Notes under the pieces: generated by a model
Told to the model about the DNA's origin: nothing
The model's database searches: none
Seen by the model: the letters and a program-made list of their open reading frames with translations, nothing else
Part shown: positions 1 through 64,000 of the stretch, piece after piece
Layout of the letters: every line of letters starts with the position of its first letter
Position numbering within the stretch: the stretch's first letter is position 1
DNA from: Lobosporangium transversale
Taxonomy: Eukaryota
DNA length: 64,000 nucleotides
NCBI RefSeq assembly: GCF_002105155.1
Contig: NW_019028979.1
Span: 1,054,001-1,118,000, forward strand
Reading direction: 5' to 3'
Program-made: the position numbers and the translations under genes

Positions 1-948
1 AGAGTAAGCTAAAGAACCAGCAAGCGGCGACATGAGCCCAGAGCCAGTTCTTTTCTTCGACACCCGCCATCGTCAGCATTCCAATTTTGTCTGTTGGCTC
101 TTTCCCGTCCATTTGTACTCGTTTTGTAATGATGACATTAATAGGAATGAGGACACAACACCCTATAATTGCCATGACAATGAATACATTTCGACACATC
201 CGCAGAAACCGTATAAAGACTACAGCATCAAGTCCGATCTTGTCCATAAGAACTTCATCTGGACAACTCCATACTGGTTTCATCCATGAAAACCATCCTT
301 CCTCGAGTCTTGGTGCTCGTTTACTATTGATAAGCAAAGAAAAGGAAAGAGAAAAAAAAAAAAGATTTCCATAAGAGAAGTGGCGGTTAGTCGTTGTTTA
401 TAAATGAGGAGTGATAAACTACAATAATGAATGATGGTGAGCCCTTCTTTTTTCATTTCTTTTTTGTGAAACAATAAAGCGTATGGTTTTACAACATCTG
501 TGGGCAAATTTGCTTTCACTGCAGCTTTCAGTTGCTTACTTACTCTTGTGGCGAGGCTTTATATTTTCGTGCATAGATGACTATATTTTAACATAAGATC
601 ATTAGATCGAGAGAACGAAAGTTAGAACGGAGACTTTTTAATTGTCGGAGGAATTTGTTACAGTTCTAACCCCTCGTCCTTTTTTTCTTTTTTCTTTTTC
701 TTTTTCTTTTAAACGAACAGATTTATTCACTATTTTATTGGTTTGACGACTGCTGTTGTGGTAGTGGATGTATTATAAGTGTTAAAAAGAAAAAAGGGAA
801 AGTTACCTCCATTCTTGGGTCGAAGCCAGCAAAAAGCCCCAAGTGTGAGAAGTGAGAGACCAACATTAATGCCCAAGTTGGTAGCGAGAGCTGTTGGTTG
901 CAGCTCGTTGATGGCTGCAATTTTTTCCGCTTGACTGATACTCGTCAT
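1..948 (-). CDS. CSC1/OSCA/TMEM63 (Rsn1/Phm7-like) channel, 5' part; gene runs off the left edge
   Basis: Exons 948-808, 580-544 and 323-<1, joined by GT-AG introns, read MTSISQ...ALATNLGINVGLSLLTLGAFCWLRPKNG|VIYARKYKASPQD|KRAPRLEEGWFSWMKPVWSCPDEVLMDKIGLDAVVFIRFLRM. FCWLRP..VIYA and GLDAVVFIRFL are RSN1_TM hallmarks. Confidence 0.9.
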
Positions 949-3282
949 GTTGGATGTTCTTTATGGTTATTTCAGAACCCCTGTCTCTTTTTTATAAGGT
1001 GGTGTTTGTATATGTTCCAAGGGTTATCAAAGCTTTATAAAGCGAGAACAGAGTCGAGAAAACAAGAGTTGGGCCGAGTTGAGGTTGATAGGAGGGGAGT
1101 TGGTGAATGAATGAATTATATCGTCAAGTGTCGTCAAAAAGGTCAGTCAAAAGACAAGTGGGACATAGGAATATGTGTAGTGATAAGAGAAAGAAAATCT
1201 GATTGGAAAACTTGTTTTCTGTTCAGGAACGGTCTCACAAATATTTAAATATGAAACGATGCAAAGAGGAGGTTGTTTTGCAATGGAAGGGGGGGAGAGG
1301 ATGAATGAGGAGTTGATGAATGAGGAACGAAGAAGGAAAGGAAGGAAGGAAGGTAATGACAAAGAAAAAAAGGAAAAGGAAAAGAAAAAGAAAAAGAAAA
1401 AGAGAGACAAGGGCGTAGAAAAAGGGAAAAAAGAAAGAGTAGGGCCATTATAGCCGCCTGTTTTTATATTGCTTAGATGATATGTATCTCCTTTTGACCT
1501 ATTGACTTTAATTAGATCCTAATCTTATTTGTAACACTTTGATTGCACTCAAATAACTTCTTTTCCCATGTTCTCATGTTGAATATTACCGCTCATTTCA
1601 CAATTTTGTGAACAATAATTTAAACGGCATCAGTGACAACAGCATACGCATGTTGTAAACGGACAGCCCATTCAGATCTGCTAGGGAAAAACAAAACAGC
1701 GACAACAGGTACACAGTAGACTGACAATAAAAGAACGAATGAGAACAACTTTACATACTCACACTCGGATAGTATTTACTTTTTGGCTAGTATTACTTTG
1801 GACATGTCCTAAAATGGTCCGATTGCGTGTGTTGTAAAACACTAAACTAGAGTTAGGAAATAGTATCACACCATTACACAAGTGTTGATGCATGCTATGC
1901 TATGCTATGCTTGGACAATAAACCGTGACGCTGGGTGACGATGGTGACGAATCCATTATTTTGTTTTGTTTGTTTTATTTCATTCTATGCGATGAAACTA
2001 AAAAAAAAAAAAAAAAAAAAAAAAAAGCTTCCCAACTGGAGTACAAAATAGACTTGTCAAAAGAATTATGTCGCCGATGATGTCTGATGTTCGGGTGTTG
2101 GTATTTTTTATTTCCACATTTGCCTGCGTTACCTTGACCCCGTGGCACATTCTCCATCATTCTGTGAATCAATCCTGGGCGTATTTTATTTATTAGCGCG
2201 GGAAACTGAAAAGATAGAAAGCCAAGGTGGCTAAACACACACAAATCAGCTAAGCAAAAAAGTCCCGAGAAACATTTGCGTGCGCAAGGGCCGATTCCCT
2301 TTTTGATTGACTCCCTATTCAATTCGAAACACGGGGGTTATTTGAAAAATTTTATCCAAGATGTGGAGTGATTGTCTGCCCACATGTACACACCCTAATT
2401 ACTTAAACGGGAGACAGTTCGGGCGTTGAGGCTGGGGTGGAACAGTCGCCCATGAAGCAATTTTGGCAATATGAAGCAAAGAGAGATCATCTACAAAATC
2501 CTGAGACGTTAGGCAATAGAACTTGGAAACTTAGCTGAGAGAAGTGTCTATTTGAGAGCCTTCCTGAGCCTCGTTCAGCAGCGAATAGAGGGAATCACAT
2601 AGACAATGCTATTGGGTCGTGATGTGGTGCAGAATAGAGAAAAAATATTTAGGTTGTCCAATATTTCCGCCTGATTTTCGTTCACTTCGATAGTTTCTTC
2701 TACAAATGTCGAAGTAGCAGTCGAAGAGACCAAAAATACCGTCACAACCTTTAAATCAGAATCTCCATTGGCGCTTTCCCAATCTTTCTCTTCGATGGTT
2801 GTGTTACACAACTTCCGTTTATTCGATTAATAGCCAACCATTTCCACCCCTTCGAACAGACAATTTTTGCTCTATTCACTGTTGAACGAGGCTCTGGTGC
2901 ATACTGAGTGAATATAGAACATACCTCGAAAAAGAAAGTTTATTATTATTATTCTTTATATTGCACATGTGAGTAGCCCTAGATCCGTAAAACGAAAACT
3001 TCAATAGTTCATGGACAGATAAGCTAGTTCAATTAGCCATAAGGAAGATGTCGATTCCAAAGAACGAGGATCATAGTTTGTATATTATCAGTAAGCTTTA
3101 ACCATATCATGTAAGTACCAGTATTGGGTACTCCAGGGGGTAGGCAGCGTTGATACGACAAACTTGTAATTGTCAGATTTCTTTTGAGAGAGAACTTGCA
3201 CCAATGTTCTCCGCTCCGACTGCATCACCGCCGAGGTAGACTCGGTAATTATAGCATATGGTAGTATTTCAAGCGAGGAAAG

Positions 3283-4392
3283 ATGACTTCGAGGAAGCAT
3301 CTACAAGAATCATGGAGACATTCGTCCGGTTTCTTGAATGATGACGCGAACAAATATGCCTTTACAAATATCTCCACACTAAAGCTTCACAAGCTCAAGC
3401 TCAACATAACCAACCCTCCGCATTCGCACACAGTATCATATTGCCTTGGTGTGTTGACTAGGAGATGCCCAGAATTGCAGTCATTGAAATATTATGGATG
3501 TGACGAGGACGACGATGGAGTTGATGATATTGGCGGGAATAAGCTACCTTTGTACGATAGATTCTACAGGACAGCATTCCTTCAGCAACCCTGGGTATTC
3601 AAAAGGTTGTCCAGTCTATTCTTCCCCGCCACATATATAAAGGACGAAGATATGGCAGCAATTCTTAGGCAGATGACTATGCTAAAACAACTCACCATTT
3701 CGGAGCTTCTATTTATTTTTTCTGACCCTGCTGATGATTTGGATGATTTCGGTCAGCTCTCTATCCGGGAATTGCTAGCAGACAAACAAATGACATTGAA
3801 AAATGGGCACATGGTACAAGAGACAAGGTTCCGGAGGCTATGTGAGACAATCGAGGAAATAACGTTTGATGTATACGGCTTCAAGGCGGATGGTATTATG
3901 CAGACGATTTTATCCAATTGTCCATGCCTGAAACGACTGACAGGACCTAGAATCACGGTGACAGAAATTGTCAATGGTGCAGAATGGGTCAGCACCGAGT
4001 TGACTGACCTGAACATCTATCTCAAGGCTGACGTTGATCAAGAAACGCCGGAAGGCATGGAGAAGCAGCGCATTGTGTTTAGACAGCTAGGGAAATTGAC
4101 CCGATTACGCTCCCTTGATCTGGTAGCACAGCGGTGTAACACGGATGGTAGAACACAGACGCTGGACTTGACGCTAAGAGCGAGTTTAGATGAACAAGCT
4201 AATCTGAAGAATCTAGAGAAGTTAGCGTTCAAGTCCGATGCATCTCAACGGATGCAACTAGAGGATGCGACATGGATCGTGAACAATTGGCCAAAACTTA
4301 AAGAGTTGCAAGGCTCCATGAACAACTCAGTTGTATGCGATTCGATAGTTGCCGTACTTCGGTCGCGTGGATCCTTGTCGTTCCGATTATAG
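3283..4392 (+). CDS. RNI-like/LRR protein of a lineage-expanded F-box-LRR family; appears to lack the N-terminal F-box (probably 5'-truncated)
   Basis: 369-aa ORF with LRR-like units RRCPELQSL, ILSNCPCLKRL, LGKLTRLRSLDL, NLKNLEKLAF and NNWPKLKEL. No F-box could be found in frame upstream. Confidence 0.65.
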   Translation: MTSRKHLQESWRHSSGFLNDDANKYAFTNISTLKLHKLKLNITNPPHSHTVSYCLGVLTRRCPELQSLKYYGCDEDDDGVDDIGGNKLPLYDRFYRTAFLQQPWVFKRLSSLFFPATYIKDEDMAAILRQMTMLKQLTISELLFIFSDPADDLDDFGQLSIRELLADKQMTLKNGHMVQETRFRRLCETIEEITFDVYGFKADGIMQTILSNCPCLKRLTGPRITVTEIVNGAEWVSTELTDLNIYLKADVDQETPEGMEKQRIVFRQLGKLTRLRSLDLVAQRCNTDGRTQTLDLTLRASLDEQANLKNLEKLAFKSDASQRMQLEDATWIVNNWPKLKELQGSMNNSVVCDSIVAVLRSRGSLSFRL

Positions 4393-5039
4393 CAAGGCAG
4401 TTGTTTACAGTTCAAACGACACTTTTTTTCTGGCCGTATCCTTCATATCAATATATGTATATCAAGAGATTGTTAATTTATTTAATGTAAATTGCTTACC
4501 ATCGAAGATGACTACGATGGTATTGACAACAGTAAGTTCCTTTCCAGCTTTTCATTTAAGAATGGGGTATTCGATCACCCATGTTGTCTTGTCTGCCTTA
4601 GTTCATGATTCGAACTGTTCTTAAAATTGATCAAACATAACCGGGGAGAATCACTAATTTTGAATAAAGCGCTTGCAGTTTGTCTATCCAAGCAAAAATG
4701 TAGCATACTAGTCGCTCTAGTATTGACATTGCTTGGAGTGTTGAACTGTGAGTTCTTGTATATCAAAATGCTCTGTTGCTATACAGCATCATCAGTTCCG
4801 GCATTATAAAGATCAGTGTGTAGATCAGAACAGAGCAGCACTTAAGTTTAATTGTGGTATGGCTCATACGCTTTTGCATCTAAAAGGAATGTTTGTTGCT
4901 TGGCCTGATTGCCCGGGTTGCATGCCCTTGTGCTAATTTTCATTGCAATCTAAAAAAAAAAAAAAAAAAAAAAAAATGATGGCAAAGCTTCATGTAAAAA
5001 TATTTGGCGTAGCAGAAGATTTTTCCACATTGTGATCAC

Positions 5040-6010
5040 CTTTAAATTACATCTCTTGGATTGTCCTAAAACCGTTTCACTTGTTGATAACTTCCCTGGT
5101 CAAACAGACCTCACGTTGCGTCTGCATCTCAAGGGCTTCTTGTCATGCACTTGTTAGGAACATTTAGAAAAATATCGCTATTATGAGTCAAAGAGGCAAA
5201 CTTCGCAATCCTACTGAGAAGGTATTACAGAACAACAAGGGATATATTGAGATTATATTTCAGAGCACTGCTCCGGAGGAGTTCAAGTCGTTACGGGGGT
5301 GTGGTCGTCTCCGTGACATCGAATACAAAGTAGATCAACCTTCTCAGACCTCATTAAGGCCCATAGCTCTGCAATCACGAAGTTCCGCCATGGAAATACT
5401 CTAACTCCATAGGAGATTTGAGAAGCACTTTTGGAATGCAGCAATCTCAATTTCCTGGAGGCCGCATCCATGTAAGTAAGCAGTGATGAAGTCGATCTTT
5501 TTCTTCAAATATGCAAGGAAGCTAAGAGGATGAGCTTGAATAACGTACCCTTTCCCCCAGCTACTTTTCAACTTCCTGAGCAATGGCCCTATTTTGTTCA
5601 TATAAACGCATTTGCCTGTGCAGCGTTGTGATACTTGCCTCCGCATCCGTACACACCATCCTATTGTGTCGGTATCTTTATTAGGAGATGTTCAGAATTT
5701 TGCACACTAAGGCTTGATGGGTATAACAGGCAATAATATTGAACAACCGGTGTGTGATGAGTTTTACGGGACAGTTTTCCTTTAGTATCCTTGGATACTG
5801 ACGGAGCTATCGTATCTATCAATCGCAAAAATGAATATAAAGGATGGGAAATTGATCGAACTTCTTAAACAGGTAACCAGGCTCCACCGTCTAAAGGTCA
5901 CATGTTGTGATTTCGTTCGGCTCTCCTTGCGAGGCTGTTAGCAGGTGGGCAGGGAGTTTTGTATAAAGGATCATCAATACAAAAGAACTTCCTTGGTCAT
6001 ACCTATAAAA
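5040..6010 (+). pseudogene. Degraded paralog of the same F-box/LRR family
   Basis: F-box-like relic KLHLLDCPKTVSLV, then a frameshift to CISRASCHALVRNI*KNIAI (TAG 5165-5167 where Trp is expected). Near 5800-5940, LSYLSIAKMNIKDGKLIELLKQVTRLHRLKVTCCDFVRLSLR aligns with LSSLFFPATYIKDEDMAAILRQMTMLKQL...DFGQLSIR of the 3283 ORF. Multiple stops and frameshifts. Confidence 0.7.
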
Positions 6011-6914
6011 AATTGGGAAAAGAGATCATATAGCACGAGAGATGTGAAGCAGTTGTTTCGCTCAACACAAAACACCCTATGTTGCCATGCAGTTTGTAGA
6101 AGCTTTCTTTTATTCGTTAATTAGACACGATGCATTAATCAGATGTAGCCTTCTATGACTAGCTTTCCTCCCAACTGGAAGGTTAATTCGGAAAAATTAA
6201 GTTGAACAAACTGAACTTTATTTTTACGTGTATCGTTGCACTCAATATCCTACCATTGGTCATTACTATCCGGGTGGCACTCTACTAAATTGTAATTTTG
6301 TTCACTCTTTGTAAAGGTACTGCTTGATCTGTTCATAACTTTGGGGTGTCATTTGCCGAGACATGCAATGCACACAGAGTTTATTATTCCTGTCTATACA
6401 TGCTTGGTGGAAGGCAAGTTGAGGATGGCTTTGTGGATTGTGGGAGCCATCCATATCAAGAGGTCATCTCGAGAGATGTCCCACTTGACACGGCTCCACT
6501 ACATATCACCTTTAATATTATGAGCAATTCACACTTGACACAATTTTGTCGGGTATCCTATTGGGAGGAAAAAAGGAAATATGGCAGAAGGTACTAAAGA
6601 GGGTCGATTGTCCGAAAATTCACGGGCATAAACAGATCAAAGATTCATTATCTAGTCTATGCAATGGATTAAACTCAAGATATAGTAACTTGGGCTCTTC
6701 TACGCTTATTTGCCACTAACAAAGCGTCAAGGTATCTTCTAACTCTTCTTTCTTTGCAATGTCGTCATCATATGTCCTGTAGCGATGTAGAAAAGGAAGT
6801 AGAATATCGAACACATTGTCTTTCATTCCTCTCTCGTTTGTATTGGCCATAATATGGAACACCCATATTTGCTTAATTTGTGAATACCTTGGTCATGCGG
6901 TGGCTTGAGAAAAA

Positions 6915-6949
<35 letters not shown>

Positions 6950-7260
6950 AAACGGTACAAGGCTTCGCCCGCCATTTCGATGATTCCGCCATATTTCGAC
7001 ATTGTCGGTCGACTAGTCAGTAGCAACTCACATCCCATTATTCTTCAAAAAAAGAAAAGAAAAAAAAACTGCTGAAGAAGTTTTAATGACCTATATCCCG
7101 GAAAGTTAATCGGAGTAAATGGCCAAACATGCCTAGTATCATGGCTGCGAGTATATGATAAGCATCTAACAAAATAACCACAATACAACAATCATCCTTT
7201 GTTTTATTATGACGCGAATTGAACTGTTTGCTCACAAGTATCCGGCTGCAGTACAAATGT

Positions 7261-8019
7261 TTAAAATCCACTTCCTCCCATGTTCTGGGATTCGCGCTGG
7301 ACACGGCTAATGTAGGTACGTGACACAATGTTCCATGCCTCCATATAACGATCCATGCAGTTGGACAAACAGTTCTAAAAGAGAATTTTATTCATCCGTT
7401 ATACAAAAAAGGCATGGTCAACTCATGGTTCATGTAAAATAAAAAAGAAAAAAAGGAATAGAACCAATGCAACCATTCACACATAAAAATAAGCCCTCAA
7501 CATGCTCATATTCTAATAAATCGGCAATGAACTGCACGAAGACCTTGTAAAAAAAGAAAGAAAGGGGAAGAAATGTGATGATTGCTTTTATCAGATAAAG
7601 CTTCTACTAACCTGTTCACTGTTGTCAAGCTTAGTGCTGGGCTTGAGTACGCACCTTGCAAAGCACTTTTCATTGATTTTCTATTGAGAAAAAGATTAAA
7701 GGAAGGTGGCCAATAGTTTAGTCAGAGTTAGAGATAAAGTTGACGAAGCATTATGCGTGAAAAAAGGCAAAAAAAAAATACATACGTTAATGAGTTCCTG
7801 AGCATTGGCAAGCGCGAGTTCGCTGCGGACCTGGTCCATTACTTGCTGCTTCTTAGCGTCCTACGGTTGTGGTTCAGTATTTTAGAAGTTGAGCAAATTG
7901 TTAAGTGACCTCATTTGACATGACATTTATGAACAATAAAAAAAGGCGAATCCCGTCTCAAACAATAAAGAAAATAAACGTACCATAGAACCTCCACCGT
8001 AGCTGCCAAAATCAGACAT
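7261..8019 (-). CDS. TIM13: Small Tim mitochondrial intermembrane-space chaperone Tim13 (97 aa, 4 exons)
   Basis: Exons 8019-7984, 7860-7786, 7680-7612 and 7374-7261 (all phase-0 GT-AG) give [97 protein letters not shown]. It has the twin CX3C motif and the Tim13-typical [11 protein letters not shown] and [15 protein letters not shown]. Confidence 0.95.
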
Positions 8020-8310
8020 GATTGTAAAGCAAATTCAAAGAAAAGTAAGAAAAGAGAAAGATCAAGGGCGTATTGATCGTTCAAGAGAGAGGTTGATCAG
8101 AATTTGAGCGGGAGCATCAAAAAAGGTCATTTTGCCTTGGATACCCACGTGACACAACCTCATCCAGACATGCAACACTTTTTTGTTTCACAATCTTATT
8201 TTGCATCATCAGATGGTTGTAAAGGACAACGCAGGAGAGGGAAAGAAGTCTTACAGGACAGAGCAGGCACAGGATAAGCTTCTTGATAATACATTAGAAG
8301 AATCACAACT
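8020..8310. promoter_or_regulatory. Short divergent promoter region shared by TIM13 and SEC10, with an E-box CACGTGAC at 8146-8153
   Basis: The two start codons face away from each other, 291 bp apart. CACGTGAC is the reverse complement of GTCACGTG, a bHLH/Cbf1-type site. Function is inferred only. Confidence 0.5.
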
Positions 8311-8887
8311 ATGGGGCCTCCTCCACGTATGCCTCGGCCATACGAGCTGGACCCGGACGTAAAGGCTACGCTTCGTGTCGAGTCATTCCAGGTAACGGAG
8401 AGTATATGAGACGATAATACTACGCTACCAGGTCGAGAAACAAAAATAGAAAGAAAAACAAAGAAGAAAAATGGCGTTCAGCTGACTCAACATATCTGCC
8501 TTCCATTCGTTTATTTTCTTCATCTTTGGAATAGGGTGTATTCAGTCCCAAGGTGTTTATTGAAAAGCTATCTAGTGGAATCATTACCACACGTATTAAA
8601 GAAAACTCGAATACATTCGACCCAAAGCCTTTTATTCGAACATTTGAAAGCTCACTCGAGGAACTGGAAAAATTAACCAGCAAGATGCAGAAACATACTA
8701 TTGAGCTGGAACGTGAAACACAGAAAGAAGAGCTGGTATTCAAAAAGCAGGTCAAAGAACTTGGACTCGGATTTGAGGTAAATGGATCAAGATTGAAAAA
8801 AAAAAAAAAAAAAAAAAAAAGTCGGTTCCGGCATTACCTCTATAACAGTTAGAAACCGATTAATATTTATGTGTCTTACTGGCTGAA

Positions 8888-8920
<33 letters not shown>

Positions 8921-11269
8921 GAAACCGTAGGATGTTCAAGCTACTTTAGAAAGCCTAGATTCTCGGATTAGTGAAGTGGGAAGTACAGCTATCAGGATTG
9001 GTATGTCGGAACTAGGGAACATATTATAAGCAAGAATAACAGAGAAGCATGTTCGCAAAGGATGATGAAACTTAAAATATTCACGTCTTTTTTATATTTA
9101 TATATATGTATATATGATAGGTGAGAAACTGGAAACAGCAGATAAGCAACGAGCAAGAGCGGTACTGTCGAAAAAGCTGATGGAATACTTTATGCAGTTT
9201 AATGAGGGTCGGTGTCCGACTCTGGAATCTCTCATGACACAACAGGGCTTGGAAGGACAGATTGAGGCTGCTAGAATTCTTCGACAACTGGCAATTCTAG
9301 CCAAAGAAGTGGACCTCCCAGACACACAGCTGGTACTGGCCCATAATTACTTTGTGGTTTTGAATTATAGCAATGTGCATCAGATAAGGAGATACCTAAC
9401 CTGACTAACCTTGCTTTACTACCACAGGCACGTGAAGGGATTGAAAAGTTTAGGGAACAGTTTGAAACAGATATGCTTTCTTCATTCGACAAGGCTTACA
9501 AGCACGCGGACCCTAGAGTTATGGCGGTAAGGATGCTTTGGACAAAAGCTTACATTTGTTTAAATACAAAAACCGCCATTATCATCATCAACCGAGCTTT
9601 ATCTGACGAGAATCCATTTTGATACATATAGCATTGTGCCAAGGCTTTGCTAGAATTCAATGGAGGGCATTCATGTGTTCAGATATATGTCAATCAACAT
9701 GATTTTTTCATGTTACACTCCAAAGTCAACGAATCCTCTCCTTTGGAAAGTCCAGATCAGTAAGAATAGCTGCTTTTGCGGTCCTCGCCATCAAATCGGC
9801 TGACTTTATGTTATTATCGACGTCATTTATGTTATTATCGACGTCATTTTTGTTTTTTAGTCCGCACTCTAACAGCTCCCTATTTGAAAATATAGAGAAA
9901 ATATCACGGACCCAGTGGCCCCTATTCCACCAATTGATGCCGGACTGATTAAGTTATATGAAGATATTCGTACTACAGTTGAACAGGAGGCTGAAATCAT
10001 TTCTATGGTTTTCCCTAACCCGGCTGCGGTCTTTCAAGTATTCATCCAGCGTGTTTTCGGTCAATCTGTAAGCATATTTTTTGATCTAAAATTCTTGGAC
10101 TTCAAGTTTGTTCGGATGCATTTTTTTCTGTTGCTTATCTAATCTCTCACCACCCCACATTTTAGATCCAACAATTTATTGAAACATTGCTGGAGCGAGC
10201 ACAGGCGAAATCTACACTTGCATACCTCCGTACACTTTCTTCCATTCATGAGCACACAGTAACGCTGGTTGAAGACTTAAAGAAGTGTGAAGATACTCTC
10301 AAGGTTGGCATTAATGCCAATGTCAAGGGTTCCAATGTGTCCATGACGACTCAACCACTTGCACAGACTTTAGACCGTTGTCTTGATGATCTCTTTGTCC
10401 CTTACCTCGAAGGGGACCGATATCTGGAGAAGGAACTACAGTCTCTCTGTGAGATCTATGATTCGATGTTGGCTAAATTCACAGCTTATCAGGTAATGAT
10501 AAGGATATGCATTTCGCATCTTTCTTAATACCTCTGTTGACCTTATCATTGCTAAATAAATGAGCTATTTATTTTCTTAATTCAATCTTGATTAGCTGCA
10601 ACGCCGTGGCGGCAACAAGTTCAGGGCGATCATTACACGTACGTTCAATCAAATCATTGATTCATCGAACAGTCGCCAGTCACTACCTCCGGTCGTGCAA
10701 GAGAATTTTGCAACAGTAAAGAACCCTGAAAAGTATCAGAACATGCAGGTTACGGAGGACGATGGAAAGCTTGTAGTCGAAGTAGTCATCAAGATGCTCA
10801 AGATCCATGCAGAAAGTGTTGTCAGGAGTGTGGGATTGTTACCCGTCTCGGGAAGGTAAAGGCTCAAAAACTTGCTGATCTGACTGACACTATATCCGAA
10901 AATGGACAGATTTGTATTGATATGAATGCATGCACTCACACTCTCTGTTTTTAATTGTTAGGCCAAAAAACACTGCAATTTTATTTCAACTTCTGAACGA
11001 CTATATTGGGATGCGTTACGTGGATGCAGCGCTAGATTCGTAAGTACAGATTTTTCTCCGAAACGGGCGGTTGTTATACAGAGGGAGAGAAAATGCATAG
11101 TGAACTGATAAATGCCCTGTTTTTATTCAATCCATAATAGAGCTCTTGATGACTTGTCCGCGGCAGATCCAAAGTTGCCACCTGATATGAAACCTATCAG
11201 ACGTGTCAAACTTGTAGGTGGCATTGTTCATCTGCTCCAGATGCACTTCCAAACCACTATTGTAAGTTG

Positions 11270-11306
<37 letters not shown>

Positions 11307-12322
11307 CGGGAAGCCGCAATAATCTTTTACTCTTCTCCCTAACTACATTATTTGCTCCATCATACTAGCTGCCATTGACTGTGCCTTCACCACAAGTATA
11401 TCGCGAGACAGTCATCCAAAAGAACAAGCTAATGGGAAATGTAGAAGCCAAGGCTAACGCAACATTACAAAAGGAGATCGATGTGATTCTAGTTTGGCTG
11501 GAAACATGCTTGAGTCGTCAACGCCGTGTAGACTTTAAGCCGAAGGATGATGAAATCGACCTGACAGGTCTAGCGACGAAACCGTGTATGGACTGCTGCG
11601 AGTTCCTGAGACGCATGTATGAAGCGATCCGCAAGAATATTGATGGCAAAAACATTGAGATGTTCCTCATGGAGGTTGGAATAGCGTTTCACGGGTATGG
11701 TTATTTTATTCAAGTTTTGTGCGCGCATGCCTGATAATGCATTCATGTAGCAAATGACTTATAAAGATATGTCATTATTTTTTAACTAGGATGCTTTTGG
11801 AGCACTTCAAGAAGTTCTCGATTAGTCCTGTTGGAGGAGTACTACTTACAAAGTAAGTCTCATAGGTTTATTAGAGTTACCAAACCCAAGCTTTCTTTTA
11901 TGTCACAAAACTAGGACTAAATATTCACCTTCTTATGAAATGATGTTCTAAAAAAAAAAAAAAAAAAAAAAAGAGATATTGCAAAATACCAAGAGTCTAT
12001 AAAAGTATGGAACATCCCGTCGTTGAATGAGCGGTTTGAGATGCTTCGTCAACTAGGCAACGTCTTCTTGGTGAAGCCAGAAATTTTACCTTCAGTGCTG
12101 AGTGAAGGCTACCTGGCTAAGGTAGACTTTAGGTCATTGTACCCATATCTACAGATGCGTGTTGACTTCAAGACCTCGAAGATTGATAAACTGTTTGAAA
12201 AACTGAACATGACCACTGAAACCGGTCCATCCAATGGCGGAAGTACGGGAGGAACAGCCAGCAGGATTGCTGCGTTAGAAGATTTGACAGGCGCCAAGTT
12301 TTTGAGCTATACCCTTCGCTGA
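8311..12322 (+). CDS. SEC10: Exocyst complex component Sec10/EXOC5 (14 exons)
   Basis: Phase-consistent exons 8311-8391, 8535-8777, 8931-9000, 9121-9332, 9428-9526, 9632-9759, 9896-10067, 10166-10492, 10596-10855, 10962-11039, 11141-11261, 11369-11694, 11790-11852, 11974-12322. Motifs FDPKPFIRTFE, TAIRIGEKLE, FNGGHSCVQIYVNQHDFF, VFPNPAAVFQVFIQRVF, QRRVDFKPKDD, LLEHFKKF..GG.LLTKDIAKYQ, FEMLRQLGNVFLVKPE. Confidence 0.95.
9805..9846. repeat. Perfect 21-bp tandem duplication in a SEC10 intron
   Basis: tttatgttattatcgacgtca occurs at 9805-9825 and again at 9826-9846. Confidence 0.9.
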
Positions 12323-15300
12323 AAAGAATAAATTTATTATTTTTATTAGACTGAAGAAATAACCGAAAGGGAAAGGAATGACAAAGGGGATCTGTCTATC
12401 CTCTTCTATAGATACACATATTTTTTGTTTGTTTATCTTGTTGTATTTTACGCCTTTACGTTAATTCACGTTATCTTTGGGTGGGCTTTTCTTTCTTGTT
12501 ATCATATCCGACACTTATTATTATGCTGAGACAAAATTTCCAATGTATCGGATACTATACATGGGAGAACAGAAGGTAGTGAAGACAAAATGAGGATATA
12601 CACTATCATTCTAGAAATGATGTAGAATATTTTCTGCGGCGGACCAATTTCCTTCTCATTCGGAGCCACTAGCCTCGCGCCTTTTTTTTTTTTTTTTTTT
12701 TTTTCTATGGATATTTAGCGGAAAAGCGCAGCGAACGCGAGCTTTGCAAAGTAGATACGATGTTCTAGACAACTGGAAGACTGGCAAATAATAAAGAGTG
12801 CGCGCTTTATCTTGATACATCATATCCAGAAGACATGATGGTAAACCCTAGAGATTCTACTTTGATGCTGTTCAATCCAAATAAAATCCCCGGAAAAAAG
12901 TCCTCTTCTTTCAAATAATACAAAGCTCTATTCAACTTTGTTCCAACCTCCTCCCCCCCCCAAAAAAAAAAAAAAAAAATCAATGAATATTCACACACTA
13001 GAATTTATTACTGTAGTATTATATATTATTTTGTCCGAGAAGATCATACTTGTATTTAGTCATAATGTAATGGTTTTTTTATTTATTTATTTATTTTCTT
13101 GCATACTTTACTCACCCTACTCACCTCATCCTTTACCGTCGCTAGAAAAGAAATAAACCCTTTAAGAGTTGGGGAAGATGGAAAGAAAAAAAGAAGCCTA
13201 GACATTTTATTGTCAACGTATCTAGATTAATAGAATATAGAACAGTTGACAATTGATGACGATCATTAATAATAAATTATAAACATTTCTTTGCGCCCAC
13301 ATGCTCGGGATTTCGCGCAGTAGGAGCAGCTGGCCGTTGAGCTGCCTCGCCGTTTGAAAAATTGCAGGCATCTCAAGATAGGAGGACGATGGTTGTCATC
13401 TTCAGTTTTTTGTGGATCTAGCAGAAAGGTTCAATTAGGGGGTTTATTCGTAAAAAAAAAAAAAAAGAAAGAAAGAAAGTAGTGATGTTGAGCCCATGAT
13501 GCATTAAAGCATTAGGTTTACCTTCAAAGAGGTTTTTTAAAGTTATACTCTATACATTTGATGGAGCTTTTTGACTCTCATTTAGTGTGTCTGGTAGCAA
13601 TATGCATGACAAACTTTTATTTTTATTACTACAAGAGCAAGAATACATGTACGCAAGCAAAAAAAAAAATGTACGAGGGCTGTGTACAAGTAAGTATACG
13701 CATCGTAAATTTTTTTTTTTATATTTGTTTGTCTTTTGGAACATGAATAGCAAACAAGGCGAGAAAAAGAGGAAGAAGTTGAGTGAATGGACAGACAACA
13801 AAGATGCACGTAATGGCAACATCAAACAATGAAAGAAAACATCCATAACTGCAATGTGTTCAAAAAAAGATGGGATTAAAAGGACAGGAATCCAAATGGG
13901 GTATGTTTCGCAATAAGATAAAAGAACACTAAGACAATACATGCATGTTTGTGTAAATGGATACTAATCCTCTCGAAGGGACAAAACGGCTCATGATAAA
14001 CCCCTTTTCCACTTCATTTGATCGGCTTCAATGGATGTCTCTCAATATGGATAACCACTATAAGCAGAAAAAATTAGTATATCCAGAAAGCGATCGAGAG
14101 AGGAGCAGAAACAAAGTGGAGATCAATATCCCTGCATCCCTTGAGCACATCTGTATATACTAGCTTAAAATAACACAAACATAAGGATGAACCGCGCTCT
14201 AAACACATGTCAGAAAATAAATTCCTATTAAATATAACGATTTAAAATAAACAAACGTGGGAAGAATAACAATAATAAATCACTGCCGATCAGGCCATGA
14301 CACCATAAAATCACTGCACATCGAACAATATCTATGGAAAATATATAGATATTTATTGATCAAAGACAGGAAAATGAGCATCGGTAAACATGAATTAGGA
14401 ATAAGATACTTCTGTTTGTTACAAAGTTCCAAGGAAGCAGATCGGAGGGCTTGAGGTAGAAGAGACCTTTCCTCTTTTATGGAATGCAATAAGAGGAAAG
14501 GAACAATGTGAGTCTCGGTTTTATTAATATTAAAGACATACACCGTCGCTTAATTACTTGATGCTCCGCAACCACATGGCTTTAATATCATGTTTTAGCC
14601 AACCAGGGGATTCCCTTTCTGTCGATATGCCCTTTTTTCATCCTTTTTTTCCCTCCTTCATGAGAAAGTAGCACATGCTTCTCTTGAGCGGAACTTCGAA
14701 TCGGATGCTTTGCTTCTGCTGCAGGGATACTTTTACCTTCTGATACTCAGCTGCCTCTGCACTCTTTGTCATGGAAGAAAGTAAAAAAGTGTGGAGAGAG
14801 AACGCTTAACACTAATGAGCTGATAGCGAATGTGACGGAATCAATGACTTTAGCGCACTTTCAGACGCTTGATGAAGCCTAGAATGAGGGCCCTTGTAAA
14901 AAACCAAAGTCCGCAATGGAAGACAGGCAATGATTGGAGAATCATCTCTTCATGGTAGCATGACCTTTCTAGTCTTGCTCTCCTATAGGTGGGGAGCAGA
15001 GCGGGATTCTATTTTATTCTTTTTTATTATGTGATGGATGAGGTGGAGCTCCACTAATGAGTTTCTGTGTCCCGGGAGAGAAATTGGATTGGCCTGCATA
15101 TTGCTTTTGGCTGTTTGGCCTCTTTTTTTTTTTTTCCTCTTTCCTTTTTTTAGTGAATGATGTATGTATACAATATTGACATCCAACTGATCACTGATCT
15201 GCATTTGTACCCCTTTTGTATTTATTCGATTCATTCATTCCTAATCAAGTCATCCTTCGTAATCATCCCCAAATTTTTGCTTGACCCTTACTCCTATGCT

Positions 15301-16700
15301 CCGATGGGTGTACCGATCATATACACTGATCCATCAAAGATATTAACACGAAATAGCCGTGGTGCCTGACATCTCCCTGGTGATTATCATAGTTGGGGAA
15401 CGTAACATCCCTCATTTACTACTTGCACATTTATATTTGGCTTTACTTCCTTACTCATTACTTATCAACATATATACATCATAGAGCACTGTACACGGGC
15501 AAAAATTAGATGAGGAATGATATTATCATATATATATATATAACAATGATTAAATAATAGCACTACACAATATATTCAATTTTCGAATAGTAAAAAATAG
15601 AGTAAAAATCAATAGATACTTTATATGCAAAGCACTTCGATTTATAGACTATCGATTGAATAGGGCTTTCGGCCGTTCTGCCACTCACGAATCCTTTTCT
15701 TTCTTTTCTGCCATTGATTTCTTGCCTCATGCTGGTCCACCTCACGGCTTCCTATCCGTACCAGCCAGTTTTTCTCTTTCTCTTGTTTATTTGCTTATTT
15801 TGCGTTCTTCGGAGTATTCTGTATAGTATAACCCCATGGAGATCATCTCTCATCTTTCTTGTGGAATGAGGAAAGAAAATCCGCAAGTTTGGCGTTGATC
15901 ATTGTCTTTCCTCCAAGAGGAAATGGGAATGTATTTTTATGGATCCAGGAACAGGGGGGAGGGGGGGGGCAAATAAATTAAAGATATTGAGAACAATTGA
16001 ATGAAACCAGGTTTGGGGAGAAGGACTATTTCGAACGTAGGCTGCCTCTTCTAGGCTGTTCTGGAAGAAGGGAACCAGCTTTTTACTGATCTTCATATAT
16101 GGCTATAATACTTTATGTATATTTTTACTTATTTCCTTATTTATATTCCTTTAGTAATACTCCAATTGAGAATAGTTTAGGCCGAAGGGCCAGTGAACAG
16201 CAACTGTCTATTTGTTATTCTGTTACTTCAATGATTTGGTTATGAGCCAATAAACGTTTCTATTGGAAAAGAGATTGCAGATTATAGTTCACGCTTCGAT
16301 CCATACTTCACATGGAGTATATCTTGAGGCAATATAAAAGACTCGGAATTTGCTTCTTTTTTCCCTCCTTTTCTTCATCTCCTCTTCATTCCTCCGATCG
16401 CCACTATCCCTTCTTTTTTAATATTAAATATTATTACGTCCTCTGCTTCAGTTTCTTTCATTCATCTTTTCGTTTTCCTTCTATCACTACCATTTTCATT
16501 TGTAAAAGCATCCATCGCTATTGTGTTTGATATTCCGATCGGAAACAAATCAAACTACTGTTTGTCTCACCTTTATACCCAAATAAATTTTCATTCTCAC
16601 ACAATTCTCTAAACCCAAACAGATCTCAAGGTTGATCCCCTTTATTTCCTCCAACACACCCTCCAACACACACACATACATTCCTCTCTATCCCAGAACC

Positions 16701-18099
16701 ATGTCCGCAGAGAAGGAAAATGAGATTTACGAAGCCCGTAGTGTCCATAGTGACAAGGAGTCTATCGTTGACCTCATGGCCGAGAGGCCTGAGCAAGGAT
16801 CCAATCTTTTGGCGTATGCCAACGTCGTCTGCGTTGTTGCAGGTAAATAATAATAATACTTTTTACCTTGTCAATTCCTTCTCGTCTACTAAATACTTGA
16901 ACGAAAATCTTAATATATATTTTTTTTTTCTTTTTTTCTTGTTCTTTCCAGGAACCGGTACCCTGGGTCTCCCATATGCTCTTAGATTAGGTGGATGGAT
17001 CAGTGTCGGTATCGTGATCCTTTCTCTCTTGATGTCTATTTATACCGCTATCCTCCTCATGAAGTGCCTTTACTATAACGGAAAGTACCGCCTTTCCTCA
17101 TATCAAGAGATCGGTCGTCATGCCTTTGGCAAGCCTGGTCTCGTTGCTGTCTGGTTCTTCCATACCACAATCGTCCTTGGTGCACCAATCATGTACCTGA
17201 TCTTATCAGGTACAGAGATGAAAGGTCTGGTCCCCAATGACGCTATCAGTGTTAAGGCTTGGATTTGGATCTCTGCTGCGATTGTTGCAGTTCCCTTTGT
17301 GGCAATGAAGACATTGAAGGAAGTGGCTGTCATGTCCATCTTTGGAGCTTTGGCAACTGTTGTCCTGGTCATCGTTGCTGTCCGTGGATCTATCATGGAC
17401 TTGAGCAATCCCACATACGCAAATGTCGGTCATGATACTGTCATCCTTGCCAACCTGCCCACTACGGTTGCTTCCATCTCGATTTGCTTTGGAGGAAATG
17501 TCGTCTACATGCATGTCGAAGAAGCCATGAGATACCCCCGTAGCTGGAACCGTGTGGTCGCTGTAGCTCTTTTTACTTGCTCTATCCTCTACTTGGCCAC
17601 AGCCATCCCCGGTTACATCACTTACGGCGATGCTGCCAGATCCCCTATCCTCGAGAACTTGCCCAAGGATGTCTTCACAAAGATTGGAACTGTAGTCATT
17701 ATTATTCACGTCATCTTGGCAGCCCCTATCTTGTTGACCTCCTTTGCCTTGGAATTTGAACGTCTGTTCGACATCACAGTGGCTCGCCGAGGCAAGATCA
17801 TGGAGCGTGTCTACCGCACGATTACTCGCTTGATCGTCGTTGGTTTTTGCGGAATCATTGCCTGCACTGTTCCATATTTTGGTCACTTTTTGTCTCTTTT
17901 GGGAGCCCTTGGCAACTGCACCTTGATCTTTGTATTGCCTATCCTGTGCTATTTCAAGTTGATCGGATGGAGACATTTGAAGTGGTATGAGTTGGCTTGG
18001 TGCGCTCTTATCGTGCTCATTGGTGTCATCTCTGCCATCATTGGGTCTATTGATGCTATCAAGGCTCTCAAGGAGTCCATTGAAAAAGATAGCCAGTAA
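16701..18099 (+). CDS. Amino acid/auxin permease (AAAP, Aa_trans) transporter, vacuolar Avt1-like
   Basis: Exon 1 is 16701-16842 (MSAEKENE...AYANVVCVVAG), the intron is 16843-16951, and exon 2 is 16952-18099. Motifs GTGTLGLPYAL..GGW, SYQEIGRHAFG, FGGNVVYMHVEEAMRYP, GYITYG and VPYFGHFLSLLGAL; many TM segments. Confidence 0.93.
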
Positions 18100-18588
18100 A
18101 CAATCAAACAGTTTTTTTTTATCGATTTTGCTCGCGGAGCACGAGCCATACCTTGTTCTTCTGCTACCAAAAAATCCACGGCAAATCAGTTGTATATTAG
18201 CTTTTTTATTTTATTTTTTTTATTTTACCTCCTCCCTCTGATTTCTCTCCAAGAGCTCTATTCTATCACTCCACAGGCGAGCTTACTGATATCCGAAGTC
18301 GTTGCTCTTGATTGTATATGTATAATAAAATAAAGAGAAAGCGTCAAAGTGTACACACATGCAATCCGTTAAACTGGTCTTGTAAATCTTGGGTTACAGT
18401 TACACAGGAATTAATTAGCCACTTTTGCTGTGCTTTCACTTTCTTTTTTTGAAGTGGATCCAAATGCAAACATTGTTTATTCTATTTTATTCTATCTCTA
18501 TTTGTATTATACCAATAAATATATATATCTATGCTATGATGTTTATATTTTATACTTGTGATTATGGTTGCTGTTGCTGTTGCTGTTG

Positions 18589-21480
18589 TTACATCTCCTC
18601 GTCGCTGTAGTCGCTCATAAGCCCTTCTATTTGTACTGCACTTTCAATGGCACTATTATTAGTACCATCAATGTCATCGTCTTCTTGGTATTCTTCAACA
18701 TCATAACCATCGTTTTCATCATACTCAAAGTCTTGCTCTTCATCTTCACTACCCTCATGATCATCATTCTCAACCCCTTCTTCTCGATCACCCTCTTCGT
18801 CATCATCAATGCTATCTGTGAATTGGTCGTCTCCTTCTATCTCGATAATCCCTGTCACGCTCTTTGCTCGCTCTCGGATCTCTGTCACAGCTCCTTCGTC
18901 CAGGCGGCAATAGGTGATATCTAAACGCTTAAATACTGTTGTCCGCTGATGAGCCGTTATCTTGTCCAAAAACTCAATCACGCCCATCTTTGTCACTTGG
19001 TCACATCCCAGAATACACAGGTCGCAAAGGTTAGTCGCTTGTTCTGACAGATAAACGAGAGATTCATTCGTGATTTGCGTGTTCGCAATCGATAGCCACC
19101 GAAGATCTGGCAAGATGTTCACAAGGCTCTTCAAATTATCATCCGAAAACTCGGGAAACACATTTCCGATATCCAAATCTCTTATTCGCTGCATCTTGCT
19201 AATGAATAACTCGAAATCTGAAAATGAATCGGCCAGGATACTATTCATGTGCAACGCTTCCAAATTAGGGCAAGCTTTCGCCAAAGGAATGAACAAATTG
19301 GCTGTAAAGGGTGCATCAATGTTGTTCAAAATTAAGCGCTTCATGGACGAGAGCCGCCCCTGTTGAGATGTGGTCGAGTCGGAGGCAGCTGAAAGACCTT
19401 GGATCACCACTTGTGTGCAATCGACTTCGGTAAGGTCAAGCTTGACCAGCTGGTGGCACCTGTCTAATATTGGAAGAAGACTATCGTCTGTTACACCTGA
19501 GGAGTACTCAAGGTTTAATGACGTCAAGTTTGACAACAAGGGTCCGAATTCCTCCAATCCAGATGACTCAAGATTACAGATGCTTAATGTCAGATGCCGC
19601 ATTGACTGGGCGTGTCGCTCTTCAAAGATGTTGGTCCCTTTGACAACCTTGAAGGACTGGAGCTTATCTCTATTTTGTGCCAAAATCATCTCTGCTACCG
19701 CCTGACTCGATGTTTGTTTCATCCTAAAACCATGTAGGCGAATGTAAGAGAGGGAATGTACAGTCTTGGCGATAGCATAAAATAAATCATCGTTTAGGTC
19801 CTGACTATTCCGAAGATCAAGTCGTGCGAGGTTGCTAAAGCGTGAGATCGCGTAGATCAGCGTGCTGGTTTCGATCTTGGCTGAGGATTGGAACTCGTCA
19901 ACTGAAATGCATCTCTTGGATACTTTACGTATAAGCCGGTTGAAGCACCGCTCCTGTCGAAACTCTGAAGGTGGGGATGAGGACGCAGATGAAGTGATAG
20001 AAGCCGCTGTACGAGACTCGTATCCTCTCCATGTTATACAAAAAGCGGTCCAATCCTGAATCAGGTTCGCAAACCACTAAAATTGAAGGAGAACAATGGG
20101 TTAGGAAACTGCTGTTGAGCCCCCACATGGAATCATCAATCATTTTTTATCATAAAAAGAAAGGGGGAAAGGGGAGGAAGAAGAAAAAAAAGGAGATAGA
20201 GGATGACCTCAATCAATGATAGACTTGCTCGTTAATTTTAATGACAACACATGCTTATTCCTCCTGCGAAATACGATTTTTGTTTAAACTGAGGAAGTTG
20301 ATATGATGGTGGCTGGCAGATACTATTACTGTTACTACTTACAGAGCAGGAGATTTTCTCTAAATATGAAATATAGTCGTACGAGCAAGTCTGATCGTGA
20401 AGAAGCGATGCTTCCAGTGTGCGCATCAACAACCGCTGCGCCCGAGTATCGGATGTTGAAATAAACGGAGATCGATTTTGGTCCAACAATGTTAGACCAT
20501 CGAAATCGGACGAAAGGGGTAAGATCGAGAAGGAAGAGGACAAAGGATCCAAGTCGCTACAACTGTGGATACTAGTGCGATCGCTTAACATGTGCTCGGC
20601 CTTATAAAGATACTCAACAGCAGCCTGCGACCATGCTCGGGAGACTAGTAGACAGGCATGAAGTGCTTGGCGATCATTTCGGAGGTGGTGTGCTACCAGC
20701 TTGATCAGTTCTATTTGGTTATAATATTGACATGAAATAAAAGAAGCATGGTTTAGTGATGGGTTTTTCGTTCTTGGTGGACTGTGTTTTTTTTTTTTTT
20801 TTTTTTGACTTCTGTAGTTGCGGAAAAGCATTGCAAAACGGCCTTCAAAGAAAAATTCTTCATGATCCACACCAACAGGACGAATAGAAGCACTCTGACA
20901 AAGTGGTCTTGGCATTTTCTACCTGCGACAAGACACAAAGAAGCCTCTTTACACTTTGCATTCTCTTTATCGAAATTAACTGGCACTGCCTCCAAGGAAC
21001 AATCTCCAAATGAACAGAAAGAAACAGAGCAAGCGCTAGAATCTGGAGCTACAAAGCTCAGACCAGACAGACTAGGGCTATTCTACTTTTTTTTACAAGT
21101 GTAATGGGACATGGGCGTACAAAAAAAAGTCTTCCGCAATGACAAAACTTGTTCCACATTCTCCAATGTTGTTTCATTCACATTCTATGGTTAATAAACG
21201 ATGCATGACTACAATGCATGGCTACAATGCAAAGTCATGCCAACCCCAGCCATTTCACCAAGCAAGGTCTTTCGTTTGTTTTCTTGTTCTAGAAATGAAC
21301 AAGTGAGGATAAGAAGGAACAGCGATTTGGTGGTATATGTGTCTGTGTGCATCTCTTCTTCTCCATGAGGACCGCATTTCAGGGGTACCATGTGTTGTTC
21401 GTACCAGGAGGTAGCGAGATAGGAACAGTGCCATGGGCTGGAGCATGGATGAGAGCCACGTTTGATGTAGACGATGCCAT
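18589..21480 (-). CDS. F-box/LRR (FBXL/RNI-like) protein with acidic C-terminal tail, about 643 aa, 3 exons
   Basis: Exons 21480-21405, 20710-20343 and 20076-18589. Splicing reconstitutes the F-box SLPP|ELIKLVAHHLRNDRQALHACLLVSRAW. Cys-containing LRRs follow (LTSLNLEYSSGVTDDSL, CPNLEALHM, LRWLSIANTQITNESL, LCILGCDQVT), then a D/E-rich tail. Confidence 0.85.
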
Positions 21481-22652
21481 GGTGTGACAAAGAATGGTAT
21501 CAGTGGAAAATGAAAGATGTGATTTCAAAAAGAGCTGGTATAGGGTAAAAGGAGGGTGAAATGAAAGGGAGAGGAGGGGAACTCTCTTGAGTCGCTTGAG
21601 ACTTGGACTTTATGAAAGAAAAGAGAGTTGGATGGTTCTGATTGCTCTCTCATTTTCTGTCTCTCCTTTTATATCTTTTTTTTTGTCTTTAATGTCTGAA
21701 GTCTTGTTGGTTCCTAATGGGCTACCATCCAATCACTGCAAAAAGAAAAAATTCGTATTTGTGTATTTTAGGTCCACAATGCATGACATGCATGTTCCGT
21801 TTCTTCTGCTTTTGCTATTTTGCCTGTCTGTCTGGATGTCTCTATCTGTCTACCTATCTGTCTGTCTGTTCGGCATCCTGTTCTGTTCTTGCTTCTTTTA
21901 TGGTATTCTTGATGTTTCATAATCGTTGTTTCATTTGCTAATGAGGATGTGGAGTCTTTTTTAACTACGTTGTTCTGTCTATTCTGGGCAGTGACATCTG
22001 ACAGGGCATAAGCATCTATCGACCGCAAGGTTTATGCCTCATGTGCACCATCTGTATATGTGTGTATCTGTGTGTCGATGTGTGGCAAAGAATAAAATGA
22101 AAGAGCAGATCGGCTACTTTTTTTTTTTTTCTTTTTTTTTTCAATGTCGTCATTGAGGAAAATTTCATAGCGGCAATCAATTAAATAAATTTAATAGGCT
22201 TATTTTATATGCTGTGCACTTCACTTTCATCGGCGGAAAGACATACAGGGATAGGGATACCCCTATTTTTGGTTGGATCAGTGTTGTATTTGCTAATTTA
22301 TCAGGTACATGTACAACAACACACTTCACTTTTCCCCTGACGATTAATCTGACTCTAATACATCCTTTTTCTTCCCTTCTTAACAAGAGGAATTAAGAAA
22401 CAATATAATCCTAGTATATATCCATGTATTGCCATAATACATGACATGTATACCGTCCGTTCCTGATGATTGATGTCGAAGCTGTTCAAACTTGGTCTGT
22501 CACATGATATGACTGCTTCCCTGTGGCCGCTTTTTTTTTTTTTTTTTTTTTGAGACTTGAAGCAAAGACACAATAACAAATCAAAAACCATTACATTGTC
22601 TCTCATTCCTTCATTCATTAACTTTCTCCAGTATACTTCCATTAATTATTCA

Positions 22653-24576
<1,924 letters not shown>

Positions 24577-25937
24577 AGTCATGATTTGCTTGCAAAGGAT
24601 TCCACGGATCAACAAATAAAAATAAAAATAAATAAAAAAAGAAAATGTAAAGAAAATTTGCATTGATAGCAATAACAACGAAATGATAAGTTCTTTTCAA
24701 TGGAATGTATGCTTCAATGTCCATCAGGGTACATTCTGGATTGTTATCATACGGCTGTTTATCAATAGCAAGAATATATTCCTAAAACGCCATAATGAAG
24801 ACTCTTGACTTTACAAGCTTACGAGTCAAATAGGATTGAGAGGGAAAAAAAGGAATGCTCTCTAGACCATAGTTTGAAAATTTCTGCGGATCGATAGGGA
24901 TAGACCAATGGTGACTGCATGCATATTTTACGTACCCTGATGGCACTCTAGTTTATCAGTACCTACATCAGATGGATGGAGTCTATACATCGGAGCAAAT
25001 TGTGCAATAATATCTATAATCGGTCGTGATCCAAGGCTGCATTCGGTCCCATCCTATTCTTCCTGTTCTACATACTCCTCTTGTTAATGGCATTATCTCA
25101 AAAACATACATGCCGAATGTAGTAGATGCAAATATAGTACAAAAAAATTAAAAAGAAAGATCTAACAAATGCAAGATTCGGCCTATTCAATCCGATAGCA
25201 GAGCCAGGGCGCCGTTTTATAGCGTAATTCATATAATAGCAGACTGCTGAGCATTTTTAGATCAAGATGGGACAAATATAGAAGAAATGAATGTTAGTTG
25301 TGTGGTTGTGGTTGTGGTTGTTCTCCTCGCTTTTTGTGTGTGCATCCTGGACCAACTGATTAAGACAAATATTCAACTCACCGCCCATCTCTTTTTTCCC
25401 GATTGGTCCATTTCCTCTGTTTGTTTTCCTTGCAACATCATTTCCTCCATGCTTTGTTTATTTGTTTTGTTTATTTTATTTTCCTTGCCTGAGTTCATTT
25501 TCCTTGGCTTTAATGGAAATGATGCTAGTCTGCCTAATATGATAGGGCGCCGACAGAGGAAATTTTCACATTCATGATTGAGAGTGTCACACATGCTCAT
25601 GCCTAGTGCTTCATAGGAGTTTTTTTTACTGCAAGGAGTCGATTGTCAAACAAACAATTACAGCCTCCGGAAATCAGGCCGAGAACAGTCTGCTGATGGG
25701 AAAAGAGAGGATTTCTTTCTGACTCTTAAACCTGACTATTAACATCACCTTTATTTCTTTTGATATTCTATAATTTACAACATGATACGCCTGTACCTGT
25801 TGGAGAAGAGACCACGTTGAGTAATTTAAGCCATACTCCCCACTTTTCCAATCAAGGTCATATTCCTTTAGCTAAAGAGACGAAAGAATGAAGAGGAAGG
25901 TAATAATTATTTCTGGGTAGTGCTTCCATGACAAGAA

Positions 25938-25973
<36 letters not shown>

Positions 25974-28830
25974 AGGAAGCCGAAAAGGTTCCGGCGCGTC
26001 ATTATTTATTATACTTCATTGATAATAATCTGCAGCTCACTAAGATGCAGCTTTTGATTGGGCGCAAGCAATAATAGTCATTCTCAATGCTTGATGAGAA
26101 AATAAAACTTTCCCCCTATTCAGCAACACACAACAACAAAAAGAGGGCAAAGAGGATGTCTCGTGTCAGGGCTCAAGCTCACACGGTTTTCAATGTTACT
26201 CAAGAATACAACACCTTGCTTAATGACACATATTAGATACTTAATCCATATTATTAAATACATATTTTGTACATGTATACTTTTACAATCAAATAATTTG
26301 AATCATCCATTGCATTGATAGTGATGGCGATGATGATAGTGCTACTCAATTTTCACTTGGATATAGAACGAATTACGCATTTTTTTCCTCTCTTTTTAGT
26401 CAACTACATTATTGGAAGACTAGAGCGCATAAAGAAAAGAGTGAGCAAGCGAAGGAAGGTGTGATTAGAAAAGATGGGTAGATGTCTGGACGTCTCATGC
26501 TATCCATACTTCCAGATAAATGAGAGAGTATATGCACTAATCATCGCTGTCGAGGAGTAATACTTGATGATGTCAAGGATGATGAATTTTTTTAGTCCGC
26601 ATACTCTAACGGTACGAGACACTAAAGTGAGGCACTCCGCACACGACTGCAAAAGCAGTAGCAGAATGGAACACACATACTCCAAGGGAAATTTTTTATT
26701 TCCTTAGCCCCCCTGCAAGAGCATTTTGGGCCAATCGTAGAATTTATTTTATGCTGGAGGCGCAGGGCTCGCTCTCAAGTATCGATAGTTGAAATGATTG
26801 AATAGGAAGCGTCCCTACTATTCTCACGGGATATGCTAGTGTTCTCGGTCCAAATACATTCGTACAATCAGTCCATCGAATTGTCTTTACTTATTGGATA
26901 TCAAAGGTGAGTTTCTTTTACTATACTACTCTGGGAAGCAGGGATCGGTTAAGACTTGATCCAATAGTAGAAGGCCGGATATAAAAATAAAAAATAAAAA
27001 ACAAGTTGGTTTGTCAATGATGGCTGATGATGACTGATGAGTTTTTGTTGGTTTAGCTGTTAGTTGCTTTAAAGTTCCATGCGAACAAAAGGTTTTTTTT
27101 CGACAGGCCAATCCCATGAACTTGATCATGCTCTTCCCAGGGTGACCCAGGCCTATCACAAGAGAGAAATCTTTTTTTTTTTTTCTTTTTTTCATTTTGG
27201 GGCCTTTTTTAGCTTGTGTGAGCTTACAGTATGCTGATAAAAAGGGTTCATTTCAAGACCTCTTCTGAGTAAAAAAAAAAAAACATGCACTTTTCTTTGT
27301 TCTAAACAAAGAGACTGAGAGCTGGTCAATCAAAGGTGATGCATTTCATCGACCCCCTGCTTTTTTTTTTTTTTTTATTTTGTATAAGGAAGCATCTAGA
27401 CTCTCCTTATCCTGACCTTGATGAGAAAAAGAAGATGTAACTGTTGCGGTTATTGTTTTTATTTTGTGCGATAGCTCGTGAGAAATGCAGCAGTCTTTTG
27501 ACAGGAGAGAGAACTAGGAAATGACGAAGCACTATGGGGTGAAGCAAGCTGGCCACAGTTGCTAACTGTTGAAGAAGTAGGTTTAGCTTTTCATTCATAG
27601 AATCAACCGGAATGCAAAAAAAAAAAATCTCACCACAGCAGAGCAGGCACTGCCAGAAGACTTTGCCTGCGGAAATATTTTGTGATTCATTTTCTTTGGA
27701 AACAAAAGAAACAAACATCCAAACAAAAGAAAAAGCGACACTCACGCGTCTTAAGCCTGCACAACCACAACCTACATGCAAACAACGGCGTGTTAATCTG
27801 AAGGAGAATTTTATTTATTTGTTTGTATTGCTTGGCAAGACTCATCCGCGCAATTCTGCGCCAGAGGTGAGCGCGAGAGAAACAAAAAAGCAAGTGAGCA
27901 AGCAGGACACACAAGTTCAACCCAATAGAATTTGTGTATAAATAAAAATCTAATACAAATGAGATGTACTAAAGAGAATCAAATACTGAATGCAAAGATG
28001 TAATAATAAAATAGAATCACAATAGAGTAACCAGGGAGGACATGGTTTTGGATTTAGATCCAATTGAGCCGACAACAGACGAAGCCATCCTTTTGCAGTA
28101 GCGAACACACAGGTGCCAATTGCGATCCTGGGGTTGAGAATAGGGCAAGAACTTGGAGGAAGGGTCGTGGGTGCTTCACACGGGTATGTGATCTTCTTGC
28201 TCGAGCCCAATCGTACAAGGAAAAATTTGTATGAACTCTTCTCAATTTTTATCTCTTTCCCTTCTTACTTTCTTTCGCTTCTGCCATTATCCTTCTTTGA
28301 CTACTTACCAACCCTTATCCCTCTTTCTCTCACACTCAGTATCCATCATAGTCAACTCCAACTCCCCACTCCCTCTCTAAATTTTCACTCTTATTCTCAT
28401 TCTTCCTGTTTCTCTCCATCCTCTTACGGTCACTACCCATATCTTTGCTACCTTCCTCCCTCTCATACACATATAATCGTTACCTTCTCTCTCTATTGTC
28501 AATTCATCCACATCCTATTTACGTACCTGTAAGTGCTGAAAGATCCAAGATACATCCAGACATACCTGACTTGGTCTCTTTGTTTCTCCATTGTGTCTAT
28601 TGTCTCTCCTCAGCTATTCTCTGTCGCGATCCTCTTTGCCACCACAGTCAATTTTTTTTTTTTTTTTTTTTTTTTTGGTTGAAAGATACCATAGTACTGC
28701 CGAGTATTCCTATTGATGCCGAAAAGGAAATGACATGCTCAAAGAGTTGTGATACTCACCAATCCTTTCCTCTACCTACTTTTCCTTTAGCATCCCATTC
28801 ACTTCATTTGTATACCTTTCATAGCCAATC

Positions 28831-31800
28831 ATGAAGCCAACATTTGCTGCTGCGACAGCCGCAGTTGAACCTTCTTCCCAACATTATGACCACTATTATT
28901 CTTCCACATCCTCTTCAACTCCCAGAGCATTTTCTCCAGAGCGGAGTTACAGCCAACGTCCTCATCAATACTCGTCATCATCTTCTTCTACAGCCTTTTC
29001 CTCCTCTTCGTCTTTTTACACCCGTCACCATCCCGCAGACGATCAACATTATAGTCAGCATCGGCACCAATCAGGCGGCTATCGCCAGCATTCATCAGAG
29101 TACACTGAAGATTCACGCAGTCACCCTCACCACTCGCATCGGTATGCAGATTCATCACAGTCCTCACATTCTGAACCCCAGCCCCATAGCTCCTATTCTC
29201 CGCGCCCAACTGGTGCCCAACATGCATATCATCAGTATACACAAAACTACCATGCTTCCGGACAAAATGCCAAACACACTGAGGGATATGAGGGTAAAGT
29301 GCGTAACACAACCCGAGACAACAACGACCATTTAGTAACAGATTCATCTGCCAGGGACCAGCAACATCACCATGATCAGTATGATCGTGATCCTACTTAT
29401 GGTTATTTGAAAGCACATTCACCGCGTTCACCATATTCTCCAGCAGATGAGAGTCCTCCCTCATTAAAATATAATTTACCACCTATCGAGGTGCCAGAAG
29501 AACCCTTCTACCGCAGTGATCTTCCTGGTCGCCACATGCGCTATTTTAGCAATGTGACCAGCCAGGACCGCGAGAACAGTGATGGTTACTTTTCTTCAGC
29601 TCGACATGTTGCGCCAAGCAACACGACCGGTAATTTTGGTCACGGGCCATCCATTAGCCAGTCGTTGGAACGATTCGAGAATACTCGACAACGGCAATGG
29701 CTTCAGCAGCAGCGTCAGCAAGAGCAACACGAGCAACAAGAACAGCAGCCTCAAGGTGCTCGCTTACCCTCCCTCTATACTGCATTGCCTGAGCAACGGC
29801 CAAGTGGTAGTTCATCTTCGATGACACAAAGGTATGAGCCACAACAACCACAGTCGCTGGCTCGTGCACGCTCGCCTACACGTCCTATATTAGAACATCG
29901 TCATGGATCAGATCATCCTTACCAAGAATTCTCTCAGCAAAGTCAGCAGTCGTCGCAGCCATCAGGTCAAATGAACAAGGTCAAGCCACTCCAGCCACGT
30001 TCAATCGCACCAGCACCTACTTCCTCAATTCATCACAAACCTCTCGCTTCTCCAACTACAACAACCTTTGCTCAAAGAAAGGCAGCAGTTGTCCATTCTT
30101 CTGCTCGACATAGTATGATGAAGATTGAACCCAAAGATTTAGACTTCATTGCACCCTATCATCATGTACAGCACTATCGACAGCATCAGGAACAGTACCA
30201 GTCATCAGCATCAAGTGAAACACGGCACGATATCAAACGCAAGTGGGATCGGGATCATTCTCCCATCCGTACTGACACACGCTTGAAGCCATCCCTCGAG
30301 CCAGTCCAGCAGCTGACTGAGACAGCCTCTCAAGAACTACATCTCCTTTCGCACCGTTCAATTCCTTCTATACAAGCTCAATTACGTGCATCGGTCCAGA
30401 AGAAGAACATCATCAACGATAACCAGCAACAGTCTATGCGAACAAAAATACAGCGCTATCAGATGACAACAATCCGATGCTGGCATGGTGCCATCGCTCA
30501 AAAGTCATATGGCATCGAGAAGCGATACCTCTGTCCCCCGCCCATGGTTCAAGTGTCTGCAGGCGTGAATACAAAGCTTATTCGTGATGAACAGCCTCAT
30601 GTGATCATGTCTATCTTACATGAGAAGCTGAATGGTGGTCCTGGACGCCAGGCCCAGAGCGGTAGCGAGAACTTAATGGAGCAGGATTGTGCCCTTGACG
30701 ATCGCCTCAAGTGCTCGTTTAGAAACCTTCATGTAACAGGCACTGGCTCAGATAGCTCCAAACGATTCAAGCTTGGTCTGCAAGTCTTTTTGAACAAAAA
30801 CTCGGCCATCCCGACAGCCATTATGGACTCGAACCCAATTCCAATTATCTCTAAACCATCCAAGAAGACCGCTAAGGCTGGTAATGCCTCTTGTTTCATT
30901 TTGAATGGAATGAGCGTCTCTCTTCTAAATCGTATCAACGCCCAAACAGTGCGAACAAAATACATGGCAGTTGATAACAACGCAGTCTGTGCTAAGATTG
31001 GTTCTTGGTCTTCTTTTACGATTAAGATGGTGAAGCCTCCTCCAGCACCTCCAGTCAAACTGACCACAACTAATAATGTTAACGTATTCCGGACCCCTAA
31101 TCACTCGACCAAGTATGTACCAATCCGCATGAAGGGCGATGGTGGTCAGCCCGTTGGTATAGCAAGGCAGCCAGAGCAGACCGCCACATCATACCACCAG
31201 CAGCAACAACATGGTCCATACCGCCATCAGCAGCAACCACATTCGTCGCAGTCGCACATAGGTTATCATCAACAGCAGCAACAGCGACATCAGCAACAAC
31301 AACAGCAACAGCAGCAGCAGCAGCAGCAACAAGACCAGCAGCAAGAGTCCAATTACGTTTTCTCCAATTCTGAACCAGTGCTTTATGGCTCAGAGATTGT
31401 TCTCATCAACGATTTGACTGGGATCGCAACGGACCGCTTAATCATCCGCAAGGTCGAGAACGGCAAGGTGATTCGCAATGGAAGCGGACCTGTTAGCCAG
31501 ATGCAAAAGATTGTATTGCAGCATCCGGACCGTGTCCATTTAGAAGATGGTCGTCCTTATTATCTCAGCGCATCTTCTATTGGTAGCCCCAAAATCGAAG
31601 GCAAGATTCCACTGCAAGCCGCTATGGATCGCAGTCCTTTACTTGAGTATAGGACGTCGTCCAAGAAGGCTTCTATTTTGGATTTGACAGAGATTTCCGA
31701 GGAAAATGAAGACGAATACTATACAGATGAGAGCTACCATGGTAGACATGGCCAGGCATCTAGACGCGTTTCAAAGGGAAATGAGAATGTCTCAGTCGAT

Positions 31801-32782
31801 GACTTTGTCTGTTGGACCATCGCTGGTATTGGTAAGATAACTTACTAACTTGCTCTACACCTTTTTTTTTTTTTTTTTTCTCTTTCAGAGGTGTTTTCTG
31901 CCCATGTTGCTGGCCTTTGAATTAACGATTATCTCCGCATTTATAATAGCCAAATTTGACTACACTTATTTCGGGCCAATCCCACTATCAAACGACAATG
32001 AGGTGAATCCTCATAAGATACCTCAGGTACTTTCGCACCCACGCTACAACAGCCAGTCCAATACGCTGATGATGAAGGTCAAGAACGTGTTCGAGAGGCT
32101 TTCAGCGGCTGATGAGGAGGCCCGTCTTCGATCCACGTATATTGATGACCCTTATGAACGTAAAATGAGTCTCTCTGAGTTTGTGTACCGGCGATGCGAA
32201 GATGTGAGGCAGCCTATGGAGGATGAAGAAGGCCCTATTCAACTCTGGTTGGCGCAGCATGGCCCTATCCGTATGAGACGTCGTCTATTGAAGGATGTAC
32301 TTCCCTCAGGATCTGAGGAAACAGAAAATGGGGCTAGTCAACAGGATCAAAATGATAATGATGAGGATGATGCCTCTGACCTCGAGGCTGAAGTCGAAGC
32401 CAAGCAGCAACAGCAACAACAACAGCAGCAAATGGAAGACAAACTGCCCAAAATCCCAACAAAGCCCAACGCAGCGTACAGTCATCAGCAACTAAAGCAT
32501 CAACAGCAGTTAAAACAGCAACAACAAATGCAAACTCAACAACAACAGCAGCAATCTGCCAAGCGTGCTAAGATACTCAGACGCCCAATGGGTTTGGAGG
32601 CAGAGCTGCCTTATGGCTGTGAAGTACGTGCTGCTATTGACAGTGAAGGCAATGCGCATGCAGAAATGGACCTTTTGATGGTGGAGCGTGCTTCGGGTAT
32701 TGCTTACCCAACTGGCTACAAGGTTGTATACTCGCGTAGCAATGAAAGCACCGAGTGGACTGTTGAAGTTGTCATAGCCTAA
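28831..32782 (+). CDS. Fungal CSL (CBF1/Su(H)/LAG-1) family transcription factor, Cbf11/Cbf12-like, with long low-complexity N-terminus and polyQ tracts
   Basis: Exons 28831-31831 and 31950-32782. LAG1 DNA-binding motifs AQKSYGIEKRYLCPPP and IPIISKPSKK; beta-trefoil motifs VSLLNRINAQTVRTKY, PVLYGSEIVL, LIIRKVE, GPVSQMQKI and CWTIAGI. Confidence 0.93.
31195..31345 (+). repeat. CAG/CAA (polyQ/His-Gln) coding repeat inside the CSL gene
   Basis: Runs such as cagcaacaacaacagcaacagcagcagcagcagcagcaacaa at about 31291-31332. Further Q tracts lie at about 32404-32430 and 32515-32553. Confidence 0.9.
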
Positions 32783-33366
32783 AAAAGCAAGTCAGGTCAT
32801 TGATCTGTTTGTTGCTTTTCTTTCTGTAACACTATAAGTTATATGTATAATAAATCAGTCCTTTTATTGTAATAACTCGAACTATCTCTGCATAAGGATC
32901 CTTAGAACTAGTCATAGCCACCATAGCTATGTTGATGCTACTAATACTACTGGTACAGCTTCCAATAACAATTCTAGAATTGACACCAGTAGTTTCTATT
33001 TTGATTCCTTCCAAAGGGTTAAAGGTACTATAGCAGGTGCTGGAAAAGCTTGGTACTAATGTGGACATGACTCCCTCATAAATACGACCTGTAATAATTA
33101 CGCCGTGCTCCTGCATCCCCGATCAACTTTCAGCCATCAATAGATATATAGCTAGGGGTTCCGCAGCCTTGAAGTTGAAATATAATCACAGGCCGGGAGT
33201 ATCGCAATGAAGGCATGGTAACCTGAAGAAGATGGAAGTGGATATATTTTAGGATCAAGATCGTCATGTTGTCTGTATGTTGGGAATATAATGAGGGGAT
33301 GATTGAGTCCTTGCAGATCAGCCTTGATGGCAACGCTTCCTGCTCAAACTGCTGGAGTTTTCGATG

Positions 33367-33401
<35 letters not shown>

Positions 33402-34128
33402 CTGAATAATAAGATCGCGCCGTGTCTCGTGCTTTTATATATTTATTTTTGCTTACGTCCTGCATTACGGGAACATGTACATGTGAGGGCTTGGTAGGGA
33501 AACATGTTTTTAGCCTGCGGAAGAGACACCTCCCAATGGGAGCACGATGGCTTGTCACACCATCTACTCAAGTCGGTTGAGTATGGTAAGCGTGGCCATC
33601 ACTAATCTTCACCTTCCAGTGTGGGAACCCTTAGTAAACAATTAATGCAGCATACAGATATTTACAGAGGGATACCAAAAATAATAATCTCAATCTGAAT
33701 AATGATGTGGTGTTCCTTGGTCCTTCGATACCAAAGGTTGTGTGATAGTTGATCTAATGCCGCTTGCTTTGGAAGAACAAAGACAAATGAGTCCTATGCT
33801 AATTTTTCTGTTCGTTTGCTACGTAGCGCCACCAATCTCATGTTTTTGTGTAACCAGTAAACCAGTCCTTCCATCCAGAGCGATTTTTTGCAATCATACA
33901 AACAGTGGTCAATCATCAGTATTGCGTTGACCGCAAAGGAAGGAAAGAAAAAGAAAGAAAAGAGGTTTAAACAAATATCATCATCAATAAGACTGTAAGA
34001 GCCCTGATACATTTTTTCCACAGCTCGAACCCGTAGTCAATTGCGGAAGGGTTTTGAGCTCGATAGCCTTGAAAACGCATAGAAGCGGCGTCAGTTATGA
34101 CTAAGCAAGCGAGCTTCTTGACGTGTAA

Positions 34129-35211
34129 AGACGATCTTTCACAACCACACAAAGCTCCCAAGAGAATACCGACATCCTTGCCAATCCAGAAGTGTCTTAC
34201 TGCCTTCTCTACTGGCGAATGGCTTCTGTTGGCGCTACTCCAAGAGATCTTTTGGCGTATGGAAAGGTCAAGTGGACTAATCAAACAACTGAGGTGAGCA
34301 TCCAATCCATCCAAACCGTGTTCAATTAACGGAAGCTTACACTTGTACACGCACTTCTTTTCTACGTGACATTAACCTTAGCTATGTATTTCTTTTTTTT
34401 TCTTTTTTTTTTTTTTTTTTTTTTTGTATCGGAAGTTTGAGGAATGGGAGAGTCCAAGAAAAGCTCGACCCCCTTCAGGGTCATGCCTGTCTTGAATATC
34501 ATCGCTCCTGACGGAAAGGTAAAGCATTATAAGTATAAATAAGAAATATGCATATAAACAAAATATTTAATAAGCTTCGTGTCTTTTCTATTAAACAGGA
34601 GAACTTTATTGCAGAGTCTATCGTGATCGACCACTACCTTGCAAAAAAGTTTGGACTGTTGGGGGACAACGAGTGGGAAGAGTTCACGATCAAGAGCCTG
34701 TACAACAATATTCATTATCTTCGTGAGCGCTCGCTCATGAGAATGACATGAACATATCCAGACAAGCGCAGACAGGGATTGGACACTTTCCTCAAGCAGG
34801 TGCTGCCTGAATTTATTGATGACCATGAGTTTCATCTAGAGGCTAGTGGATCAACGGCAATAAGGTAACCGTTAAAGATAGCTTCTTTATGATAACACTT
34901 TTTTTTTTTTTTTTTTTTTTTGTTCAAACTGATTAATCATCCCTTTTGTAAACTAAAAGCTCTCACTTGCAGATATCCATCTGGCCAATGTTATCGATCA
35001 CTTTTCGCACCTTCCTGTCGCTAAAGGAATTATGGCACAGTTCCAAAATAGCGAACTGTTGTGGAGGGTCAAGGAGAGTGTCGAACGAGGCCCTAACATT
35101 GCGGCATGGAGGGCCACGGATGAGTTCAAGACTTTTGCTCAAGGATCCATCGACATTTACGCTCGCTCTGCTCCTCCAATCGAAGAAGATGCCACGACTA
35201 AAGAGGCTTAG
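34129..35211 (+). pseudogene. Glutathione S-transferase pseudogene with introns retained
   Basis: Exons ~34129-34293, 34436-34518, 34599-34864 and 34960-35211 read SYCLLYWRMASVGATPRDLLAYGKVKW|..TPFRVMPVL..DGK|ENFIAESIVIDHYLAKKFGLLG..|LSLADIHLANVIDH. Lesions: no start codon (TAA 34126), 2 extra nt in exon 2, in-frame TGA at 34749-34751, and a frameshifting deletion at the end of exon 3. Confidence 0.88.
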
Positions 35212-35374
35212 AAAACCAAAGTATGTCTACCTACCTTCCTGCCTTCCTGTCTCTCTTAGAGAATGCAGTTGTGTAAATGAGACCATAGTTTATTGAATGA
35301 ACGAATAAGCAACATTTGTACATTACCTGGTCAACATCATTTAATAAGAATACACGAATAAAATGTTACTTCTT

Positions 35375-36060
35375 ACAGAAGCTCTCGTAGATATCTCTTC
35401 GTACGGTCTATTCATAATGATGCCCACTCTCACAACTGAGTCATCTTACACATCAAAACCACATCCTGGGTAGTGCCAAGACGGTGAACGATCACAATGG
35501 TCGCTCGATTGATATGTGTCTTATATAGCACCTCCTACATCAATATCTCGGATTTATAATCTAAAAGCTAAAGCATAAGTCTTGCTCGATAACAATAACT
35601 TGGAATTCTGTCCGCCAGATAACTGTGAACACTTGTCATAAACATGTTTTTCATACTTGTTTGCGGATAATATCATTCATAAAATTATGGGTGTTAGCAG
35701 CCTAAACTGCTTTGACAACTTGCTCACGAACCACAGCCTGATCATCTGTAATTTTGTGGCGAAAACTATCCCCATTCGAGACATCGAGCAGGACAAATCT
35801 GATTCACAAAAGTCATATGGAAGCACAGTTAGACGTAACCTTACTAAGAGAAGCCTGAACGACCCTCTCATACTTTATAACCAAAGCAGATATAGCCTCG
35901 TCTAACAACAAAGTCTGAGGATCTTTAATCAATTTGCGAGCAATACTAGTAGCAATACCTTGCTTATGGGCGTCAGATAACAAAGCTCCTTTCTCTTCAA
36001 CCATGGCGTCGTACCCATTTGGCAGACTAGCTAGATAGGTAACAGGCAGCCTCAATCCCT
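35375..36060 (-). pseudogene. Heavily degraded ABCB/MDR-type ABC transporter NBD relic
   Basis: LPNGYDAMVEEKGALLSDAHKQGIA..IARKLIKDPQTLLLDEAISAL..ERVVQASL matches the signature and Walker B region (consensus LPxGYDTxVGEKGxxLSGGQKQRIAIARALxxxPxILLLDEATSALD). A second fragment shows AANTHNFM, RATIVIVHRLGTTQD (H-loop) and ESGHHYE. Many stops. Confidence 0.8.
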
Positions 36061-36800
36061 TCGCTGCTGATCTTTATAAGTATCGAGAGTATGCTTTGTT
36101 CAATAATGGCGTTAATCCGAATAACATCCAGTGTAACCAAGCCATCCGAAATAATTATTTGTATTTATATTATATGCTCTGCCAAATAAACAATAGTGGA
36201 CCTACTGTCCGACCGGGATTAATACCAACATTTATCATTTAAATAAGGATATCAGAGCGGCTCGAATCGTGGGCAGACGCAGAGAATCCTAAGAAATTCA
36301 GGAGGCAACAAGTCCCGTATATGTTATGGTGCACATATGACTACACAAACATTACCTGAATGTAAACTGACAACAAAGTTGTTAATAAAGACAAACACAC
36401 GAACGAAGGCGGTGTGTGTGCGACAATTTTATCCATTCTCCTTTTTTGACGAATATGACTATTTCTGGTAGTCATTTTTGTTGTGGAAGCTTTATCTCCA
36501 TTTAAAAAATTACCAGCAGGCCCGACATTCCCTCATTTAAATATCTCTTTTTTCTTTTTTTTAAAAAAGCCGCCAACTATTGGGCATAACTCACTCACCC
36601 TATTTTCTTATCAAGGCTCTAATAACAATCATGCAAAACTTCAAAGAGCGGTTACGGGATAGATCGTGCTGAATGGTTTCAAAATAAGATAGGATTTATA
36701 ACTTTACAAAATAGTAGGAATCAAGGATTATACAGAAAATAAAAGAAGTGTACTTAAAAAGGAAATATAGACGGACAAAAGTTTTTAAACTATACTTTCT

Positions 36801-37478
36801 CTAGCACTGCATAGTTTGGCTATCAAACAACAAGGTATTAACCTTCTCAACGCTCTTGCGGCATTCATATCCGTCCTTAGACTGATGCTGATTATCTTGT
36901 TGTTGATGCTGTGCTTGCTGTTGCTCTTGCTGCTGCTTTTGTCGATGTTGTTGTCCTTGCTGTGGGGTGGATGATGCATCCACATGATGATCGTTTACAA
37001 AAAAGGGCAGGCTTCCACCGTGATGATCAACATCCTCTGTCAGGGTCGACATGAACGAGTCGTGGGATGCTGTCGATCCATCTGGAGAATATCCAGAAGG
37101 TGTATCACACTGTGTTTGTGCATCTTGGCGTGTACTGCCAGACATGCTAGATTCTCCATTATTATTGGGTCCATCGTCTGAGAGCGATCCTTCCATATCC
37201 ATGTCATCAGATGAAATTGCTGGTGGGGAAGGAGGATCCGCTGTATCATCTTCCATCATGGCATGCTGCTGTGGCGGTTGCGACTGTGAAGAAATAACTC
37301 GAGGCTGTTGGCCAGCAACTGGTTGAGTCTGTTGCGAAGCAGGTGTAGGGACAAGAGTGGATTCAAGGGCAGCTTGCATCAGATTAAGCGCATGAGAAGC
37401 GGTGAACGTATGAGAGGAGCCTTCGAAATCACCTGTAGTCTGGGTCATTGGGACAGAAGTTTGTACAGATTGATGGAT

Positions 37479-37514
<36 letters not shown>

Positions 37515-40500
37515 TTGCTGTGGTAGTAATGATTGTGTCTGCTGAATGGCTGTCTGTTGAACAGTATGCTGGTGCTGAAGCAAATGAGAACCTGCTTGTT
37601 GCATCAGATCGTACCCCGTACCAACTGTCGAATCAGCATGAAGATTACCCAACTGCAGTGGATCTGTATTAAATGAACCCAATCCGGTAGAACCATCGAC
37701 CTGAAACATCATTGAGTCAATGGGTGCAAGTCGAAGGGCTTCAGGTAGTTCCAGAGGATTGGCAAAGAATTGCTGGTCTTGCTGAGGATCTGTGCCACCA
37801 AATGCAATAGCAGCCATTGCCACTGCTGTCGCAATATGGCTCTGCCACATGGAACTGAGTTTGGTGGAGCTTTGATCCTTACCCTCGGGCAAAGGCATCG
37901 AAAAGTTTCCATAAGGATGACGAAGTTGAATCGAGGGCGCAGGTCCTGGTCCATCTTTAGCAAGTTTGGCCAACCTAGCAGCTTCATAAATATTTCCAAT
38001 TGACGTTGCCTGGAGTTGCGTCATGTCGATGAACGGAGCTACGAACGTCGAAATATCGATGAAAGAAGCTGCCATTTCTGTCGGAACAGAACTCGTTTGG
38101 CTAGCAAAGACATCCAAAGCGACAGCAATCAATGATTCTGCCACAGGGAAAGTCTTAACCAACTCGTGAGCAGCCTTGACAGTCTTGGAGAGCCCAGCAC
38201 GTGTCGTCTCACGGTTACTTGGTGTGGGAGTGATAGCATTATGGACATGAACTGTGCCTGCAGCCAAGAGACAGGCCATGCCATAGTAGCAAGTATCACG
38301 GAGTTGTCCATGGAGCATCAGTGAGTCCGCAATATGACAGACATTGGTGGCAGCAGCGGTACAAATATTCCTGGAAGACACTAGAAAGTTAGGATCAATG
38401 GCAGCAGAGTTGACAGGGCGGAGATAAGGGCGATGCAGCATCGTAAGAGTAGTGTAGTAGAACATGTGCATCAAGGCAGTTGGTGGTGAAGGTGGGTGAT
38501 TCGAATTAGGCGACATGGTGTATGGTGTGTACATGAGTTCATTAGGGAGTGAAAGGAACCACGACGTCAGACTGTTGTGCAGCTGAGGGAGTTGTGTCCG
38601 AGAGATGTCAGCCAAGAATGCGCCATTGATCTCGGCTTCGATGCAGTGCATTGTATTAAGGACATTGCCCATCTGCATAAACAACTTAACAGCCCATAAC
38701 AATCGGCAAGAGATAATCCTCTCGGGCTCATATGGATATTCGACTGCATCGTCGCCACCAAGCTCAGAAATCCAGTCATCTGATGGCATCTGAACATTAT
38801 ATTCCTTGTCGCGCAAATTTAATGGTCGTCCAAGGATTCCTCCTCCAAGTCGGTCTGCAATGTAGACAGCCCACCAAACTCTCTTCCTGATTTCAGCTTC
38901 TTCGGGTTCGTTCACTTGGACGTCTTGGCGATGTAGACCAATATCCTATTGAGCAACAAAGCGTTTCATACATATGACTGTTAGTGACGATCAAAACATT
39001 AACTCGGAATAATGGCACAATACCTCTATCAATTATTGAGTGGCTTACATGAGCAATGCGTGTGGCCATTCCAGTGTAAAGCCAGCCACCTGAGTAGTTA
39101 CCAACGGCGTACTGATGATGAGACATCAGCAACAACGCCTGTACAGTACTGATATGAGAGACATGGTACGTCTCGTCCAGAATAATCTTGGCTCGATTGA
39201 AGTATTTTGTAGAATCCTGTTTGATTAGCGGGTCGTCTGAGTACCAGCAAGCATTGCAAAATATGGCGTTGAGAATCAAGATTTGTGAGAGATCTGGCCG
39301 CTTCTCTTCGTACTGCCGCATAAACGACTTGCGAATGAACATGGGTGCAAATGGATACATGTAACGGAAGAACAAACTGAGCAGATTGTCCATCTCTGCC
39401 TTGGAGGGAAGTTCACGCTCGCTAGTCATTTGAAGCGAGTGGGACCATAAATCACTGTCATTCAAATGAGCCATAGGCAGAGGATCTAATTGTCGTCAGT
39501 AGAAAACAATTGGTTATTGTTGCTATTTGTTAACACAATTGATCATCTAATTATACTTAGTTAAAATACGTACAGACGCCTTTGCGGTAACGAGAGCTGA
39601 GCTGACATACGTAGAACCCGGAACTACTGCCGTGGAAACTATGATAGAGCAAGCAGACCAAGGAGAAGAGTAAATAGAGTTAGTAAAAAATAAAAATAAA
39701 TAATAGAATCCACCTGTGATTCAACTCTGTTGTCAGATTTGTTTGATTGGGATGTGCGGCAGACAGAGAAGGCAAATCCAGCGTGCAAGCATGTTTGCCC
39801 ACTGGAGACTTTTACTGCTGTGAGATAGCACACATCTTCCTTTTTGCCCAAAGGTAAAGTGGAGAATATTATGTGGTCTTCACAAGACATGCGATGCGAA
39901 ATGCGATACGGGAAAAAGACTCTTTGTGATGTATGATTTTAGTTTAAAAAACCAAATAAAGCTGATGCGTTCTTAAGTGTCACTTACTGCTGACCATGTC
40001 CGTCCAAGCTCATTGTGCTCACAACAGATTTGAAATCCTCCCCTTTATTAGTCCCACATGAAGAGCCCCCAATGGAAGATGTCGAATCTTGTGGGTCAAG
40101 AAGTGATGAAGGTGAACCCGGGTCACTATCCCGATCAGGTCGTGAATCTCTTCGCTTTGCCTTGGGTTTTGTGGACCCCTGATCTTTCGAGACTCGCTTT
40201 TTGTTCATATTGTTGGATAAAGTAGGTTGGCTTGGATTAGAGGTAGAGTAAGAGTTGGAAGAAGACGGTGATGATGAGGAATGAGGATCCATTGTATTGA
40301 CTTCTGATCCAGGTTTAAATGACGATGTTGATTTTCTTGAAGTTGACGAAGAGTGCTTTTGATGCTTCGTAGTTATATCTGTGGATGGTTGATAGGGAAT
40401 GTTGTTGTAACTGGTTTGGCTTGTATAACTGTAGGAATAAGCAGGCGATGGACTTGGACTGAGACTAGAGAAACTTGTTGCGCTACTAGCAGACATTCTT

Positions 40501-40898
40501 CGATCAGATTGATAGTCCATCGAGTCTCTATGTTCCGTCATCTCATCGCCAGAGAAGGAGGAAGTCGATGATATGGAGCTGCGATCATGTTGATGTTGAT
40601 GATAGGATGAGGGATGGGTACCGTTATTGTTATGACTGTTCTTAGAACGGTGGTATTGTTGCTGTGAATGGTCAAGTGAGGTGGAGGATGTGGATTGGGA
40701 AGGGCGAGGTTGCTTAGCGTAGAGACTTGAGGGACTGTTTGTCTTGAGGAATAAGGCCTCGTCAACAACACATTCAAGATTATGGGTGACACATCGAGCG
40801 CAGTTTGGCGTGCCAGTACACCTGAGCTTCTTGCGACGGCAGTTTGTGCAGGCTGTGCCGGCTTTGAGTCGCTTTTGACGGACAACTGGAGCTTCCAT
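36801..40898 (-). CDS. Zn2Cys6 (GAL4-type) transcription factor with Fungal_trans middle homology region, about 1185 aa, 4 exons
   Basis: Exons 40898-39988, 39638-39574, 39485-39049 and 38945-36801. ACTNCRRKKLRCTGTPNCARCVTHNLEC (CX2CX6CX5CX2CX6C), HFHGSSSG, STVQALLLM, GWLYTGMATRIAH|DIGLHR, RKRVWWAVYIADR and LHRPYL; Q-rich C-terminus. Confidence 0.95.
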
Positions 40899-43800
40899 AA
40901 TTTAGGGTATAAAAAGAATTTGAGTTGTATGAATGAGTGTGTGGAGAGAACGAGCGCACAGAATGTGAGTAATAAGATAGTGTCAGAAAATTTAGTGCAA
41001 CTGTGAAAGAGGGAAGGGTATCAAGATCAACGTGGAATGCAAGGTGATAATTAGTATAAAGATGAGTGTGGAGAACAAGAAGATTGGATACAGATACAAG
41101 AAGAGACAAAAACAAGCAAATAAGAAAGAAAAAGAACAAACAAGATAAAAAGAAAAGAAAGAGGAAAAAGAAAAGGGAGCCACGCAACATGTTTTTGAAA
41201 GATCAGAGGCGAGTCCAATCAAAGCCAAGCTAATTTTTTGAAGAACGAGAGCATTAGACATTAGTACCAACTCATAAATATCATATTTACAAACAATCAG
41301 ACATCGACCAAAATAAAACGGATGCTTTTTTACATTATGTTTGCTTGTCTGGCAATGATCTCCCTACTCCAACCTCAGTGCTAATATTGAGCTCAGGTTT
41401 TGTGGAGAACACGATATCAAACTTTGCAATCGCGGGAATTGTAACCCATGTCCCTGAATAGCACTGTTTATTTTGTTATTATCAGTTTTAATAGCAAGGG
41501 TAGTCCTTGTCACAAAATAGAATTGAGATTCAAAGGGATGCCAAGCCGGCTGCTATCTCAGGAAAAAAAAATGAGATGACGATTCTAGGTTGCTCCACCA
41601 AATAAATGTGAGTTGTTTTTACGTACGTGCATTTGCATGCATGTTTTTTGTGAGACGCATCTGCTTTATCCTCGCCAAGAAGCAAATCATTTTGATGCCG
41701 ACTTTATTGATCGTGGTAAATGACGCTTTGTTTTTACGTGGCACACACATGGTCCTTTTAATTATTGCTCGCAATGTTTAGATCCTCAAGGCAAATTTAT
41801 TCGAAACCTGGCATGGCGAGAAAATGAGTGCCCGTAAAGTGTACTTTTACCCCTCTTTCTTCAGTCGGCATCAGTAGAAGTGAGAGAAGGCCATTTATGA
41901 TAGTGAAAGAGGTAGTTTCCTCCCCTTTCATGACCAGAAAGGTGGTTTACTCGCAAACGCCCATTTGTGGCTTTTTTTTTTTGAGTTGAGTTGAATCAGG
42001 GGCATCCCAACGGACGGAGAAAAGAAAGAAATTCCCATCCCCATCCTCAATTCGTGTGTATTTCATGCCAAAAACTACCACCTCCCTCTTTTATGCTGCT
42101 AGTCAGAGAACCTGCTATTACAAGGCGAGGGCACCTTTCTCATTGTTCTGATGCTGCTTGTTGCTTGACTGCCCGTTCTTTCAGTGTAATTTTTGTTAGA
42201 TTAAACCGAGTCTTCACATGCTAATGAATTAAACCAGCCTAAAGTCCCTTGTTTGTTGGATTTACATCAAACAAGGAAGAAGGACAGATGGTCACACAAG
42301 GACCTCGCATCAGATTTATGTGTCTATTTCTTGCATTGCCTACTCATTGGATCGATTAATATGAATACGAAGGTCACGCTGTCATTGCGGCTCAAACAAA
42401 CAACAAACAAATGCAATTTTTGTACTAAAAAGTGGATACGACAAATGAATATCCGAGATATACCAAATGCAGAAAGCATATCAATAAGCAACTATAATCC
42501 TAATCTGGCTCCACAGGCGTGGGAGAAACTAACTTTCCATCCTACATCTTAGCTCTTCTAGCTGTGCAATGTTTAATTGAGAGACTGATGAATATGTTTA
42601 TGGAGCCTCATATATATATAATATTTATATAGCTGGCTTCACTTCATATTTTTGGATAGCCTCGAATGTATTAGGAGCCAGTAAGTTTGGAAAACATATG
42701 GGACCAAACCTGGATATATTTCTATAAATATTTTAATTTTCTTATTGACTCCAAATAAGGCTAGGACTAAACTAACTTCAGCGCCTTCATCCTGTTTGAT
42801 TGTGGAGTTTCTATTGATGTGGAGAAGAGATGCCAGAGCCAAGAACCGCTTTATAAAAGTACAACCATAATGTAAAGTTCTCTTTTTTAACATTATTTTC
42901 ACCGAGACTGGAACCAATAATGTTATAAAGACAGCACAATGCTTCGTGGGTATCTCCTGAGTCTTCGTCTAATATTTCAGACCTTTTGCATCAGGTGCAA
43001 TTTGGTTTGCCATTGACAAGAAAACGCGATCACGAATAAAAATGTAACCGATGCTCAACAATAAAAAAGGAAATAAAATGTAAAAAAAAACTCCGAGCCG
43101 AGCATAGACGCGCAGATGAGAATGAACCGACGCATGGACAGGCATGTGTACATGTATAAACGGTTTTCATTAACATATATTTATATATAATACATATACA
43201 TGTATATTTACATTTATTTGTTATTGTGACAAATGCATAGGCACAGACAAACAAGAGCGCCCACAATTGACTACGAAAATAAGATCGGTGTCCTGACAGT
43301 GAATCCGGAAATAAGCCAATGATTTAGGTGGTAGCGCTGGCAATAGAAGTAAGCATGATCTAAGAAACCAATTTAACATTTACTGCAATGCGATTGATCA
43401 ACGCACAAGTCAGTCAATCAAAAAACACCATTTCCTAGACTTGGAGCTTAGATAGCGTGTCATTTTTGCCATTCGCTCTCCAACAACTACGGAAATAGAG
43501 TAAGGTTCTTCCAACTGCAATAAATCCGGGGATACCAATAGTTAAGAACGGAAATGCATAGCATTAGGCTTTAGATATAAAACCATGCCAGTCTGGCCTC
43601 CCTTAATGGCGCACGATGTAGCAAAGTGCTAGGGGGAAATGACTCCTTTGCCTGTAGCAAGAACAATGACTTAAAGGCAGAGAAGTATGTCGTTCTTGAC
43701 ATACTTCATTGTTTTAGCGATAGGAGCCTTCTACATCTTGATCTTTCAGGGCCTTTCCTTGTTCAAGTGAATAGGGGCCATCTCCCCTTCCTCACACGTT

Positions 43801-46208
43801 CCTTTTATAAACCCAACTTCTCAATCATAATATGAAGCATACCAGCATTGATGATGCTTGTAAGGTGATGAGTAACAATGATAGGATGCCCAGCTGCTGT
43901 TTGGATAATATGCTTGGACTATGCGGCCAGACGAAAGTCGTTGCGCTCAGGAACAGGATGCAATGACCCTTTATTAGTGTAGCGTGATAGCAATATGCCA
44001 TTTTTCACTCTCAGGAAGCGTGGGCCCCTCTCATCCACCATATTGCTGTGCTTTTTGGAAAGCAGTGAGATGAAGCCCTGAGCACTAAACAACTGACAAA
44101 TGTTCTCAAACTCTTCATCGATTGGTGCGGGCTGCCCCTTATGAATGTTATACGCAGTTCTGCTGGATCATTACATTGAATAGAATAGAATAATCCCCTG
44201 GGGAATACGATCGATTGTTTCACAAAGATGACAGACGTTGGTATCTTTGAGAGCATAGTCACCTAAAGCAATGGAGCCAACAACTTAGTCGTAAAACACT
44301 CGATAAGGCCAACAGTTGTGGATTTACCGCTACCGGAGTGACCGACAAGGCTAGCTTTCTGCCCTCGATATCCGCCTGATTAAGGATATGTACATCTAAA
44401 CGTGTTGAGCAAGGTATTTTGTATAATATTTTGGTCATTGAAACCACCTCGAGTTACTTTTTTGAGACTCGATGATACAATATCAGGAGCGCAATCAATG
44501 CCGTGCAAACAACAGCCCGAGCGTTAATGTTGGCGGAAATGCTTCCGGTGCAGAATGCATCTGTGATCAAGCGGAACAATATTGTCAAAATATCGTCCGA
44601 CCCCATGTCGTTCTCCTGGCTTTTCAATGTCGACAGTATAAGATAGGGCGCTACAGTCATTTCCATGGATGCTGTAGTTCGCGCTATCCCTTGCACTGTT
44701 AGGAATGGAGCAAGAGTCAGTATGAGGTGAAAAAAAAAAAAAAACATTAACAAGTTAGAAATTTCCATATCAACTATGGCTCTTTTGTATGAAGACTGCC
44801 ATGTCTTGTTATCATTACTATTATCATTATTCGCCTCAACGTCAAACAAATACGATAATGCCATCTGTCGATGTTTCTACAGGTATGGAGCAATCTCTAC
44901 ATTTTACTTCTGCAAAAAACGGTTCGCTGGGCAAGAAATCAGCGACTGTTATTTATTTATGTTTGTGAGTAGAGCATAGTCCTGTACACAGCAGCGCACA
45001 TGTATTATTAATGAAGGTGGTAGCCTTACTCACCATTAAAGAAGGCTATAAAAAGCCAAATTAACAACTGATTTAGATAGAAACCAACTTATCTTACTGC
45101 ATACCTCTTTAGTATAGGCCTGTGTACTGTACAAGGCTTCCATAAAAAAGGGGTCCAAGGAGCCGATTACTACGTCTTTTATGTCATTGCAAACGTAAAA
45201 TTATCCTCAAAATAGTAAACGTGCCAAAATGTTCTGCCCGTCAAAGATCATCCCTTATTTACGGGAAAAAGGTATCAGCGGCATGCCGCCTTAATGAGAA
45301 GTGCTTATATCCAAACCCATGGACAAAAAAAAAAAAAAAAAAGCGGGAAAAACGAGGGGAAGAGGTTGATTTAATGATATTAAGGACCCATTAACAGGCT
45401 TGAGCATCGCAATGAAAAAACGACCATTTGTTATAAAAATAAACAGCGAGAAAGTCTTTTATTTGTTGTAGACTTGGGATTTGGTCCCTGTCTCCTTTCT
45501 ATCTAGATATTTGCATGTATTGAAGACTTTGACAGCCCCACACGTACGGTGATCTTTTAAGCTACACCAGTAAAGAGTTCAAGGAGGTTGAGTTCGAACA
45601 CTGGACCAAAAAGGGGTTGGACAAGTGGACAGGCAGGCACAGAGTTGGGGGAGATAAAATGAAGGGCGTAACAAGGGGTCATTTCCTTTAAGATCAGACG
45701 TAAAGAATGAAATCAAGGAAGATCACCTACAAGCATTGGCCAAACTAGATAGGCTGCGGCCCTTGCCATTAGAGTAATCAACTTCATTAGTAAAGAAGAT
45801 AAGGTATCTTTTTAAGGTAAACGACTGGTTACGGGTATGCTTCAGGAAGAGAAAAGGAGAAAGGAACGGCTGCTAGCAGGGCTTTATACATCTTTTCGGA
45901 AGCAAGGAAAGGCTAAAAAGATCCCATCCAGTCCTTGACGGAATCAGGCAGCCCTATGGCACATACCATATGATATTCGTAGTAGGGCTGCTCTTGCCGG
46001 TTCCTTAAAAGCTCTTTGTCATCCTAGCTCGTCTTTTTCTTCTCTCTTTCATCCTTACCAGTCTTTCTTTTTCGAAAACTAAAAAAACTTCTGCATCCAA
46101 CGCTTTCTTGAACTGTCCTATTTCATTCGCAGCAGTTCAGAGAAACAAGCTCTTCCTCGCAATCCACTTTCCTCTTCGCTTGTTTCCGTCTCAATCACTA
46201 ACTACCCG

Positions 46209-49200
46209 ATGTGGTTTAGGCACATCTACACATTAGTCAAGGCAGCAGTTCTAGTGACCATTGTAGGTGCATATACGCGCAATGGATTCGATTCCCCTTC
46301 ACTCTTTGCTGCAGGCAAGTCACTACATTAAATACATCATGTCATACACCTTTGTAAGATTTGTAGGCTGGGCGCAGCTCCATCCTTTCCTTCTTCCCAT
46401 CATCTATTACCGCTGTGCTTTAATGTGTTTTTAATCATACTAGCGATATTCTTAATCAAGCATAGATCAACACCATGATCTACATCTTTCCGCTCCAGCA
46501 TTACCATTAGCACCACTATCGGCATCGTATCTTACCAAGCGCTGGCATCCAGAGCCACCACCAGTGCTTCAACGTCCTTGTTTGGTGATAGATAAGATCC
46601 ATGGTCGCGCATATATGATTGGCTACGACTCTAAAGATAGACTCGTTTTCAACTTTATGGACTCGACTGAAGCCTGTGATAGCAATAAGCAGGAACGGTA
46701 CAAAAGCGAGGAAACAGGAGACGGTAGTAAGGGATGGCAAAAGGAGGAGCCGCTCGATTGGCAACACGCTCAGTGGATCTCTCTCCCCTTTCCAGGAGGT
46801 GCTGTCCATCGTGGGCGTCGTTTTGATACTGGGCACTGCTTTTTAAGTAGCGATCATAAATTCATGGTGCCATCCTATGAACCGAAGGTGAAGGTGGGTT
46901 TTCAGTATGGGATCATGGTCGTCGGACGTGGACCCACATTCGGATCAATCGACCCTGCACATACCATGAAGAAGAGTATGAGAAAGGAGGCAAGATGAGG
47001 ATGAAGGAGGATACCAAAAGGATTAAATTTGAGCGCCCTGCTCGAATGATTGTTGTGTATCAATCCTATCGCGAGCATGCAACACATCGTCACCGTAGTA
47101 CAAACCACCTTGATGGTGACAACAACGACCAAGAAGCACTGGACACAATTGTAGCCCAATGGGAAGACCGGCATGGACGTCATCACCTTACTGGCGTCCA
47201 GCTTGTGAACCACATGGTCTACTCATGTCATGATATCAAGATTGGGCAAGTTTGTGTGTTCTTTAAATGTATTCTTCCTCTGTTAATGAATTTTTTACTT
47301 ACTCCCATTCCTTTCTTCCCCTTTTTCGAATGTATTGCCTCTGACCAACTTAGAAAAGGTACTCTTCCTCCAAACATCACACTCGTGGCCTCGCCCAACA
47401 ACCCTTATCACTATACATTCCATAATGCCCCCAAGAAATACAAGAATGAAGGTGATCATGGCAGCCCCTGTGGAAATACAGCACTATTTCTCTTCGGCCC
47501 CCAAGGCTCGGGTTGGTTCAACATCTCCATCGCTGATCGTCCCAACCCGAGACCTATTGACATCATTTACAGACAGCATAATGTTGATAAAGCTATCAAG
47601 GATGGTTTTCACCCTCTGCCTGATATCCATATTGAAAATCCACGGGCAGTTTACTATGACGATCAGCTCTGGATCTTTGGAAAGGTAAAAAGAATAAACA
47701 GCAAGGTCAAGAAGCAGTTACAATTCAAGCTTCCTTTGAGATAGAAAGCAAATGAACTAACCTTACTCATTATCTCCAAACCTTGGTAGAATCATCGCGG
47801 CGTAGGTGTCTAGAGCATTGATGTCTCGGGATCATCTAGAAAAGACTATGAGATCATAGTCCGGCCCCAAGGAGGGCCTATTCCTGGCAGTTTGACCTGT
47901 GCATTATTTATGGTGGATGCGACCGAGCCGAGAATTGCAGTACTAACCTGCGTCCTGGCGAGCGAGGCCGAATTCAAAGCGTCGCCCCTGTCTCCATTTA
48001 CAGGCCAGGTATCCACGACAGCGGTGATAACAACAATGCGAATAAGAGTGAGAATCATGGAGGTACTAGCCATACCGGACCAGATGATAGCTTAAACAGT
48101 GGTGGGGACTCCGACAGTTCAGGTTCAGGCGATTCTGGCAGTTCTGGCGGCTCGAATGGCACTAGCAATTCAGACAGCTCAAATTCAAATGCCTCTAGCA
48201 ACCCTGACGATTCAAATAATTCTGATAACCCTAGTTCAGGTGATTCTAGTAACTCTGGCACAGGTGGTTCTGACAACTCTGGTTCTGGCGGCTCGGACAG
48301 CTTGGGTTCAAATAACTCTGGTAACTTTGAAGGCTTAGATGAGGCTGGTAACTCGGGGTCTGGTGACTCAGGGTCTGGTGACTCAGGCGTGCCGGCTGAT
48401 TCTAGTTCATGGACTCCAGACTCAGGTGTCCCCGCGGGTACCGCCTCTGAAGGCGTACCCGATGTTCTCGACCCCAACGACCCATACCCGAACCCTGATA
48501 CATCAGGCCAAGTCTTAGTTGGAGTTACATCTATCCCAATGAACACAGCGAGCGTTACAACTAGTGATACTTCTGTACCCTCAGTTAATGGCTTTCCAAA
48601 TAACGTTGCCAAGAATAGCGATGATGGTTCGAAAAATCATATAGATATCATTATTGGCAGTGTACTTGTATCCCTAGCCTTAATTACGCTTGTTGCTCTC
48701 ATCTTTTTTGTAGGCAGGAAGCGCCGTTCAAATGATAGTGAGCTAGGGGAGGCGGGCTCTGGGGCAGACCAAAGCATAAATGGCGCTGGGATCTTTAGCT
48801 CAGAGAGGTATGTCGGCAGCGCGCATACACAACCCAAGCAGCCCACTGGAATCAATGACATGCCGGATTTGGCGCCAGTTACTCCTAGTATCGGCGATAT
48901 AGGCCTCTATGGGCTCCCTGGCCTTGATGGTCCTTCGGGCACTACGCGCCCTGTCGCAACCGTTAACAGACACAAACGCAAGGGATCAGTTAACGTACAC
49001 CATGAGCCTAGTGATGTCGCTTTTTTTGAGCCCTCTACAGAGTCTGATAGTATTCCATTGTTAAGGTCCTTGCAAACCTCTAGCCCAAAGCCCTTAGTAG
49101 GTGGCGGAGACCACAGTTTACCGCACCAAGCAAGCCATACACTGTCCGCAATGGTACCTATCACTACGACTGGTCCAAAGGCTGAAGTACAAAATTATTC

Positions 49201-50848
49201 GTCAAATACAAGCAAAGGAGACCTTGCTGTTCGAGCCATTGGGGCGGTTTCAGGAGCAGGCGTCGCAGCACTGGTGATCCGCCAGCATAGTGAAGGACTC
49301 CGCACACAAGTTGAAGGATTTTCATCGACAACAACAATGCTCACCCAAGATGAGACGCAAGAAGTCCTCTCTGGCCGTGATATGATTGAAAGCTCGTTGA
49401 AACACACAAATACAAACACGATCGCCTTGGAGTCGTCTTTAGTCATTCACCAAGATAAAGTCAAATGCGCTTCATCCCCTGAGTCAGTCCCACGGATCAC
49501 CGACGGCAAAACGGCTACAATTTCTGAAGGCATGGGTCGTAAAGAGCCCAGTATCCACAAGACCCAAATCACACTTAAGCTCAGTATCGTGTGCTATGAA
49601 CGCTCCGATGCTGCTCAGGCAACACCCCATGCAAAGCCAGGCACTCTGCTCTTCTCCCAGATGGAGATGCTTGGGAATACACCTGAAATTAACACTCTAG
49701 GTTCCGCATTCTCGCATGTTCGTGACATATCGAAGACCACTAACCAAGCGGCTTCTGGCCCTAGTGGGATAGTCCTCAGCATTGAGTCAGAGTCCCACAG
49801 GCGCTCTCTGAAGTGGATGAAGAATGAGTCCCAATGGAAGCGTGAGGCAGGCATGCTGCAGTATTTGAAGTCAGATCAGTACATCGCAGAGCTTTTCACG
49901 CTCAATTCCTTGCCAGCGTTTGCCGAGTATCGCTATGTGTCAGTTATGGGTCCGTTCAACTATACACTTGAGTCTTACATCAAAAGCCGTAAGGGTGTTC
50001 ACGCCATGCACCGGCCTCCTGCTGCACCAAAATACACTCTAGCTCAACAAGGGCCACTCACTTTGATAGAAATCAAAGCGATGACAGACAGTATTGCATC
50101 GGCCATCAGACGGTGCCATGACCATCACATTGTCCATCTTAGCCTTACGCCGGCGAGCGTATATTTGCAAGATGCTTATGAATCTTACGGTCAAGGATAC
50201 ACCTCTAGCCACCCATCCTATCCAAACAAATCTGTCTGGGAAAATAAGAACGTGTCTCAGATTCAACAACGATGGAAACTGTGGAATTTTAGTCATACTC
50301 GATTTGTAGGTGAAGCAGTGGATCTCAATATGGAGATGACCCCATATACCGCACCAGAGATTCTGGTAGCTAGTCATCACTACAAGAAGCATTTGGCGGT
50401 GATAACGGCTATTAATAATAAGAGCCCGAACGAAGGCACTACAATTACAACTATGACAAAGGGTAAAGTAACCAAGACGACAACAACCGACACAACCAAG
50501 CCCATCACGAGCCATGATACTGAAAAGTTAATAGCGAATGCAATGATGGATATGTGGTCTCTTGGACAGATCGTATATGAAATGCATACAACTCAGTCCA
50601 TGTTCATGACACATGAAGATGCTCTTGAGAAGCTGTCGTCCGTATTAGAAAGGCGTGATGAGGATGGTGATTTGGACAAAGTCAATGCGCACAGCAAGAT
50701 CAGACAGCAGCTGGAAGACCAGATTCAAAAGATAGAGCGGATCCCAGACCACGGTGCACGCGAAGTGATCAAGGGGTTGTTGGAGATGCAACATAAACGC
50801 CGGTTGGATCACGATGAAATCCGTGAATTATATTTGAACATTAAATAA
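46209..50848 (+). pseudogene. Receptor-like pseudokinase gene (signal peptide, Kelch-like ectodomain, Ser/Gly/Asp stalk, single TM, kinase-fold domain), disrupted in its 5' half
   Basis: Proposed exons 46209-46314, 46466-47245, 47354-47684 and 47790-50848. N-terminus MWFRHIYTLVKAAVLVTIVGA; TM IIIGSVLVSLALITLVALIFFVG followed by RKRR; kinase-like LKW, WKREAGML, IVHLSLTPASV, WKLWNFS, YTAPEIL and DMWSLGQIVYEM. Lesions: frameshift ~46882, TAG 47811-47813, frameshift ~47902. The frame is open from 47903 to 50848. Confidence 0.75.
48100..48425 (+). repeat. Ser/Gly/Asp/Asn low-complexity coding repeat (stalk)
   Basis: Reads GGDSDSSGSGDSGSSGGSNGTSNSDSSNS...GSGDSGSGDSG and includes a tandem gggtctggtgactca unit at about 48356-48385. 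Confidence 0.8.
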
Positions 50849-51747
50849 GTCAAGCACAAATCATCTTAATAGTAGAATAGACAATTATTAACTTTATTAT
50901 GAACTAGAATGTCTAGCGAAAGGGGGCTGGTTCCTGACTTTAATAATCGTTGACACCATCTCAATTGGAAAGAGCAGAGCAGCTCAACAAAGCAGACAAA
51001 GCGAATCACTCCACTCTTCACTCCACTCCTCACTCCATTCAAAAGATACTCCGCGCCAATCATGCAACCTTATTAAGGTAGAGATCGTTAGTATACACAT
51101 GTATCTATACAGATTTCATGGTGTCTTCTTTTACAAAACAAGCTGTTCAGTCCAAATGAGCACAGACAGTCTAATGTTCAACAAACATACCAGACGAAAT
51201 GGAAAGACGTTGTACTTTTTTTTTCATAATCCACATAGTGATCTCAATGAGATACAATTGCATCTTTCACGCTCCTGATACTCGAGTTGAACCATCAACA
51301 GCAATATTCTTATGAATTCGCCAAGGTCAGCAAGACTATGATATGGTGAGTAAAACCCATATTTTGCTATAATACTTGAATGACAAGACGACCCAGCGAT
51401 TCTGGATCCAGGTTGAAAAAAGCAAAAAAAAATGAAAGGGAAGGTTGAATAGCAACTGAATGCTATTCGACAGGCGTTAGTTTTAATCAAGACAATGTTA
51501 GGAGCATGCCAAAGCGATGCTCAATTTGCACTTTATCTGTCTCTGTCCATGCCGGTCAACCAGTTAGAAGGAGAGCAGACATGTTAACGCTTGCTATGCT
51601 AAGCAAAATGACTTGTTGCGCTCTTTTTTTATCAATCACGGTAGCTCTTCTTTTCCTCACCTCTTTTCCTTCTTTCCTTCTTGTTTTTCATCTCATTCTT
51701 CTTCATTAACATTTCTTAATTTGCTTTTCATTACAGCTTCATTCAAC

Positions 51748-53824
51748 ATGGAGGAGAAAAAGAAATCCGCTTTCGGAAAGGCGTTTGCTCGCACATTTAG
51801 TCGTAAAGAAAAATCACCTACAACAGTTCCTGCAGCCCCTTCTGTTCCTGCAGTTGCTCCTGCTCCAACTACAACTCCGGTTGCCCCTAACTCATCAAAT
51901 CCAATTGATCCACAAGAAAACGTGACCCTCTCGTCTTCTCCTGCCACCAATGCTGTTAACTCTGCTTCACCCATTTCCGTTGCGACGCCCAATCCGGTGA
52001 CTATCTCGCCTCCCGACTCGGCCAACGTCTCTCGGGTGGCCTCTCCAACCCATGATGACTCGCCAAAATCGCCCCAGAATCACTCACTACACTTGCGTGA
52101 AGGCACTGCAATGTCAAATGCGAGCTCTACTAGCCGTCATGGTCTTGCTGGTGAGGAAGGCGAGGGCCTTAATCCTGCAGACATTCTTTTAAATCGTCTC
52201 ACAGCCTTCAAGGACGTCATCAAGAACCTGCAGCACTATTTTGAAGAAGTGGTCGAGGTCGAGACTAACGTCAGCAAGGCTATGAACAAGGCTTCAGGTG
52301 TGATTACTGTTCCTTTCAAAGATGGACAGCAGTTCTTGGGCAAGGGCGGCCTTCAGGATGTGTGCACAGGCCTGAGAGACTCTGCGAAGACCAGGAGTGA
52401 CCAGCACGCCAGTGCTGCTCGCTTTGTGGACGAGACCATTGTCAAAAATTTGCGTCGACTCAAGCAGGATATCAAAGGCAGGATCAAGGCGCTCAAGACC
52501 GACTCTAACTTGTACAACAACAAAGTATTCAAAGAGCGTGAGCTTACTCAGGAGAAGGTCGCTGCTTTAGCCAAGGCTATCGGTCTCTTTGATATGTCTG
52601 GCCAGCATCAATCCGACATGGAAAAGGTGCAATCCGACCCTTATGTTATCAATCTTGGTGGGTATTGTTTATATGGTTTCTTTATGGGACTCTTGTACCT
52701 ATTCACTCGATGGCCGCTATTAAATGCTTATCATTTGATTTAGCGCTAATCTTGTTCTTTATTCTGTATAAAAAAGCATTGAAGTGCCAGCTGGCCAAGC
52801 AGGTCCATGAAGAAAATCTTTTTGCGCGTGCATTGAAGCAGTGCCAGGATGAGATCAAAACCTTTGAGGCTCATATCATTAAGGAGGTTAAGCAGATCTT
52901 AGCCTCGTTTGCCGAATACCAGCTCAATAACGCTACGAATACCTTCAGTCAGTCCTGGGCCCCCACCCAGCTTGCCTTAAACATGCTGCAGGAGGATAGT
53001 GAATGGAGTAACTTTGTGGAAAAGTATGGCCATCGTCTCTTTCCTTCAGATCTCGTTGATGCTAATCCTGACGATTTGGACTATCCATGCAAAGATAACC
53101 CTTATGTTATCCCTGTCAAGACAGCTCATCTTAGTCGCCAATCCTCAGTGCTCAAGAGTTGGAAGGAGGGATATTTTGTCCTCACGCTCTCAGGGTGGCT
53201 CCATGTCTTTGGATCAGCAGATCGTGAGAAAGATTCTGTTCCTGACCACTCCATATATATCCCTACCGCCACCTTGGGACCCCATACTGAGGCTGGTCAG
53301 AAGCAGCATAGCTTCTCATTAGAAGGGAAGGGTAAGGGTGGCCTCTTGCACCGTGATGCTCAGACTTTCACGTAAGTATTATTTTTATCACATTTCAATG
53401 TTTGCAACTTTTTCTTCAATATCCTAATGTCTTTGTTTGTTTCTACGCTTGCATACATGTTACCTTTCATTTCGTTGCGTTTAGCCTTCGTGCCCACTCA
53501 AGAGAAGAAATGTTGGAATGGTGGAGCGAGATTTCAAAGCGAGCTCACTCATCAACATTCACCCAGCCTGGCGATGGTAGCTTGGACCCCATTTCGCGGT
53601 CAGGTTCCGTTGTGAGATCATCATCTGTCGTCCAGTCCAAGGTTGCAGATCATCCACAAGGGCCTTCTCCTCCATATGCGGCTAACGAACATCACACCAT
53701 CGATGGGAAGGCTACATCTCCCGTTGTTTCTCCTGCTGCTACTTCTGAAGTAGCTGCTTCGCCAGTGCTTGCTCAGCATGTGGCTGCTCCAGCCCCTACC
53801 TCCACTCCAGCTCCAGCTCAATAA
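51748..53824 (+). CDS. Slm1/Slm2-like BAR-PH domain protein
   Basis: Exons 51748-52657, 52777-53371 and 53485-53824. PADILLNRLTAFKDVIKNLQHYFEEV, a helical BAR-like region with SDPYVIN, and a PH domain LSRQSSVLKSWKEGYFVLTLSGWLHVF...FTLRAHSREEMLEWW. Confidence 0.88.
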
Positions 53825-54069
53825 TTAGCGGTGGATGAAAGGGCTTGCTCGCGAATTAAATAATTATTAATAAACAATCTGCGTCACAGAAGGGCGAAGC
53901 GTTTGGATAAATTAAGGCATTAAAGCCTCCTTTTCATTCTTTGGCTTTACATTTGTTAATGTCATTGTCAAGTTGTCAGTCATTGTTCTCATTCTTTCGC
54001 CCATCTCATCATTTCACTCGTCCACTCCCACATATACACACGTTCTCTTCTCTCTCCCTCGTCCCTCGT

Positions 54070-54105
<36 letters not shown>

Positions 54106-54257
54106 TAAAAATACAATTACCTCTACAATCATCATTATTTTTGGTCAGTACCGGATAAAAGCAAAGTACAAAGTGTTCCAGCATCTCAGTGTTCTTTTTC
54201 TTATCTTTCGACCTTTTGAATTTATTATAGAGCTGGAACTAGATCTGTGACTCTGCA

Positions 54258-57200
54258 ATGATAGGATCAACACTTCTCAACGAACGAAGCCGTCAACTGC
54301 AACAGGCACAGGCACAGACACAGCGTCAAAACCAGACATCAATTCCTATTCATTTTTCACCTTTGGCCCAAACCGCTCCTCGGTCACTCTCGCCGGAAGA
54401 ACAGCTGGCGCGGATGACTCTTTTGGACGAGCTCATGGATGACATTGGCATGGGAAAATTTCAAATGCAACTCTTGGTAATGACAATAATAAATAAAGAA
54501 CAAAAATGCCAACCGTGGCATTATCATCCCAACTGTACTTCTGGGTCTACTTTTATACCTCATTGGTTGTCATTTTTATCCTTTTATTGTCTAACATTTT
54601 AATAACTCCATGACTACACAGGTTCTCTGTGGATTGGGGTGGTTTGCTGATAATGTAAGTAGCAATGGCAAAAAATAAAGGAAAAAAAGTTGATTTAACA
54701 GTAAGAATTTCTCGTAAAACATCTATTTTGTCTTAAACTTGATTCCATTCACGTAGATGTGGCTACAGGTAAGAAATAAAAGTGATAATTTCAATGGTGA
54801 AGTGGTGAATACACGCTTGGGATTTAAACTGATCAAATAAAAAAATGCCCTCTATTCTTCATTGTTGATACTCCTTCTTTTGTCGATCGATATCGCATGG
54901 CGATTAGTGCATGGCACTGATTTTACCCCGCGTCCAAGGTGACTACAGAGAGCAAATTTAATACTTTGTTGCTAGTTAATTCATGACCAGCTGCTTGATT
55001 CTCTTTGCGAGTGGAATGCTCATATCTGAAAGGAGACTGTGCTAATGCTACCTATCTCTTGTTATCTCATTAAAATCAGCGCAATTTGAGGTCCAAGATC
55101 AATATATTGGTATTCTTTCTAGCTCCACATTCGTGGGAATGATGTTTGGAGCAATGTTCTGGGGCATGCTCTCAGATTCTCATGGACGCAAGCAGGCTTT
55201 TAATTTTACACTCATCGTCACAACCATTTTTGGAATCGCTGCCAGTTTCGCCAACAGTTACTGGTTGCTATGTCTCTTAGCCCTTTGCTTGGGTTTTGGG
55301 GTAAGGATCCTACTATTTGCTTTTTCTTAGTTACTAATTGCATCCAAAAATGTCAAAGGAGAGTGACTCTTTATTTTGTTCCTAATATCAATAATTACAA
55401 TCCAATTTCATTAATTTTTCAGGTGGGCGGGAATATGCCAGTAAGTAATCCTAAATGAAGCTGCTCGTATCAATTCTATCATTACGGAAACATTGAGAGC
55501 GAGCTTCCAAAACAACCATTGATTTAAACTGTCTCCTTTCTCCTTTTTGTTTCTGATCCATTTCTCCCTGCATTATTCATACGGATCATAAGGTGGATGG
55601 TAATAATAATGAAATTAGGAACTAGGAGGATATGATCAAGATATGGCTTACTGTTGTAATCAGTTACTGCTCTGCTAAGCCTTCCATTTTTTATTAACAG
55701 GTGCTTTGTTCCTTGAGTTTACACCAAAGAAAAGTCAGTATCTTTTGACCTTTCTATCAATTTTCTTTTCATTCGGTGCGGTGGCAACATCTATTCTCGG
55801 ATATATTTTACTACCACCATTCAGCTGCGAACTGCCTGTGCCAGGCGGCTGCCAAGAGAAAGGATGGCGATACATGTTTCTTGCATTAGGTGGTGTGGTA
55901 AGTGAATCTCTTACTGGAAGTACTTTTATTTTTATTTTATTTTATTTTATTTTTTTTTTTGGCAATAAATGATGAATAGGGTATATTGGAATGAAGAATT
56001 AATTATATTTTTAAAAAAGACGCTGTCGATGGTTGTTGGACGCGTCTTACTGTTCAGATTAGAAGAATCACCCAAATTTCTATTGAATCATAACCGCCAT
56101 GAGGAAGCAGCGATGGTTCTCCGTCGAATCTATAAAATCAACCACCATAGGAACCAGCATCGTAACTCAGAAGTTTTTGAAGAGAACATTGAGACCCTCA
56201 CTTCTCGATTCAACTGCTCTCACGTTGCGGATGAACTTTCCTCACCACGGTCCTCAGAGGAGGAGCTATATTCTGACTCTGAATCTGTACAAGAGACAGA
56301 GCCATCAGATAATCGTAATAACGCCGCAGTAGGGCCTGCTAGAAGGTCACAAGATGATATTCATCAACGTCCAGGACCAATACTACGAAGTAAATACGGG
56401 ATGATGTTTTATAGAAAACGTCGCCAATGGCAGCAAAAGATTGATGTCGCTATCTCAAGAGTGAAGCCATTATTATCACCCAGGTTTCGACTTAGTACGA
56501 TCTTGATCTGGATCATCTGGGCCTTGGTGGCATTTGCCTACACAGCATTTAACGTATTTTACCCAAAGTTTTTACAGGAACATGGTGCAGTAGGCAACCA
56601 ATCCTTACGACAGGTCTACCTGGATATCCTTATTTACTCTGCTGCTGGTGTGCCTGGCTCGTTTGTATGTGATAAAAATAGCCCTAGCTGTTAAATGATG
56701 GTCTCTTTCAACTTATAATTTTTAACATTTCGCCGTCTGCTAATCTTTGTTTTCTTCTTTTTTAAAACTATACAATTCACTAGCTCGCCACAATCATGGT
56801 TGAAGGACGGCTTGGTCGTCGCTACACAATGGCCGTTGCAACACTTGGAACTGCTCTGGCCGCTGCCCTTTTCGCAGCCTTAAGCAGCCATGCAGCCATG
56901 ACCACATTCTCGGCTATTCTTAGTTTATTGGCCACCTTGAACTATGCTGTCTTATACTCGTACACACCTGAAGTATTTCCTTCTGAGATCCGTGGTACAG
57001 CTTGCGGTGTAGCTGCAGCCATGTCACGATTGTAAACTAAGCATGAAATAAGCAAACTAGAAACGACTCAATGTCGTCCCAGTACAATATAATTCTACTA
57101 ACTCACACTTATGTTATTGTTTCTTACTGTTTAATCGTAGGGCGGGTATTTTATCACCTCTGATTGTTGGAGCCATGCTTACTGTCAGTACTTATTTCCC

Positions 57201-57288
57201 GCTTTATGCGTCCTGTGTGACTTTCCTCATTTCCGGTATTTGTATGTGCTTTCTCCCTATCGAGACCAAAGGGCGAGCTGCAGAATAG
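54258..57288 (+). CDS. Major facilitator superfamily transporter (SV2/SVOP-like sugar-transporter group), 11 exons
   Basis: Exons 54258-54476, 54622-54654, 54757-54768, 54908-54938, 55080-55300, 55423-55440, 55593-55599, 55701-55897, 56020-56664, 56784-57031, 57141-57288. IGMGKFQ..LCGLGWFADNMWLQ, motif A WGMLSDSHGRK, GGNMPVDGALFLEFTP, ESPKFL, YTPEVFPSEIRGT and LPIETKGR. Confidence 0.93.
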
Positions 57289-57541
57289 AAGGAAATCAAC
57301 GAGTGTAAAAATGATTACCTATAATGTACTTATTAGATACTAGAATCCACGAGGCCTCCGCTCTAAGTTAAACTTTTCATTTCTAAAGACTATTTTCAAA
57401 AGTTATCCCAGGATATCTGTGTGAAGTTTCTATTTTATTATTTTTGGCAAAGACCCACGAGATTATATAGGGTTTATAAAATAGCTGTGGGAGGTTTTTA
57501 TAATGTCTTTCTAATTGTACAACGCTATAGAATTGAAGAGA

Positions 57542-58190
57542 TTTTTTTTTTTTTTTTTTTTTTTTGATAACAAGGACCCACGAGGTCATGTAGGATTTAT
57601 TTAGATGTTAACTCTATAAATGGGTACATCCTGTTCATAAACCACGTCAGCATTGAGTAGACTTCCTTGGTCCCAGAGGACCTGTGGCACGGCTCTACTC
57701 CCTACTTGACCTGTTGTGCGCGAAGGTCATCCTTTAGCCGCTGTCCTCAATCATCAAAAATTTACAGCTTTCCAGGCGCTCCATAATCGCCAATTCCACC
57801 TGCTGCCGGTAGCTTGCCGCCACTCGCCGGTCTGCCTCAGTCCTGATCGCCTTCACATCTGCTGTTCGTCGTTGTCCCTGGTGAGAGCCAAAGAATTCAC
57901 CTCTGCTACGTCTGTGCCTCCCAACACAGTTGCGTCCCCTGGCGCGTTTGCTCACAAAGGTGATACCATTGTCTCTTTCCCAGTTGACGGTGACTTTGCA
58001 GCATCTGTTCCAGATTTCAGTCCTGCCGAGTTCCTCGATTGACTTGACAAAGCGGCAAACAATGTACCTTGAGATCGATGCTGTGGTTCTGAAGATCGTC
58101 TTCCATTTTTGTATCAGTCCCTTCGGCACCAAACCGTGTTACAAGTCTTGGACAGTCCAGTGGGCATCCTCACCCTCGTTCCTCCGTCCC
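57542..58190 (-). mobile_element. Non-LTR retrotransposon, short 5'-truncated copy (family B): ORF2 C-terminus, 3' UTR and poly(A) tail
   Basis: T24 at 57542-57565 is the poly(A) tail, with a 3' end shared with the neighbouring copy. Minus-strand frame HWTVQDL*HGLVPKG...RTEIWNRCCKVTVNWE...KFLMIEDSG* (stop 57734) carries one in-frame TAA. Confidence 0.88.
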
Positions 58191-58191
58191 A

Positions 58192-60379
58192 TTTTTTTTT
58201 TTTTTTTTTTTTTGATAACAAGGACCCTCAGGGTCATGGGATTTATTTTCTACACTCTATGAACAAAATGCTCCAGAAACTATAGTCAATAAACAGCTAT
58301 TACTGCACAAACGACAAGAGCCGCTGTATCCATGATTTCATAAACCCTGACCGCCGTGGTTGGTACTCAAAGTCCACCTTTCCGACGTGGCCTGTTGCGC
58401 AACGCGACAAATTATCCGCTATCCATAGTCATCAAAAACTTCATTCCACCTAGCCGCTCCATCACGTCCAGTTTGGTTTTCCCAAGGTAACTGTCCCGGA
58501 CTCGGCCATCCGCGATCTTGTAGATCTCTTTTACATTCAGCTTCTGTCTTTGTCTGAGGGAAGGGACAAGGAAATCATTGCTACTACGTCTGTGCTCCCC
58601 AACACAGTTGCGTCCTCTAGCGCGTTTGCTCATAGCAGTGATTCCACGAGCCTTTTCCCATTCAACGGTGACTTTACACCGTTTGTTCCAGATTTCTGTA
58701 CGACCGAATTCCTCTATGGCCTTGACGAAGCGCCCTGCCATATATGTAGCTATCATTGTTGTTGTCTTGAAGCCAACTTTCCAACTCTGAGCAATGGACT
58801 TGGGCGTAAGTCCATGGTAAATGTCCTGCACAGACCAATCTGGTGTGTGCTCTCTCTCTTCCTCATCATCGCCGTTCCTATCACCATGGCGTCGTACTTC
58901 TCGCACACCATCGATATGCATCTCCAGAGTTTCCCAAATGTAGTCCTCCTCTGCCGCAGTAAAAGTTGGCTCTTTTGTCCTTGGTGGGTCTACACCTCTC
59001 TCTCTGGCCCTTTGTGCTTGCTCCTGCACTGCTTTCAACTCTTTCCTCCATGTCCCCTCCCCTATCACATTCACATTTTGGATTATCTCCTTCCACTTCT
59101 CGGCCTGAGTCTCCATCGTCCTTGGACATCTCCAGATGTGCGATGTGTCTTCATCCTCTGTCCCACACACTCTGCAGTTGCCGTCTTCATAAAGGTCTGG
59201 CCTCCAGTGTCTCATATATGACTGTATAGGCAACATTCCATGGAGTTGCTTGATCCTGTGCGCTCGCTTTTGGCAGTCCGCTGGGCTGGTGAAGAGTCCT
59301 TTCGGTAGGTTGCTATCATGAACAATGTTCATAGTAGCTCGCCAATCAATTTTTGTCCAATCCTTAACATGCTCCTGCGTCCTGTTCTGAGCGATCCACG
59401 TGTGATGTGTACGAGTTGTTGACTGTAACTTAAGGATCTGCCTTAAGTCATCTTCCGCTGGTACACCGTTGAACTTTGCATGGCAGTACATGTCATTATG
59501 CTCCGTTATGTTGATATCCCATAGCTCGCCATAATGTCCATGTTTTGCTGCTTCGTCCGCTTCTTCGTTCCCTCTGTTGCCGGCATGTCCTTTGACCCAC
59601 TCGACCGTGACTTCCGATCCTTGTTGAATAAATGCGTTGTGTATAGCTGCCCACCATACTGCATACGGTGATCTAATACGTTGTCGCAACGTGCTATCCA
59701 CTCTGCCTCGGACCAATGCTCGGAATTGAGTCACAACTGCGCTGTTATCAAGTCGGATTGTCATAGGTCTGTTTCGTGGGCTGATAAGTATTCCTGCCAA
59801 CAAACCAGCTAGCTCTGCCTTTGTCGAGGATGCGTTGCCTGCTACTCTACCAGATAGCGCAGTGTAAAACTCACCCTCTTGTGTCTGGACTACCACACCA
59901 AATGCCATACTTACTCTTTCAGTGCCAATATCTTTGAGAGATCCATCCGTATAAATGACATTACCCGGCTGGGTATTGTACCGTTCCCTTTGGCGTTGGA
60001 TTTTCTCCTCGGTATTGGCACTAATGATAACTCCATTTGTGTCCCTGGCTAGGCCTCTGTTGACTTCAGGGATCACTTTTAGGCACGGTGTCTCGTTGGA
60101 ATCCAGGTCGACTTTTGCTCTCCTTAGCAGAGCTTGCTCGCTCAGACCCTCATATCTCCTTGTGTTCTGGGTCCGGCGTCTCCTCGCTTCTTCGCGGGCT
60201 CGTATGCGTTCACCATGCCTTCGCTCTCGGTCCTGGTGGCGTTCTGCTCTTCTGACTATGGCATCTAACTTTGCTCTTTGTCGCCTAAGATTATGTTCTC
60301 TGGTTGCTCTGCGCGCCTCTTTCATAACAGCTTCTCGTCTCTTTTTCCGCTCCTTCTGTTGATCTGGCACTTTGTCCAT
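58192..60379 (-). mobile_element. Non-LTR retrotransposon (L1-like), 5'-truncated copy (family A): RNase H, CCHC finger, 3' UTR and poly(A) tail; no RT or endonuclease retained
   Basis: T22 at 58192-58213. Uninterrupted ORF 58412-60379 with RNase H catalytic motifs IYTDGS, STKAELAG, IRLDNSAV and WVKGHAGNRGNEEADEAAK, then HGMLP and CRVCGTEDEDTSHIWRC (CX2CX8HX3C). AATAAA about 28 nt before the tail. Confidence 0.92.
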
Positions 60380-60491
60380 TTATGAATTTATCTTTTGGCA
60401 CTTCGTCCAACTTTTTATTATCATTTTGTTCATTTTCTGTCAATCTTTGGGATCATTAATAAATCTTTCCACGTCAATTTCCACAGAACTG

Positions 60492-60565
60492 GCTCTTGTG
60501 GCGCAATTGGTTAGCGCGTCTGACTGTTAATCAGGAGGTTGGTGGTTCAAGCCCACCCAGGAGCG
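60492..60565 (+). tRNA. tRNA-Asn (GTT), intronless
   Basis: Acceptor stem GCTCTTG/CAGGAGC, A box TGGCGCAATTGG (60499-60510), anticodon arm TCTGA-CTGTTAA-TCAGG (GTT at 60526-60528), B box GGTTCAAGCCC (60544-60554), discriminator G. TTTT at 60571-60574 and a longer T run near 60596. Confidence 0.96.
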
Positions 60566-60612
60566 ATATCTTTTGGGAAAAGGCGACTCAAAGTGTTTTT
60601 TTGGGATGAAGT

Positions 60613-60659
60613 TATTTGAACTGCCCGTACACACCTTATTTACACGGGTCTTTATTTCA
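60613..60659 (-). repeat. Inverted, internally deleted fragment of the left end of the MITE-like element at 62256
   Basis: 60613-60645 matches the reverse complement of 62307-62339 at 31/33 (23 contiguous identities). 60646-60659 is the exact reverse complement of 62261-62274. Confidence 0.8.
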
Positions 60660-62255
60660 TCTACAAACAGCAACATGTATCCTACAGATTACATGATTCT
60701 AGCTTTTTATTTCGAAGGAGATAAGCGAAGGTGAGTCTAGAGTAGAGGGGAGTCTGGGATTATTACTGTTGGAACTTGCAGCGCCGTGAGAGCTGCGATA
60801 CTCATCGCGCTCTGTCGCAATATTATGATAGGTAAAAAACACTAATGCGCTAAAAAGATTAGCAGTAGAAATTAGTGGCAATAACGCGCCACACAAAGAC
60901 GCGATAAATCTTTGATATGAAGTTTTTAGAACGAACCTTTATCATCTTATAGATAGATACGTAGTTACCTGGTACAAGTCCCTCTACCAGAAAATGAATA
61001 AATGCCCCATGGGTGTGGTATATGGATCCATATCTTATTCTCACTTACTTTTCTACTGCTTATTATCTATCTACAAAATACTTTTCACGCTCTATTTCGC
61101 TCTACAGTCACCCGAAAGAAAGTCTGGTCAAAGTGGGTTATTTTTATTTTTTTATTATTATTTTTTATTTTGAATCTCTAACAAACAGCTCATTTGTGAC
61201 ATATAAAAATACTTCACCAACCAAGATGGAAATTTACACTTTTGTTAATGAGGCCAATGTGGATAATCACTGAGGTCTTTGGGCAGCACATGCTGAGGGA
61301 AAACGGGAAGAAATAGGATTGAAGACAGCACTTCTCTTCATAACCATTTCAGAATTTTATTTTTTCAACCAAACTTTCTTTCAGGTGATTGTACAATATG
61401 AAGCTAGTCCCTAGCTGTAGAGCATCTACATGTGCTGCTGAGTATGCAGTACTGCGTGCTAAAGACGACCCAAGGCAAGTTCTGGCTATTTTATTGGTGA
61501 AAAATCAACCCTGATTGAGTATGATAATAAACTTGGAATGTAATGAGACAAAAATAAGGAACAGAAAAGAGTAATTATGTCTCTTTTCTATCACTATTAG
61601 TTACGGCTATGCTATTAAAGTATTTTAGCTATTTAGATATAGGGATATAGGCTTTGAGTGCGAACTGTCACCAACTATCAAAAGATAAGTAATCTCTCGG
61701 GTTACAAACGAGTGAGAGGATAGACATTCCACAAAATAAACTGAGGTCTACCCATTGTATTTTCGTGAATTTGATAAATAATATTTAGTGCCGAGGGCGC
61801 TTGAGCTCTTAATAAAGAAGGACAGATATAAGGACATATAAGAAAGAGAAAAGAAAGAGAGTAGTAACACGGCACGCTATGCATCGTAGCAGTGAATATG
61901 ATTGTTTGTATATCTACCGAAATAAACTACACGTTAATTACTGAACTCATCGTTGTGTGCTTAATAGTGACGGAAATACTAGAGATGTATGCACGCGCTA
62001 AATGAAAGAAAGCATCGGGGAATCTATAACAACACGGCCAACAAAAGTGCAAAGTAGAGCGGCATAGTATATTTCAATTATAGATAAATCATTTGTAATT
62101 CTGTATTTAGTCCCAGAGTCGCATAAAGAATATCAACATCTACTCGGAGCTACGTACGACCTTGATAGGATAAATATTCTGGTCAGTATTTGATGCTTGG
62201 GTATCGGCTCTGGATCTAAGCTCGTATCGTGGAAGGCTTCCCGGTAGTGGTATTT

Positions 62256-62649
62256 AAGACTGAAATAAAGACCCCGTACAAATAAAAAAAAAAGACCTGG
62301 GGAGCAGTGTAAATAAGGTGTGTACGGGCCGTGCAAATAGATTTTTTAAGTATTTGTACGGCCCCCATGTAAATATCTTTTTCCTTTTTTTTTTTTTTTT
62401 TTTGGGTCACAGTATTCATATACAATACGACGCACCAAACAGGAAGATCCTATATCGACAGATGCCATCTGAAACTTTGAGATGGTTTAATGATCTCAAG
62501 GAATGGATTAATCTAATTGGGGCCCCATATTAAATACACCATTATTTGACAGCCTATTTTTTGGGCAGCCACTTAACTTCACACGCTTGGGTAGCAGCTG
62601 GGTTGTCAGATAATGAGGTTATTTGCACGGGGGTTATTATTTCAGTCTT
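62256..62649. mobile_element. MITE-like non-autonomous DNA transposon (about 394 bp) with imperfect ~30-bp terminal inverted repeats
   Basis: Left end aagactgaaataaagaccccgtacaaataa (62256-62285) versus right end ttatttgcacgggggttattatttcagtctt (62619-62649); the outer 13 bp are perfectly inverted. Four copies of CCGT(A/G)CAAATA, two per orientation. No clear TSD. Confidence 0.65.
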
Positions 62650-64000
62650 TCAATTAAACCCCGTCTTTAATTGGTGGGCTTCCTCTAAATAAAAATGTCA
62701 ATAGACAGGAAGCATTAAGATCGCATAAATATGTTGATGCGCCTCTAACCGTTACTGTCACTGGTGTAGCTGAATGTCGCGATCAAAAAGCTTGGTAGAT
62801 CTTTTTTGTTGGATGTCAACAAGTTCAACAGGAGCTCCTGTGCTTCTCATCGGCACAGAATTGTCCTCAGTAACCGAAATACGAGGGTTTTTACAGACAA
62901 AACTAGAAGTGAGGCCAAATAACGCTAGGTAGGTTGCCAAGCAAATCATGAGGGTGTTCCGTATTGTGACAGGATGACAGTCAATTATTGGACACTGCTT
63001 TATTTGCGACTCCAGAAATGGGGCAACCCATTTATAAAGCTAGTATCTTATCAATAATCAAAGCTCAGGAAAAACGCATTTTTGGATGGGTATCCCGTTG
63101 TTACCCTTTAATGAGGTATTCGTTAATTGGGGAAATGATATTCGCCCATGTGAAAAAGCTACTACTTGCCAAAAAAAAGACTTTAAATCTGTCTAGCTCT
63201 GTATGAATTGATCAAAATTGCTAAAACCACTTTCTATCTTTTGCAATATTCTCTTGGGAGTGAGCGTATTATCAGACATATATATATATATACGAGAGGC
63301 CTCTTTAAGCATATATCAGTTAGCCAGATGCAACAGAGAGAGTAGCTTCTTTAATCCGATGCTCAAAGATATAGACTAGGGATAGAACCAATACTAAATA
63401 AAAAGAGCAAGTGGATTGGTATAGCATCAGTAGCACAGACCTTTTAATGGTTCTCAAATCTAATCGAGCATGATATGGGCGTTACAAGTTTTCCTTTTCC
63501 AAGCAGGGGAAATTCCTACTGTGCAACCATATTGAGTTCGAACTGACTTACAAAATGAACTGTACTCATCGCCTACCTCCGATGGCAGTAGTAAATCATC
63601 CAGTTATTGCCTCCGGGGCACAAGCTACACAACCGTAAGCTCTGTCATCGATTTTTTCTAGACAATCGTAATGAGTCTGGGAAATATCTTTAAGCCATAG
63701 ACATCAGAACAGTACTCTCTGTAACTGACATGTTCCACACCAATTAGCTATCGAGACAGCACCACAGGAAACCGAACGTCCCTGACTTTGGATTATCCAA
63801 GAAAAAGGAAAGCGAGGATCCATAAGAGAAAAACCAGTGCTTGATGGGCCTATTGAAGGCCTCTATCCAACCTAGTAGCTAGCTTAGTGATAAGCTCAAA
63901 AATATTATCCTAGGCTCTATCAAACGCCATTACTAAAGAGTTAATCTGCTTTGCACTACTTCCTACCAGCCTTGCACTATCGCCAGTAAAGCTACCGCCA

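Follow-up and report, generated by a model that had tools for sequence, protein, structure and literature searches.

Receptors that combine a single membrane span, an outer domain and an inner kinase fold lacking catalytic residues are described from plants (CORYNE, DRIK1 and MRH1) and from animals (PTK7, ROR1/2, RYK, EphB6, EphA10 and HER3). Reviews present fungi as being without a receptor-kinase design of this kind. An earlier survey (PMC2939053) reported no LRR receptor kinases in fungi and asked what these organisms use instead, and a further survey (PMC10463195), which sampled Ascomycota and Basidiomycota only, counts 54 transmembrane kinases among 18 fungi, most of them Ire1. An initial annotation of the DNA studied here started from the premise that single-pass receptor kinases are not a standard feature of model Dikarya; Ire1, a single-pass kinase that is standard in fungi, is an exception to it.

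Within a 64,000-nucleotide stretch of the genome of Lobosporangium transversale (the window), we analysed a locus whose relatives share the layout of the plant and animal receptor pseudokinases but differ from them in carrying a predicted propeller on a long Gly/Ser tether, an inner linker of 290-760 residues and a kinase domain that has no nearest family. An origin independent of the plant and animal receptors seems likely. The predominant single-pass kinase of fungi, Ire1 (PMC10463195), has the type I topology predicted for the family and likewise an inner protein-kinase fold. It differs in its outer domain and in having an RNase domain after an active kinase; the present proteins end at the kinase, show no RNase domain in Pfam, lack the catalytic residues and carry a long stalk. 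The fungal Msb2/Cbp1 mucins and Wsc1-type sensors (PMC5854419) are also single-pass proteins with a long low-complexity stalk and no catalysis of their own. Their stalks are Ser/Thr-rich, whereas that of the present family is Gly/Ser or Gly/Asn-rich and leads to a folded pseudokinase. To our knowledge, Msb2/Cbp1 and the Wsc1-type sensors have no kinase-fold domain.

Gene structure of the L. transversale locus

The predicted gene occupies positions 46209-50848 of the window on the + strand and comprises four exons, with the following features.

46209..46314, +: exon 1, with start codon ATG 46209, predicted signal peptide (~46209-46274) and the beginning of a short pro-region (alignment with the N-termini of P0006 and P0078)
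46315..46465, +: intron 1 (predicted, GC-AG, phase 1), with a phase-1 intron at the corresponding place in L003 (intact clade B gene)
46537..46545, +: Lys-Arg/Trp, likely Kex2-type cut before the propeller (KR-WH in clade A N-termini)
46540..48010, +: predicted beta-propeller ectodomain, Cys-rich and ~420 residues long, interrupted by introns 2 and 3 and disrupted at three sites (tblastn to P0006, alignment)
46881..46883, +: lesion 1, frameshift; the shifted frame ends with the stop 46996-46998, after 212 residues in all (identical in X2, X3 and X4)
47246..47353, +: intron 2 (predicted, GC-AG, phase 2), position and phase as in L003
47685..47789, +: intron 3 (predicted, GT-AG, phase 0), position and phase as in L003
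47811..47813, +: lesion 2, TAG in place of the Trp that is found in all aligned relatives (GVGVWS; window sequence identical in X2, X3 and X4)
47900..47902, +: lesion 3, frameshifting deletion removing about six conserved residues, including a Cys (same letters in X2, X3 and X4)
48011..48646, +: Gly/Ser/Asn/Asp-rich stalk, Pro-rich near the membrane, with in-frame Met 48539
48647..48727, +: predicted single transmembrane helix, then RKRR (hydropathy scan)
49064..49129, +: eroded clade A linker motif KRxSxAKFFMGGGDYxxxxRRxS (comparison with clade A records)
49562..50848, +: protein-kinase fold without catalytic residues, stop at 50846-50848 (Pfam, structure model, alignment)
Kinase sites, +: beta-3 Lys 49811, alpha-C Glu 49844, HLS 50135-50143, NFS 50285-50293

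The donor of exon 1 is of the GC type (46315), and an alternative GT donor near 46267 would give an identical phase. Intron 2 accounts for a 36-codon insertion in the tblastn alignment to relatives. KR-WH is found in all nine clade A N-termini that reach the site, the window copy included, and clade B has a single K; the likely cut at Lys-Arg is assigned from the known specificity of Kex2.

Every part named in the initial annotation was located on the + strand. The N-terminus is hydrophobic from ATG 46209 (best 10-residue hydropathy 2.5), in keeping with the putative signal peptide, and the ectodomain motifs GFSVWDHGRRTW, LFLFGP, LWIFGK and IIYGGC are all found. These are followed by a Ser/Gly stalk of 213 residues (41% Gly+Ser), one strong candidate transmembrane segment in a 46-residue region ending in RKRR (hydropathy 2.89), and a linker that was put at ~300 residues and measures 287. 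The kinase fold matches Pfam Pkinase (E 1.7e-9) and contains the motifs LKW, KRE, HLS, NFS, APE and DMWSLG.

A family apparently restricted to the Mortierellaceae

Intact relatives are found throughout the Mortierellaceae, a family of soil fungi, and fall into two old paralog clades, A and B, both of which are carried by Actinomortierella (P0076 and P0082). Podila verticillata KFH64489.1 and Entomortierella parvispora GJJ74736.1 are examples of intact members. The proposed lineage-specificity agrees with the searches run, within which the family is lineage-restricted, and no earlier description of it appeared among the literature matches listed, a coverage that mostly excludes subscription journals. 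Ectodomain, transmembrane helix and kinase fold are linked in one gene in relatives, as the initial annotation supposed: the metagenome locus L003 contains an intact clade B gene encoding 1414 residues in four exons, with no internal stop and with three introns that match the window model, and a further 14 protein records (nine of clade A and five of clade B, two of them with gene-model gaps) have all three parts. Neither separate ectodomain and kinase genes in homologs nor a retention of HxD/DFG that would reduce the changes in this copy to decay emerged. A signal peptide and type I topology are predicted from hydropathy only, namely from hydrophobic N-termini and a transmembrane segment with a basic cluster. 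The stalk varies from 114 to 355 residues in relatives, and the linker also holds weaker Ala/Gly-rich hydrophobic patches. Both clade B records of L. transversale begin in the stalk or transmembrane segment; the kinase sequence of this paralog is normal. The only DNA of a clade A ortholog (L001) is distant from the window copy.

A variation on this arrangement is observed in P0021, P0039 and P0048, in which the cytoplasmic tail, lacking both ectodomain and transmembrane segment, is joined to repeat proteins of a multi-copy family; according to the annotated models these fusions span three genera and both clades. In P0044, P0045, P0046 and P0032 the dead-kinase tail is fused to a helical domain. 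The repeat-protein fusions hint at a guarded or decoy role for the dead kinase.

The ectodomain

The fold of the ectodomain was predicted on the intact ortholog P0006. The model (pLDDT 74) has structural matches of Z ~17 with rmsd 3.5-3.7 over ~280 residues, tied between sialidases, the Kelch protein MKLN1 and fucose lectins, and we regard the ectodomain as a predicted beta-propeller, placed outside the cell by the predicted topology. It has in common with beta-propellers such as MKLN1, KLHDC3, sialidases, AAL/FleA and Photorhabdus lectins the predicted fold (Z 16-17) and motifs of a hydrophobic strand followed by Gly, but differs in its identity of 5-12%, its lack of a Pfam or PDB sequence match, its richness in Cys and its predicted extracellular location. 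None of eight ectodomain sequences matched Pfam Kelch up to E 10, and an ectodomain profile found no match among solved-structure sequences up to E 1. The best outside profile match is P0094 (E 2.3e-5), whose repeats we read by eye as Kelch-type, and the language-model neighbours, which serve as a lead only, are mostly Kelch proteins (0.85-0.87). The full YGG blade motif is confined to the last blade. The description "Kelch-like" is apt for fold and motifs but does not extend to a Pfam Kelch match.

The kinase domain

The kinase model (pLDDT 78) reaches Z 24.6 with rmsd 3.2 over 270 residues at no more than 21% identity to solved kinases, and across models the matches to kinases have Z 22-25. 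These matches are near ties, with CMGC kinases leading and IRAK1/4 lower in the list, and no placement in a kinase group, whether RLK/Pelle or another, was reached; a full-length profile run against solved structures gave only weak kinase and Seh1 matches. Motifs were counted in 44 relatives, leaving out P0001 (self) and P0021, P0039, P0041 and P0047-P0051 (fused, partial or without kinase). The HxD Asp is absent from the window copy and 43 of the 44, and the DFG Asp from the window copy and 37 of the 44, so that the loss of catalytic Asp residues, being shared, is conserved in the family and does not represent decay of this copy, as the initial annotation had allowed. The catalytic-loop Asn is replaced by Ser in all 44, the Gly loop is eroded (in clade B it contains no glycine), WKREA is kept in 44/44 and 94 columns are nearly invariant across both clades. 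The beta-3 Lys noted in the window copy is indeed there but is not typical of its clade, in which 24 of 25 orthologs carry Arg at this site; clade B keeps Lys (19/19) and the alpha-C Glu (19/19), with HLN and NFG as its catalytic motifs. The kinase fold together with the conserved loss of catalytic residues marks these proteins as likely pseudokinases, with inactivity predicted from sequence. Seven of the 25 clade A orthologs retain the Asp as DFS, and this, together with the Lys and Glu of clade B, makes ATP binding or an unusual activity possible. A predicted complex of clade B and clade A kinase domains scored 0.00 and is uninformative.

The window copy is disrupted

The initial annotation called for a repair of the frame; we found not one slip but three disabling lesions, all in the ectodomain and genuinely in the genome: a frameshift by one base, a TGG codon changed to TAG and a deletion that shifts the frame. 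As written, the copy meets its first stop after 212 residues and cannot make the receptor, and it shows relaxed constraint. The receptor pseudokinase proposed in the initial annotation is supported for the family, not for this locus. Contigs from three samples, each of a different study, agree with the window at every lesion site (0 differences, 0 gaps); one of these studies may be the source of the window itself, and the other two are additional to it. X5 and X6 were left out as they offer only short or heavily converted pieces, X6 appearing to be bisulfite-treated. In a spliced RNA data set (X7) the two neighbouring genes are represented by contigs and this gene is not, a pattern that carries no weight as evidence since contigs prove presence and not absence.

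Downstream of the lesions the frame spanning stalk, transmembrane helix and kinase is still open (998 codons) but drifting. Sites invariant within the clade are changed at 22/177 positions in the kinase of the window copy against 8/166 in that of the clade B paralog from L. transversale (Fisher p 0.013), pan-family invariant sites are changed at 6/94, W189R among them, and conserved ectodomain sites at 17/164 against 3/150 and 5/152 in the closest relatives. The linker motif, found in 19 of 27 clade A records, has lost its basic pairs, FFM and Tyr in the window copy. This relaxed constraint is seen at the protein level only; GC3 is uninformative. Several observations run counter to simple decay: all three lesions are confined to the 5'-most 31% of the coding length (probability by chance 0.03), the 981-codon 3' frame contains no stop where 2-4 would be expected if the excess change were neutral (P 0.12-0.014), and the changes are no more radical than those of other lineages (p 0.46). 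Moreover, two intact relatives are equally or more divergent (P0076 kinase, 35/184; P0025 ectodomain, 24/171). Nevertheless, the window locus is likely a decaying pseudogene. Our best reading is that the receptor has been lost in L. transversale and that the family itself consists of non-catalytic single-pass receptors.

Proposed function and alternative explanations

We consider it probable that the window locus is broken and likely non-functional, and that intact members are surface receptors acting by clustering and docking rather than by phosphorylation, a non-catalytic model borrowed by analogy from the plant and animal receptor pseudokinases. In intact members a single gene encodes a signal-peptide-like N-terminus, ectodomain, stalk, transmembrane segment with a basic stop-transfer sequence, and kinase fold. 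The stalk would carry the outward-facing predicted propeller through the cell wall to bind a glycan or protein, and ligand binding may cluster receptors via Gly-rich transmembrane faces. The kinase fold would be unable to catalyse, judging from its missing HxD Asp and catalytic-loop Asn, its eroded Gly loop and, in clade A, Arg in place of the beta-3 Lys; the conserved fold and linker motif may serve to bring in an adaptor or a kinase that is active. The clade A gene of L. transversale would have drifted first and acquired its three lesions afterwards, and the clade B paralog may cover the lost role. The scaffold signalling and non-self sensing suggested in the initial annotation may apply to the family.

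Several alternatives would leave the locus a product. Frameshifts are a common error in assemblies, but it is extremely unlikely that the lesions are sequencing or assembly errors in an intact gene, given that three samples from as many studies read the same at these sites, the base substitution among the lesions and the two separate NCBI assemblies that model around the same sites; samples sharing one laboratory lineage would mean strain-specific lesions, not errors. Both NCBI gene models (P0001 and P0052) assume that new splice sites skip the lesions and yield a receptor with a trimmed propeller, pairing acceptor 46887 with a donor of GTAAG type near 46727 and, for a second intron, acceptor 47890 with donor 47685, all of whose dinucleotides exist. 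Such rescue seems very unlikely to us: it would delete ~55 and ~35 conserved residues, amounting to whole strands of the predicted propeller, L003 has neither intron, the ancestral acceptor at 47789 is intact and both models lack the signal-peptide exon. It is rather unlikely, though conceivable, that the 3' part survives as a shortened, ectodomain-less pseudokinase, membrane-anchored or cytosolic, starting at Met 48539 or later. The 5' clustering of the lesions, the open 3' frame, an in-frame Met 36 codons upstream of the transmembrane helix and the existence of ectodomain-less relatives accord with such a product, but drift in the kinase at least equals that in the ectodomain (35/209 against 17/164), this copy has lost pan-family residues as well as the linker motif, and the clustering test is post hoc and concerns three events only.

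Other alternatives concern the family as a whole. The proteins could be guarded baits or wall-anchored scaffolds in which the dead kinase mimics the target of a bacterial effector and is watched by intracellular repeat proteins. The tail fusions to repeat proteins and to a helical domain are suggestive here, and integrated decoys are discussed for fungal NLRs (PMC5658179). We think this unlikely, as the three repeat-protein fusions are known from annotated models alone, the partner repeat family carries no NACHT or NB-ARC label and an ectodomain that is low in copy number, changes slowly and is kept in two clades is more in line with a fixed ligand than with an arms race; such a role would nevertheless be compatible with the non-catalytic receptor reading. 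Improbable to a greater degree is an atypical active enzyme, above all in clade B with its Lys, Glu, HLN and NFG: the retained Lys and Glu and the DFS of some clade A members would allow it, and some pseudokinases are reported to keep activity, but 43 of the 44 relatives have no catalytic base, the catalytic-loop Asn is Ser in all of them and the clade B Gly loop is without glycine.

Significance

On the preferred reading of non-catalytic surface receptors, the main value of the window copy itself is as a natural loss. This two-gene family of receptor pseudokinases, conserved in common fungi of soil and roots, provides a concrete counter-example to the reviews mentioned above, and a knock-out target for studying how these fungi sense their environment. 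A more far-reaching proposal, which we put forward as speculative and doubtful, is that the Mortierellaceae made a system of their own, in which two ancient dead-kinase propeller receptors detect bacterial or fungal surface molecules and signal as scaffolds, and intracellular repeat proteins have more than once acquired a copy of the kinase domain that acts as an integrated decoy. If true, this system would be a fungal counterpart of the surface receptors and guarded pseudokinases of plants.

Gene structure and lesions

The window gene lies on the forward strand, and its exons are predicted as follows.

46209-46314, + strand, exon 1, predicted
46466-47245, + strand, exon 2, predicted
47354-47684, + strand, exon 3, predicted
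47790-50848, + strand, exon 4, predicted

The intact clade B paralog at the metagenome locus L003 has three introns that agree with the window's three in position and phase, which supports the four-exon model; spliced, it encodes 1414 residues without a stop, so that ectodomain, transmembrane segment (TM) and kinase fold are one gene at the DNA level, the architecture proposed in the initial annotation. GC donors occur in two of the three predicted window introns (46315-46465 and 47246-47353) and GT in the L003 paralog, which is odd within one gene. A second L. transversale assembly carries a near-identical gene model. Both NCBI models bypass the lesions through introns that remove conserved sequence, and both miss the signal-peptide exon. 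The lesions, relative to the intact clade A ortholog P0006, are:

near 46881-46883, + strand, frameshift
47811-47813, + strand, TAG replacing an invariant Trp
near 47900-47902, + strand, frameshifting deletion

The window copy is broken, and with its relatives' splicing it reaches a stop after 212 residues. At all three lesion sites, contigs from three samples in three studies show no other letter and no gap; one sample may be the window's own source; depth is low in the remaining two, and they may not differ in strain. The receptor interpretation is supported for the family but fails for this copy, with its three lesions and predicted 212-residue product.

Other genes in the window are:

28825-31848, + strand, CSL/LAG1-type transcription factor (LAG1-DNAbind and BTD)
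36801-41032, - strand, neighbouring Zn2Cys6 transcription factor, spliced RNA contigs in contig set X7
51568-53896, + strand, neighbouring BAR-PH protein, spliced RNA contigs in X7
58412-60379, - strand, RNase H domain ORF, probable retroelement fragment

Over 36500-56400, contigs of run X6 carry C>T and G>A changes along their whole length, the pattern expected of bisulfite-treated DNA.

Distribution of the family

A search with the kinase part returned one 100% match, from Lobosporangium transversale, and 50 further matches, every named one from a Mortierellaceae genus. Kinase identity to the window copy is 50-61% in clade A and mostly 31-37% in clade B. The ectodomain's last motif is present in 12 of these 51 matches (the L. 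transversale record counted), most of the others being partial records that start in or after the low-complexity stalk. When these 51 are pooled with the results of further searches, records with ectodomain, TM and kinase number nine in clade A (P0003, P0004, P0006, P0008, P0012, P0018, P0025, P0076 and P0096, two of them with model gaps) and five in clade B (P0027, P0035, P0062, P0067 and P0073). Actinomortierella has one ectodomain of each clade, and the duplication is therefore old. An ectodomain profile run against 1.84 billion representatives gave 23 matches. Of these, 21 belong to the family at E 1e-10 or below, and those with a name all come from Mortierellaceae; the other two are weakly scoring sequences from outside the family. 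The ectodomain was seen on no other kind of tail in that search.

Ectodomain and stalk

The ortholog ectodomain is modelled almost entirely as strand (pLDDT 74, pTM 0.80) and resembles beta-propellers, namely sialidase (Z 17.4), the Kelch protein MKLN1 (Z 17.3) and fucose lectins (Z 16.4-16.6), with rmsd 3.5-3.9 over 265-280 residues and identity below 12%. Most of the top propeller matches have six blades. Foldseek ranks KLHDC3 and Photorhabdus lectins highest, and language-model neighbours are mostly Kelch, all below 0.9. On these models the sialidase, Kelch and lectin matches are ties and give no pointer to function. Of the Kelch-like ectodomain suggested initially, a predicted propeller fold is retained, but Pfam gives no Kelch match and sequence does not assign it to the Kelch family. 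Lys-Arg directly precedes the domain in clade A and is absent in clade B. The stalk (114-355 residues, 40-67% Gly+Ser) would be a flexible tether rather than a mucin rod.

Kinase fold and linker

The window kinase-domain model (pLDDT 78) matches protein kinases, Z reaching 24.6, and no family is close. Of 44 relatives, 43 lack the HxD Asp, 37 the DFG Asp and all the catalytic-loop Asn, which fits the pseudokinase reading; WKREA is kept in 44/44. Where HLS and NFS were noted in the window copy, clade B reads HLN (18/19) and NFG (19/19). Clade B has the beta-3 Lys; 24 of 25 clade A sequences have Arg. Across both clades 94 columns are nearly invariant. The clade A linker carries KRxSxAKFFMGGGDY in 19 of 27 records. 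The clade B linker (e.g. L003, about 3600-4600) contains repeats of type TERTSTGEIRYIIVGG, kept throughout clade B and found nowhere in clade A, which may form a folded repeat domain.

Fate of the window copy

Clade-invariant kinase sites are changed at 22/177 positions in the window copy against 8/166 in the clade B paralog of L. transversale (p 0.013); its terminal branch is the second-longest (0.29, against 0.12 for its sister), six of the 94 pan-family residues are lost and the linker motif is eroded. Counted against plain decay are the 5' clustering of lesions (p 0.03), a 3' frame that is open where two to four stops would be expected had the excess change been neutral, changes no more radical than usual (p 0.46) and the equal divergence, in one domain each, of two intact relatives. 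That the copy still yields a truncated working product seems rather unlikely to us. The simplest account is lengthy weakened selection followed by recent breakage, and the copy is probably non-functional.

Relation to known systems

In its likely mode of action the family resembles the receptor pseudokinases of plants and animals; it is placed in none of their families. One survey counts 54 transmembrane kinases across 18 fungi, sampled from Ascomycota and Basidiomycota alone, with Ire1 the main family (PMC10463195), to which ours is not assigned. LRR receptor kinases are absent from 49 fungi, including zygomycetes and a chytrid, according to a survey limited to LRR ectodomains (PMC2939053). 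A term search of PMC3268121 gave nothing further on the family, and we found no description of it in a literature of which coverage is incomplete.

The tail also occurs without TM or ectodomain. In one annotated protein from each of three genera, P0021 (clade A), P0039 and P0048 (both clade B), it is fused to a multi-copy Mortierellaceae family ending in LRR-like or HEAT repeats (57 matches). In this partner family a conserved PRLF..LCECG..H domain with no Pfam label precedes the repeats; to us it may resemble COR domains in their C-terminal part. In P0044, P0045, P0046 and P0032 a helical N-terminal domain bears the tail, and in P0045 the catalytic loop has reverted to HLD. Such ectodomain-less clade B copies are expanded in one lineage, and at the DNA level include:

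L002, 678-3213, helical-domain copy, clade B, without ectodomain
L004, 927-3448, helical-domain copy, clade B, without ectodomain
L003, 9266-10520, helical-domain copy, clade B, without ectodomain, partial tandem beside the intact gene

The fusions recall integrated decoys, as discussed for fungal NLRs in PMC5658179, although the repeat-protein fusions are provisional annotated models and their partner family is known by its repeats, not as NLR-like. The kinase fold is well kept without its chemistry and therefore has the look of a docking domain; judged from sequence, it may act as one.

What the first reader, a model, noticed from the sequence alone, without database searches (positions are those of the whole stretch)
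57541..60565. Candidate tRNA-gene-targeted non-LTR retrotransposon: two diverged families stacked at one site upstream of tRNA-Asn
Seen in sequence: two poly(A)-tailed, 5'-truncated LINE copies lie head-to-tail with only one base (A58191) between them, both on the minus strand with 5' ends facing the tRNA. The proximal copy ends about 110-115 bp upstream of the tRNA. Their shared ORF2 C-termini are only about 57% identical by my ungapped hand alignment (80/141 aa) and their 3' UTRs differ, so this is not a local duplication. All three junctions read ATTT on the plus strand (57541, 58191, 60378), compatible with repeated insertion at the same nucleotide with a short TSD merged into the tail. 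The copy with a nonsense codon is the distal one, as expected if a new insertion at a fixed distance pushes the older one away. Established: Dictyostelium TRE5 non-LTR elements insert orientation-specifically upstream of tRNA genes with 5' ends facing the gene, and yeast Ty1/Ty3 (LTR elements) target Pol III genes. Inference: a lineage of RNase H-containing LINEs tethered to Pol III machinery in an early-diverging fungus; I know of no description of this.
Basis: partly seen in the sequence, partly recalled or inferred. Interest (0 to 1): 0.88.

Follow-up and report, generated by a model that had tools for sequence, protein, structure and literature searches.

The report
LINE stack docked at fungal tRNA
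Three LINE-type jumping-gene copies sit head-to-tail in front of a tRNA gene in a fungal genome, and a four-base repeat at their joints suggests they likely landed again and again at one spot 12-15 bases before the gene, a habit I found described for such elements only in social amoebae, though one locus cannot prove it.

Summary
Two young LINE copies (86/151 aa identical, two sister families) lie head-to-tail facing tRNA-Asn, and a third, decayed 100-nt copy lies beyond them. Full-length relatives are ORF1 + endonuclease-RT-RNase H elements; the nearest named ones come from Mortierellaceae. LINE homology ends at 60365, not 60378. The next 111 nt (R) are a second multicopy repeat that stops 15 nt before the tRNA and is followed by ATTT, the letters also found at both poly(A) joints. 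The best reading is repeated insertion at one site, -15 to -12 from the tRNA, with a 4-bp duplication; the newest unit is R plus the LINE 3' part, likely an internally deleted copy. Targeting itself is untested. No genome or empty allele was available, and none of three related contigs held a tRNA gene. Rivals are a chance landing followed by self-stacking or template jumping, and R as a separate Ty3-like LTR. RNase H-bearing tRNA-targeted LINEs are already described in dictyostelids (NLTR-A/B); I found no fungal case in print.

The parts
57441..57540 (-). Decayed third LINE 3' end (about 100 nt), most like the distal family; its tail is a decayed A/T-rich tract near 57428-57446
   Evidence: Local score 41 vs 0 of 2000 shuffles (1 of 4 queries); best non-LINE tile 31 of 1966; 59 identical columns of 109; lies in a single-copy contig up to 57532; missed by nhmmer
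57541..57544 (+). ATTT, candidate target-site duplication, left copy (only the A is separable from the tail)
   Evidence: Sequence
57542..57565 (-). Poly(A) tail of the distal copy (24 nt)
57566..58190 (-). Distal LINE copy, 5'-truncated: last ~150 codons of ORF2 with a nonsense codon at 58139-58141, plus 3' UTR; closest to P0065 (95/145 aa)
58191..58194 (+). ATTT, candidate duplication, middle copy
   Evidence: Sequence
58192..58213 (-). Poly(A) tail of the proximal copy (22 nt)
58214..60365 (-). Proximal LINE 3' part: open ORF2 remnant (650 codons, stop at 58412) plus 3' UTR; closest to P0001 (405/641 aa)
   Evidence: junction at 60365 from contigs of 4 of 4 runs
59537..59959 (-). RNase HI-type domain; the D-E-D-H-D active-site pattern is read by eye (pattern recalled)
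   Evidence: Pfam PF00075 E 4.2e-12; predicted fold matches E. coli RNase HI, TM 0.70 by target
59126..59176 (-). C-x2-C-x8-H-x3-C zinc-finger-like motif
   Evidence: Sequence; near-invariant in alignment A4; zf-RVT only E 0.21
60365..60476 (-). Repeat R: 5'-terminal 111-112 nt of a multicopy sequence at least 209 nt long; shares one base (60365) with the LINE part; likely the LINE's own 5' end or the end of a separate element
   Evidence: Contig depth about 12-14 times single-copy in X1, X3, X4; continues at least 97 nt leftwards in other copies; pieces and loose ends stop at 60476-60477
60477..60480 (+). ATTT, candidate duplication, tRNA-side copy, positions -15 to -12
   Evidence: ATTT occurs at 0.7-1.6% of positions
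60492..60565 (+). Intact tRNA-Asn(GTT) gene, roughly 6 identical copies in the genome; its junction to R is single-copy

Best explanation
Three LINE copies lie head-to-tail with their 5' ends facing tRNA-Asn and ATTT stands at all three joints, likely because one site 12-15 bp upstream of the tRNA was re-used for insertion, probably by tethering to the Pol III initiation complex. Shown: the stack, the two sister families, the APE-RT-RNase H architecture of relatives, the end of LINE homology at 60365, the multicopy repeat R ending at -16, and ATTT at 57541, 58191 and 60477. Inferred: the endonuclease nicks the + strand after ATTT, the T-ended strand primes reverse transcription on the poly(A) tail, and a second nick 4 bp away leaves an ATTT duplication. 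An old copy went in first, and the two young copies then landed on its tRNA side. The tRNA-proximal unit is R plus the 3' 2.17 kb, likely an internally deleted transcript or a template switch with 1-nt microhomology. Untested: that TFIIIB/Pol III is the tether (by analogy to TRE5-A ORF1 binding TFIIIB and Ty3 inserting at the start site), and that other copies sit at other tRNA genes.
For: (1) R's end was fixed by contigs alone (60476-60477) and is followed at once by ATTT, the letters at both tail joints. ATTT occurs at 0.7-1.6% of positions, so roughly 2-5% by chance with a base or two of slack (hand estimate). (2) Age gradient: the copy farthest from the tRNA is decayed and single-copy, while both inner copies belong to young multicopy families. 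So at least one insertion hit the 5' edge of an older copy, which landing in tails does not predict. (3) The two young copies belong to different families (P0001-like, P0065-like), so this is not a local duplication. (4) -16 lies inside known tRNA-targeting windows: Ty3 1-4 bp upstream of a start site about 10 bp upstream, DGLT-A 13-33 bp, NLTR-A 2-6 bp (PMC5911963 passages). (5) R's depth is 1.2-1.3 times that of the longer LINE copies in 3 of 3 unconverted runs (ratios by hand), as expected if R is the element's 5' end; internally deleted derivatives are known (TRE5-A.2, PMC3159450 passages). (6) Chance proximity is low: about 0.3-0.6% for any of 50-100 copies, assuming 200 tRNA genes in about 36 Mb (hand estimate, tRNA count assumed).
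Against: One locus only; no genome and no empty allele in 4 runs. 0 of 3 related contigs carry a tRNA gene. L001 is also a head-to-tail stack yet shows no tRNA gene in the ~650 nt upstream of its outermost LINE-like fragment, so stacking happens in this lineage without a visible tRNA. R shows no similarity to L001-L003, whose 5' UTRs are C-rich and resemble each other by eye. R starts with TG like an LTR. The only listed flank beyond R in other copies (2 contigs in X4, blended consensus, median 142 loose letters) is not recognisably a tRNA start. Only the A of ATTT is informative at the two tail joints. The inner joints are not bridged by listed contigs. The remnant was missed by nhmmer. Contig depth is not a true copy number. 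A scan over many windows weakens the chance estimate.
Confidence: 0.5

Rival explanations
1. No tRNA targeting. One insertion fell near the tRNA by chance in a transposon-tolerant intergenic gap, and the stack grew through this lineage's general habit of forming head-to-tail arrays: insertion at T-rich primers or in earlier tails (as Zorro3 does), or template jumping from one RNA to the next in a single event.
For: L001 is a similar stack (an upstream LINE-like 3' end with its A tract, a full copy, then 71 nt identical to an internal part of the same element) with no tRNA gene. The distal copy is flanked by A tracts on both sides, like Zorro3 (PMC3956500 passages). A 1.7-kb multicopy inverted-repeat element sits 47 bp behind the tRNA, so the gap collects elements.
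Against: Tail insertion cannot place young copies at the 5' edge of the old remnant. 21 other A or T runs of 18 nt or more in the window carry no such LINE end (runs counted by hand; nhmmer), so plain tracts are abundant and three hits on one spot are unlikely. It leaves the -16 distance and the ATTT at 60477 to chance.
Confidence: 0.27
2. R is the end of a separate tRNA-targeted element (a Ty3/gypsy-like LTR) inserted at -16 with an ATTT duplication. The proximal LINE then primed on the left ATTT and deleted the rest of R. The tRNA-guided element would be R, with the LINEs as co-users or followers.
For: R begins TG on the minus strand, has a sharp end shared by several copies and different flanks, and -16 is the Ty3/DGLT-A position. 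It does not resemble the 5' UTRs of L001-L003. Target deletions accompany truncated TRE5-A insertions.
Against: It needs an extra deletion. Unless that deletion also removed unique flank, a LINE 5' end still stood at -16 before R came. R's depth tracks that of the longer LINE copies. No LTR partner, primer-binding site or gag-pol was seen in the window.
Confidence: 0.18
3. The inner joints are assembly errors that fuse separate repeat copies.
For: No listed contig bridges 58191 or 60365.
Against: The R-tRNA junction is a single-copy, difference-free 89-nt contig in 3 of 3 unconverted runs, and the left unique contig runs unchanged to 57532, where the tool cuts at the T run. The 60365 joint has only 1 nt of overlap, too little for an overlap mis-join (inference). 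These contigs also lack the window's private letters, so rare paths are dropped.
Confidence: 0.05

Closest known systems
Dp_NLTR-A (Dictyostelium purpureum) and Pp_NLTR-B (Polysphondylium pallidum); PMC5006619 passages and supplement legends, PMC5911963 passages
   Same: Non-LTR elements with APE, RT and an RNase H domain behind the RT, found just upstream of tRNA genes (2-6 bp, 16 copies; 39-64 bp, 3 copies).
   Different: Amoebozoan hosts; here a fungal, Mortierellaceae-like host and an inferred end at -16. Here a CCHC-like motif follows the RNase H. Kinship was not testable (their alignments are figures). Targeting is shown for them over several copies and only inferred here.
TRE5-A / TRE5-A.2 of Dictyostelium discoideum; PMC5911963 and PMC3159450 passages
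   Same: L1-type, poly(A) tail, opposite orientation with the 5' end facing the tRNA, several elements at one tRNA gene, and an internally deleted derivative that keeps both ends.
   Different: TRE5 lands 40-54 bp upstream and has no RNase H. Its ORF1-TFIIIB interaction and B-box dependence are shown; neither was tested here.
Ty3 (S. cerevisiae), Tj1 (S. japonicus), DGLT-A (D. discoideum); PMC5911963 passages
   Same: Insertion at or just upstream of the Pol III start site, the position at which R ends.
   Different: LTR elements that use integrase; the window's coding elements are poly(A)-tailed LINEs. R itself could be such an LTR.
Zorro3 of Candida albicans; PMC3956500 passages
   Same: Fungal L1-type LINE with zinc-knuckle ORF1 whose copies are flanked by poly(A) on both sides, as the distal copy and the L001 copy are.
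   Different: Zorro3 targets poly(A), has no duplication, and no RNase H is listed for it. Here the tRNA-proximal unit is not preceded by poly(A) and the oldest copy is farthest from the tRNA.
Grem-LINE1 of Mucor; bioRxiv 10.1101/706580 passages
   Same: LINE1-clade element of an early-diverging fungus, with zinc-finger ORF1, APE-RT ORF2 and clustered copies.
   Different: Pericentromeric and gene-free, and 'RNase H' and 'tRNA' do not occur in the text. This stack lies about 150 bp from an MFS transporter gene and has RNase H.

Membership tests
APE-type non-LTR retrotransposon (LINE) | ORF2 with APE endonuclease and RT | tested here: met
   Met in full-length relatives P0001, P0065, P0002; the window copies are truncated downstream of the RT
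APE-type non-LTR retrotransposon (LINE) | ORF1 RNA-binding protein (RRM, CCHC knuckle) | tested here: met
   L001-L003 ORF1: RRM_1 above cut-off in 2 of 3, zf-CCHC above cut-off in 1 of 3; Atlas hits under 0.9, leads only; not present in the window
APE-type non-LTR retrotransposon (LINE) | 3' poly(A) tail, 5' truncation, no LTRs | tested here: met
APE-type non-LTR retrotransposon (LINE) | Target-site duplication | tested here: inconclusive
   4-bp ATTT candidate at 57541, 58191, 60477; no empty allele
L1 clade | RT groups with L1 in a tree with reference clades | not testable with these tools
   No reference RTs could be loaded. Best PDB match is human L1 ORF2p, E 2e-19, against R2, E 1e-14; the tree of 32 fetched RTs has no outgroup clades
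TRE5/NLTR-type tRNA-targeted non-LTR elements | Head-to-head orientation, 5' end facing the tRNA gene | tested here: met
   At this one locus, 3 of 3 copies
TRE5/NLTR-type tRNA-targeted non-LTR elements | Narrow distance window over many tRNA genes | tested here: inconclusive
   No genome; 0 of 3 related contigs hold a tRNA gene, but L003 and perhaps L002 end inside or at the element
TRE5/NLTR-type tRNA-targeted non-LTR elements | Dependence on B box/TFIIIC and ORF1-TFIIIB contact | not testable with these tools
   Needs experiments; no host TFIIIB sequence was at hand
NLTR-A/NLTR-B | RNase H domain behind the RT | tested here: met
NLTR-A/NLTR-B | Common descent by RT/RNH phylogeny | not testable with these tools
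   Sequences not available as text; no dictyostelid name among the 31 RT hits (that search is word-limited and many rows are unnamed)
Zorro3-type poly(A)-targeting LINE | Copies flanked by poly(A) on both sides without duplication | tested here: inconclusive
   True of the distal copy (apart from one base) and of L001; not true of the proximal unit
Grem-LINE1 | Confined to gene-free pericentromeric regions; APE-RT-zfRVT without RNase H | tested here: not met
   MFS gene ends about 57290; RNase H present; paper passages
Ty3/gypsy LTR (for repeat R) | TG...CA termini, 4-5 bp duplication on both sides, internal gag-pol | tested here: inconclusive
   Only one terminus is in the window (TG start, ATTT flank); the other end could not be read

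The most novel reading that the evidence does not exclude
Mortierellaceae fungi carry a lineage of RNase H-bearing LINEs, with at least two co-active families, that insert at the Pol III start site 12-15 bp upstream of tRNA genes with 4-bp duplications: the Ty3 position reached by a non-LTR element, in a kingdom where tRNA-targeted LINEs are undescribed.
Probability: 0.45. Interest if true: 0.78.

Novelty: new variant of a known kind. Interest (0 to 1): 0.56.

Why it matters
If true, tRNA-gene targeting by non-LTR elements is not a dictyostelid peculiarity but also occurs in early-diverging fungi, and at a distance (-16) between NLTR-A and TRE5 that coincides with the Ty3 site. That would allow a direct test of whether LINEs and LTR elements converge on the same TFIIIB or Pol III surface, and whether the RNase H-bearing amoebal and fungal elements are kin. 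The families look young, and relatives are intact, so a working site-specific LINE in a culturable fungus may exist. If false, it is an ordinary pile of LINE fragments beside a tRNA gene.

Tried and rejected
Genome-wide distance test: no genome is held, and the loci's records are not held as genomes. The prokaryote and viral scans gave only ordinary RNase H genes (17 and 16 loci; dropped) or nothing. Empty allele: no joint across the stack in 4 runs. X1, X3 and X4 match the window's unique flank without differences, so they are probably the same strain and not independent. X7 shows strand-wise C>T or G>A conversion like a bisulfite library, so its depths were left out of the ratios. A fourth remnant at 57330-57355 was rejected: 336-1805 of 2000 shuffles reach its scores. 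Splicing as the cause of the R-LINE joint was rejected by eye (no GT donor after R in the loose end). Relaxed ARAGORN calls in L001-L003 were treated as noise (53 calls in the window at the same setting). Two nhmmer profiles of the 3' UTR did not find the third remnant. The 13-nt tag scan (3 of 4 matches at the locus, chance mean 0.45) used a pattern drawn from these copies and is not independent. A whole-length background test of the remnant was planned but not run. Earlier-scan look-ups by place and by sequence found nothing. Structure prediction added only the RNase HI fold. Literature: searches (listings) showed no fungal tRNA-targeted LINE; subscription journals and Repbase are not covered.
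Full report
1. Observation. The window holds two poly(A)-tailed elements on the minus strand, with tails at 57542-57565 and 58192-58213, one base between the copies, and the same 3' tag. tRNA-Asn(GTT) at 60492-60565 is the only tRNA in the 64 kb. The shared C-termini are 86/151 aa identical. The proximal copy is nearest to P0001 (405/641 aa) and the distal copy to P0065 (95/145) and P0004 (93/146); P0001 and P0065 are sisters in an RT tree of 32 rows (99/95). The copies are therefore two families, not a duplication. The distal nonsense codon is private to this copy.

2. What the elements are. Full-length relatives have an ORF2 of 1887-2031 aa with APE, RT and RNase H, preceded by an ORF1 of 582-615 aa with RRM and CCHC motifs. 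Named relatives are from Benniella, Mortierella, Podila, Haplosporangium, Gamsiella and Entomortierella, with a distant group in Geosiphon, so the host is likely a Mortierellaceae fungus (inference). A profile search found 159 representatives at E 1e-30 or better. The RNase H folds like E. coli RNase HI. The best solved match to the RT region is human L1 ORF2p, but the clade could not be fixed without reference sequences.

3. Correction of the 5' end. Contigs laid on the locus show the longer family members leaving the window at 60365 in 4 of 4 runs. From 60365 to 60476 lies another sequence, R. In X3, X4 and X1 its depth is about 12, 14 and 14 times that of unique flank, against about 9, 12 and 11 for the LINE upstream part and about 6 for tRNA-Asn (ratios by hand, and the tool warns that depth is not copy number). 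Other copies of R continue at least 97 nt to the left, and pieces and loose ends stop at 60476-60477. The R-tRNA junction is a single-copy 89-nt contig in those three runs.

4. One site, used repeatedly. Directly after R stands ATTT (60477-60480, -15 to -12), the letters also at 57541 and 58191. R plus the proximal LINE is thus bounded by ATTT on both sides, and so is the distal copy. The match at 60477 has a chance of roughly 2-5% (frequency, slack by hand); at the two tail joints only the A is informative. Beyond the distal tail, 57441-57540 aligns end to end with the distal 3' end (59 identical columns of 109; score 41, 0 of 2000 shuffles, for 1 of 4 queries; nhmmer missed it). It sits in a single-copy contig and has a decayed tail, so it is old. 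The oldest copy is therefore farthest from the tRNA, and at least one later insertion hit its 5' edge. The order of the two young copies cannot be read, since either ATTT copy could have been re-used; private differences in the 40 of 288 rows shown (3 distal, 6 proximal) do not separate them.

5. Mechanism (inferred). Target-primed reverse transcription would start from a + strand nick after ATTT, with a second nick 4 bp away. The newest unit would be an internally deleted or template-switched product with 1-nt microhomology, comparable to TRE5-A.2 (PMC3159450 passages). The site would be picked by the Pol III initiation complex, since -16 matches Ty3 and DGLT-A and TRE5-A ORF1 binds TFIIIB (PMC5911963 passages). 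I give this 0.5.

6. Results against. No genome was held and no empty allele was seen. Only 3 related contigs were recovered and none has a tRNA gene. L001 is itself a stack: a LINE-like 3' end with an A tract, a 19-nt inverted copy of the element's own 3' UTR, the full element, a tail, then 71 nt identical to an internal position (the last may be an assembly overlap). Upstream of it are only degenerate tRNA-like sequences. Stacking is thus a habit of the lineage and may not need a tRNA gene. L003 starts inside its 5' UTR and L002 shows 125 nt upstream of a motif shared with L001 (by eye), so both say little. R does not match L001-L003 and starts with TG, so it may be a separate LTR-like element. 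The one listed flank of other R copies is not a clear tRNA start. The inner joints are unbridged in the contigs.

7. Comparison. The closest known elements are NLTR-A and NLTR-B, non-LTR elements with RNase H found 2-6 and 39-64 bp upstream of tRNA genes in dictyostelids (PMC5006619 passages; supplement legends only). RNase H plus tRNA targeting is therefore not new as a combination. TRE5 shares orientation, Zorro3 shares the poly(A)-flanked look (PMC3956500 passages), and Grem-LINE1 is pericentromeric with no RNase H mentioned (bioRxiv 10.1101/706580 passages; supplements closed). The review's table lists non-LTR tRNA-targeters only from dictyostelids, and eight searches (listings) showed no fungal case. 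Earlier notes of this scan describe similar geometry in other fungal genomes; they are unchecked leads, none matched this family by sequence, and I did not count them as support.

8. Verdict. A real stack of three LINE copies that likely re-used one four-base site at the tRNA start region. tRNA-directed targeting is plausible and sharply testable but rests on one locus. New variant of a known kind; interest 0.56; most novel reading 0.45 likely, worth 0.78 if true.

Noticed in passing
window 60613-62339: A 1.7-kb multicopy element with 38-nt terminal inverted repeats (89%) that begin and end in TA, 47 bp behind the tRNA. It has inner inverted arms (61103-61128 / 61368-61393), a further similar end near 62620-62649 and no long ORF; probably nested non-autonomous DNA transposons.
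   Followed up: partly
L001 1-240: Two inverted, degenerate tRNA-like sequences, one with a perfect B box at 77-87, not called by ARAGORN or Rfam; possibly tRNA-derived SINE heads. A LINE-like 3' end at about 655-900 could be the tail of such a SINE.
   Followed up: partly
L001 912-930 and 1-15: The full-length LINE begins with a 19-nt exact inverted copy of its own 3' UTR (8686-8704), and the contig's first 15 nt are by eye an inverted copy of 786-800; this may be twin-priming-like second-strand priming near the RNA 3' end.
   Followed up: no
window 60366-60476: R contains an imperfect internal repeat of about 30 nt period (seen by eye) and supplies an AT-rich stretch at about -35 to -26 from the tRNA, where TBP would bind.
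   Followed up: no
window 54243-57290: Intron-containing MFS transporter gene on the + strand ends about 150 bp from the old remnant.
   Followed up: partly
window, whole: 23 A or T runs of 18 nt or more in 64 kb (counted by hand); only the two at the locus carry the LINE 3' end.
   Followed up: partly
P0001-P0003, P0065, region before RNase H: ORF2 has a long, highly charged predicted helix between RT and RNase H that varies in length between families. Both the window's proximal break and the L001 downstream fragment start in it.
   Followed up: no
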